NCBI RefSeq assembly: GCF_963921235.1
Contig: NC_086097.1
Coordinates: 4,030,001 to 4,094,000 of the forward strand
Source of the DNA: Mobula hypostoma
Lineage: Eukaryota
DNA: 64,000 nt
Direction: 5' to 3'
Below the pieces are notes generated by a model. That model saw only the letters and a list, made by a program, of their open reading frames with translations, ran no database searches and was not told the origin of the DNA. The translations under genes and the position numbers were made by a program. Each line of letters starts with the position of its first letter. The first letter of the stretch is position 1. This document shows positions 1-64,000 of the stretch, one piece after another.

Positions 1-1493
1 TAAGAATAGTGACAGATCTCTACGGGGTGAAGAGACTGGTCATGAGTTGCAAGGTATCACAGGCACACAGATGGTGAGGCAGTGGAGGAGCTTCCTGACC
101 AAAGTCAGTAACAAAAGTAGTCTCATTAGATTCATAGTCCATGAATGGAGGAAGGCAGAGTACAGAGCAAAGCCACAGGAGAAGATTCTGTATGCAACTG
201 TGAATGACAAATGTTACAGAATCACATCTCAAGGCAGTGAGGAGGTGTCAGCTCTTCAGTGTCAACACTGTGCCGCCTACTTCTCCATGCTGCCCATGCC
301 ACGAGAGGGATACCAATCTGTAGTGATCTGCTCAGAAAACACAGATGTCTTTATCATGAATTTAGCATTTTGTGACAAGATTGAGGCCCCATTGTTCCAG
401 AAGTGTGGCACTAGAACCCGTACAAGGCTTGTAGACATCAGGAAGGTTGCTGCCACTGTTGGCATAGAGGGCTCTCATCGGGTTGCACGCATATACAGGA
501 TGTGACACTGTAAGCGCTTTTGCAGGCAAAGGGAAGACAAGTGCCCTAAAACTTCTGACCAGCAACAGGGAAACTCAGGACACATTCTTGAAGTTGGGTC
601 AGGAATGGGACCTCTCCCCAGAACTGATGGACAAATTTTCTGTGCCAAAAAAGGGTGAAATCGAAAGTCATCAACTCCCACCATGCAAAGACTGCTTAAC
701 AAAACATGCACAGCGAGCCAACTGCCAGGCTGGTATATGGAGAAGATGTTTGGAGAAGGACCCACAAGCGCCAAGCCCTGTTGGCAGAGGATGGAAGATG
801 GAGAGAGAAGAGGAAGCTGAACAGTTGGTGGTGCACTGGATGGAAGGCCAGCCAGCACCCGATGCCGTCCTGGATCTACTGGCCTGTAACTGTCCAAAAA
901 AATGTTCCCTCCCAAGATGTATGTGTGTTGCAAATGGCCTCAGGTGTACTGACATGTGTAGACTGGCAGACTGTGAGAACCAGGCATCCACCTCAGAGTG
1001 TGGAAAGTTCAGGCGAAGATGTGGAAGACTTGGAAAATTATTATGATTATTAATAGGTTATGAAAGTATGGAAAACAAAGTATGGAAAGCAGTCTTTGAT
1101 TAAGTATATTCATTTTACAACCAAATGGGGCCTAGGTTATGGCCGTGTGGAACCCCACATTTGTTATTGTACAGTAATTCTACATGCTATGACAAAAGCT
1201 TAAGATTGTTTTGATTTGATACAACAAAATGGAAAATATCATGACATTGATAAAACAGAAATCTCTCCAAATGAGGTGTTTTACCTTTTGGGGGGTGGGG
1301 TAACATTTTCTGCTGTACTGATGTTAATATGGAATATATACGAAAACTGATTACTTATTTGAAGTAATAAAGCTACCACTGGTGCAATGCTATCACATAT
1401 TTTCTAACACTGGAGATGTATACCTTGCCAAAAATCACTATGAGCATTATTCCCCTCAGATGGTACCGACCAACCCTACTGGCTCACGGACTA
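1..1493 (+). mobile_element. Academ (AcademX-type) DNA transposon, 3' part, degraded; truncated by the window edge
   Basis: Frameshifted ORFs 47-505 and 483-1046 carry XPG/PIN-like motifs (xTDVFI, HAYTGCDTVSAFAGKGK H3TH), 'LPPCKDCLTKHAQRANCQAGIW' and a C-terminal Cys-rich finger (CNCPKKCSLPRCMCVANGLRCTDMCRLADCEN). The putative terminus ...GGCTCACGGACTA at 1493 fits the TAG..CTA ends described for Academ. Confidence 0.7.
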
Positions 1494-1576
1494 ACAGATG
1501 TAGTTACCACGGAGACTAAGGTCTCTGAGAGTTCCCATATCTTGCACAAAGAAAATACTACAACCTCTGGATTCAT

Positions 1577-1661
1577 GCAACACACATAAAAGTTGCTGGT
1601 GAACGCAGCAGGCCAGGCAGCATCTATTGGAGGAGGTACCGTCGACGTTTCGGGCCGAGAC
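1577..1661 (-). repeat. Penelope-like pseudo-LTR (pLTR) fragment with a truncated hammerhead
   Basis: Matches the terminal sequence of the Penelope copies at 19380-19465, 43590-43674 and 47804-47937 (gcaacacaca..aaagttgctggtgaacgcagcaggccaggcagcatct). Confidence 0.85.
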
Positions 1662-2149
1662 ATTCTCAGTGCACTAGCTATGTATTAACACAAAAAACAC
1701 AACATTTTGCCTTTTGGTGCACTTAGTTTACATAACTAGTTTGCTCACAGCTGTGTCAGCTTTCTATCAGTGTTTCAAGGTCTCTGATATTGGAGTGTTA
1801 AAAGAATACTTGGAAGATGCATGACACTCCTAGATTGCCGCTGATCTGTTTTTATTTCTGTATCATTACTCAATGGAAAGTTTTAAAAATACTATTTCAG
1901 GTATGTACGTTATTTTCTTGTTATGTAATATGAAATATTCATCTGTTTCATTGGTTCTATAATATTTAATCACTTAAGTTTCAAATTTTCCTTTTACCCA
2001 TGTTAGTCATGAAATGTAGATTTTGTAGTTTTTAGACTTGGCTACTTGTGATTGAGATGGAGAAGACTACCATTCTGTTTCTTGAAAATATCTACTCAAT
2101 AGAATACAAGGCTATATTGGAACTATGTTGAACACTATTGTTCAATTTC

Positions 2150-2600
2150 AAGTTTGTTGAATGTCAATTCCAGTACACAAGTGTAAAGAATGAAATAATT
2201 GTTACTCCAGGTCTGATGTAACAGAAAATAACACTATAAGATTTAAAAATGCAGTAATTAAAAGAAGAATGATTATATATGTAAATACAAAAGATAGCTT
2301 GTATACATAGATTGATTGTATTCCATAAAGTGACACTAGGCACACGAGTGTCTGTACATAAGGTGACTCTGAAAGGAAATGATAAAGTAGTGGTAGTGGG
2401 GGGGGGAGTGTGGAGGGGTGGGTTAATGGGTGGAGGTGTTGATCAGCCTTATTGCTTAGGGAAAGTAACTGTTTTTAAGTCTGGTGGTCCTGATGTGGAT
2501 GCTACATAGGTTCCTCCCTGATGAGAGTGGACAAACAGACCACAAGTAGGGTATTGCTAGCCTTTTGCTGGTACCTTTCTGTATTTATGTCCTTGACGGC
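2150..2600 (-). repeat. LINE (Rex1/L2-type) 3' UTR fragment
   Basis: Clearly similar to 32790-33200 (aatgtca.ttccagtacacaagtgtaaag..., tgtacataa.gt.act...). Confidence 0.6.
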
Positions 2601-3044
2601 AGGATGAACGTACTGTTGTTCTATGTAAGGATTATTTCTTTGCCTGATAACAATATTATAAATATTTATTGTTTCTTACTTCTCAAAGCAATAAAATGCA
2701 AGACAGGCATAAAAGTTGTCATGTTGTTTTTGTATCATTCGTTTGGACAATGAAACAATCCAATCTTGCGCTTATTTGTTCATCTGATACATTTGCACTT
2801 CTTGCTTTTTGCTTTCCCAGGATTTGTGACATTCATTTGCTGATGCAATTGCAAGAATTTAGAATGGAGACAAAAGGCAATATGTTTCAATGGTGACCAA
2901 CAACTGGTTACAAAATGTATAGACTAGACATCTCTCCAAGAATATGAGCAAGTTCATCATGCACTGAATATTGACCTTTATTGCTGGATGATTTTAATGC
3001 ATCACATTGAATTCATATTGTCTTGATGAAATAATACCTGGAAT

Positions 3045-3625
3045 AAGACCGTAGATCACAGGACCAGAATTAGGCCATTTGGCCCATCGAGTCTGCTCTG
3101 CCATTGCACCATAGCTGATTTATTATCCCCCTTAACTCCATTCTCCTGCCTTCATGCCGTAACCTTTGACACCCTAACTAATCAAGAACCTATCAACCAC
3201 CACTTTAAATATACCCAAACACATAGCAATGAATTCCACAGATTCGCCAACATTTGCCTAAAGAATTTTTCCTCATCTCTGTTCTAAATGAGCATCCGTC
3301 TGTTCTGAGGCTCTGCCCTCTTGTCCTAGACTCTCCCACAATAGGAGATATCCTCTCCACATCCATTCTATCTAAGACTTTCAATATTTGATAGGTTTCA
3401 ATAAGATCCTCCTCATTCTTCTGAACTCCAGTGAGTAGAGGCACAGAGTCATCAAACTCTTCTCATGGTAACCCTTTCTTTCCCAGAATCATTCTTGTGA
3501 ACCTTCTCTTGCTCCTCTTCAATGCCAGCACTTTCCTAAATTGCTCACAATATTTGATAACCAATGACTTATAAACCCTCGGCATTACATCTTTGCTTTT
3601 ATATTCTAGTCCTCTCAAACTGAGG
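3045..3625 (-). mobile_element. CR1 LINE 3' fragment
   Basis: The minus strand encodes the CR1 ORF2 C-terminus (DLIETYQIL..GESRTRGQSLR) followed by the 3' UTR shared with other CR1 copies. Confidence 0.85.
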
Positions 3626-3899
3626 ACTATAATAGTTCAACATTCAAATTAAATTTATTACCAAGGTATGTACCTGCATATGTTAGCATATACTACCTTC
3701 AGATACATTTACTTTCAGGCATTTACAGGAAAATGAAAGCATTCCAGAATTTATGAACAATCTATACTTACATAAAGATTGAAATACAAGTAATGTGCAA
3801 AAGACAAATTGTTCAAAAAACTAAGAACATGAGCTGTAAAGAGTACTTCAAATTGAGTCTATAGGTCATAGAATATTATGTGTAGGTTTACTTAAGCAA

Positions 3900-4308
3900 T
3901 GAAGTAAAAGAAATAAAATGAAAGTGTACCAGTTTGATTCCAAGAAATAGGGGTTTGTCCTGTGAGCAGCGATTGTGTAGATTGGGTCTATACTTCAAAT
4001 CACCTTTCCGTCTTCTAAATTAATTGAAATGTACAAAGTGCTTACTCAGTCTGACAGATTGTGTGGAAATATTGTTTCCACTGCTGGGATGTCCAGAGTA
4101 AGGGATCATGGATTCAAAATAGGAGGTCAGAGATTCAGGACTGAGATGAGAAGAAATGTCTTCACCCTAGGGTATTGAATCTGGAACTCTATTTGAAAGA
4201 CTGATTGATAGATATTTGAATGTTAAAGGAATCAAAGGATTTGCAGGGAGTGCGGGAAAGTGTGTGGTGGTAAAGGGTGAGGCTTGGTCATATTGAATTG
4301 CGTATCAG
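3900..4308 (+). mobile_element. Highly decayed CR1 3' fragment
   Basis: Remnants such as ttcaggactgagatgagaagaaat.tcttcacc match CR1 C-terminal coding DNA. Confidence 0.55.
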
Positions 4309-4511
4309 ACAAGTTCAAGTTTATTGTCACCTGACTGTACAGACAGTATATACAACTAAATGGAACAATGTTCCTCCTGACCACAGTGCACCTGCAAAAC
4401 ATATATCACACACAGCACATATAGTTGCAAGAAAAATTTTGTGAACCCTTTGCAATTACCTGGTTTTCTGCATCAGTTACTCATAAAATGAAGTCTGATC
4501 TTTATGTACGT

Positions 4512-4757
4512 TGTAGCCACGCGCAAATGCGCTACTAAAGAAACAACGGAGGCAGAGAGAGCTGAACTCAGAATACCTTTACTGATTCAAAATTACATGC
4601 TTAAATCTCCCCTCCCATGGGCCCCTGCGACCCGTGGGGCGGACGTGACGTCAGACTGTCCCCGGAAGGTTTGCCCCGAGGGGGTAGTTCCAAATGCGCT
4701 ACTGAGTGCCCGCAGCTCCCGATGGCGGTTCGAGTCCCGCATGTGCGGGCCGCCACA
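4512..4757 (-). repeat. 3' LTR of the Gypsy element (246 bp)
   Basis: Direct repeat of 8904-9154, with roughly 30 substitutions by eye plus two indels. Confidence 0.95.
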
Positions 4758-4764
4758 CCACACC

Positions 4765-5231
4765 CACGAGGACATACCCGACCAAAACGTTCCCACGGAG
4801 GGCTTCCAGACCGTTCGGGCTGACCGGAAGTGCACTGAGAGTGGTAAGCGTAAAGGAGGAGGGCTTGCTGTTCTGGTTAACAACAGATGGTGCAATCCTG
4901 GTCATATTACGATCAAGGAACTTGCTTGTAGCCTGGATATTGAACTTTTTGCTGTTGGACTCCGGCCATATTCCACCGAGATGCAACACTGGGCGTCATG
5001 GAAGGTTGTTCCTGCCTGTGGCCATCGAACTTTGCAGCTCCTCCTGTGGAGGGTCAGACACCCTGAGCCAATAGGCGGGTCCTGGACTTATTTCCATCTG
5101 ACATAGTTTGCATATTGTTGTTTGATAGTTTGTGGTTTTGTATTGCTATACTTATGCTCTATTCTTGGTTGGTGCAGCTGTAACGAAACCCAATTTCCCT
5201 TGGGATCAATAAAGTATGTCTATCTATCTAT
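4765..5231 (+). mobile_element. Rex1-type LINE, internally deleted, inserted in the Gypsy polypurine tract
   Basis: An AP-endonuclease piece (HEDIPDQNV..GFQTVRADR..GGGLAVLVNNRWC) is joined to a 3' end with AATAAA and a (TATC)n tail. Flanked by CACACC at 4759-4764 and 5232-5237. Confidence 0.8.
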
Positions 5232-8200
5232 CACACCTCCCAGAAATGTCCATCGGGGGAGTGGAGCCCCCAGTCTGTGTGGCTTGCCTGGGTGGCCAGC
5301 CTTGCCGGCACGGTGCGGGTACCCTCACTGGTTCCTCAATGTCCAAGAGCGCCGGTTTGAGGCGGTCCACTGTAAAAGTCTCTTCCCAGCCACCCACCTT
5401 CACGACACACGTGGTTCCGTTGTGCTGGATCGCCCTGAAGGGTCCCTCGTACGGCTGCTGTAGAGGCGACCTGTGCATGCCCCTGCGAATAAAAACATAC
5501 TCACAGTCTCGGAGGTCTTTAGGGTGAAGGACCAGGGAAGCTCATCTGTCCAGTTGGGGCCCCTGAGGCGCGTCATCAGGGCGGACTGGAGATCCCACTG
5601 GAATCGCTGTACCAAACCGTTGGACTGGGGATGGTACGTTGTGGTGGGATGTAGCTGGGTGCCCAGGAGCTGCGCCAGTGCTGTCCTCACACCAGATGTG
5701 AACTGCGCCCCTCTGTCGGAGGTGATGTCCGTTGGGAGGCCGAACCTGGCGATCCAGTTCGCAATGAGCGTCCTGGCGCAGGACTCTGGACGTGTCTGCG
5801 AGTGGTATGGCTTCCGGCCATCTGGTGAACCTGTCTACCACGGTAAAAATATACCTGGCGCCCCGGGAGACTGGCAGGGGGCCGACGATGTCCACGTGGA
5901 TGTGTTGGAGCCTCCTGTGCGTCGGCTGGAACTGCTGGAGGGGAGCCTTCACGTGCCGCTGGACTTTGGCGGTCTGGCAGTGTACGCAGGTCCTGTCCCA
6001 GTGTCCGACCTGTTTGTGCAAACCGTGCCAGACGAATCTGTCTGCTACCAGCTTGATGGACGCCCGGATGGACGAGTGAGCCAGGTCGTGCAGCGTGTGG
6101 AACACCTGGCGCCTCCATGCTGCTGGTACCACGGGTCGGGGTTTGCCGGTAGACACATCGCACAGGAGTCGATCCGCTGCCAGGCCGATGGAGACGTCCT
6201 CCAACTGGAGCCCCGAAACAGTGGTGCGGTAAGCTGGGATCTCGGGTGTCCGACCGTTGTGGTTCTGCCAGTGCTGCGTAGTGTATTCCTGAGGATGATA
6301 TGCCTACTGAATGGAGGCAGGGGTGAGACAGTGTGTTGGTGATGACATTGTTCTTCTCTGCGATGTGGCGGACGTCCGTGGTGAATTCTGATATAAAGGA
6401 CAGGTGCCTCTGCTGCCGAGCCGACCATGGGTCTGATGCCTTGCCCAGTGCGAAGGTGAGGGGCTTGTGGTCCGTATACACAGTGAACTCCCTTTCCTCG
6501 AGGAAGTACCGGAAATGCCGGACAGCCAGGTAGAGCGCTAGCAACTCTCTGTCGAAAGTGCTGTACTTCACCTCTGGTGGCCGTAGGTGCAGGCTGAAGA
6601 AAGCGAGTGGTCGCCACTGGTCTTCGACGAGCTGCTCCAGGATTGCTGACTGCCATGTTGGAAGCGTCGACTGTGAGTGCCGTGGGTACATCGACTCTCG
6701 AGTGCACTAGGAGGGCCGCCTTTGCCAGCGCTTCCTTGGCCTGCTCGAACGCCTCTGTGGACTGCATGCCACTTCAGGCTGAACAAGGGTCTCATGATGC
6801 GTGCCGCCGTCGGCACGAACCGATGATAAAAATTGACAATCCTTATGAACTCCTGCAGGCCCTTGACTGTGCTGGGCTTGGGGAACTGGCGAATGGCCTA
6901 GACTTTGTCCGGTAGGGGAACTGCGCCATGTCAGTTGACTCTGTGGCCCAAGAAGTCGATCTATGTCAGCCCGAACTGGCACTTCACCGGATTGATTGCC
7001 ATTCCATGGTCGCTCAGGCGTTGGCAGAGCTGGCGCAAATGTGCCACGTGCTCTTGGTGTGAACTGCTGGCCACCAGGATATCGTCCAAGTAAATGAAAA
7101 CAAAATCCAGGCCACTTCCCACCGAGTCCATGTGCCTTTGGAAAGTTTGGGCTGCATTCTTGAGACCAAAAGGCATCCTCAGGAATTCGAACAAGCCGAA
7201 CGGGGTGATGAGGGCTGTCTTGGGCATGTCGTTGGGGTGCACTGGGATCTGATGGTATCCCCTGACCAGGTCGATTTTCGAGAAGATGGTCGCTCTGAGC
7301 AGGTTCGCCGTGAAGTTCTGGATGTGGGGTACTGGATATCTGTCGATGGTTGTGGCGTCGTTGAGCCTTCTGTAGTCTCCGCAGGGCCTCCATCCTCCTG
7401 CGGAGTTGGGCACCATGTGCAGCGGGGATGCCCACGGGCTGTCTGAGCAGCATCCGATTTCCATCCCTCCCATCCTACTGAACTCCTGCTTGGCGAGGTA
7501 GAGCTTGTCAGGTGGGAGGCTGCGAGCTCAGGCGTGCAGCGGCGGTCCTTGCGTGGGGATGTGGTGCTGCGCGCCGTTTTTGGGGTCGGCCATGGAGAAC
7601 TGCGGGGTACGTCGGAATACTGATGCCATTTGCAGCGGTGAGTTCGGGGCCTGGGACTGCGTTACGAGTGTCCATGTTCGAGGGGGCGAGTAGGGGTCGG
7701 CCATGGAGAACTGCAGGGTGGCTATGGAGGGGAATTCCGCCAACACCCTGGCGAATTCGTTACCCGAGAGAGTCACGGAATCCAGTTGGAGGGCTGGTGG
7801 CTTGGCTTCTCCAAGCTGGAAAGTCTGGAATGTCTCAGCGTGGACCAAACGCCAGCCTTTTAGGTCGACCAGGAGGCAGTTGGCTCGTAGGAAATCTGCC
7901 CCTAGTAGTGGCTGTGACACCACTGCCAACGTGAAAGTCCAAGTGAAACAGCTGGACCTGAAATGCAGTGAGATAGTTCGGGAACCGTATGTCCGAATAC
8001 TGGTGCCATTTGCAGCGGTGAGTTCGGGGCCTGAGACCGCGTTATGAGTGTCCATGTTTGAGGGGGTGAGTACGCTGACTTCGGCCCCGCTGTCTACCAG
8101 GAAGCGCTGCCCAGAGTGTCGGTCCCAGAGGTACGGGAGGCTGTCTCGGTGGCCAGCTGTCGTACCCATTAGTGATGGCTGGCCCTGGCGTTTCCCGGAA

Positions 8201-8889
8201 AAGCACATGGTGGACGGCAGCAGCACGCACCTGAGCCCCATCTTTGGTGATAGAACACCATTGTTCCGAACTTTCGTCTTTTTCCCCCGAGGATCTCGAT
8301 GGCTTCGGTTGCGGGACCTGGGGTTTGGGGCGCGCGATCGTGGCTAGGCCAATTGAGGCTGCTCCATGTTGTTTGCTCTGCCAAAGGACGTCTGCTTGAG
8401 CTGCGACCCTACGTGGGTCGCTGAAATCCTCACTTGCGGGGGGGGGGGGCGAATGTCCTCTGGCATTTGCTCAAGGAACATCTGTTCAAATAAAAGGCAT
8501 GGCTTATGGCCATCCATGAGCGCCAGCATATCATTCATGAGCTCGGATGGCGTGCGGTCGCCCAGGCCGTCCATGTGTAGGAGCTGCGCGGCCCGTTCAC
8601 GGCGGGAGAGTCCGAAGGTACGGATCAGGGGCACCTTAAGCTTTGTGTACCTGTCCTCCGTTGGTGGCTGGCGTAGGAAGTCGATGATCCGGCCTGCCGT
8701 CTCCTGGTCGAGCGTACTGACCACGTAGTAGTACCGCGTGGCGTCGGCTGTCTCTGATATTGAACTGGGCCTCAGCCTGCTCGAACCAAACGTGGGGCTG
8801 AGTGGCCCAGAAAGTTGGGAGCTTCAGAGAGACCGCGCTGTGCGAGTTGCTCGAACTCATGGCTGGTCGCTGAGTCGCCAACTCCAGAT

Positions 8890-8902
8890 GCCGGGGTCAC
8901 CA
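8890..8902 (-). promoter_or_regulatory. Primer-binding site, tRNA-Trp type
   Basis: The minus strand reads TGGTGACCCCGGC one base after the LTR. The tRNA-Trp PBS is TGGTGACCCCGAC. Confidence 0.85.
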
Positions 8903-8903
8903 A

Positions 8904-9154
8904 TGTAGTTGCACGCAAATGTGCTACTAAAGAAACACATGGAGGCAGAGACAGCTGAACTCAGAATGCCTTTACTGATTCAAAATCGCACGCTTAAATC
9001 TCCCCTCCCATGGGCTCCTGCGACCCGCGGGGCGGACATGATGTCAGACTGTCCCCGGAAGCTCCGCCCCGAGCAGGTAGTTCCAGACGCGCTACCGCGT
9101 GTCTGCCCGCGGCTCCTGATGGCAGTTCGAGTCCCGCGTGTGCGGGCTGCCACA
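8904..9154 (-). repeat. 5' LTR of the Gypsy element (251 bp)
   Basis: TGTAG...CCACA on the plus strand; direct repeat of 4512-4757; abuts the PBS. Confidence 0.95.
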
Positions 9155-9434
9155 ACGTCAAAATAATAGAGAAACGCAATCTGCCTAAGCTAATAACATG
9201 CAAACAATTGTACTACTTCTCGTTATTACTGAGTACACTTTTTAAACAATCACAGTCAAGCTTCAAAAAAAGTATGTGAACCTCTGGGGTAATGCCTTCT
9301 ACAAAATCTATTTGGAGTCACGTGTTCCAATCAATGAGATGAGATTGGAGATGTGGGTTGTAGAGGTGCCCTGCCCTATAAAAAAGACAAAATCAGAGCC
9401 TGTGCCTCTCAAGAAAGATCTCTTTATGAGCACC

Positions 9435-9992
9435 ATGCCTTGATCAACACAACTTTCAGAGGAACTTAGAAGAAAGGTTCTTGAGATGCATGAAGTTGGA
9501 AAAGACTACAAAAACATTTCTGTGAAGCTTGGTGGAAGGAGCATCATGGTTTGGGGCTGCTTTGCCTCCTCAGGGCCTGGACAGCTTGGAATTATTTTGA
9601 AAACAATAAATTCAAAATTGTGTCAAGACATTTTACAGAAGAATGTCAAGGTAGTGGTCCGTCAGCTCTAGCTTAATAGAAGTTGGTTGATGCAACAAAA
9701 CAATGATCCAAAACACAGCCGTAAATCAACCACAGAATGGTATAAAAAGAAGAAAATTTGTGTTTTGGAATAGCCAAATCGGAGTCCAGACCTTAACCCA
9801 ATTGAGATGCTGTGGCATGACCTGAAGAGGGCTGTTCATAAAAGGTGTCCCAGAAATATTGATGAACTAAAGCAGTTTTGTATGAAGGAATGGTCTAAAA
9901 TTCCTCAAAGCCAATGTGCAGGAGAGATCAACAGTTACTGGAAATGTTTGGTTGAAATTATTGCTATACAAGGAAGTCACAACAGTTACTAA
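9435..9992 (+). pseudogene. Tc1 DDE transposase remnant
   Basis: N-terminal ..LSEELRRKVLEMHEVGKDYKNIS is fused by deletion to VKLGGRSIMVWGCF, then QQNNDPKH and SPDLNPIEMLWHDLKRAV. Several stops are present. Confidence 0.85.
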
Positions 9993-10325
9993 AAGCAAAG
10001 TTTTGCATACTTATTCCAACAAATGTATGTAATATTGGATAATTTTTCTCAATAAATAAATGAATAATTTTTTTTGTGCTATTTATTCAATTGGGTTCTC
10101 TTTATCTAGTTTTAGAACTTAAATATGAAGATCATATTTAAGTCATATTTATGCAGAAACAGAGAAAATTCTGAAGGCTTCACAAACTTTCTAGCATCAT
10201 TTTAAAACAAAATATTGCCACAAATAAGTTAATAAAATAAGACCACCTATCCCAACTCTAACTGTTCCCACAACCAACAGACTCACTTTCAAGGACTCTT
10301 CATCTCATGTTTTCCATTTATTTCA

Positions 10326-11130
10326 ATAGGTTTCATTAGTTTTCAATAGATGCATTTAATGTCACAGAAATGTGTACAATATACATCCTGAAAAGCTTTT
10401 TCTTTGCAGACATCCATGAAAACAGAGGAGTGCCCCAAAGAATGAATGACAGTTACTACGTTAGAACCCCAAAGACCCCCAACTCCCCCCTCCCACACAC
10501 AAGCAGCAGCAAGGCAATGACCCCCCCACCCCAGCACAAAAGTATCAGCACCCTCCACCAAGCACTCATGCATGCAGCATTAAAGACACAGACTTGTAGT
10601 ACCCAAAAACTACATGTTCACCGCATAATTTGACATACCACAGGCTCTCTCTCTCCCTAATAAGGGAAAAAGAGGTGAGAGGGGAGACATAACAAAACAA
10701 CTCGTTGATTTACGATGTTAAAAGTTTGTTGCGTTGCTTTTTCGAAGCTCAGCACCAGGAAATTTGGCACCAATAAGGTGCAGCTGTCCGGGCACTCAAC
10801 CCACTACTCCCGATGTTCTGGGTTCTGCCGTGATGCTTCAGTTAGAGACCCTGGCGTAGAATCAGCACATCCCCAGAGCCATGAAATCCTGGAACCCTGA
10901 AAGTCTGCTCGTCTTCTTGGCTGTCTCCTTGGGATATCAAAAAGCGACTGGCCGTGAGGCCCTGAGAGTGGGTCCCATTCTCACAAAGGACCAAAGTCAG
11001 AGTGTAACACCAGGTCAGGGTCTTCAAAAGAACCCCTGACACACTGAAAAGGGAAGAAAGAGATTTCAAAGGCAGAAATAAAGTTGTTTTCGAAGATGCA
11101 AGCAAAGGAGTCACTGCTTAGTGCCATCTT
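10326..11130 (-). mobile_element. Non-autonomous LINE-derived/SINE-like element (family A)
   Basis: The minus strand starts AAGATGGC. Homologous to 17303-17995 and 30090-30372. No protein motif. It interrupts another LINE 3' UTR (10240-10320 and 11146-11346). Confidence 0.65.
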
Positions 11131-11664
11131 AATTTCGCGACACCTCCTTTATTATTATTATTTCTTTTTTTCTATTCTATTTGCGCAGTTTGTTGATTTT
11201 TGCACATCGGTTGACTGTCTGTCCTATTGGGGGCTGTTTTTCATTGACGCTATTATGTTTCTTTGAGTTTATTGTGAAAAGCAAATTTCAGGCTTGTATA
11301 TGGTGACATGTATGTACTTCAATAATTAATGACTTTAAACTTTGAATAGTTAATGGTATGTATAATTTCATCACAATTTACTTTGTATTGTTAGTTGTCT
11401 TGAATGTATGGTTGATACTCAGTTATCCAGCATAGTAGGGGGAGCACCTACTTCCCTCTGAATAATTGAAAAATATGGTGTAAAGCAAAATAATTTAAAG
11501 AGTGTTGCTCATTTTCAACATGAATGTTTATTAAAACAGCTGTGCTTGTTCAAGTTTATTGTGATATCATTACCTAGCTTCTCAAGCACTCCAAGTTTCT
11601 TTCCCGGGTATTTCTGTTTACTGGAATTTACAGATCCATTTACAACACAGTATGCCTCTGGAAT

Positions 11665-13410
11665 ATCAAAGTTCAAAGTAAATTTATTATCAACCTATGT
11701 ATCCTGTATACAACCTTCTTCCAGGCAGCTACAAAGCAAAGAAACAAAGAAACCCTCACAACAAAGACCAATAAGCTCCCAATGTATAAAAAAAGAACAA
11801 ATCATGCAGACAATAAAAAAGTAAACAAGTAACATATAGAGCATGAACTGCAGCATTCCCAAAGGTGAGTCCACAGCCTTGAGCCAATTCAGTGCTTAGG
11901 CAATTGTATTAAGTTCCTACATATATGTATTAGGAATATAAGTACTTTGCATATATCAAAGTACAGATATGTCACCATATACCACCCTAAGATTCATTTT
12001 CTAGTGGGCATTCATAGTAAATACAAAAAAAACCCAACAGAATCAATGAAAAATCTCACCCAATTAGACAGACAAGCGACCAAAGTGGAAAAGATAACAA
12101 ACTTTGCAAATACAAAACAAAAAAACAAGCATAATAATGACTTACTTTCAAGGCTCTTTGTCTCATGTTCAATATGTATTGCTTATTTATTTTTTATTAT
12201 TAAATCTAGTGGGGTATTGGAGTAAGTGAAGTTGAGTGAAATTAGCCTCTCTGGTTGAAGAGCTTGATGGTTGAGGGGAAATAACCTGGTGGTGTGAGTC
12301 CTGAGGCTCCTGTGTGGTGAGAAGAGAATATGTTCTGGGTGATGAGGATTCTTGATGATTGATGCTGCTTTCCTGAGACAGCATCCTTGTAGATGGGCTC
12401 AGTGACAGGGCAGGCTATACCCATGCATGAATGAATGGATGAATGAGTTGACTTTATTACTTACGTCCTTCGTATTCATGAAGAGTAAAAATCTTTATGT
12501 TATGTCTCTGTCTAAATGTGCAATGTGCAATTATAGTAATTTATAATAAATAGTGTGTACAACAGGACGGTCAATATAAAATAGAAATACAAGTGTATCA
12601 GTCTGATGGCCTGGTGGAAGAAGTTGTCCCAGAGCCTATTGGTCCTGGCTTTTGTGGTACCGTTTCCCAGATGGTAGCAGCTGGAACAGTTTGTGGTTGG
12701 GGTGACTCGGGTCCCCAAATATCCTTCAGGCCCATTTTACACACCTGTCTTTGTAAATGTCCTGAATAGTGGTAAGTTCACAGCTACAGATGCGCTGGGC
12801 TGTCTGCACCACTCCCTGCAGAGTCCTGCGATTGAGGGAGATACAGTTCCCATACCAGGCAATGATGCAGCCAGTCAGGATGCTCTCAATTGTGCCCCTG
12901 TAGAAAGCTCTTCATGATGGCCTGTGCTGTATCTACAACATTTTGTGGTCTTTTCTGTTCAAGGGAGTACCAGGCTGTGATACTACCAGTTAGCATACTC
13001 TCCAATGTGTTCTATAGGTTTGTCAAAACTTTAGATGATATGCCAAATCTTCGCAGCCTTCTGAGGAAGTAGAGGTGCTACTGTGCTTTCCTTCATAATG
13101 GCACTTCCGTGCTGGATCCAGGACAGATCTTCTGAAATGATAACACTGAGGAATTTAAAGTTGCTGACCCTGTCCAGCTCCGATCCCCCAGTGAGGACTG
13201 GCTCATAGACCTCTGCTTTCCTCCTCTAGAAGTCAGTAAGTCAACTCTTTGGTCTTGCTGACATTGTGTAAAAGATTGTTGTTGGGGCACCACTCAGCCA
13301 GATTTTCAATCTCCCTCCTATATTCTGATTCGTCACCACCTTTGATTTGGCCTACGACAGTGATGTTGTCAGAAAATTTAAATACGGGTTTGGAGCTGTG
13401 CTTAGCCTCA
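11665..13410 (-). mobile_element. Cluster of Rex1/L2-type 3' fragments
   Basis: Several stacked tails ((CTTTGAA)n and (ATTC)n on the minus strand). Coding remnants include KARTNRLWDNFFHQAIRL and the reverse complement of 'LSLNVSKTKE..VSNFKFLSVIISEDLSW'. Confidence 0.65.
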
Positions 13411-13974
13411 CAATATAATATTGTGTAAATAAACTTCTATAACTATTAATGTTCAATCATCTTTTAATGGACATTTTAAGTGTAGTTAATCTGGTTCTGT
13501 ACTTTTATTGCACTTTACCTGTAGTTGTCATCTTACTCTTTTCTCTAGACTAGAGTCTAGAATTTCTGAATACAGGTTTTTCTGGCAATATTGGCCTTGA
13601 AAGTATACGTGTTATTAACTTCCTAACAAACCTGTAAATCATCTGCTGGTTAATCAGCAGGTCACTGTACATTCTGTTCTCGGCTTCAACTTGCATTTCT
13701 TTCATGATATTCCCTCTTATCAAGACTGCACAGTCTCTAGGTTGGGGGGGAGTGGGGGATCTCCTATTAGCTATAGCTTCTATTAGAATGCCCTTTTGTT
13801 ATAAAAAAAACTATTAGTACACTTTTGCAACATTGTAAAAGAAGCATAAGAACCTGATATCGTATGTTAGGCTCATTCCTACTAAAATAGGAATAGTTGG
13901 TAATTTGAATGAAAAGTAAGTGTACTTTATTAAATAACTAGAAAACAATTTACAATTTCAAGACAATATTCGGG

Positions 13975-14360
13975 TCATAGAGAAGTACAGCCCGGAAATA
14001 GGCTCTTTGGCCCATCTAGTCCATGCTGAAACCATTAAAACTCTCTACTCCCATCGACCTGCAGTGGGACCACAGCCCTCCACATCCCCACCATCCATGT
14101 ACCTATTCAAACTTCTCTTAAATGTTGAAATTGAGTTCGCGTGCACCACTTATACTGGCAGCTCATTCCCTACTTTCACAACCCTCTGAGTGAAGAAGTT
14201 TCCCTAAAGATTCCCATCAACTTTTCACCTTTCACCCTCAAGCCATGTCTTAGTCCCACCCAAACTCAGTGGAAAGAGGCTGCTTGCTTTTACTCTATCG
14301 CTACCCCTCATAATTTTTGTATTCCTCTATCAAATCTTCTCTCAATCTTCTACATTCTAA
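13975..14360 (-). mobile_element. CR1 3' fragment
   Basis: Similar to 39310-39770 and 57955-58425. Confidence 0.8.
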
Positions 14361-14361
14361 A

Positions 14362-15843
14362 TAAGACAATAGACAATAGGTACAGGAGTAGGCCATTCAG
14401 CCCTTCGAGCCAGCACCTCCATTCACTGTGATCATGGCTGATCATCCACAATCAGTATCCAGTTCCTGCCTTATCCCCATAACCTTTAATTCTGCTATCA
14501 TTAAGAGCTCTGTCCATCTCTTTCTTGAAAGCATCCAGAGACTTGGCCTCCACTGCCTTCTGGGGCAGAGCATTCCACATATCCACCACTCTCTGGGTGA
14601 AAAAGTTTTTCCTCAACTCTGTTCTAAATGGCCTATCCCTTATTCTTAAACTGTGGCCTCTGGTTCTGGACTCACCCACCAGCGGGAACATGCTTCCCGC
14701 CTCCAGCGTGTCCAATCCCTTAATAATCTTTTATGTTTCAATCAGATCCCCTCTCATCCTTCTAAATTCCAGTGTATGCAAGCCCAGTCGCTCCAATCTT
14801 TCAACATATGACAGTCCCACCATCCCGGGAATTAACCTTGTTAACCTACGCTGCACTCCCTCAATAGCAAGAATGTCCTTCCTCAAATTTGGAGAGCAAA
14901 ACTGCACACAGTACTCCAGGTGTGGTCTCACCAGGGCCCTGTACAGCTGCAGAAGGACCTCTTTGCTCTTGTACTCAATTCCCCTTGTTATGAAGGCCAG
15001 CATGCCATTAGCTTTCTTCACTGCCTGCTGTACCTACATGCTTGCTTTCAGTGACTGATGTACAAGAACACCTAGATCTCATTGTACTTCCCCTTTTCCT
15101 AACTTGACTCCATTTAGATAATAATCTGCCTTCCTGTTCTTGCCACCAAAGTGGATAACCTCACATTTATCCACATTAAACTGCATCTGCCATGCACCCA
15201 CCCACTCACCCAGCCTGTCCAAGTCACCCTGCATTCTCATTACATCCTCCTCACATTTCACACTGCCACCCAGCTTTGTGTCATCTGCAAATTTGCTAAT
15301 GTTACTTTTAATCCCTCCATCTAAATCATTAATGTATATTGTAAACAGCTGCGGTCCCAGCACTGAACCCTGTGATACCCCACTGGTCACCGCCTGCCAT
15401 TCTGAAAGGGACCCGTTAATTGCTGCTCTTTGTTTTCTGTCAGCCAGCCAATTTTCAATTCATGTCAGTACTCTGCCCCCAATACCATGTGCCCTAATTT
15501 TGCCTACTAATCTCCTACGTGGGACTTTATCAAAGGCTTTCTGAAAGTCCAGGTACACTACATCCACTGACTCTCCCTTGTCCATTTTCATAGTTACATC
15601 CTCAAAAAATTCCAGAAGGTTAGTCAAGCACGATTTCCCCTTCATAACTCCATGCTGACTCAGACCAATCCTGTTACTACTATCCAGATATGGCTTTCTG
15701 AAAGTCCAGGTACACTACATCCACTGGCTCTCCCTTGTCCATTTTCATAGTTACATCCTCAAAAAATTCCAGAAGATTAGTCAAGCACGATTTCCCCTTC
15801 ATAAATCCATGCTGACTCAGACCAATCCTGTTACTACTATCCA
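14362..15843 (-). mobile_element. CR1 LINE, 5'-truncated RT region, ending in a 157-bp tandem duplication
   Basis: [43 protein letters not shown] and LVRPHLEYCVQF motifs; (CTATTGT)n tail. Confidence 0.95.
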
Positions 15844-15844
15844 A

Positions 15845-16095
15845 GGTTCCTTCTTCTCTAGTCCTTTACCTTTTACATTATCAGCTCCCCGTTTCTCACT
15901 TCATCCCTCCTCCCCCACCTACGTGGTTTCACCTATCACCTGCTAGCTTGTATCCTGTCCCCTCCCTGTACCTTCTTATTATACCGCCCCTTCCTTTCCA
16001 GTCCTGATGAAGGATCTCAGCCCAAACATTGACTGTTTTTTCAATAGATGCTCCCTGACCTGCTGAGTTCCTCCAGCATTTTGTATGTGTTACAT
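15845..16095 (+). repeat. Penelope-derived terminal repeat/SINE-like tail (second family) with a degenerate hammerhead
   Basis: cagtcCTGATGAaggatctcagccc-AAAcattgactg...gatgctccctgacctgctgagttcctccagcattttg. Homologous to 23465-23640 and 59068-59150. Confidence 0.7.
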
Positions 16096-16575
16096 TGTAT
16101 ATACCATATATGTTACAATATTTGTGAGTAGGCTGAAAATATTGGCAAAATTAATCTAACTGTTGTGGTCACCATCAACCCAAGATGGATGTACTGTAAC
16201 GTCTTGATTGACAATGACGATCTAATAGGGAAGTTATTGATATGAATAGAATTAATATATAATTGAAGAGTACAACATTCAATTAATGTACCTCAGTAAA
16301 TATTGATACTTCCCTAAACATCCATGTTTATGGGTTTCCTCATTTTAATGGTTGTCAATGATTTTGGAAAAAATCATTAGACTCTTGCAGTTTTCCACTA
16401 AGAGATTCATATCTCATCTCTACCATTCACTATTATCTACTTCTGAAATCCCCCAAAGATCTCTCCTTTCTTTTTCTTTTCTGAATAAAGGACTAATTGA
16501 AAACAATTCAGAGAATGTGTAGTTTGGGTGGTTGTTGGTTGAGCTGAGTTGTTCTCTGATCTTATCAATTTACTT

Positions 16576-16615
16576 GCAAACGGTTCATCACCATATAAGG
16601 AGACATCATCAGTGC
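16576..16615 (-). ncRNA. Degenerate minimal hammerhead ribozyme motif
   Basis: The minus strand reads GCA-CUGAUGA-UGUCUCCUUAUAUGGUGAU-GAAC-CG-UU-UGC, with GAAA mutated to GAAC. Confidence 0.55.
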
Positions 16616-17302
16616 CCTGTAATTATGGTGTGTCCTCCAAATGCTTAGCCTTTATATACTTATCAATCACCAGACTGGTCATTGTTTCGGAAACTCATAT
16701 GTGATGTGGGGAGGAATTCTGGTCGCTGATCGGTTGCGTGGTGAACCGTGCTCTGTGGTCTGCAACTTTGCCCGTATTGGCTCATAAATCGGACCGAAGT
16801 CTACGTGATTGTTTACAGAATTGTTTGCAGACAACCACGCTTCTAGGAATTCTCTTGAATGCCGTGTGTTTGCTTGCACCATGACTTTCACTAATGCCCA
16901 GTTGAATTTGTGCCCCTCTCGATCTCCGTGGGTAGAAACCAGGGAGAGTTGGTCATGCTGCTGCACAGCCAGCTGATGTTCGTTGATCCTTGTGGATTGT
17001 TTGCTCCCAGTTTGGCTGACATAATAATTGCTGCCATCCCTGCACTGGATTTGGTAGACTACATTGGTCTTGTCCAATAGCTTGTTTTGTTCTTTAGCTC
17101 TGCAGAATACTCTCCCTAATGTTGCTTTTGGTTTACATGTGACCAAAATTCTACGTTCTTGGAGCAAATGGGCTGTCATTTCCAAGATATTTCATATGTA
17201 TGGAAGGACAACCCATTTGGTGGCTTGTTGGTTAGTGCGTTGTTGACCTCGTAGGCAACCTTATATGAAGTTTCATGGGTATCCATTTTGTGCAAGTACT
17301 TT

Positions 17303-18009
17303 CAAAGGTTTTAAAGGTACATTTAATGTCAGAGAAATGTATACAATATACATCTTGAAATGCTTTTTCTTTGCAGCCACCCACGAAAAACAGTGTCCCC
17401 AATGACAGTTAAATGTTAGAACCTCAAATTACCCCCAGCTCTCCTCCCTCCCACGCGAAAGCGGCAACAAACAACGATCCTCCCTCCCCCGAAAAGCAAA
17501 AAAAGCGTCGGCACCCACCACTGAGCACCTAAGCGTGAGCAAGCCAACAGCATAGACACAGACTTGCAGAACTCCAAAGACCACTTGTTCACCCGGCATT
17601 TGACATACCACAGGCTCTCTCTCTCCTTAATAAGGGAGAAAGAGGTAGCTCCGTTTCACAGCGAGAGAGGAGACATAATACAAACAACTCGCTGGTTTAC
17701 GATGTTAAAGGTCTGTTGCATCACTTTTTCTGAGCTCTGTGCCCAAAGATCTCAGGTCTCTGGGCATACAGCCTTAGATCTTAAATCTCCCTAGACACAC
17801 TGATCTCCTGCCCGGACACTGACCTCCAATCCCCCCGTCTCCAGAGCCACAAAATCTCGGTTCCTATAGTCAGCGTGTAACTCCAGGTCAGGGTCTTCAA
17901 AAGAACCCTGAAAGGGAAAAATATAGATACTAAAGGTGGAAATACAGCTGTTTCCGAAGACACAAGCAGAGGAGTTGCTGTTAGGCGCCATTGAACCTTC
18001 TAAGTTCTA
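17303..18009 (-). mobile_element. Non-autonomous element, family A copy
   Basis: Homologous to 10326-11130. Flanked by the direct repeat AAGTACTTT (17294-17302 and 18010-18018). Confidence 0.75.
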
Positions 18010-18469
18010 AAGTACTTTAAAGGAGTAATTCCATTCTTCTGTTCTCTCCAGATATTCTTGAACTTTTTCTTGTTGTAAATTGTCCACAGTATGATAGTGA
18101 TTTTCAAATTCTCTTCAGTTGCTTTTCAAGAAAATTGTAGCAGCATTTGACTTATGATATTCATTTGGTTCATACCTTATTAATATTTTAATGCAATTGA
18201 TAATAAAATGCTGTGCAAATATAAGATGCAGATGGTATTTCTATATTGTTTAAAAGATGCTGCTGGAATGAGAGTGTGTCTTGTTTTTAAATTCTACCTG
18301 TGCTTTGTATTTCATTATTCTACCATTTTACTTCATCCAAAAGCTCTGAACTCTGATCTCTCCCAACATTTCCCCAATTTTATATTGTGCTCTTACCAAA
18401 TTCATCTTATCCAGGAGATGTATGTCCTGATTTCTTAAAACAATTTTTGGAACATAGATCTGGCCCTTT

Positions 18470-19465
18470 GGGATCCCGTTGGAGGTGGCGGAAGTTACGG
18501 AGAATAATATGTTGGACCCGGAGGCTGGTGGGGTGGTAGGTGATCCCACCACTAAGCACATCTTTCCCTCCCCCCTCCCCTGCTTTCCGCAGGGATTGCT
18601 CCCTACGTGACTCCCTTCTCCATTCGTCCCCCCCATCCCTCCCCACTGATCTCCCTCTTGGCACTTATCCTTGTAAGCAGAACAAGTGCTACGCATGCCC
18701 TTACACTTCCTCCCTTAACACCATTCAGGGCCCCAGACAGTCCTTCCAGGTGAGGCGACACTTCACCTGTGAGTCGACTGGGGTGATATACTGCGTCCGG
18801 TGCTCCTGATGTGGCCTTCTATATATTGGCAAGACCCGACGCAGACTGGGAGACCGCTTTGCTGAACACCTATGCTCTGTCCACCAGAGAAAGCAGGATC
18901 TCCCAGTGGCCACACATTTTAATTCCATATCCCGTTCCCATTCTGACATGTCTATCCACGGCCTCCTCTACAGTAAAGATGAAGCCACACTCAGGTTGAA
19001 GGAACAACACCTTATATTCCGTCTGGGTAGCCTCCAACCTGATGGCATGAACATCGACTTCTCTAACTTCCGCTAATGCCCCACCTCCCCCTCATACCCC
19101 ATCCGTTATTTATTTTTATACGCACATTCTTTCTGTCACTCTCCTTTTTCTCCCTCTGTCCCTCTGACTATACCCCTTGCCCATCCTCTGGGTTCCCCCC
19201 CGCCTTGTCTTTCTCCCCAGACCTCCTGTCCCATGATCCTCTCATATCCCTTTTGCCAATCACCTGTCCAGCTCTTGGCTCCATCCCTCCCCCTCCTGTC
19301 TTCTCCTATCATTTTGGATCTCCCCCTCCCCCTCCCACTTTCAAATCTCTTACTAACTCTTCCTTCAGTTAGGCCTGACGAAGGGTCTCGGCCTGAAACG
19401 TCGACTGTACCTCTTCCTAGAGATGCTGCCTGGCCTGCTGCGTTCACCAGCAACTTTGATGTGTG
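18470..19465 (+). mobile_element. Penelope-like element, 5'-truncated with a 5' inversion
   Basis: GIY-YIG motif (GVIYCVRCS*CGLLYIGKTRRRL..RFAEHL). 18470-18543 is the reverse complement of the segment expected upstream (compare 42681-42756). Terminal hammerhead motif at 19371-19406. Confidence 0.9.
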
Positions 19466-19750
19466 AAACTTTATTCCCTAGAGTATAGAAGAATATGGGG
19501 AGATTAGATAGATGTGTACAAAATTATGAGGGGATTGAGAGAGTAAATGCAAGCAAGCTTTTTCCACTAAGGATGGATGAGATTATAACTAGAAGTCATG
19601 GGTCGAGGGTGAAAGGTGAAATGTTTAAGGGGAGCATGAGGGGGAACTTCTTCACTCAGAGGGTGGTGAGAGTATGGAATGAGCTGCCAGTGGAAATGGT
19701 GGATGCGGGTTTGATTTCAACATTTAAGAGGATTTTGGATAGGAACATGA
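19466..19750 (+). mobile_element. CR1 3' fragment
   Basis: Encodes RVNASKLFPLR..GNFFTQRVVRVWNELP. Confidence 0.85.
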
Positions 19751-19759
19751 TAATAAGTA

Positions 19760-22700
19760 TATCATTTTGGATACTGTGGATGGAGACGACCTACCAGGGA
19801 CAAGTTGCAGTGGTTGTGTCTCTGGCACCGAGATGAGACCCTCAGCTCAGAAGGGAAGGAGGGAAAAGAGGAGAGCAGTAGTGATAGGGGATTCAGTAGT
19901 TAGGGGGAAAGATAAGAGGTACTGTGGAAGAGATCGAGAATCCTGCGTGGTCTGTTGCCTCCCTGGTACCAAGGTCCGCGATATCTCAGATCGAGTTCTC
20001 AGTATTCTCAAGAGGGAGGGTGAGCAGGGGGATGTCGTGGTCCATGCAGGGACCAATGACGTAGGTAGGAAGAGTGAAGAGGTCCTGAAAGGTGAGTCTA
20101 GGGAGTTAGGTGCCAAGTTAAAGGCCAGGACCTCCAGGATAGCAATCTCAGGAATGCTACCAGTGCCACGTGCAGAGGGGTTTAGAAATAGTAAAATAGC
20201 GTAGGTCAACACGTGGCTGAAGACATGGTGCAGGAGGGAGGGCTACAGATTTATAGATAACTGGGCAGTTTTCCAGGGAAGGTGGGACCTGTTCTGGCAG
20301 GACGGTTTACATCTGAACTGGAGGGGGACAAATATTCTTGCAGGTAGGTTTTCTAGAGAGGCTCCAGTGGATTTAAACTAGATACGGGGGGCGGGGGGGA
20401 ACCAGAGTGTAGGAACAGATGTGCGGGAGAAGGAAGAAAAAGAAAATGGTAAAGTTGTTTGCACCGTTAGTGATAAACAGAGAGTAAGAGGTGGAAAATT
20501 TCTTAAGTGCATTTATTTTAATGCTAGGAGCAATATAAGAAAGGTGGATGAGCTTAAAGCATGGATTGATACATGGATTGTCAGAGAAAATATTACAGCG
20601 GTGCTCTGGCAGGATAGATTAGAGGGCTCTTCTTGGGAGGCTATTTGGGTGGAATTGAGGAATAGGAAAAGTGTAGTAACACTTATAGGGGTGTATTATA
20701 GACCACCTAATGGGGACCGAGAACTGGAGGAGCAAATTTGTAAGGAGATAGCAGATATTTGTAGTATGCATAAGGTTGAGATTGTGGGAGGTTTAAATTT
20801 TCCACACATAGACTGGGAAGCCCATACTGTAAAAGGGCTGGATGGTTTGGAGTTTGTAAAATGTGTGCAGGATAGTTTTTTGCAGCAATACATCGAGGTA
20901 CCAACCAGAGAAGGGGCAGTGTTGGATCTCCTGTTAGGGAATGAGATAGGGCAGGTGATGGAGGTATGTGTTGGGGAGCACTTCGGGTCCAGTGATCACA
21001 ATGCCATTAGTTTCAATATAATTATGGAGAAGGATAAGTCTGGACCCAGGGTTGAGATTTTTAATTGGAGAAGGGATAACTTTGAGGAGATATAAAAGGA
21101 TCTAGAAGGAGTGGATTGGGACAATTTGTTTTATGGAAAGGATGTAATAGAGAAATGGAGGTCATTTAAAGGTGAAATTTTGAGAGTACAGAATCTTTAT
21201 GTTCCTGTTAGGTTGAAAGGAAAGGTTAAAAGTTTGGGAGAGCCATGGTTTTCAAGGGCTATTGGAAACTTGGTTCGGAAAAAGAGAGATATCTACAATA
21301 AATATAGGCAGCATGGAGTAAATGAGGTGCTTGAGGAATATAAAGAATGTAAAAAGAATCTTAAGAAAGAAATTAGAAAAGCTAAAAGAAGGTACGAGGT
21401 TGCTTTGGCAAGTAAGGTGAAAATAAATCCAAAGGGTTTCTACAGTTATATTAATAGAAAAAGGATAGTGAGGGATAAACTTGGTCCCTTAGAGAATCAG
21501 AGTGGACAGCTATGTGTGGAACCAAAAGGGATGGGGGAGATTTTGAACAATTTCTTTTCTTCGGTATTCACTAAGGAGAAGGATATTGATTTGTGTAAGG
21601 TAAGGAAGTTATGGAAACTATGATGATTAAAGAAGAGGAAGTACTGGCACTTTTAAGGAATATAAAAGTGGATAAGTCTCTGGGTCCTGATAGGATATTC
21701 CCTAGGACTTTGCAGGAAGTTAATGTAGAAATAGCACGGGCTCTGACTAAAAATATTTCAAATGTCATTAGAAACGGGGATGGTGCCAGAGGATTGGCGT
21801 ATGTCTCATGTTGTTCCATTGTTTAGAAAGGGTTATAAGAGTAAACCTAGCAATTATCGGCCTGCACGTTTGACATCAGCGGTGGATAAATTGATGGAAA
21901 GTATTCTTAGAGATGGTATATATAATTATCTGGATAGACAGGGTCTGATTAGGAACAGGCAACATGGATTTGTGCATGGAAGGTAATGTTTGACAAATCT
22001 TACTGAATTTTTTGATGAGGTTACTAGGAAAGTTGGTGAGGGTAAAGCAGTGGATGTTGTCTATATGGACTTCAGTAAGGCCTTTGACAAGGTTCCACAT
22101 GGAAGGTTAGTTAGGAAGGTTCAATCATTAGGTATTAATGAAGTAGTAAAATGGATTCAGCAGTGGCTGGATGGGAGACGCCAGAGAATAGTGGTGGATA
22201 ACTGTTTGTCAGATTGGAAGCTGGTGACTAGTGGTGTGCCTCAGAGATCTGTACTGGGTCCAATATTGTTTGTCATATACGTTAACGATCTGGATGATGG
22301 GGTGGTAAATTGGATTAGTAAGTATGCAGATGATACTAAGATAGGTGGCATTGTGGATAATGAAGTAGGTTTTCAAAGCTTGCAGAGCGCTTTAGGCCAA
22401 TTGGAAGAGTGGGCTGAAAGATGGCAGATGGAGTTTAATGCCTATAAATGTGAGGTGCTACATTTTGGTAGGACTAATCAAAATAGGAGATACATGGTAA
22501 ATAATAGGGCATTGAAGAATGCAGTAGAAGAGAGGGATCTAGGAATAATGGTGCATAGTTCCCTGAAGGTGGAATCTCATGTGGATAGGGTAGTGAAGAA
22601 AGCTTTTGGTATGCTGGCCTTTATAAGTCAGAGCATTGAGTATAGGAGTTAGGATGTAATGTTAAAATTATACAAGGCATTGGTAAGGCCAAATTTGGAG

Positions 22701-23250
22701 TGCTGTGTTGAGTTCTGGTCACCGAATTATAGGAAAGATGCCAACAAGATAGAGAGAGAGCAGAGAAGATTTACTGGAATGTTACCTGGGTTTCAGCACC
22801 TAAGCTACAGAGAAAGGTTGAACAAGTTGGGTCTTTATTCTTTGGATCGTAGAAGGTTGAGGGGGGACTTGATAGAGGTGTTGAAAATTATGAGGGGGAT
22901 TGATAGAGTTGGCGTGGATAGGTTTTTTCCATTAAGAGTAGGGGAAATTCAAACAAGAGGACATGAGTTGATAGTTAGGAGGCAAAAGTTTAGGGTAACA
23001 TGAGGGGGGACTTCTTTACTCAGAGAGTGGTAGCTGTGTGGAACGAGTTTCCAGCAGAAGTGGTTGAGGCAGGTTCGATGTTGTCATTTAAAGTTAAATT
23101 GGATAGCTATATGGACAGGAAAGGAATGGAGGGTTATAGGCTGAGTGCCGGTTGGTGTGACTAGGTGAGAGTAAGCGTTCGGCACGGACTAGAAGGGTCG
23201 AGATGGCCTGTTTCCGTGCTGTAATTGTTATATGGTTATATGGTTATATG
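19760..23250 (+). mobile_element. Near full-length CR1 LINE: ORF1 C-terminal SGNH esterase plus ORF2 endonuclease and RT, disrupted
   Basis: ORF1 has AVVIGDSVVR, VVVHAGTNDV and DGLHLN. ORF2 has CIYFNARS, GVYYRPP, SSDHNAISF, DFSKAFDKVPH and KYADDTK. It ends in a (TTATATGG)n tail and has multiple stops and frameshifts. Confidence 0.95.
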
Positions 23251-23464
23251 AATGGAAGGGCCATGGAGGGCTATCATCCAGGTGTAGGTCAATGGGATCA
23301 GGCAGATTAATAGTTCGGCATGCATTAGATGGGCTGAGATGTGCATGTCTGTGCTGTAGTATTCTATGATTCTAAGTCCCTCAAAAGGTCTCTGCTTCTT
23401 TCCTTCTTCCTCTGTTGCCTCCTCAACTAATCTATATCCTGTTATATACTTTGATAATCTTAAA

Positions 23465-23640
23465 CAACACACACAAAATGCTGGAGGAACGCATCAGGCC
23501 AGGCAGCCTCTATGGAGAAGAGTGAACAGTTGACATTTTTGGCCAAGACCCTTCATCAGCACTGGAAAAAAAGATGAGAAGTTAGAATACAAAGGTGGGG
23601 GAAGGGGAGAAAGAAGTAAGAGGTGGTAGGTAAGAGGTGC
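23465..23640 (-). repeat. Penelope-derived terminal repeat fragment (second family)
   Basis: acacacacaaaatgctggaggaac..caggccaggcagc with a decayed hammerhead (gacccttcatcag). Confidence 0.7.
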
Positions 23641-24591
23641 CTTAGAACTCCAGTTAAAGGGACGATCTTTTTTGCTATCCACAGATCCAATTTTTCTTTC
23701 TTTTCTTTTTTCCTTGTTACTCTCCTCACCCAACCTTCCCACTCCACTGTGCCCTCCCAGTGTTGAAGATGACTAACTTGTATGGTTTTGTGGTTCTGAG
23801 ATGATGGTTGATGGGTAGCTTCTGAGGTGATGTACTCATTTTGTTGTTTACACTTGTTTCAGTACGCTTCAAACAGGATGAACTATGTTCTCCATGCCAA
23901 CATGAAGAGTCCTCTTAGACTTGGTGGGAATGGAGCATAGACTTTGAGAATATTTGAATCTTACCCTCTCTCTGCCTGGTAATCTCTTTTGAGTAGAATG
24001 TCTGGTTTCAGAGTCGAGTGTTAGGCATGCAAATGACATGGCTTGATCAAGAGAACTGAGTGTCCCTCTGGGTTCTGTGCTGGGTGCGTTGGCCTGTGAA
24101 AGAATGCTGATTCTCTTAGCATTCTTGTGTATGGGGTGTCTAAGGAGGGGTAGCACCTCTGGTGAAGGGGTTTGTCATGTGCATTCTCAGCTTTGGTCCC
24201 CACCGGACACTCAGGTCTCACTCTGGGTCCCAGTAGCTGTTTGCATGTGATAGTATCCACACCCTGGTATGCTACTTTGACAAGCAGGCTGAACCAAGTG
24301 AGGGTAGGCAGCGGGCCTCATACCCCAGTGAGGTAGGAACATGCCTGTCTTAGAGTACAAAGTCAGCTCCAGCGGACTGGGCAAATAAGATAAACAGTGA
24401 GATTCAATGGGCAGGATGAGGCACAGAAAAAGTCATGGTTACCCACTACAGGTTGCGAAGACCCCAGCTGTGACGACTACACATACCACTGGACCTCGAC
24501 TTCCAAGGTCACGAGTGGAACTAAACCAGTGTAATGGCTTTTCCATTTTAAAAACTTTCTTGCACAGGTTTCCTGTCATTATCGGACATGA

Positions 24592-27310
24592 CCACAAGAC
24601 CATAAGATATAGGAGCAGAATTAGGCCATTTGGCCCATTGAGTCTGCTCCACCATTTCACCATAGCTGATCCATTTTTCTTCTCAGCCCCAATGTCCTTC
24701 CTTACCCCCATATTGCATCATGCCCTAACCAATCAAGAATTATCAACCTCTGCCTTAAATATACATAAAGACTTGGCCTGCACGAATTCCACAATTCACC
24801 ACTCTCTGGCTAAAGAAATTCTTCCTTGTCTCCATTTTAAAAGGATGCCCCTTTATTCTGAGTCTGTATCTTCTGCTCTTAGACATTCCCATGATAGGAA
24901 ACTTCCTCTCCACATTCACTCTATCAAGGCCTTTCACCATATGCTAAGTTTCAATAAGGTCATCCCTCATTATTCTGAATTCCAGTACCCAGAGCCATCA
25001 AATGCTCTTCATATGACAAGCTGTTTAATCCTGGGATCATTTTGATGAACCTGCTTTGAACCCTCTCCAATGTCAGCATATCCTTTCTAAGATAAGGGGC
25101 CCAAAACTGTTCACGATACTCCAGTGAGGCCTCACCAGTGCTTTATAAAGCCTCAGCATTACATCCTTGCTTTTATATTCTAGTTCCTCTTGAAATTAAT
25201 GCTAATATCACATTTGGCTTCCTCACCATCGACCCAACCTGCAAATTAACCTTTGGGGAATTACCAAGACCCTTTGCACTTCAGATTTTTGTATTTTCTC
25301 CCCATTTAGAATATAATTATTCCTTTCATTTCTTCTACCAAAGTGCACGGCCATACACTCCCCAACACTGTATTCCATCTGCCGCTTCTTTGACCACTCT
25401 TCTAATCTGTTGAAGTCCTTCTGAAGCCTCTCTACTTCCTCAAATTTACCTGCTTCTCTACCTAGTTTGTATAGTCTGGAAACTTTGCAACAAAGCCAAC
25501 AATTTCATCGTTGACATATGACCTAAAAATAATTGGTCCCATCACAGACACCTGGCAGCTAGCCAGAAAAGGCTCCCTTTATTCTTACTCTTTCCCTCCT
25601 GCCAATCAGTCACTGCTTTATCCATGCTAGAAACTTTCCTGTGGGGCACCTTGTCTGAGGAGCCTCATGTGTGGTACCTTGTTTGAAGCCTTCTGAAAAT
25701 ACAAGTACACAAGATCAACTGATTCTCCTTTGTCTATACTACTTGTTAGTACTTCAAAGAAATCTAACAGATTTGGCAGGCAAGATTTTCCCTTGAGGAA
25801 ACCTACCTGTCTGTGGCCTATTTTATCATGTGCCTCCAAGTACCCTGAATCCACATCTGTAACAATTGACTTCAACATCTTCCCAGCCACTGAGGTTAGA
25901 CTAACTGGCCTATAATTTCCTTTCTTCTGCCTTTTTCACATCTTGAAGAGTGGAGTGACATTTGAAATTTTCCACTCTTCTAGAACCATTTCAGAATCTA
26001 GTGATTCTTGAAAGATAATTACTCATGCCTCCACAATCTCTTCAGCCACCTCTTTCAGAACCCTGGGGTGTACACCCTCTCGTCCAGGTGGCTTGTCTAC
26101 CTTCAGACCTTGCAGTTTCCCAAGAACCTTCTCCCTAGTAATATGTAACTTCACACACTTCATGACACCTGACACCTGGAACTTCCATCATACTGCTAGT
26201 GTCTTCTGCAGTGAAGACTGATGCAAATACTTATTCAGTTCATCTGCCTTGTCCCCCATTACTGCCTCTCCAGCATCATTTTCCAGCAGTCTGCTATCCA
26301 CTCTCACTGTTAAAACATAGAAAACCTACAGCACCATACAGGCCCTTCTGCCCACAAAGCTGTGCCGAACATGTTCTTACCTTCGAAATTACTAAGGGTT
26401 ACCGATAGCCCTCTATTTTTCTAAGCTTCATGTACCTATCCAGGAGTCTCTTAAAAGACCCTATTCCACTGTCACCACCGTCGCTGGCAGCCCAATTCAC
26501 GCATTCACCACTTTTACACTTATTCTTTTACACTTTATGTATTGGAAGAAACTTTTGGTATCCTCTTTAATATTACTGGCTAGCTTACTTTCGTATTCCA
26601 TTTTTATCTTCTTAATTATTTTTTAGTTGCCTTCTGTTGGTATTTAAAAGCTTCCCAATCCTCTAACTTATGAATGATTTTTGCTGTATTATATGCCCTT
26701 TCTTTGGCTTTTATGTTGGTTTTGACTTCCCTAATTAGCCACGGTTTTGTCATCTTGCCTTTAGAATATTTCTTCCTCTTTGGGCTGTATATATCCTGTG
26801 CCTTCTAAATTGCTTCCAGAAATTCCAGCCATTGTTGCTTTGCCATGATCTCTGCCAGTGTTTTTTCCCAATTATTTCTGGCAAACTTCTTTGTCATGCC
26901 TCTGTAATTCCCTTTACTCGAGTGTAATACTGATGCATCTAAATTTAACTTCCCTTCTCAAATTTCAGGGTGAATTCAATCATATTACGATCACTTGCTC
27001 TTAAGGGTTCTTTTACCTGAAAGTCTCTAATCAACCTTGGTTTATTACTCAACACCCTATCCAGAATAGCTGATCTCCTTGTGGACTTAACCACGAGCTT
27101 CTCTAAAAAGCTATCTCATAGGCATTTTAGAAATTCCCCCTCTTGGAATCAAGTACAACCTGATTTTCCCAATCTACCTGCATATTGAGATCCCGCATGA
27201 CTATTGTAACATTGCCCTTTTGGCATGCATTTTCTGTCTCCTGTTGTAACTTGTAGACCATATCTCTACAACTATTTGGGAGTCTGTATATAACTCCCAT
27301 CAGGGGTTAT
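24592..27310 (-). mobile_element. Decayed CR1 LINE (EN-RT) with a nested CR1 tail at about 26312-26510
   Basis: GFLKGKSCLPNLLDFFE and C-terminal RKNFFSQRVVN; (CTTATGGT)n-like tail. Confidence 0.85.
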
Positions 27311-27714
27311 AACTCTCATCATGATGGACAACTTCTGCATTTCCTGTAGATTTGGAGGTAGAGGATCATTTTTTGGCTCATGGAAGTTCAGCAAGTGGGT
27401 CAACAAGGACTTGCAACTTGGCCTCTGAATATACATGCTGGCTGGTTTCAATTGTATACTTCAGCTTGACTACTGAGTTTGACTACTTGATTCTGGTGTG
27501 TAGAGGCATGGTGGATTGGACATTTTCCCATCAGTCCCATACATTGGATCCACTGCAAAAGAAAGGTTATTAGGTGTGAGGTAAAACACTGTGACAAGAA
27601 AGATTGATGGAGCCTTATTTGACACTGGTCTTCACTGTGATTAGATCTGATGTGGTCTTGGTTAGGATCAGGGCTTGTCTGGCGTCATGAAACAAATTGA
27701 CTCCTTTTATATGT

Positions 27715-28670
27715 ACATTAGGAGAGTACAGCACAGGACCAATGTTGTGCCGCACCAGCTAAAAAGCAAATCGAAAACCCTAAATACTAATCCTTCCTAC
27801 CTACACCATGTCCATATTACTCCATCTTTCTTACATTCATGTGCCTATCCAAATGTCTCTGAAAAGCCTCTAATATATTTGCCTCTACCACCAAACCAGG
27901 CAGCGCACTCCAAGCATTCACGACTCTCTGAGTAAAAAACTTACCCCTCACTTCCCCATTATATCTATCCCCTCTGACCTTCAATGTATTAGACATTTCA
28001 ACCCTGAAAAAAGATACTCTCTGTCCACTCTATCTATGTCTCTCATTATCTTGTAAACCTCTATCAGATCTCCCCTCAACCTTCAACGTTACAGAGAAAA
28101 CAACTCAGATTTATCCAGCCTCTCGTTGTAACACTAAACCAGGCAGCATCCTGGTGAATCTCTTCTAAGCCCTCTCCAAAGCCTCAATATCCTTCCTATA
28201 GTGGAGTGACCAGAACTGTATGCAATACTCCAGATGTGGCCTAACCAGTTTTATAAAGTTGCAACATAACCTTCTAACTTTGCCTCGACTCATAAAAGCA
28301 AGAATTCCATAAGCCTTTTTAACACCTTATTGACCTGTGTAGCCACTTTCAAGGAGCTATGAACTTGGATCCCAAGATTTTTATGCCTAACAGCACTGTT
28401 AAGGACCTTGACCTTAGCAGTGTACTGTCTCGTTGCATTTGCCCCACTGAGGCGCCATACTTTACATTTAATTGGGATAAGCTCCATCTGCCATATCTCA
28501 GCCCATATCTGCAACTGGTCTATATTGTGCTGTATTCTTTTCCAGTCTTCTACACTATCCACAACTCCATCAATCTTGGTATCATCCACAAATTTACTAA
28601 ACCACCCATCCAGGTTCTTTATATACTGTACGTTACAAACAGAAGAGGTCCCAGCACAGACCGGCCATTT
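27715..28670 (-). mobile_element. Decayed CR1 3' half
   Basis: Encodes DDTKIDGVVDSVED..LGIQVHSSLKVATQV. Confidence 0.85.
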
Positions 28671-28696
28671 ACCATCTGAAAATATGCAAAAATTAG

Positions 28697-29388
28697 TGTA
28701 GCCCCCCGGCCACCCTCAGGGTCGCTCAGCTCGCTGTTGTCTAGGGAAACAGCCTCGGCCCCGCCAAACTGGCTAATAGTTTTTGTGGATGCTGTGTGAT
28801 GTACCCCACCCCGCCCAAATAACAGACAATACGCCAGATACGATTAAATGATTTACAGTTTATCGATATGATTGGAACTATATAATTAATAGAGAATAAA
28901 ATATAAAAGGAAAATAAAAGGCGCCACACTTATCAAAGTTCAATCTCTTCGTGCATAAAACAGTTGGAGCTCAAGAACCTTCTTCTTCACCCTGCGACCC
29001 CTCAGACCACCCGACCGGCTGCCTGGGACCAACAATGGTGGTCGACCAGACGCTCCACACAACTCCGTCTCTGTCTCCTCACCGAACGCCCTCCTCGGGG
29101 TCTGACCCCGTTAGCGGACGTCACAGCACCTGGTCCATCCTCTGTCTTGCTCTCCTGCCTTCTCCCCCCAAAACCCCACGGATACAGTATCTTCGAATAC
29201 ACCAAAACCATAACGACTATCCCAATCGGTTCATAACATCTTCTTATCAGTAACGTGATTCAACAACTGCTAGCGGGAAGAACTTTCTCAGCGTTTAACA
29301 TAACAAAGAAGCATTCCCAAGTATAACATAACAAAGAAGCCATTTTAGTTAGCCTCCGCTGTAACATAAAAGACGAAACCCCCTTACA
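28697..29388. mobile_element. Solo LTR (692 bp), probably Gypsy type
   Basis: TGTA...TACA termini; 4-bp TSD TTAG at 28693-28696 and 29389-29392; GC-richer than its flanks; no partner LTR in the window. Confidence 0.8.
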
Positions 29389-30089
29389 TTAGTGAAAACA
29401 GTTCCATCTTCCCTGTGTTGTTTATGCATTGCCTTACTATTTCTCTGTCATCCAGTCATGGCCCAAAATTCCTTCCGCGTAAACTTTGGAAAAATACATG
29501 TGTCAGCCTTTTCATTAAACATTGTTTGCTTCCCTTGCTGTCTCCATTGTCCATGAAGCTCTCATTTTCACTTTTCTCACTCTGACATTGATTATTGATA
29601 TATTTTCCTAACTGGCTTTCTGATCTCCACCCTTTATAAAAAAGATCTCAACTCATATGATAAGAGTTGTGTAAACTTGCTTTCGAGAGGACATTTTTGC
29701 CTTGAGTTTTGTGCGGATCAATTGGAATGATGCCAGGATTTGGAGATTTAAATTATGGGAACAGATTTTCTTCTGTGATTTTGTTCTAAAGTTTGAAAAA
29801 TTTTAGATTAAGGTTGTTAGCATGCTAAAATAACTCAATAAGGTATATACAAAGGAAGCATATTACTTTTGAGGAAAATCAAGAAAAATAGATATAATCT
29901 TAAAATCGGACATGTTGGTTGATGAATGAAATTCAGAAATTTAGTTTCTCATGTGATATGCTCAGAAATCCTGATTTCTATCTCATGTGGATGCTCAATC
30001 AATCGAGGCTTTCAAAAATGAGGTTGGTCAGATTTTTGCCAGGGAAAGAGAGAACCTTTGGTTTGTCGATTGTCAGAGGAAATGTGAAG

Positions 30090-30372
30090 CTTTTGGGGTA
30101 ACTTCGGTCTCTGTCTTTGCTATTGCTTAGCACACGCTTGGGCTCAGTGATGGTACCGATGCGCGTTTTTTGCTGGTGGGGGGAGGGAAGGTCATTGCTT
30201 GCTGCCGCTTACGCGCAGGAGGAGGGAGCTGGCGGGGTCTTTGGGGTTCTCATGTTTAACCGTCGTTCATTCTCTGGGGCACTTCTCTGTTTTCATGGAT
30301 GTCTGCGAAGAAAAATCATTTCAGGATGTATAGTGTATACATTTCTCTGACAATAAATTTGACCTTTGAACC
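30090..30372 (+). mobile_element. Non-autonomous element, family A, 3' part
   Basis: Reverse complement of 10340-10600 and 17320-17560; ends AATAAA..ctttgaa. Confidence 0.75.
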
Positions 30373-30384
30373 TATGAATCTTTA

Positions 30385-30783
30385 GAACCATAGAACCATA
30401 GAACATTACAGCACAGAAACAGGCCTTTTGGCCCTTCTTGACTGTGCCAAACCATTTTTCTGCCCCGTCCCACTGACCTGCACCTGGACCATATCCCTCC
30501 ATACACCTCTCATCCAGGTACCTGTCCAAGTTATTCTTAAATGTTAAAAGTGAGCCCGCATTTACCACTTCATCTGGCAGCTCATTCCACACCCCCACCA
30601 CTCTCTGTGTGAAGAAGCCCCCTCTAATGTTCCCTTTAAACTTTTCCCCCTTCACCCTTAACCCATGTCCTCTGGTTTTTTCTCCCGTAGCCTCAGTGGA
30701 AAAAGCCTGCTTGCATTCACTCTATCAATACCCACCATAATTTTATGTACCTCTATCAAATCTCCCCTCATTCTTCTACACTC
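30385..30783 (-). mobile_element. CR1 3' fragment (same subfamily as 59850-61262)
   Basis: Encodes KGEKFKGNIRGGFFTQRVVGVWNELP; (ATGGTTCT)n tail. Confidence 0.9.
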
Positions 30784-31384
30784 TTAAAAAAATTGTGTCA
30801 ATAAGTATGAAGTACAGATTAGCCAGAATCTAGTTTAGTGAGAGAACACTGTTGAAATACTAACTTACTATTGTGCACCTGCCTGTGCTGCTAATATCCT
30901 GTCCTTCAGTTCAAACTGCATTCATCCTTTACTTTGAATCTCCCTAGCCTGTGTTCTTTGGTGCCTTGACTTGATCAATGTATACTTTAAAATTTCTTCC
31001 TTAAAAGTCTTGAGAAGCTTTCTAAAGTTAAAAGCGCTATAATTGAAGTTTATTGTTAAATGATCAAATAGATAAGTATTTGTATACCTGCATTTCGAGA
31101 CTGTGAACATTAATCTGAAATTTACAGTAACTTTCTGATAGGCGATGTCATTGCTAGTTTCTCTTTGTGTCACATGAAATTGTTGGAAATTTGATGTTTG
31201 CTACAGTGTAATAAAATAATTACAAAATCATGAAACAATTGCATTGAATTCCAGTTAATTGGGCCATTGGTTAATCAGGGTAGCCGCTTATCTGGGACAA
31301 CTCTTAAAGAACAAAAACTAATCAAGAAAATTGTCCAGATTTCCTTCATTTATTTGAGACACTAAGCCACTTAATCGGACAGGA

Positions 31385-31545
31385 AACAACAGGAATTCTG
31401 CAGATGCTGGAAATTCAAGCAACACACATCAAAGTTGCTGGTGAACGCAGCAGGCCAGGCAGCATCTCTAGGAAGAGGTGCAGTCGACGTTTCAGGCCGA
31501 GACCCTTCATCAGGACTAACTGAAGGAAGAGTGAGTAAGAGATTT
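31385..31545 (-). repeat. Solo Penelope pLTR fragment
   Basis: Closely matches 47804-47965. Confidence 0.9.
31482..31517 (-). ncRNA. Minimal type I hammerhead ribozyme, intact core
   Basis: The minus strand reads AGUC-CUGAUGA-AGG(GUCUCGG)CCU-GAAA-CG-UC-GACU. Helix I (AGUC/GACU), both core boxes, helix II and the GUC cleavage triplet are all present. Confidence 0.8.
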
Positions 31546-31989
31546 TTGTAAGTGAGTAAGAGATAATTGGACAGGAGACTGTTGCTGAATAGATTCTAAC
31601 TAACTTCAGTGGTGTGTAGTTGTGTGGCTATTAGATACTACACCATGCTTCGAGTGAACAGTTTTAAAATAGCATCATTTGTGTTTTTGTTTTTAAAAAG
31701 CATTGATTTTTGTCATTGACAGTTGATGAGAAATAAATAGTAAGACAATTCTGAACCGTTTTGTTCACTGTGGTTTCAAACATTCAGGCTTGGAGTAGTC
31801 AGAAATGGCCTGGAGTGAAAATGAAAGCATTTCACTATTTCAATCAGTTAGGAACTATAAAGAATTTGAAGGTATCAACAATCATCTTGAATGTTACATG
31901 AAAATGAGCATTTCAAGAATGCAATCGTGAAGATTTGAAGGCAGTCCATTATCTGCACTAGGTTTCTGCTGATTTTGTTCATTGTGTGC

Positions 31990-32548
31990 CTAAGAAGATT
32001 AGAATGAACTGTCTTAGTGACTATTGTCCATCTTTGGTGATGAAATGCTTTGAGAGGTTGGTCATGTCTAGAATCAACTCCTGCCTCAGCAAGGACCTGG
32101 ACCCACTGAATTTTGTCTATTGCCACAATAGGTCTACAGCAGATGAAATCTTACTGGCTCTTTACATGGCCTTAGAGCACTTGAACAATATAAACACCGA
32201 CATCAGGATGCTGTTCTTTGAGTATAGCTCAGTGTTTAACACCATCATTTCCATAGTCCTGATCGATAAGCTACAGAACCTGGGCCTCTGTACCTCTACC
32301 TGCTTTTGGATCCTTGACTTTGTAACCAGAAGACAATCTGTGTGGATTGGTAATAATATCTCCTCCTCGCTGACGATCAACACTGGCGCGCCATAGAGAT
32401 GTGTGCTTAGCCCACTGCTCTACTCCCTATATACCCATGGCTGTGTGGCTAGGTATAGCTCAAATACCTTCTATAAATTTGCTGTTGATACAACTATTGT
32501 TGGTAGAATCTCAGGTGGAGAGGAGAAGGCTACAGGACCAAGATAGAA
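31990..32548 (+). mobile_element. Rex1-type RT fragment
   Basis: Encodes VMKCFERLV..DLDPLNFVYCHNRSTADEI..EYSSVFNTI..INTGAP; homologous to 56440-56960. Confidence 0.9.
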
Positions 32549-32789
32549 CATGATTTCTAGCTTTAATAGAAATCTTTCTAAAATGGCTTACTGTTTCCCA
32601 AGTGGAGCACCATCTTTCAAACCACAGCTCTTCAGTGATGATGAGATTGGTGCATTCTCCAGGTATGATATCTTAATTACTCCTTTTGCCTTTTCATCAG
32701 GTTCGAGATTCAACATTGAAGATTGTCCTGCCCTTCTTCATCTGCTCTTCATTCTAGCCCAGGCTCCACTTCAATTGTGAGCATTCTAC

Positions 32790-33670
32790 ATTCAGGATTG
32801 TTTAATGTCATTTCCAGTACACAAGTGTAAAGCAGAATAAAATAATTGTTACTCCGGATCTGATACAGAATTAAAAAAAAGAACACAATAATAATAAAAA
32901 CACATAGGCTAGCTGATGTACATAGACTGATTGTATGTCCATCAAGTGGTGCGAGGCACAGGATTATCTGTACATAAAGTAACTGACAGGAAATTATAAG
33001 GTAGTGGTGGCGAGTGTGGAGGGGTGGGTTAGCAGGTGTAGGTATTGATCAACCTTACTGTTTGGAGAAAGTAATTGTTTTTGACTGTGGTGGTCCTGGC
33101 ATGGATGCTATGTAGCCTCCCCTTTGATGGGAGTGGGACAAAGAGTCCACGAGCAGGTTAGATGAGACCCATCATGATGTTTCTGGTCCTTTTACGGCAC
33201 CTTTCTGTATATATGTCCTTGTTGGCGGCTGGGCTGTGCCAGTGATACATTGGGCTGTTTTGATCACCTGTGTCGAGCCTTCCTGTCCACTGAAGTGCAG
33301 TTTCCATAGCATGCAGTGATGCAGCTTGTTAGGATGCTCTCTACTATCAAGCAGTAGTAAATCAATGCAACTGGACTTGCTGTGTTGTCTAAACGGCATT
33401 TTGCCACTCACCTGAAAGGTGAGTGAGGTTATTCGCCGGAAAACTATCTACCATGGATCAGAACTGAAGATGCCTCCCGGATGAGTGGCGAAACATTTTT
33501 GAGACAACTCAGGAAGTCCAGTTGCCCTGATTCACTACTGCTAGATGTACAATGACCTGGATGATTGAGAACCTTCATAGACATGATGCTCTCTACTGCA
33601 CTTCTGTAGAATAACGTGCATAGTTCAGCTCTCTTCCGCCTCCTCAGAAAGTAGAGGTGTCGGTGACCTC
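32790..33670 (-). mobile_element. Rex1/L2-type 3' fragment interrupted by a Penelope-derived fold-back
   Basis: Encodes RHLYFLRRRKRAEL..FYRSAVESI and VIKTAQCITG; 3' UTR is like 2150-2600. Confidence 0.7.
33346..33584 (+). mobile_element. Penelope-derived fold-back mini-element (third family) with a hammerhead motif
   Basis: Inverted arms at 33350-33419 and 33473-33542. 13-bp TSD GATGCTCTCTACT (33333-33345 and 33585-33597). CUGAAGA..GCC..GGC-GAAA at 33464-33493. Confidence 0.75.
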
Positions 33671-33899
33671 TCCATATCACTCTGTTTCTTTCATAGCATA
33701 AACGCCTGTTTCCAATCCCCTTCATTCTGAACGCATCTGTTTCTGTTCTCTTCAATTATCCTCTGTACATTCTCATTGCATTTTAGGTGACTGTTATATT
33801 TATGATTTCCAATTATGCTCATTCCTACACATGGAAATATTTTTCCTGATCCATGATATTTGTAAATTATTCATATTTTTACTTGTATAGTATCACTAA

Positions 33900-35950
33900 A
33901 TGAGAGACACAGAGATGACAGAAGAACTGAATGCGTATTTTGCATCAGTCTTCACAGTTGAAGACATATGCAGTAAACCGGATATTCAAGTCTGTCAGGG
34001 AAGTGAAGTGAAAATTATGACTGAGAAGGTGCTCAGGAAGCTTAATGGTCTGAGGATGGATAAATCTCCTGGACCCGATGGAATGCACCCTCGGGTTCTG
34101 AAGGAAGTAGCTGGAGAGATTGCGGAGGCACTAACAATGATCTTTCAAGAATCAATAGATTCTGGCATTGTACCGGATGACTGGAAAATTGCATAAGTTA
34201 CTCCGCTATTTAAGAAGGGTGGGAGGCAGCAGAAAGGAAACTATAGACCTGTTAGCCTGAAATCGGTGGTTGGGAAGTTGTTGGAATCGATTGTTAGGGA
34301 TGAGATTATGGAGTACCAGGAGGCACATGACAAGATAGGCCAAAGCCAGCATGGTTTCCTGAAAGGAAGATCCTGCTTGACAAACCTACTGCAATTTTTT
34401 GAGGAAATTACAAGCAGGGTAGACAAAGGAGATGTAGTAGATATGGTGTACTTGGATTTTCAGAAGGCCTTTGACAAGGTGCTGCACATGAGACTGCTCA
34501 GCAAGGTAAGATCCCATGGAATTACAGGGAAGTTACAGTGTAGTTGGAGCATTGGCTGATTAGCAGAAAACACAGTGGGAATAAAGTGATCCTATTCTGG
34601 TTGGCTGCCGGGTACCAGTGGAGTTCCACAGGGCTCGGTGTTGGGACGGCTGCTTTTTACGATGTATGTCAATGATTTGGACTATGGATTTGAAGCTAAA
34701 TTTGCCAATGATACAAAGATAGGTGGAGGAGCGGGTGGTGTTGAGGAAATAGAGAGCCTGCAGAGAGACTTAGATAGTTTAGGGGAATGGCCAAAGAAGT
34801 GCGAAATCAAATGCAATGTTGGAAAGTGTAAGGTCAGGCACTTTGGTGGAAGAAATAAATGGGCAGGTTATTATTTAGATAGGGAGAGAATTCAAAATGC
34901 AGAGATGCAAAGAGACTTGCCTAAAGGTTAACCTCCAGGTTGAGTTGGTGGCAAAGAAGGCAAATGCAACGTTGGCATTCATTTCTAGAGGTATAGAATA
35001 TAAGACCAGGGATGTGATGTTAAGGCCCTATAATGCACTTGTGAGACCACACTTAGAGTATTGTGTGCAGTTTTGGGCTCCTTATTTCAGAAAGGATATA
35101 CTGACATTGGAGAGGATTCAGAGAGGATTCACAAGAATGATTCCAGGAATAAAGGGTTACCGTGTGAGGAACGTCTGTCAACTCTTGGGCTGTATTCTCT
35201 GGAGTTCAGGAGAATGAGGGGGGATCTCTTAGAAACATTCTGAATGTTAAAAGACCTGAACAGATTAGATATGGCAAAGTTATTTCCCATGGTAGGGGAG
35301 TCCAGAACAAGAGACAATGACTTCAGAATTGAAGGACGTCCATTTAGAACAGAGATGTGGAGAAATTACTTTAGTCAGAAAGTGGTAAATCTGTGGAACT
35401 TGTTACCATGAGTGGCTGTGGAGGCCAAGTCACTGGGTGCATTTAAGGCTGAGATAGATAGGTTCTTGATTAGCCAGGGCCTCAAAAGGTATGGAGAGAA
35501 GGCAGTGGAGTGGGGATGACTGGAAGAATTGAATCAGCCCATGGTTGAATGGTGGAGCAGACTTGATGGGCCGAATGGCCTAATTCTGCTCCTATATCTA
35601 ATGGCCTTATGGTCTTACGGTCACTCGAAATGTACCTAGATGTATTCGGGCCATTTAAGAAACTCTTACATAGGTAGATTCTTGATTAGTCAGCGCATGA
35701 AGGGATATGGGGTGAAGGCAGGAGATTGGGGCTGAGAGGAAAAATGGATCAACCATGATGAAATGGCAGAGCAGACTTGATGGGCCAAATTGCCTAATTC
35801 TGCTCCTATATCTTATGGCCTTATGGTGGTACATGGAAAAGATGGAGGGGTCTGTGGGAGGGAAGAGTTAGAATTATCTTACAGTACGCTAAGAGATCAG
35901 CCCATCATGATGTGCTGAAGGACCTGTACTGTGCTGTCCTTTCCTATGTT
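33900..35950 (+). mobile_element. CR1 LINE RT region followed by additional stacked CR1 tails
   Basis: DKSPGPDGMHPRVLKE, YLDFQKAFDKV and LVRPHLEYCVQFW motifs; two similar 3' UTRs end near 35620 and 35825. Confidence 0.9.
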
Positions 35951-36501
35951 CCATTTTACCCTAGGTGAAGAGATTTCATTCATTCATTATCATTTCCTGA
36001 AATAAATTCTGTTGTTTGCACTTTGATATCTTGTACATCTTGTCTGCACATTCCAATATGTCTACTTCTTTCATAACAAGACAAATAAAACTGCCTACAG
36101 TACTGTGGTCTAATCAAGGGTTGATAGAGATTTTGCATAACTTTGTCAAATAGAGGTTAATGGTCAGTTTGATTTTTTTTTTCAAATGACATGCATCTTC
36201 TGATTGCCTTAGTACCCAGAGATCATGTTGATTCTCTTATTCGCTTATGTGTATATCCTTTAAGCAGTTAGTGACATCTGTGTTCTTCCTACAAAAAATG
36301 TACTGCATTGTGTTTAATTCTGTAGAATCACAATTTGCTGATTATTTACTTATTCTGCAAATTTATAAATTATTTCTGTGAATTTAGAAGTATTATGCTT
36401 CTAATTCCAGTAAAAGGAAAAGACATTGAATATTCAGAACTAAATATTTTTAAATACTAATTTAAATTTGAAAATAAAGGACTTGCAGGACTTGACAGAG
36501 T

Positions 36502-39130
36502 ACATAGAACATAGAACATAGAATAGTACAGCACAGTACAGGCCTTTCGGCCCACAATGTTGTGCCGACCCTCAAACCCTGCCTCCCATATAAGCCCCCA
36601 CCTTAGATTCCTCCATATACCTGTCTAGTAATCACTTAAACTTCATTAGTGTATCTGCCTCCACCACTGACTCAGGCAGTGCATTCCATGCACCAACCAC
36701 TCTCTGAGTAAAAAAACCTTCCTCTAATATCCCCCTTGAACTTCCCACCCCTTACCTTAAAGCCATGTCCTCTTGTATTGAGCAGTGGTGCCCTGGGGAA
36801 GAGGTGCTGGCTATCCACTCTATCTATTCCTCTTATCATCTTGTACACCTCTATCATGTCTCCTCTCATCCTCCTTCTCTCCAAAGAGTAAAGCCCTAGC
36901 TCCCTTAATCTCTGATCATAATACATACTTTCTAAACCAGGCAGCATCCTGGTAAATCTCCTCTGTACCCTTTCCAATGCTTCCACATCCTTCCTATAGT
37001 GAGGTGACCAGAACTGGACACAGTACTCCAAGTGTGGCCTAACCAGAGTTTTATAGAGCTGCATCGTTACGTCGCAACTCTTAAACTCTATCCCTCGACT
37101 TATGAAAGCTAACACCCCATAAGCTTTCTTAACTACCCTATCCATCTGTGAGGCAACTTTCAGGGATCTGTGGACATGTACCCCGAGATCCCTCTGCTCC
37201 TCCACACTACCAAGTATCCTGCCACTTACTTTGTACTCTGCCTTGGAGTTTGTCCTTCCAAAGTGTAGCACCTCACACTTCTCCGGGTTGAACTCCATCT
37301 GCCACTTCTCAGCCCACTTCTGCATCCTATCAATGTCTCTCTGCAATCTTTGACAATCCTCTACACTATCTACAACACCACCAACCTTTGTGTCATCTGC
37401 AAACTTGCCAACCCACCCTTCTACCCCCATATCCAGGTCGTTAATAAAAATTACGAAAAGTAGAGGTCCCAGAACAGATCCTTGTGGGACACCACTAGTC
37501 ACAATCCTCCAATCTGAATGTACACCCTCCACCACCACCCTCTGCCTTCTGCAGGCAAGCCAATTCTGAATCCAGCTGTCCAAACTTCCCTGGATCCCAT
37601 GCCTTCTAACTTTCTGAATAAGCCTACCATGTGGAACCTTGTCAAATGCCTTACTAAAATCCATATAGATCACATCCACTGCACTACCCTCATCTATATG
37701 CCTGGTCACCTCCTCAAAGAACTCTATGAGGCTTGTTAGACACGATCTGCCCTTCACAAAGCCATGCTGACTGTCCCTGATCAGACCATGATTCTCTAAA
37801 TGCCTATACATCCTATATCTAAGAATCTTTTCCAACAGCTTTCCCACCACAGACGTAAGTCTCACTGGTCTATAATTACCCAGACTATCCCTACTACCTT
37901 TTTTGAACAAGGGAACAACATTCGCCTCCCTCCAATCTGCCGGTACCATTCCCGTGGACAACGAGGACATAAAGATCCTAGCCAGAGGATCAGCAATCTC
38001 TTCTCTCGCCTCGTGGAGCATCCTAGAGAATATTCTGTCAGGCCCCGGGGACTTATGTGTCCTAATGTATTTTAACAACTCCAACACCTCCTCTCCATTA
38101 ATATCAACATGCTCCAGAACATCAACCTCACTCATATTGTCCTCATCATCATCAAGTTCCCTCTCATTGGTGAATACTGAAGAGAAGTATTCATTGAGGA
38201 CCTCGTTCACTTCCACAGCCTCCAGGCACATCTTCCCACCTTTATCTCTAATCGGTCCTACCTTCACTCCTGTCATCCTTTTTTTCTTCACATAATTGAA
38301 GAATGCCTTGGGGTTTTCCTTTACCCTACTCACCAAAGCCTTCTCATGCCCTCTTCTTGCTCTTCTCAGCCCCTTCTTAAGCTCCTTTCTTGCTTCCCTA
38401 TATTCCTCAATAGACCCATCTGATCCTTGCTTCCTAAACCTCATGTATGCTGCCTTCTTCCACCTGACTAGATTTTCCACCTCACTTGTCACCCATGGTT
38501 CCTTCACCCTACCATTCTTTATCTTCCTCACCGGGACAAATTTATCCCTTACATCCCGCAAGAGATCTCTAAACATCGACCACATGTCCATAGTACATTT
38601 CCCTGCAAAAACATCATCCCAATTCACACCTACAAGTTCTAGCCTTAAATTTGCCTTTCCCCAATTAAAAATTTTCCTGTCCTCTTTGATTCTATCCTTT
38701 TCCATGATAATGCTAAAGGCCAGGGAGCGGTGGTCACTGTCCCCCAGATGCTCACCCACTGGGAGATCTGTGACCTGACCTGGTTCATTATCTAGTACTA
38801 GATCTAGTATGGCATTTCCCCTGGTCGGCCTGTCCACATACTGTGACAGGAATCTATCCTGGACACACTTAACAAATTCTGCCCCATCTAAAGCCTTGGA
38901 ACTAATCAGGTGCTAATCAATATTAGGGAAGTTAAAGTCACCCATGATAACAACCCTGTTATTTTTGCACCTTTCCAAAATCTGCCTCCCAATCTGCCCC
39001 TCTGTATCTCTGCTGCTATCAGGGGGCCTATAGAATACCCCCAGTAGAGTAACTGCTCCCTTCCTGTTCCTGACTTCCACCCATATTGACTCAAAAGAGG
39101 ATCCTGCTGCATTACCCACCCTTTCTGTAG
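36502..39130 (-). mobile_element. Relatively young CR1 LINE, 5'-truncated within the endonuclease
   Basis: 721-aa ORF 36672-38837 (GDSDHRSL, NYRPV.LTS, DFSKAFDKVPH, GVPQGSVLGP, KFADDTK) plus an EN piece at 38913-39119; (TTCTATG)n tail. Confidence 0.95.
36672..38837 (-). pseudogene. CR1 ORF2 (endonuclease C-terminus plus reverse transcriptase), longest open frame in the window
   Basis: RT motifs are intact, but it lacks the N-terminus and is frameshifted near 38906 and near 36710. Confidence 0.9.
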
Positions 39131-39309
39131 TTGCAGGGATGATGATAGCTTTGTCAGTGGTGCTAGAATCACTGATTACAATGTCAAAGTCAGGATTGAG
39201 TTCAAAGGAAATTTAATTCAACCGAAAGGAAGTAAATTTGGTATTTTTATTCCAAGAGGGATAGGGAGGCACAGTACTTAAGTATATTCAAGGCAGAAGT
39301 CAGTGGATA

Positions 39310-39779
39310 TTTAGAGTCATACAGCACTATGAAACAGGCCCTTTTGCCCACCTAGTTCATGCTGAACTGTTATTCTGTTGAAGTTGCATCGATTCACACT
39401 TGGACAATAGCCTTCTATACCCCTTATATCCATGTACTCATTCAAACTACTTTTAAATATTGAAATCAAACCCGCATCCACCATTTACACTGGCAGTTTA
39501 TTCCACACTCTCACCACCCTCTGAGTGAAGAAATTTACCCTCATGTTCCCCTTTAGCATTTCACCTTTCACCCTTAACCCATGACCTCTAGTTCTACTCT
39601 CACCCAACCTCAGTGGAAAGAATCTGCTTGCGTTTACCCTACCCATACTCCTTATAATTTTGTATGCCACTAACAGATCTCCCCTCATTCTCCTATGCTT
39701 CAGGGGATAAAGTCCGAATCTGTTCAACCTTTCCCTATGACTCAGGTTCTCAAGTCCCAGCAGCATCCTTGTGAATTTT
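39310..39779 (-). mobile_element. CR1 3' part, continues at 46646-47800 beyond the L1 insertion
   Basis: Encodes MLLGLENLSHRERLNRFGL..FFTQRVVRVWNKLP; the reading resumes after the L1 TSD. Confidence 0.85.
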
Positions 39780-42595
39780 TTATTTTTTATTGAATTTCAT
39801 CATCAAACAAACATTTCCATAAGATGTATTTCAGATACTGTACATATATATCATATAATCATATTTGTCACAAATCTCCACATAATATTTATCTGAGGTA
39901 TACACTTATAGAAAGGAGAGGAAAGAAAGAACAGTCGAAAGAAGAAAACTATGTACAGAGTAGGGAGTGATTTTTTTTTACAACATATTCATTGACTTGT
40001 GAGAATAAAATCAGGCCTATGAGGTGTTATGTAGTTAAACCATTTTTCCCAGTATGAATCAAATTGTTCCAACTTATGATTAACAGATGCTGTTATCTTC
40101 TCCATTTTGTAAATGTCCATTATAATTTCCATCCATACATTTAAAGTTGGGCTCTCCGGAGAGAACCATTTTCTGGTAAGGGTCTTTTTTACCAGCCACC
40201 AGCTGGTAAATATTTCATTAAATATTTATCTCTTTTCAACCATTCTTGAAGTATATACCCAAAATATATGGTCTTACTCTCTAAGGATATTTCACATTTA
40301 AAGATGTCTTGTAGGGATTATGTACCCCACTCCAATAGTCTTTGATAATGGGGCATTCCCAGAAAATATGATAATAGTTTGCATTTTGATTTCCACAATT
40401 TCTCCAGCAAGCAGGGGGGTTACTATTATAATGGGATTTCTGAGAGAGTGTAATAAAATATCTTATCAAGTTTTTCCACCCGAACTCCCTCCATTTCTGT
40501 GAACTGGTACACTTCCATTGATACCTCCATATTATTGTCCAGTCTTCCTCAGATATTATTATCCCTCCCTCCTTCTCCCATTTTGTTTTAATGTATGAAG
40601 TCAAACGTGTTTTAAGATTTGACAAACCCTTATAAACGCTTGAAATTATTCTACTACCATCGTCTGAATTATATGCTTTTCTAAATAGCTCTATCAGACA
40701 TGTTGCCTTGGATACATTTTTAACCGTCCTGTTAACATACTGTCACATCTGTAAATACCAGTAAAAGTCTTGTTTTTCTAATAAGTGTTTCTCTTTGAGC
40801 ATTTCAAAACTGAACAGTGTTCCTTCTTTCATTATATTGCAAATAGCTGTTATTCCTTTAGCTGTCCAGTCCTTAAATGTAGCATCCAGTTTATTTGGCG
40901 TAAAATCCGAGTCATATGTACACCATTTAAGAATTGCAATGTCTCTCTCTAGTTTATATTCTTTTATAATAGTTTTCCATATTTTAAGAGTCCATTTCAC
41001 CCATGGGTTGTCAATATTATTTATGTAACTTTGTACGTTGTTATCAGCCAAAATTGCCTGTATGGGGATGGAAAGTATCCTCTCCTCAATGTTCTTCCAT
41101 TGAGTGCCATATGATGGGTTGCACCAGCATATCACAGCTCTCAACTGTGCTGCAAAATAGTAATCTCTAAGAGAAGGTAGGCCCCATCCCCCCACTTTTC
41201 CTTGGCTAATTGCAAAGTTTTGAGATGAACCCCAGGCCTTTTACCTTGCCATATATATCTTGATAGCATTTTGTTCCATTCATTGAATTGATTTTGGTTA
41301 ATCTCTATTGGTAGGGTCTGAAAGAGATATAGTAGTCTGGGCAGTATATTCATTTTAATAGATTCAATCCTTGAACTGAGACCAAGAAAAGGAATTAGGT
41401 TCCATCCTGTTAAATCTTCCTTAATTTTTTATATATAGGCTGATAATTGCATTCTGGTAATTTTGCCAAATCTTTTGGCATAATGATGCCCAAATATTTA
41501 CCGGACTCTGGTTTGCCATGCCCAAGAATACCTACTTTCAATTTCTCTTAGTAGGCTATAGCTATATGAAAGTAGTTGGATTTTATCTATGTTGATCTTG
41601 TATCCTGATAATTGGCCATATTGTTCAAAGGATTGCATCAATTTAGGTAAAGAGTATGTTGGTTGCCCTAGATAGATCAAAACGTCATCCGCGTAACAGG
41701 CCATTTTATGCTCTGTCCCTTTAATAGTAATTCCCCTGATATCTTCATTTTGTTTGATGTATTGAGCTGATGGTTTCAGCTATAATGCGAAGAGTAGCGG
41801 TGACCATGCACAACCCTGTCTCGTGCCCCTTTCTAGGGTAAAACTATTAGATAAATATCCATTGATTTTAATCCTAGCAGTAGGATTGTCATATAGTGCC
41901 TGTATAGTTTTAATAATTGTGTCATGTAGACCAAATCTATGTAAAACTCTGTAAAGAAAATTCCAAATAACTGAATCAAATGCCTTTTCAGCGTCCACGC
42001 TTATCACTACTGCTTCAATTTCATTTTTTTTAATATGATCCATAATGTGAAGTGTCCTTCGTATATTGTCTTGTGTTTCGCATTGTTGTATAAAACCTGT
42101 CTGATCATTATGTATCAGTGTGGATAGAAACTCTTCTAATCGTTTGGCCATGATGGAGGTAAATATTCTATAATCCACATTAAGAACAGATATTGGTCTA
42201 AATGACCCACAGTCCATTTTATCCTTGCCTTCGCTCGGTGTAGCTGAGATTATCGCCTCCTTCCAGCTGAGTGGCACTTGCACCTTTCTTAGGGTCCAGT
42301 TCAGTGTGGGGAGTAAATTAGGAATTAACTCACTTCTAAACTCTTTATACCACTTTGCCGTATATCCATCTGATCCTGGTGACTTGCTTAATTTAAGCCT
42401 ACTAATTGCAGTTTTTAGTTCAGCCTCAGTTATGTCAACAGTCATCGTTCTATTTTGTTCTTTGCTTAAAGTGGGTAACTCTAAAGAGTTCAGGAAGGTG
42501 TCAATTTGGGTTATGCTTCCCCCTGGAACTTTGGAATATAGGGTTTTGTTAAACATTTCAAAAGCTTCTTGAATTTCACTTAGCTTATTTTTTAT

Positions 42596-43674
42596 GTAAA
42601 ATGTGAAATGTACATTTCACGTACATCTGCTCTCACTCCATCCTCCCGCCACCCCACTAGGAATAGGGTTCCCCTGGTCCTCACCTACCACCCCACCAGC
42701 CTCCGGGTCCAACATATTATTCTCCGTAACTTCCGCCACCTCCATCACGATCCCACCACTAAGCACATCTTTCCCTCCCCGCCTCTCTCTGCATTCCGCA
42801 GGGATCGCTCCCTACACAATTCCCTTGTCCATTCATCCCCCCCATCCCTCCCCACTGATCTCCCTCCTGGCACTTATCCGTGTAAGCGGAACAAGTGCTA
42901 CACATGCCCTTACACTTCCTCCCTTACCACCATTCAGGGCCCCAAACAGTCCTTCCAGGTGAGGCAACACTTCGCCTGTGAGTCGACTGGGGTGATATAC
43001 TGCGTCCGGTGCTCCCAATGTGGCCTTTTATATATTGGTGAGACCTGACGCAGACTGGGAGACCGCTTTGCTGAACATCTACGCTCTGTCCGCTAGAGAA
43101 GGCAGGATCTCCCAGTGGCCACACATTTTAATTCCACATCCCATTCCCATTCTGGCATGTCTGTCCACGGCCTCCTCTGCTGTAGAGATGAAGCCACACT
43201 CAGGTTGGAGGAACAACACCTTATATTCCGTCTGGGTAGCCTCCAACCTGATGGCGTGAACATCGACTTCTCTAACTTCCGCTAATGCCCCACCTCCCCC
43301 TCGTACCCCATCTGTTACTCATTTTTATGCACACACTCTTTCTCTCACTCTCCTTTTTCTCCCTCTGTCCCTCTGAATATACCTCTTGCCCATCCTCTGG
43401 GTCCCCCCCCCCCCGTCTTTCTTCCCGGACCTCCTGTCCCATTATCCTCTCGTATCCCCTTTTGCCTATCACCTGTCCAGCTCTTGGCTCTATCCCTTCC
43501 CCTCCTGTCTTCTCCTATCATTTTGGATCTCCGCCTCCCCCTCCAACTTTCAAATCCCTTACTCACTCTTCCTTCAGTTAGTCCTGACGAAGGGTCTCGG
43601 CCTAAAACGTCGACTGTACCTCTTCCTACAGATGCTGCTTGGCCTGCTGCGTTCACCAGCAACTTTGATGTGTG
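42596..43674 (+). mobile_element. Penelope-like element nested in L1 ORF2
   Basis: Encodes RVPLVLTYHP..GVIYCVRCSQCGLLYIGET. 15-bp TSD TAGCTTATTTTTTAT (42581-42595 and 43675-43689). Hammerhead motif at 43580-43615 has GAAA mutated to AAAA. Confidence 0.95.
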
Positions 43675-44929
43675 TAGCTTATTTTTTATCACTTTTGTTC
43701 TTGGATCCCGTATTCTATGAATTGTATTTTCTGCTAGCATTTTTTTTTCAGTTTCCATGCCAGTATTTTCATTGATTTAGATCCACTTTCATAGTGTCTC
43801 TGTTTCAGAAACATTAAATTTTTTCTTATTTCTTCTGCAGCCATAACTAATCTTTAAAATTTCCTCTCGTGTATCCTGTGCCAAACTCAATTTCTGTTTT
43901 TTTTCTAGTTCCTTCAGCTTATTTTGTAATTCCTCTAATGTTCTATTCCTTATTTTTTTCTTATATGAAGATATCACTATAATTTTCCCTCTTAAGACAG
44001 CCTTCAGAGTATCCCATAGAATGGGAGGTGAAACCTCTCCATTATCATCGAATTCTAAGTAAAGACCAATTTCTTTTTTAATTTGTTCCTTAAAATAGGG
44101 ATCATTGAGTAGACTTGAATTTAGTTTCCAAATAGTATTCTTCGGTTGTAGGTCAAAATCAACAGATAAATATATAGGTGCATGGTCACTTACATCTATT
44201 GTCCCAATTCCACAGGTGATTATTTTGTCTCTCTCTTTTCCAAATGTTATGAAATAGTCTATTCTTGTATGGGGGGCAGAATAATGAGTGTAATCTCTTC
44301 TGTCAGGGAAAAGGTCCCTCCATATATCAATTAGACCAACATCTTCAAAAAGAGTGTTAACTGTCTTACGTAAGGACTTTCTTTCATAAGTTTTTCTATT
44401 GGAAGAGTCAAGAGTCAAATAAGAGCCAAGAAACACGAATAATGAAAAAAAGGTAATGAAGGTGTGATTCCAAGGCTGGGGTCTCTAGATGACCCGGGGT
44501 TGGGCTAGAAGAAAAGTCTAGCTGTGGGGGATAGCACCTCCTACCTGTGGGTTGAGGGCCCCCATTGCAGTACCTATAAAAGTAAGTAAAAAAAAACTAT
44601 GTCCATTACACAGAAATGTGTAATGTGTATTCCTCCCATGAATATATTCTCATTTAGGTGGGGAAAAAGGAATGAATTTTAAAAAATGGAGTAGTATAAA
44701 ATCCACATTATAACATGTATTTCTCGAGATAGGTATATCACCGTCTATTTTTGCTTCCGTTTAGTTTATCAGCACTTTTAGAGTTAGCCAAACCTTATGG
44801 CTCTTCGGAGGAGGTGAGGGCTGTCCTCGGAGAACTCACAGTCTCTTCCTAATATCCTTCTCTTGTCCTTCTCCCATCCCCTGCTTTCTAGGTTCTCTTA
44901 CTATTTCCCAAGCAGCTTGGGATAACTGC

Positions 44930-45784
44930 TCAGCCAGACTTTCCCTTGACCACGCTAATGGGCAGTCCTCTGTTGTTCATGTCTGTAGTCGCCCCTTCCA
45001 CCGTCTGGTATAGTCGTATCCCTTCTTGGTAAAATACCCTCAGTTTAGCAGGGTATGGGGTTTGGAATTTAATCTTTTCTTGTTTTAATATTCGTTTCGC
45101 TTCAGAATATTCCTTCTTTTTCTGTAAGACTGCCGGGGAGTAATCATGATCAAAGTATATTAACTTCCCGTTCCAAAAAACCCTCTTCTTACCCCAGGCC
45201 CTTCGTAGAATCTCCGCCTTGCTCTTGAATCGAAGGAATTTAAGCACCATTGAGCGCGGTTTACTTTCTCTGTCTCCGGGAGGCCGTGGGACGAGCGAAT
45301 GATGCGTCATCTCAATTTCAATCTCCATACTCTGGGGAATCTCCAGTACTTCTCGCTGCAACTTGTCTACAAAGTCCATCATCGACAATCCCTCCACTCC
45401 TTCGGGAACATTATAAATCCTGATATTTTTCCATTGCGATCTTCCCTCCTGGTCAAGCAATTTACTTTCCTGTTGAATTAATATTTTTATCGTCTTACTT
45501 AGTACCTGTTCCATGTTTTGCACGCGATCTTCCATCTTCTCAATTCGAGTCTCTGCTACTGCTATTTTCTGATTGACATTGGCGAGCTCTGACTTTATAT
45601 CATTGAGTTGCTGTTTTATATCTTTTTGGGCTTCCCTTATCTCTTCCAGAATCCTTATCATATTTGCCGCTTCGCCTGAACGAGGCCCCACGTCAGCCTC
45701 GCCACCACGCGCACGTGTAGGAGAGCTGCGCGCTGCACCTCTCTCTTCCATAGGCTTTTTTAATGAAGCTTTTTTAATCTCCAT
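44930..45784 (-). CDS. L1 ORF1p-like protein (coiled coil, RRM, CTD), 284 aa, open
   Basis: Heptad-rich N-terminal half, then GRSQWKNIRIYNVPEGVEG, PRSMVLKF and YPAKLRVF. Confidence 0.8.
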   Translation of the reverse strand: MEIKKASLKKPMEERGAARSSPTRARGGEADVGPRSGEAANMIRILEEIREAQKDIKQQLNDIKSELANVNQKIAVAETRIEKMEDRVQNMEQVLSKTIKILIQQESKLLDQEGRSQWKNIRIYNVPEGVEGLSMMDFVDKLQREVLEIPQSMEIEIEMTHHSLVPRPPGDRESKPRSMVLKFLRFKSKAEILRRAWGKKRVFWNGKLIYFDHDYSPAVLQKKKEYSEAKRILKQEKIKFQTPYPAKLRVFYQEGIRLYQTVEGATTDMNNRGLPISVVKGKSG

Positions 45785-45842
45785 TCTTTTTCCCCATTCT
45801 TGCCCCCCTTATCAATTCAGATATTTTCAAAAGATCTTGTAT

Positions 45843-46548
45843 TTAGATTATTAGATTAGATTATGAGGACACGCAGTCCTCTTTTATTGTCATTTAGTAA
45901 TGCATGCATTAAGAAACAATACAATATTCCTCCAGTGTGATATCACAAAAACACACGACAGACCAAGACTGAAAAACTAACAAAAACCACATAATTATAA
46001 CATATAGTTACAACAGTGCAACAATATCATAACTTGATGAAGCAACACTTTCAGTACGCTGGATGAATTCAGCAGGTCGGGCAGCATCAGTCAGAAACTT
46101 GATGAAGAACAGGCCACGGGCACAGTAAAAAAGTTCAAAGTCTCTTGAATGTCCCACATCTCACGCAGACGGGAGAAGGAAGAAAACGCTCCCTGCCGTG
46201 CCCAACCACAGTCCGACTCTGAGTTGTCCGAAAACTTCGAGCCTCCAATCAGCCCTCCGACACCGAGTACTGAGCACCATCTCTATCCGAACGATTCGAC
46301 CTCAGCCTCGGTCGCCAGCAGGAGGCAAAGCCGGGGATTTTGGGGCCTTCCCTCCGGAAGATTCTCGATCGCCCAGTAACAGTGGCAGCAAACCGGCGTT
46401 TCAGAAATTTCTCCGGATGATCCTCTATACTTTAACGTCTGTCTCCATCAAATCAGAATTGTCCACGGCCCCTATTTAACAGAACCAATATAATTTTTAC
46501 TGGAGAGCTGCGCACGTGCGCGTCGCGCTGCCATCTTCTCCTCCCTCC
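45843..46548 (-). mobile_element. Non-autonomous element (family B) in the L1 5' UTR
   Basis: The minus strand has AAGATGGC (46530-46537) near its start and ends with AATAAA and (TAATC)n. It contains a short Penelope-like piece near 46041-46098. Confidence 0.6.
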
Positions 46549-46645
46549 TCATGGATTGATGGATTAACGGGGCGACATATGGGTTTTTCCAGAGGAGCTA
46601 TTGATTTAAGCTGCCATTCTGAACAATGACATCACTGGAACCCCC

Positions 46646-47800
46646 CCTTGTGAATTTTCTGTGTACCCTTTCAATCTTATTGATATCTTTCCTGCAGTTA
46701 GATGACTAAAACTGCACAAAATATATCAAATTACACCACCAATGTCTTATACTACTTAAATCTGAACTTTGTACTGAATATTCTGATTAATGAAGGCCAA
46801 TGAACAAAAAGATCTCTTTGTAACCTTTTCTAGCTGTGACACTTTCAAGGATTATGGATCTTTATTCTTGGATCCCTCTTTTCTATCATCTTCCCCAGTG
46901 CCCTGCTGTTCACCCTAGTTTGTCTTCTCCAAGTGCAGCATGTCACATTTGTCTGCATTAACTTCCATCTGCCATTTTTCAGGCCATTTTTGTAGCTGGT
47001 CCTGATCCCGCTGCAAGCTTTGATAGTCTTCCTCACTGTCCACTACACCCCCAGTCTTGGCATCATCTGCAAGTTTGCTGATACCAGATTATCATCCAAA
47101 TCGTTAATATAGATGACAAACTTGTTTCTGCAGTGCACCACTAGTCATAAACTTCCAGTTGCTTGGGGGGAGGGGGGAAGGGGTAAGGGGTGGGGGGGGG
47201 GTGAAGCTGTAATCTTTTCCTGCTAAGCTAGTTTTGAATTCAATTTACTACTTCATCCTTAATGCCAAGTGACTGAACCTTCTGTACCAGACTGCCATGC
47301 TAAAGTCCATAAGGACAATGTTCCTTGCCTTTCCTTCATCAACTTTCCTTGAAAAACTCCTAAGATTGTTAGCCATATTGACTATCCCTAATTGGAATCT
47401 ACTTGCTTAAATACATATATATCCTATCCCTCAGAGTACCTTCCTATAAAATTTATCCACTACTGACATCAGGCTCACTGGCGTATAATGTCCTGACTTT
47501 TTCTTAGAGCTTTCCTGAGCAATGGAATATCATTAGCTATCTTCCAGTCCTCCAGCATCTCACCTGTGGCTAAGGACATTTTAAGTACCTCTGCCAGGGC
47601 CCTTGCAATTTATGCACGAGTCTCCCAGAAGGACTGAGGGTACACCTTGTCAAGCCCTGGGGATTTATCCACTCTAATTTACCACAGGACAGCAAGCACC
47701 TTCTGGATACAGTCCATAACATCTCTACTGTTTTACCCCAGTTCTATGGACTCTGTTCATCTCCTGAGCAAATACAGGTGAAAAACAATCCCTCTAAGAT
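46646..47800 (-). mobile_element. Decayed CR1 RT region (5' part of the 39310 element)
   Basis: The reverse complement encodes ..ADDAKTGGVVDSEEDYQSLQRD.. and DKSPGLDKVYP. Confidence 0.8.
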
Positions 47801-47803
47801 ATT

Positions 47804-49147
47804 AAACACGAGGAATTCTGCAGATGCTGGAAATTCAAGCAACACACATCAAAGTTGCTGGGGAACGCAGCAGGCCAGGCAACATCTCTAGGAAGAAGTA
47901 CAGTTGACGTTTCGGGCTGAGTCCGTTCGTCAGGACTAACTGAAGGAAGAGCTAGTAAGAGATTTGAAAATGGGAAGGGGAGGGGGAGATCCAAAATGAT
48001 AGGAGAAGGCAGGAGGGGGAGGGATGGAGCCAAGAGCTGGACAGGTGATTGGCAAAAGGGATATGAGAGGGATCATGGGACAGGAGGCCCAGGGAGAAGG
48101 AAAAGTGGTGGAGGGGAACCCAGAGGATGGGCAAGGGGTATAGTCAGAGGGACAGAGGGAGAAAAAGGAGAGAGAGAGAGAAAGAATGCGTGCATATAAA
48201 TAAATAAATAAGGGATGGGGTACAAGGGAGAGGTGGGGCATTAGCAGAAGTTTGAGAAGTCAATGTTCATGCCATCAGGTTGGAGGCTACCCAGACGGAA
48301 TATAAGGTGTTGTTCCTCCAACTTGAGTGTGGCTTCATCTTTACAGTAGAGGAGGCCGTGGATAGGCATATCTGAATGAGAATGGGATGTGGAATTAAAA
48401 TGTGTGGCCACTGGGAGATCCTGCTTTCTCTGATGGACAGAGCATAGGTGTTCAGTGAACCAATATCCCAGTCTGCGTCGGGTCTCGCCAATATATAGAA
48501 GGCCACATCTGGAGCATCGGATGCAGTATATCACCCCAGCTGACTCATAGGTGAAGTGTCGCCTCACCTGGAAGGACTGTCTAGGGCCCTGAATGGTAGT
48601 GAGGGAGGAAGTGTAAGGGCATGTGTAGCACTTGTTCCGCTTACAAGGAAAAGTGCCAGGAGGGAGATGGGTGGGGAGGGATGGGGAGGAACGAATGGAC
48701 AAGGGGCTCGCGTAGGGAGCGATCCCTGCGGAAAGCGGTGGGGGGGGTGGAGGGAAAGATGTGCTTAGTGGTGGGATCCCATTGGAGGTGGCGGAAGTTA
48801 CGGAGAATTACATGTTGGACCTGGAGGCTGGTGGGGTGGTAGGTGAGGACAAGGGGAACCCTATTCCTCGTGGGATGGCGGTAGGATGGAGTGAGAGCAG
48901 ATTGTGAAATGGGAGAGATGCGTTTGAGAGCAGAGTTGATGGCAGAGGAAGGGAAGCCCCTTTCTTTAAAAAAGGAGGACATCTCCTTCATCCTGGAATG
49001 AAAAGCCTCATCCTGAGAGCATATGCGGCGGAGACGGAGGAATTGCGGGAAGGGAATGGCATTTTTGCAAGAGACAGGGTGAGAAGAGGAATAGTCCAGA
49101 CAGCTGTGAGAGTCAGTAGGCTTATAGTAGACATCAGTAGATAAACT
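47804..49147 (-). mobile_element. Penelope-like element (RT thumb, GIY-YIG, pLTR)
   Basis: Encodes DVYYKPTDSHSCLDYSSSHP, FFKERGFP and GVIYCIRCSRCGLLYIGETRRRL; hammerhead motif at 47902-47937. Confidence 0.95.
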
Positions 49148-49749
49148 ATTATAAGCTGTTATGTTATTGTCTTTTTTCCGATGTTAGTTGTTTCTGTATG
49201 CGGATACTGTTACAATGCGGGGGAGGATGTGACTAGTTTGTGGTTTTGTAATTTTGTGCCTTGAAATTGCTCTGTAAAGTAACATTTCTCATACAGTAAA
49301 ATATCAAAACAGCACCAGAGTTTAAGTACCAAAGCAGGTTAAAGAATGTACCAGCATCTGCAGAATCTCTTGTGGAAAGAATGCAATGCTGCTTTATTTA
49401 TGTTTGTGACACAAAATCAATGATGTCATGAAGCCATACTCTTATTGTATTACTGTTTCCGATTGATTTGGAGAGATTGACATATGGCAATGTCTCACAT
49501 TATTTTCGTATAATAATGTATGATAAGCTGTTCTATAGATATTTTATGGTGACTTTGTTCGATAATTCACATTGAATTTGGTTTTAGTTCAAAGAAAATG
49601 TCTCTCTGACCTCTTTTTGCTCCTGCTGCCTCTGTTTAGTATACCTATGCATTCAGTATCTAACAAAAGTCATATATGAATTGGAGCATGGCTCTCCCTA
49701 ACTTGATCCTAAAGAAAATTAAATCAATTAAGTTAGTAGACCATAAACC

Positions 49750-50085
49750 CACCAGTCAGAATGTTCTCCCTGGTATACCTGTAGAAGTTCTAAAGGTGGC
49801 ATCCACCATTAAGGACCCTCATCACACAGGACATGCTCTCTTCTCATTGCTATCGTCAAGGAGAAGGTCAACCTTTTAGTAACAGCTTCTTCTCTCCTGC
49901 GATTGGATTTCTGAATAGACAATGAACCCTCTGCACCATCTCATTTTTTCCCTCTTGTTTTGCACTACTTATTTAATTTAATTTTTATATTATTGTAATC
50001 TACAGCTTTTTAATTGTTTTGCATTGCAGTGCTGCCACAAAAAATCATGACCTATGCCAATAATATTAAACATGATTCCGATTTT
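49750..50085 (+). repeat. Rex1/L2-type 3' fragment
   Basis: Encodes KVASTIKDPHHTGHALFSLLSSRRR, followed by a 3' UTR. Confidence 0.7.
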
Positions 50086-50693
50086 GAAAACATATTGATT
50101 CCCTTTGAACACTATTTGTTTAATAAAGCAGGTTTTCAAAATGAACTTGTTCTGATGCTGTGAATAAAGACAAAATTGTAGTGTGTTCTTCACATAGCAA
50201 TAAAAATGATTTTTTATGGATGTTACAAATCTTTACAAATTTCTTCCCTTTCATAGTTTTCTCTTTATCAGATTGGCTTATCAATCTAGTAATATCTTTC
50301 AAAGATCACATTCAATTTGGGTCATGTTGCCTTGAGTTGAATTTGGTATGTAGTTTGGCTTCATCATTGCAGCGCATGGGCACATTTGCCAACAGATGTG
50401 TTCAGTATGAACATTTGTAATTAACAAAAGCTGAAACAACTTTTACAGCATTATTTATATATGAGTGTTGTACCTTTCCAGCTATTTACACATTCAGAGA
50501 ATTTTTGCTCTGTTGTACGGCTTAACTGTCGAGAAAATAACTAATGTAATATATGAGATCTTTATATCATAACTATTAAAATATAATTATTTCTAAAAAG
50601 TTTTAAACTATTCATTATGACTTTAGTTGTGGATAACTGGTGAAGATTAATTTGATGTGAAAGTCTAGGTCAGAGCATTCAACTAGATCTTAT

Positions 50694-50795
50694 CAAGCAA
50701 CACACATAAATGTTGCTGGTGAATGCAGCAGGCCAGGCAGCATCTCTAGGAAGAGGTACAATCGACGTTTCGGGCCGAGACCCTTCGTCAGGACC
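50694..50795 (-). ncRNA. Solo Penelope terminal fragment consisting largely of a minimal hammerhead (50760-50795)
   Basis: The minus strand reads GGUC-CUGACGA-AGGGUCUCGGCCC-GAAA-CG-UC-GAUU, and the fragment begins at helix I. Confidence 0.7.
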
Positions 50796-51811
50796 TTATA
50801 GTTTTTTTTTAACTTTAGACTGGTGTGATCTTCATTGTTTTGTATTGTGCAGTTAGTGGAAAACTTAGAGGTATCAGGAGGAAAGGCAATTGCTGCAGAA
50901 TTCCCATTTTCTACTTATCGTAAAACAAATGTATTTCTGTGGCTAGTTCAGTTGCAATGGATATATCTGACCAAAAGTATATGATCACTTTGGAAAAGAA
51001 TATTTGTTCGTTAATAGATTCCAGAGATGAGATGAACATTCCCAATATCAGGGTTAAAGTTGATAATGTAACTTACATATGAAGAATTCTAGAATCAGTT
51101 GAACTGCCTGCAGAAGTCAAACACCCTTTAATTAGCACATTGACGTTCCTTTATCAGTTTCCTCTTTTAGTTAGCTGAATCATTCCTACAGCCCACTTGC
51201 TTATTTTGCAATTAAATATGTTCAGCCTGGAGATATGAGATTAATTGGCACAAGTTATTCTCTTTTTTAATCTTGTTGTGAATAATTTTATTTCTCATCG
51301 CCTGTCTTCTGAATGTAAACTTTACTTTTACAATTTATACATCTTTTTGAATTTATGATATAATTTGCTTGACAATGAAAGAAAAACAATTATTTCCCCT
51401 GATTTACTTTGTGAGAAAAATGTTTGAAGTTCTTAAAAAGGCACAATCTTTCTTTGCATTTTATTTGGTGGTAATATTTAAACTGTCAGTAAATATTGTT
51501 TATGCATATATATTTTTTTATTTGGTTAACTGATATTATCATACTTCTGAAGGAGCGTTGACAAAAATCGACACAAGTGTAATTACTTCTAACGTATACT
51601 TTATTCCAACAGCAAACAAATGGCGATGTTGTATGTATATAAGAAAAAAACCTGCCCCAAAATGTAATGACATGTAATGTAACACGTGACATACAACGTA
51701 ACACGTAACATACACGGCAGACTTAACCCTTAACAGTCTGGGTGAATTCTGCCTAATGAAATTAAGGAGTCCCTACAGTTCCCCCTTTAATTCTTGCAGA
51801 ATGAATATAAA

Positions 51812-53245
51812 TACCATAAGACCATAAGATATAGGAGCTGAATTAGGCCACTTGGGCATTGAGTCTGCTCCACCATTTCATTACAGCTGATCTGTTTTTC
51901 CTATCAGCCCCAATCTCCTGCCTTTTCCCTGATTAATCAAGAATCTATCTTCTCTGCCTTAAATATACCCAATGACTTGGCCTACACAACTGCCTGTGGC
52001 ACAGATTCACCACTCTCTGGCTAAAGAAATTCCTCCTCATCTCAGTTCTAAAAGGACGCCTCTCTTCTCTGAGGCTGTGTCCTCTGGTCTTAAACTCCCC
52101 TACCATAGGAAACGTTCTCTCCACATCCACTCTATTGAGGCCATTCAACACATGATAGGTTTCAATGCGTTCCCCCCCTCCCCCATTCTTCTGAATTTGA
52201 GAGAATGGAGGCCCAGGGCCATCAAACACTCCTCATATGATAAGCCTTTCAATCCTGGAATCATTTTCATAAACTTCCTTTAAACCTTCTCCAGTTTCAG
52301 CACATCCTTTCTAAGATAAGGGGCCAAAACCTTCTTACAATACTCCAAGTGAGGCTTCACCAATGGTTTATAAAGCGTCAACATTACATCCTTGCTTTTA
52401 TAGAAACATAGAAAACTAGATTTATAATCCAATGAATGCTAATACCAAATTTAACCTTTATGAAATCCTGAACAAGGACTCCCAAGTCCCTTTGCACCTC
52501 AGATTTTTGTATTTTCTCTCCATTTCAAAAATAGTTTACCCTTTATTTCTTCTACCAAAGTCCATGACCATACATTGTATCCCATCTGCCACTTTTTTTC
52601 CCAATCTACTAATCTGTCTAAGTCCTTCTGTAGCCTATTTCCTCAAATCTACCTGCCCTCCACCTCTCTTCATATCATCTACAAACTTGGCTACAAAGCC
52701 ATCAATTCCGTCAGCCAAGTCATTGACATATAACATAAAAAAGCGGTCCCAACACAGACCCCTGTGGAACAACACTAGTCACCAACAGCCAATGAGAAAA
52801 GGCTTCCTTTATTCTCATTCTTTGCCTCCTGTCAATCATCCACTGCTTTATCCATGCTAGAATCTTCCCTGTAATATCGTGGGGTTATAGCTTATTAAAC
52901 AGTCTCATGTGTGGCATCTTGTCAAAGGCCTTCTGAAAATCCAAGTAGACAACATCAACCAATTCTGCTTTGTCTACCCTGCTTGTTATTTCTTCAAAGA
53001 ATTCCAATAGATTTGTCAGGCAAGATTTTCCCTTGACGAAACCATGCTGACCAGGGCCTATTTTATCATATACCTCCAAGTACCCTGAGACCTCATCCTT
53101 AATAACCGACTCCAACATCTTCCCAACCACTGAGGTCAGACTAACTGGCCAATTGTTTACTTTCTTCTGCCTCTCTCCTTTCTTGAAGAGTGGAGTAACA
53201 TTTGCAATTTTCAATTCTTCCGGAACCATGCAAGAATCAAAGCAT
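51812..53245 (-). mobile_element. Decayed CR1 LINE RT region
   Basis: [25 protein letters not shown] and YLDFQKAFDK motifs; (CTTATGGT)n tail. Confidence 0.9.
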
Positions 53246-53771
53246 GCAGGCATTATACTTAAAAAATATATATATACAGGCATATCACTGTTTTGTGATT
53301 TTGCCAAATAAAAGTACCCCAGTAGCACAAGTCTTTGCATTCTTTAGCTAGGAATCAAAAAATAAATAAAATTGAAGGAATGAAGAATGATGTAGGGAAG
53401 AAAACGTGTTTTCCGTAATCCTTTTAAACAGGTGTGATTTAAAACAATTTCATACTTCTAGTTAATGATCAGCTTCGAAAATTAGCTTTTCACGGGTTTG
53501 CCTTTTTCTCTCCATGCCCTCATCACCCTCCCCACCCTCACCACACTCCCCATAAACTAATTTAAATGAAGGCAATTTTTCCTAAAATCTCTTATTGCTC
53601 CCATTCTATTACCCACTCTATTTACTTGTATAGTATATTCAGAGAAAAGAGAGACAATTTCTGATTTCATCACAATTTTTTTGTTGCAATTCATGAATTT
53701 GCATTCCAGAATCCAAACTTAGAGCTTTTGCTCAGTCAGTTAATGAAAATTGAAAACTGTAATGCATGAAT

Positions 53772-55340
53772 TAGACCATCAGACATAGGAACAGAATTTG
53801 GCCAGTTGACCTATTGAGTCTGCTCTGCCACTCAATCATGGCTGATCCTTTTCTCCTCTCCTCACAGCCCCACTCGCCATCCCTGTAACCTTTGATGTCA
53901 TGTCCAGTCAAGAACTGATCAAGCTCTGCTTTAAATACACCTAATAACCTGTGCTAACAAATGCCATAAATTCACCCCCCTCTAGCTAAAGAAATTTCTC
54001 CGCATCGCTGTTTTAAATGGCCCCCCTCTATCCTGAGGCTGTGCCCTCTTGTTCTAGACTCCCTCACCATGGGAAGCATCCTTTCCATGTCTACCATGTA
54101 TAGACCTTTCAACATTCTAAAGGTTCAAAGAGATCCCCTCTCATACTTCCAAATTCCAGTAAGTACAGACCTAGAACTACCAACCATTCTTTGTATGATA
54201 GCCCTTTCATTCCCGGAATCTTCTCCAACGCCAGCACATCTTTTCTTTGATGAGGAACCCAAAATTGTTCACAGTACTCAAGGTGAAGCCTCACCAGTGC
54301 TTTGAAAAGCCTCAGCAGCACATTCCTGCTCTTGTATTCTACACCTCTTGAAATTAATGCTAACGTGGCATTTACCTTCCCCACCACCACCTCAACCTGC
54401 AAGGTTTTCTGCACAAGGACTCCCAAGTCCCTTTGCAGCAAAAATTTTAGGATTTTCTCTCCATTTAGAAAATTGTTTGCACATTTATTTCTACTACCAA
54501 AGTGCTTGACCATGCATTTTCCAACATTGCATTTCTTTTGCCACATTTTTTTTCCATTCTCCTAATCCGTCAAAATCCTTCTGCAGTCTACCTGTTTCCT
54601 CAACACTACCTGCTCCTCCACCAATTTTTGTATCACATGCAAATTTGGCAATAAAGACATCTATGCCATAATCTAAATCATTAATATACATTATTAATCA
54701 TTAAAAAAAGTGGTCCCAACACCGACTCCTGTGGAACATCAGTAGTCACTTGCAGCCAACCAGAAAAGGATCCTTTTATTCCCACTCGCTACCTCCTACC
54801 ATCAGCCAGTGTTCTGACTATGCCAGTAACTTTCTTGTAATACTATGGGCTGTTAACTTGGTAAGCAGCCTTATGTGTGGCACCTTGTCAAAGGACTTCT
54901 GCAAGTCCAAATATACAACATCCAATGCATCCCCTTTATCTATCCTACTTGTAATCTCCTCAAAGATTTCCAACAGGTTTATCAGGTAAGATTTTCCCTT
55001 ATGGAAACCATGCTGTCTTTGTTGTATCTTGTCCTGTGTTACCAAGTATTCCATAAGCTCATTCTTAACAACTGATTCCAATATCTTCCCAACCACTGAG
55101 GTCAAGCTAACTGGTCTATAGTTTCCTTTATGTTGCCTTCCTCCTTTCTTAAAGAGTGGAGTGACATTTACAACATTCTAGTCCTCTGGCATCATGCCAG
55201 AGTCCAGTGATTTTTGAAAGATTATTGCTAATGACTCCACAATCTCTAACACTACCTCTTTCAGAACCCTAGTGTGTAGTCATCTGGTCCGGGTGACTTA
55301 TGTACCCTTAGGTCTTTCAGCTATTTGAGCTCCTTCTCCC
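53772..55340 (-). mobile_element. Decayed CR1 LINE RT region
   Basis: YLDLQKSFDKVPH, KFACDTKIGG and LVRLHLEYCEQFW motifs. Confidence 0.9.
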
Positions 55341-55751
55341 TTGTAATAGTAACTGCACTCACTTCTCTTCCCTCACACCCTCCAACATCTGGTACATAGT
55401 GAAAGTTTCTCTCAAATCTAATTGATAACAAAATTACTACCTTTGAAAAGAACAAGAAAAGCTGGATCTGTTTCATAATTAATTACACTTACAAGCTAAA
55501 TAGATATAGCCATCATAGTACGTTGGTGCTGTCTTGGTCTGACAGAGAAATAATCTGTCTCGGATTTAGGGACAATATTCAGAGTTATAGAAAATTATGC
55601 AATAATACTGAACTTTGGGTTCCATTTCTAATCAAAACAATGAAATTATTTTAGCATGGTTCAAATATGATTACCCTGGAAATATTCATTTAAAAAGAAT
55701 ATTAATCAGTATATACCTCGGAGAAATTAATGAGTACCGGTTTCTCAACAT

Positions 55752-55888
55752 AATTCAAGTTTATTGGACTGTACATGTATACAACTAACCTAAACGATAT
55801 TCCTCCAGATCTTGGTGCACCCACAATACATATATCACACACAGCACATAAAATAAAATATTACCACAAATAAGTTAATAAAATATAA
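55752..55888 (-). repeat. LINE 3' tail; uninterrupted paralogue of the Tc1 target
   Basis: Matches 4311-4421 joined to 10203-10240. Confidence 0.75.
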
Positions 55889-56269
55889 CGTGATTTCCTA
55901 AAATCTTACTTGCATACAGTGGCTTGGATTTCAGATTGGAGGCACATTACATATGGTGTATGCTGTTTTGTGTTGTGAAACCTGGGCTGATATTGCAAGT
56001 GCTGTTGTTTTTGCGTCTACAGTCAAATTGATTGATAGGCTGGAGACCTGATAGCTAAGCTCTGCACTTAGTTTCATGAATGGGGTGGGGTATTTATTTA
56101 GATGCCTTTTAGTCCTGAAGGAAAAAAACCTGCTCCTACCAAACAGTGTTGTTATAGATGGACTTATATCATGAATTCTAAATCCTGCAAGGTATTCTAA
56201 ATCCTAGGAACTGGCTGATGATAGTTATGCACGGGATCATAGTAAGTGTAAGTACATGTTGCTATTCAG

Positions 56270-57830
56270 ACGGGCCCAGATGGCGTCCCGGGACGGGTTC
56301 TCCGGGCCTGTGCAAGCGCATAGCTGGAGTGTTTGCTGACATCTTCAACTGCTCCTTGCTTCAGTGTAAGATCCCCTCGTGTTTTAAGAAGGCAACGATA
56401 ATCCCAGTGCCGAAGAAGAGCAAGGTGGCATGCCTGAATGACTATCGACCTGTGGCTCTGACATCAATTGCTATGAAGTGCTTTGAGTGATTGGTTATGG
56501 CACACATCAACCACAGCCTACCGGTCAACCTCGACTCTTTGCAACTCACCTACCGGAGCAACAGGTCAACGGCAGATGCCATCTCCCTGGCCCTACATTC
56601 CTCCTTAGAACACCTGGAGAATAAAGGCGCATACGTAAGGCTCCTTTTCATAGATTACAGCTCTGCCTTTAATACCATCATTCCAAATAAACTGATTCCT
56701 AAGCTCCGGAACCTGGGCCTTAGCACTCAGATCTGCAGCTGGATCTTCAACTTCCTCACAGACAGGACCCAGGCTGTAAAAATAGGGGACAAGCTCTCCT
56801 CTACAATCACTCTGAGCACCGGTTCCCAACAAGGCTGTGTACTCAGCCCCCTGCTGTACTCACTGTACACCCATGATTGTGTAGCCAAGCTTCCATTGAA
56901 CTCAATATATAAGTTTGCTGATGACACAACAATTGTAGGCCGTATCTCGGGTAATGATGAGTTTGAGTACAGAGAGGAAATTGAGAACCTCGTGGCATGG
57001 TGCGAAGACAATAACCTATCCCTCAACATCAGCAAGACGAAGGAATTGGTTGTTGACTTCAGAAGGAGTAGCGGACTGCACGACCCAATTTACATCGGTG
57101 GTGCGCAAGTGGAACAGGTCAAAAGCTTTAAGTTCTTCGGGGTCAATATCACAAATAACCTGACTTGGTCCAACCAAGCAGAGTCCACTGCCAAGAAGGC
57201 CCACTAGCGCCTTTACTTCCTGAGAAAACTAAAGAATTTTGGCCTGTCCCCTAAAACCCTCATTAATTTTTATAGATGCACCGTAGAAAGCATTCTTCTA
57301 GGGTGCATCACAACCTGGTATGGAAGTTGTCCTGTCCAAGACCGGAAGAAGCTGCAGAAGATCGTGAACACGGCGCAGCACATCACACAAACCAATCTTC
57401 TGTCCTTGGACTCACTTTACACTGCATGCTGTTGGAGCAGTGCTGCCAGGATAATCAAGGACACGACCCATCCAGCCAACACACTTTTCGTCCCTCTTCC
57501 CTCCGGGAGAAGGCTCAGGAGCTTGAAGACTCGTACGGCCAGATTTGGGAACAGCTTCTTTCCAACTGTGATAAGACTGCTGAACGGATCCTGACCCGGA
57601 TCTGGGCCGTACCCTCCAAATATCCGGACCTGCCTTTTGGTTTTTTTGCACTACCTTACTTTCCATTTTTCTGTTTTCTATTTATGATTTATTATTGAAA
57701 TTTTTAATATTTACTATCGATTTGTAATCCAGGGAGTGGGAAGCGCAGAATCAAATATCGCTTTGATGATTGTACGTTCTGGTATCAATTATTTGGCGAC
57801 AATAAAGTATATAGTATAAAGTATAAAGTA
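56270..57830 (+). mobile_element. Rex1-type LINE, RT and 3' end
   Basis: Encodes [40 protein letters not shown] and YKFADDTT, with in-frame stops; (TATAAAG)n tail. Confidence 0.95.
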
Positions 57831-57954
57831 AATGATCAAGCTGCCTCCTGTGGCTGACTCTCACCTTGCCTTTGTTAAAACTGGAAGTGGATAGATTTTT
57901 GAGTTAAGTTTCACTTTAATTGTGCAATTTGATCTATGGTATCTTTCTTGTACT

Positions 57955-58425
57955 TAGAGTCATAGAGTCTTTTTCTGTGCTGTAGTACTCTTCGGCCCAT
58001 CTGGTCTATGCTGAACTATTACTTTGCCTAGACCCATCCACCTGCACCAAGACCGTAGCCCTCATACCCCTCCCATCCATGTACCTACCGAAATTTCTCT
58101 TAAATGTTGAAATTGACCCCACATGCATCAAATCACTTGCACTGGCAGCTCATTCCACACTCTCACCACTCTCTGAGTGAAGAATGTTTTCCATGATGTT
58201 CCCCTTAAACATTACACCTTACATCCTTAACCAATGGTCTCTAGTTCTAGTCTCATTCAACCTCAGTGGAAAATGACTGCCTGCATTTACCCTATCTATA
58301 TCGCTAATAATTTTGTATGCCTCTATCAGATCTCGTCTCAATCTTCTATGTTCCAAAGGACAAAATCCTAACCTATTCAATCTTTTCTTAAAACTCAGGT
58401 CCTCAAGTCCTGGCAACATCTTGTA
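57955..58425 (-). mobile_element. CR1 3' fragment
   Basis: Encodes MLPGLEDLSFKKRLNRLG..DLIEAYKI. Confidence 0.85.
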
Positions 58426-59067
58426 ACTTCTCAGGTTTTGTATTATTTATTGGCATTCTTGTGATAGTTGAAATTTGAAATGCAAGCATTCAACACAGAC
58501 TATATAACTTGAATATCTGTTAAGTATTTGCATCTTTTATTGCTAATGGCTGATCAATATAGAACACAATTTGTATTTTTTTCACTTGCAACTAGGATAT
58601 TTGAAATATTACTGTGATTAAAATCTTGCTACTATCAGCAAGATTCTAATATTAACCTTTATGTAATAAAAAATCAAATTATTATAAGTAGAAAGCAATC
58701 TTGTTTGGACTCAGTAATCCAGAGTTTTGCTTTATTTGGAGAGACTGATAGTGAGAAATTCTGTCTAAATACATGAATTAATTTTTGGTTACCTGTTATA
58801 CTCTTTCAATGTATTTGCCTCCTTTGAAAGCAGTGGAATTGATTATGTGGAAAGGAGCATGTAGAGATACTGTATTCAGCTGTGATTTTAGGGGAGGTGA
58901 CCAAAGGAAAATTTCACACTGTTGCCTCTCTTACAATATAGAACATCTGATTAAAAGGAAGCTTTCTAAATAGTGCAGAGTTTATGAGCTAGTAAGTTTA
59001 GTGATGAGTAACAATCACCATGGTGATTGAGAGTTGCACAATTAGAGTCCGATTAATTTACAAAGTA

Positions 59068-59150
59068 ACACATACAAAATGCTGGAGGAACTCAGCAGGT
59101 CAGGCAGCATCTATGGACTGGAATAAACAACTAGTGTTTCAGGCTGAGAC
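59068..59150 (-). repeat. Penelope-derived terminal repeat fragment (second family)
   Basis: acacatacaaaatgctggaggaactcagcaggtcaggcagcatctatgga. Confidence 0.7.
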
Positions 59151-59849
59151 AAGGGATTTCCAGCATCTTGTGTTTTTAATTTACATGTTTTCACTTTGCA
59201 GAGAAATACTTCCTGTTCATTGTAATTTATTGGAAGTTAATGTGTTAGTTTAGCTGGTACATCCAGTGACTTCGGTTCAAAATCATTTCATTTTGCTCTT
59301 AATATATGACCATTTTATTTTGAGTTATTGCAATAAATCTGATTATACCTTTTGTGTGCAATTAAAATGCTGAAGTGTTAAACTGATATATTGCGTATAT
59401 TTTCTGTGAGGAAACACTTGGAATCCTGATAGAATATGTTAAAGTGAAACTGAATCTGGTGTTTATGTAATGTAAACTACTTTTACATTCTACATTTGTA
59501 TTCAAAATGCACCAAAAGAAATGAGCTACAATGGCCACTTAAATGCCATCTCACTGTAATGGGAAAATCAAGAACACATAATCTGTCAAGATTCATAATG
59601 GAACTTAATACCTACAAAGGGACGCAGACTCTGTTGACATTTACATTACAGCTCAAAACCTAATCATTTAATCTTGCTTTTAACTAACATCTTCTTGTCC
59701 CTTATTTTCATTTTGCACTTTAACCTTTGTAAAGCACTTTGAATTATATTGTTTACATGAAAATTACTCCATAAGTAAGTTATTGTTATTATTACTGAAA
59801 TTTCATGTTATGCAAATAAACACTATTTTAAAGTTCTGAGGCATGGAAG

Positions 59850-61262
59850 ATAGCTCTAAAAGTAATCTGGGAAATTATAGGCTGGTAAGTTTGATGTCGG
59901 TAGTAGGCAAATTATTGGAAGGAGTACCAAGGGATAGGATCTACAAGTATTTGGATAGACAGGGACTTATTAGGGAGAGTCAACATGGCTTTGTGCGTGG
60001 TAGGTCATCTTTGACCAATCTATCAGAGCTTTTCGAGGAGGTTACCAGGAAAGTGGATGAAGGGAAGGCAGTGGATATTGTCTACGTGGACTTCAGTAAG
60101 GCCTTTGACAAGGTCCCGCATGGGAGGTTAGTTAGGAAGATTCATTCGCTGGATATACATGGAGAGGTGGTAAATTGGATTAGACATTGGCTCAATGGAA
60201 GAAGCCAGAGAGTGATAGTGGAGGATTGCTTCTCAGAGTGGAGGCCTGTGACTAGTGGTGTGCCACAGGGATCAGTGCTGCGTCCATTGTTATTTGTCAT
60301 CTATATCAATGATCTGGATGATAATGTGGTAAATTGGATCAGCAACTTTGCTGATGATACAAAGATTGGAGGTGTAGTGGACAGTGAGGAAGGTTTTCAA
60401 AGCTTGCAGAGGGACTTGGACCAGCTGGAAAAATGGGCTGAAAAATGGCAGATGGAGTTTAATACAGACAAGTGTGAGGTATCGCACTTTGGAAGGATAA
60501 ACCAAGGTAGAACATACAAGATAAATGGTAGGGCACTGAGGAGTGCAGTAGAACAGAGGGATCTGGGAATACAGATACAAAATTCCCTAAAAGTGGCGTC
60601 ACAGGTAGATAGGGTCGTAAAGAGAGCTTTTGGTACATTGGCCTTTATAAATCAAAGTATTGAGTATAAGAGTTGGAATGTTATGGTGAGGTTGTATAAG
60701 GCATTGGTGAGGCCGAATTTGGAGTATTGTGTACAGTTTTGGTCACCAAATTACAGGATGGTTATTAATAAGGTTGAAAGAGTGCAGAGAAGGTTTACAA
60801 GGATGTTGCCGGGACTTGAGAAAGTGAGTTACAGAGAAAGGTTGAATAGGTTCAGACTTTATTCCCTGTACCATAGAAGAATGAGGGGAGATTTGACAAA
60901 GGTATATAAAATTATGATGGGTATAGACAGAGTGAATGCAAGCAGGCTTTTTCCACTGAGGTTAGGGGAGAGAAAACCCAGAGGACATGGGTTAAGGGTG
61001 AAGGGGGAAAAGTTTAAAGGGAACATTGGGGGGGCTTCTTCACACAGAGAGTGGTGGGAGTGTGGATGAGCTGCCAGATGAAGTTGTAAATGCAGGCTCA
61101 CTTTTAACATTTAAGAAAAACTTGGACAGGTACATGGATGAGAGATGAATGGAGGGATATGGTCCAGGTGCAGGTCAGTGGGACTAGGCAGAAAAATGGT
61201 TTGGCACAGCCAAGAAGGGCCAAAAGGCCTGTTTCTGTGCTGTAATGTTCCATGGTTCTATA
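59850..61262 (+). mobile_element. CR1 LINE, 5'-truncated, with a 408-aa RT ORF
   Basis: NYRLVSL, DFSKAFDKVPH, GVPQGSVL and FADDTK motifs; 3' UTR nearly identical to the reverse complement of 30385-30700. Confidence 0.95.
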
Positions 61263-63039
61263 GCCGTGCATGATTACGTTCAATGTGGTGTGCCTGCTGA
61301 ACTCAGATTACCACAGTCTTAACTAAACAACAGTGGTAACAGATGAATGGAATGATTGTAGAGCAGGCTCTGCTAGAATTTTGTATAATAGTTTGTCGAT
61401 ACTAAACCACTATCAGAACAATGTTGGTGTGTGCATTCTTCATTAGAATTAGAGTCTTTGGATATATAATGCACACTGAACTTCATAATTTTGGGAACAC
61501 CATGACATTAATTAGGGAAAGACAAAAACCCTTAAAACTTGGAATAAATTCAGAGGCTGTCTGTGATTTCCAACATTGTCACAAGCGTAACAAGTTTTCC
61601 TTCTGTGTCTTCCCTGTACATTTCTCAGCATACTGAATCCTTATATTTTTGTTGTGCTTCCCCTCCCCTCAGAACTGTTGACCACTTTTGTCTATTAAAT
61701 TATATCTTTATCTTTATTTGGGCTCTTACTTTCTAACTTTCCCTATGACTTGTTCTGATTTCATATCATCTTCTACTACCTATCTGTCTCCCATTTTTTT
61801 TCTCTCCTATTTCAGCAACAGCCCTCATCAACACTACATCATACGAAATTGTGGTGGTGGGAGTGTTGCATCATATCAATCTTCCCGTTCTTTCAGTTCT
61901 CCACAGGCTCTTGGAGACTTCAATAGGGAGAAAAGTGTGTTTCAGAAATCTACTGAGGACATTAGGTAAAGTTCTTCAGCCTTTATTTATGGCTATATAA
62001 TCCCTGTCTCTTCAGTTCCAAGTATGACATTTTTCTCACCCTCTTTATTTCCTCCTACTTTTTCATTGTGTGCTTCTGATAATAGTAGGATTTCTGCCAC
62101 AAAACAACAGTTTCTGATGACATATGCCAGTGATAGTAAAACTGATTCTGAGTCTGATTTGTAGACGGAGATCTAAAATGTAAAATCTGAGCACTATTTA
62201 CTATTAAAGAATAATATGTTTAAGGTATCACTGCAGACATAATATAGGCAACAGTTACTAGTAATGGGGCTTTTTTTAACCATTCAGGCACTGGAACAAT
62301 GTTAGAAATTCTAATTTTATAAAATAGGTCATTTGCTGTATTAACCTTGCCTCCCATGCATATCTTTTTTCCATGAATGATCTTGTCCTCAGAAACAGCC
62401 ATGAAAAGTAATAATAAACTACTTAAAAAATTATTGCTGGTGGATTACAGGGATCAGTGCTTCCTGATTATTATTTCACATATCTGACTCTCATATTAGT
62501 GTTTAATGCAGTTGACTCATTTTTCCCTTGAGTTTTGATACTTAAGACTTTTGGTTGAATTCAAAGGGAGTATTGGAAGTGGAAAATATTTATAATATTG
62601 TAACTGCTGTTATTTTACTGTGACTGACCATCATAGCAGAAAGTCCTTTGTTAATTATTGAACTTATTTAGAAGTCTAGCCTCTATGTTGATCATATTTA
62701 AGACACAAAAGCTGAAAAGATACCACATCACTAAACCTTTTCTAAGACTTTTAAAAATGTCTATCATAGAAGGCATTTTTATTACATCACAGAGAGGATT
62801 TCGGAATGTGGTATCTTTTCAGTTTTTGTACTTTATAGTTCACTGCAGTAGTTAGCTATTTTTTTCGCATGGGATTGAAGCCAAATGGCTTTAATCTACA
62901 TGCAGATTAGCAGGTGCCAAATGCTATTTTAACCATGCACAGTGAATCTCAAATTTCCTATCAAATCAGGTTGTCCTGCATTAATTTTAATTTCAAAATT
63001 CAGATTTACTAGAAATCGTGTGAATTGAGTCAAGAACAC

Positions 63040-64000
63040 CAGCACAGATTTGTTAAAGGCAAATCATATCTAACTAAATTATTTGATGAAAATATTTTGA
63101 TGAATTAGCAAGAGAGGATTGACAGGGGAAATGCAACTGATATGGTATACATGGACTTCCAAAAGACATTTGATGAGTTGTCATGTGGTAGGTGCGTCAT
63201 AATGATTGAATACAATGAATTCAAAAGGGGGTGCAGCAATATGAGTAGGAAATGGGGTAGGAACCATCAGGCTCCTGAACCAAAGGGGATAACTTCATAC
63301 AACTTCACTTGCCTCATCATTGAAATGTTCCCAGAACTAATGGACTCACTTTCAAGGACTCTTCATCTCATGTTCTTTATAGTTATTGGTTATTGATTTA
63401 TTATTATTATTATTTCTTTCTTTTTGTATTTGCACCCTTGTCAAATGCCCAGTCTGCGTGTTCTTTCATTGATTCGGTAATGGTTATATTTTATTATGAA
63501 TTTATTGAGTATGCCCACAAGAAAATGAGTCTCAGAGTTGTATATGGTGACATATATGTACTTTGATAATAAACTTACTTTGAACTTTGAAATTAGTCAT
63601 TTAACAGAAACATGTGCTTATAGTAGAGTAGAATTGCATACTAATTGTATAGTAGAATGCCACAGGGTCAGTTTTAGGACAACTACATTTCTTATGCATA
63701 CCAATAACTAGGACTGACATACAAAAGTTGTTCCTACAGATTGGGAGAATAGGCAAATAGATGGCAGAAAAGAAAGTATGGTTATGCACTTTGGTAGAAG
63801 GAATAAAGGCACACACTATTTTCTAATCTGGAAGAAAATTCAAAAATCAGAGTTGCAAAGAGACTTGGGAGTCTTTGTGCATGATTCCCTGAAGGTTAAC
63901 TTGCAGGATGGGTTGTGGTAAGGAAGGCAAATGCAATGTTAGCATTCATTTCGAGAGGGCTAAAAACCATAAGAATATGGAGCAGAAGTAGGCCATTTGG
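63040..64000. mobile_element. Mosaic of decayed CR1 pieces and a Rex1/L2-type 3' UTR (63265-63590)
   Basis: Encodes MVYMDFQKTFDE. The ggactcactttcaaggactcttcatctcatgtt..(ctttgaa)n tail matches 10280-10310 and 11146-11346. Confidence 0.65.

Follow-up and report, generated by a model that had tools for sequence, protein, structure and literature searches.

A probable minimal hammerhead motif in the 3′ ends of an abundant endonuclease-positive Penelope-like retrotransposon of a ray-type genome

A 36-nt motif on the minus strand of a 64,000-nt stretch of a ray-type genome (hereafter the window) raises the question of whether it is a hammerhead ribozyme, what carries it, and whether it acts where it lies. 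Read directly from 31517 to 31482, the motif is AGTC CTGATGA A GGGT CTCG GCCT GAAA CG TC GACT and is complete, as the sequence-only reading had claimed. The catalytic boxes CUGAUGA, GAAA and UC are all present. Helix I is AGUC/GACU (5 bp with the flanking U.G counted), while helix II is GGGU/GCCU with the loop CUCG and a G.U closing pair; in this register, an unpaired extra A directly follows CUGAUGA. Helix III is replaced by the palindrome ACGU (GAAACGUC in the direct read, positions 15.1-16.1), and the predicted cut falls after GUC, between 31486 and 31485. The feature at 31482..31517 (-), defined by direct read, pattern search and folding, is a minimal type I hammerhead motif. Both this class and the reduction of helix III to a palindromic A-CG-U had been proposed from the letters alone, and both agree with the traits of minimal hammerhead ribozymes (min-HHRs) in PMC4209133, which are matched here by the boxes, the open helix I of 4-5 bp, the short helix II and ACGU. 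The core pattern CTGANGA-N(4-30)-GAAACGTC has four matches in the window (19375-19402 +, 31486-31513 -, 47906-47933 - and 50764-50791 -) vs 0.02 expected from 100 dinucleotide-preserving shuffles of the window. The window copies are members of one repeat family and hence not independent events; because of this membership, copy number within the window is no independent evidence for the motif. Very probably, the motif is the min-HHR of a Penelope-like retrotransposon with an endonuclease, one present in extremely high numbers in this ray-type genome; this reading builds on direct observation of the motif and its family, of the anatomy of the element and of the copy numbers.

The focal motif resides in a 180-nt insertion (31384..31563, -) that is the 5′-truncated 3′ end of a Penelope-like element (PLE), spanning about positions 3344-3505 of the PLE unit and including a tail of ~32 nt. 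The part homologous to the unit extends from 31545 to 31384, tail included, while the 5′ end of the insertion holds about 18-21 extra bases that partly repeat the next 13 bases. A 12-nt target-site duplication, 11/12 identical, bounds the insertion, with the 5′ copy CCTGTCCAATTA at 31564..31575 and the 3′ copy CCTGTCCGATTA at 31372..31383 (minus strand, direct read). The insertion is devoid of an ORF, a pLTR (an abutting upstream partial unit) and an intact partner motif nearby on its own strand; the nearest same-strand copies, at 47902 (16.4 kb away) and 50760 (19.3 kb away), are both damaged. The focal copy is a solo, 5′-truncated, dead-on-arrival insertion from target-primed reverse transcription, and it most likely does nothing at its site.

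The carrier element is recognized from three window copies that, in a self-comparison of the window, reach about 0.9-1.3 kb upstream of the motif. Translated, these longer copies run through a C-x4-C-x2-C linker and a GIY...YIG core, and their stop codon precedes the motif by about 300 nt. One ORF remnant of 188 aa (48241-48807, -) matches Pfam GIY-YIG at E 0.004, below the curated cut-off. A search for longer proteins found 11 relatives, which their sources annotate as predicted proteins from two species of ray and one of salamander. The salamander relative carries RVT_1 and GIY-YIG, other homologues carry GIY-YIG, the homologue P0009 passes the Pfam GIY-YIG cut-off (26.0 bits), and for one ray protein the genome of the window has a locus with 100% identity over 422 aa. 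A protein search of this genome gave 288,506 first-look candidates, a figure that is not a copy number. Of six long genomic copies, the best is L022, with an open frame of 1,022 aa and a 10-nt target-site duplication. Its ORF matches RVT_1 at residues 515-677 (E 1e-4, 22.5 bits vs the Pfam cut-off of 29.6) and GIY-YIG at residues 925-1000 (E 5e-4, 20.8 bits vs the Pfam cut-off of 22.6), the arrangement of a single PLE ORF in which reverse transcriptase is followed by a C-terminal GIY-YIG endonuclease. The Penelope identity proposed earlier is thus borne out, by the CX4CxxC linker and GIY-YIG in three window copies and by RVT_1 and GIY-YIG in the 1,022-aa frame.

The translations of the window copies and of L022 also allow the element to be placed among PLEs. 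A CX2-5CxxC linker, read as CKRNKCYTC, and a C..C...H...H arrangement around the GIY-YIG core correspond to the Zn-finger-like motifs of PLEs, the linker and the endonuclease CCHH, as defined in the accessible text of PMC8557442. By the same text, the linker is absent from Penelope/Poseidon; since the family of the window has it, the sequence suggests a Neptune- or Nematis-like element. A search with the salamander PLE protein returned only the window's own family, at 33-34% identity, and no second PLE family. The repeating unit of the element is 3,505 nt, with the motif at unit positions 3372-3407 and the predicted cut after position 3403. Some 300 nt separate the ORF stop from the motif, which in turn is about 100-135 nt short of the 3′ end of the element; in the many full-length copies that are preceded by a pLTR, the motif also lies about 160 nt upstream of the start codon. 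Target-site duplications are found at two window copies and one full-length copy.

The other hammerhead copies of the window were sought with the 36-mer (up to 3 mismatches, then alignment) and by a looser BLAST with the 177-nt module. At three mismatches or fewer, the 36-mer finds the focal copy, 19371-19406 (+) and 43580-43615 (+), while pattern search and alignment confirm every paralogue of the sequence-only reading, each at its place and with its defect. The motif at 19371-19406 (+) has AGGC in place of AGTC, a helix I mismatch, and belongs to a 5′-truncated copy at 18469..19465 (+) that retains the GIY-YIG end of the ORF, the 3′ UTR, the hammerhead and a short 3′ end; the first 75 nt of this copy (18469-18543) are an inverted piece of the element. 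The motif at 43580-43615 (+) carries G12>A (GAAA>AAAA) and belongs to a 5′-truncated copy of 1,079 nt (42596..43674, +) with a short 3′ end, no tail and a 15-nt target-site duplication, TAGCTTATTTTTTAT, at 42581-42595 and 43675-43689. The copy at 47804..49144 (-), 5′-truncated at 1.34 kb and with a tail, includes the 188-aa remnant in which the GIY-YIG domain lies; its hammerhead at 47902-47937 (-) is changed at three positions of helix II and by GACT>AACT, such that helices II and I are disrupted. Two further copies are short 3′ pieces on the minus strand. One is a very short fragment (50693..50794, short 3′ end) whose hammerhead, placed at 50760-50795, starts at motif position 2 and has intact core boxes, an altered helix I and GACT>GATT. 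The other is a fragment at 1571..1661 whose motif part (1641-1661) begins inside helix II and has no CUGANGA box.

The looser BLAST adds three decayed copies of an older subfamily that were absent from the earlier list. These are located at 23462..23563 (-, about 80% identical), where the CpG sites of the motif are mutated and GAAACGTCG appears as AAAATGTCA; at 15989..16090 (+, about 75% identical); and at 59063..59150 (-, about 73% identical), where the 5′ half of the motif is absent. The copies of the window are dispersed over both strands at a spacing of 2.8-12 kb. At the 5′ junction of the copy at 42596..43674 (42596-42612), the span 42604-42621 consists of a 9-nt stretch with its own reverse complement directly behind it (GTGAAATGT/ACATTTCAC); the inverted pieces at 42596-42612 and 18469-18543 look like small versions of inverted 5′ PLE partners. 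A shared 5′ end at 42613 was considered and rejected, as the copy at 47804-49144 and the full-length units continue upstream of 42613.

Beyond the window, a 28-nt core pattern has 56,576 exact matches in the 3.48-Gb genome and the 35-nt motif has 45,173, with none for either reversed pattern. The sequence-only reading had stressed the intact core of the focal copy; the core is intact, but this does not make the copy special, as the motif is intact in 45,173 other genomic matches as well. At position 11.1, in the closing pair of helix II, the focal copy has U (a G.U wobble), as do 82 of the first 100 genomic copies listed; 16 of these 100 have C (a G-C pair), and so does the older subfamily. 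The C to U change at 11.1 falls in a CpG. In the young and most prolific subfamily, 11.1 is U and position 7 is C, whereas in the older subfamily they are C and U, respectively. With both sites in CpG, the master copies seem to have fixed deamination products in the motif without losing proliferation.

Terminal repeats had also been claimed for the motif, and here family and window part ways. When the first 355 nt of the unit were searched against the genomic DNA, 2,303 candidates came up at first look and 30 loci were obtained, and 25 of the 30 sampled 5′ ends have an abutting pLTR; in the window, all copies are solo 3′-end fragments. The pLTRs are from 45 to more than 1,500 nt long, finish with the last base of the unit and abut the first base of the next. 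Nineteen of the 25 hold the whole hammerhead motif, one starts inside it, and in five the start lies 4 to 57 nt past the predicted cut. Of the other five loci, one (L027) is the L022 copy itself, with just 17 nt of upstream tail, three have no upstream unit and one has a different internal junction.

The ends of the element were mapped in 66 young-family copies from 281,673 nt of genomic sequence. Counted from the motif start, the 3′ ends lie at +98 to +108 in 18 copies, at +115 to +125 in three and at +133/134 in 45, at least 25 of the last being pLTRs, for which that end point is given by construction. The two classes of 3′ end are about 32 nt apart, the length of the optional tail. None of the 66 copies and none of the 25 pLTRs begin at the predicted cleavage site, the nearest starting at +4 and +7. 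Among the first 100 genomic places listed, all eight pairs closer than 1 kb are oriented (-,+), 5′ end to 5′ end. An inverted, truncated 5′ partner is typical of PLE insertions. Certain head-to-head pairs have their junction within or beside the hammerhead (L001 1371-1611; G000:C1 2546808/2546844, 3655564/3655612 and 4659454/4659500), each giving a near-perfect palindrome (about 200-270 nt) which, as RNA or DNA, would fold back on itself. An optional PLE tail of 30-40 bp and, for a lizard PLE, two internal start sites of reverse transcription are described in the accessible portions of PMC11167929 and PMC8557442, and the ~32-nt difference between the 3′-end classes matches both.

Whether the core is held above its flanks, a check proposed with the original reading, has a divided answer: the motif stands above its flanks between lineages but shows no significant excess within the young family. 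The within-family set comprised 39 young-family copies picked by protein or 5′ region, with the motif ignored, and 165 nt of flank. Private non-CpG changes occupy 5 of 1,092 cells in the motif vs 63 of 6,341 in the flank (Fisher p = 0.12), and shared variants occur at 1 of 28 sites vs 10 of 163. Thus, no significant excess conservation of the motif over its flanks is detected among the 39 copies by a test of little power, a null that is to be expected, given the neutral decay of copies in a young family. At the extra base after A9, all 39 copies have A, and the majority sequence of the family retains every one of the 13 invariant core positions.

Between lineages, 13 older-subfamily copies were compared to the young family. 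Identity between the two subfamilies is 24% over the 20 nt upstream of the motif, 75% over the 36-nt motif (with most misses at CpG sites), 46% over the next 15 nt downstream and 86% over a 23-nt block farther downstream. Helix I is 5 bp in both, with a fifth pair that is U.G in the young and C-G in the older subfamily. A cross-organism comparison, in which contigs of uncertain type from four runs of four organisms were aligned to 42601-43690, has a similar outline. Depth falls to 7-13 (X9) and 0-113 (X13) in the UTR bins 43304-43451 and is back to about 590-690 (X9) and 8,800-12,000 (X13) in the motif bins. Many contigs lose homology exactly at 43580, with unlike sequence before it, and at 43617, with unlike sequence behind it. 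Among the variants listed, the sole one inside the motif is 43604 A>G, found in all four runs, which is the G12A defect of the window copy itself. By these alignments, the contigs of two other organisms appear to lose the 3′ UTR yet keep the motif, and the hammerhead behaves as a conserved island across the older subfamily and the contigs of other organisms, though not within the young family. Tandem or circular forms suggested by single-contig joints (e.g., 43679 back to 42701) were rejected, as the joints are too weak.

Searches with structural models and folding give a less favorable picture. Rfam 15 has no hammerhead model match at the gathering score, or at E up to 10, in the whole window or on an 81-nt stretch; the Rfam Hammerhead_1 scan suggested with the earlier proposal therefore did not recover the motif. 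Hammerhead_1 (RF00163) and related models share the catalytic boxes and the helix I/II arrangement with the motif, and the miss is presumably due to their expectation of a helix III, which the motif does not have. Matches to PrrB_RsmZ, a fly snoRNA and other Rfam models fall far below their own gathering scores and were set aside as chance. The minimum free energy of the monomer is -9.2 kcal/mol, with GAUG of the core paired with CGUC, vs -7.0 for the hammerhead-like fold. An imposed double hammerhead has -11.5 kcal/mol vs -26.7 for an extended duplex, the dimer optimum. Nearest-neighbor folding thus prefers inactive structures over the active fold, which agrees with reports that motifs of this sort have low activity in vitro. 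No run recorded as RNA was found to contain the sequence, a result that speaks neither for nor against cleavage.

How such a motif might work follows, by analogy, the published dimer model for PLE hammerheads (PMC4209133), which is also covered in the accessible text of a review (PMC6765202) that includes Lunse et al. on dimer cleavage; the dimer idea of the sequence-only reading is this model. A single motif could not form helix III. Two motifs, in a tandem transcript or in two transcripts, would instead pair via ACGU and swap helix I strands, and the resulting double hammerhead would cut after GUC in transcripts of tandem or pLTR-bearing elements. Cleavage would probably be slow and aided by the protein of the element.

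Min-HHRs are described in the pLTRs of metazoan PLEs by Cervera and de la Pena 2014 (PMC4209133), with an extra base after A9, a palindrome, a short helix I and no helix III. The motif of the window shares the type I topology without helix III, the palindromic ACGU, the unpaired base between A9 and 10.1, the short helix I and, at the level of the family, the location in a repeat flanking the PLE ORF; it also shares the occurrence of thousands of mostly solo truncated copies and some close inverted pairs. Compared to PMC4209133, three features differ: helix II is 4 bp with U.G (or 3 bp in another register) compared to 6-8 bp in flatworm and fly examples, the closing pair is G.U in most young-family copies rather than the usually conserved G10.1-C11.1, and 56,576 core matches compare to about 4,000 in coelacanth and 9,000 in Xenopus. 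A second relative is PAc, the Poseidon PLE of Anolis carolinensis (Frangieh et al. 2024, PMC11167929). As far as the accessible text of that paper describes it, PAc has the same pLTR-ORF-pLTR plan, a hammerhead upstream of the ORF and two 3′-end classes with a 30-40 bp tail; it differs in that its ORF starts inside the hammerhead, whereas the motif here is about 160 nt upstream of the start codon.

The alternative that survives best grants the anatomy of the element and questions the catalysis. The island may be kept as a protein-bound RNA structure near the starts of reverse transcription, or as part of the pLTR promoter, with the hammerhead resemblance real but catalysis dispensable; this is possible but unlikely. 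Among the points counted against a ribozyme reading are the Rfam nulls, the folding, the G.U closing pair, the within-family null, the lack of starts at the cut and the results from the lizard PLE. Regarding the last, the accessible text of PMC11167929 reports that catalytic mutants of the hammerhead insert normally in vitro, that cleavage needs protein and that no RNA-seq ends occur at the site; that of PMC8557442 reports that PLE clades without hammerheads proliferate well. The motif is also conserved together with the 23-nt downstream block (86% between subfamilies) and lies 65-100 nt from the two 3′-end classes, a position that would suit such a structure. The absence of insertions from the cleavage site, the 19 pLTRs that read through an uncut motif and the weaker G.U pair of the most prolific subfamily argue against a need for cleavage. 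A mere binding site, however, would not obviously require all 13 invariant core positions to be intact in the family majority, a homology island that stops exactly at the two helix I strands, or a helix I held at 5 bp in both subfamilies via a U.G to C-G change.

The short motif copies could, alternatively, constitute a separate non-autonomous family, retrozyme- or SINE-like, that is mobilized by the PLE. Such a family would account for the 22 of 66 sampled copies that start within 45 nt upstream of the motif or past its start, but it is very unlikely. The 5′ ends of the copies are scattered (-44, -43, -27, -18, -16, -11, -8, -3, -1, 1, 2, 5, 5, 12, 16, 37, etc.), the short copies match the 3′ end of the autonomous unit at 93-98% identity, and the window copies, 2.8-12 kb apart, form no tandem arrays. 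Non-LTR retrozymes, as presented in the accessible text of a 2026 preprint (bioRxiv 10.64898/2026.07.22.740005; see also PMC7229834), resemble the window copies in a type I hammerhead with minimal helix III and in a link to PLEs. They are, by contrast, short tandem arrays thought to give rise to circular RNAs, while the window copies are dispersed 5′-truncated PLE pieces and not short tandem units that each have a hammerhead. The preprint, in the same accessible text, sampled one cartilaginous fish for tandem retrozymes.

Two proposals extend the motif to host RNA. In the broader one, the hammerhead and the 23-nt block about 17 nt downstream would be a two-part 3′ module kept by active PLE lineages in rays and related fishes while the adjoining UTR turns over, and sense copies (at least 45,000 intact per genome) would trim host RNAs genome-wide at low level via trans pairing through ACGU, helped by the protein of the element where expressed; this is highly improbable. 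The narrower one, put forward in the sequence-only reading, holds that sense-strand copies could pair in trans and, if the window is intronic, cut host pre-mRNA. The 45,173 sequence-intact copies could make partner RNAs plentiful, and the ACGU palindrome permits trans pairing. Published min-HHRs, nonetheless, cut poorly in vitro even as dimers (PMC4209133), folding favors inactive conformers, and the nearest same-strand copies, 16.4 and 19.3 kb away, are damaged. The proposal is exceedingly unlikely, and the cutting of host pre-mRNA by window copies is pure speculation. Chance resemblance, in which a repeat merely contains CUGANGA and GAAA boxes, is consistent with the Rfam nulls and with the fact that copy number inside one repeat family proves nothing, but is scarcely credible given that helix I complementarity, the extra base after A9, ACGU and a location in the PLE 3′ module or pLTR coincide, none of them part of the search pattern, and that the island is conserved across lineages.

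The window also contains other elements. An uninterrupted 746-aa frame at 36672-38912 (-) matches RVT_1 (E 6e-34) and no other Pfam domain, and is probably of LINE type and unrelated to the PLE. A broken LINE with pieces of Exo_endo_phos_2 and RVT_1 (19743-22652, +) lies directly downstream of the PLE copy at 18469-19465, and more RVT_1 fragments are found at 41780-42616 (-), 56491-57207 (+) and 59840-61069 (+). Remnants of an LTR-type element at 5464-8823 (-) include RT-linked RNase H domains (5687-6706) and DUF7041 (8344-8823). Outside the window, three predicted ray proteins, named protein kinase domain protein (P0004), mucin-2 (P0005) and chitinase-domain protein (P0008), match the PLE endonuclease remnant at 67-76% identity; PLE fragments appear to have been taken into their gene models as exons.

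The min-HHR reading places the motif in a kind that is already known, from PMC4209133 and from the accessible text of the reviews PMC6155905 and PMC6765202, and nothing here changes what is known about that kind. A literature search, covering the main texts of openly accessible papers, found no ray- or shark-specific description. The original observation is correct and well made, and it is ordinary, as the arrangement is already published for PLEs. The family adds one unusually abundant vertebrate member to the PLEs with minimal hammerheads. The prevalent G.U pair and the absence of insertions that start from the cleavage site fit a growing view that cleavage is unneeded for insertion. A cleavage assay would have a ready negative control in the natural G12A allele at 43580, and the tens of thousands of intact motifs make this genome well suited to the search for cleavage-specific RNA ends.
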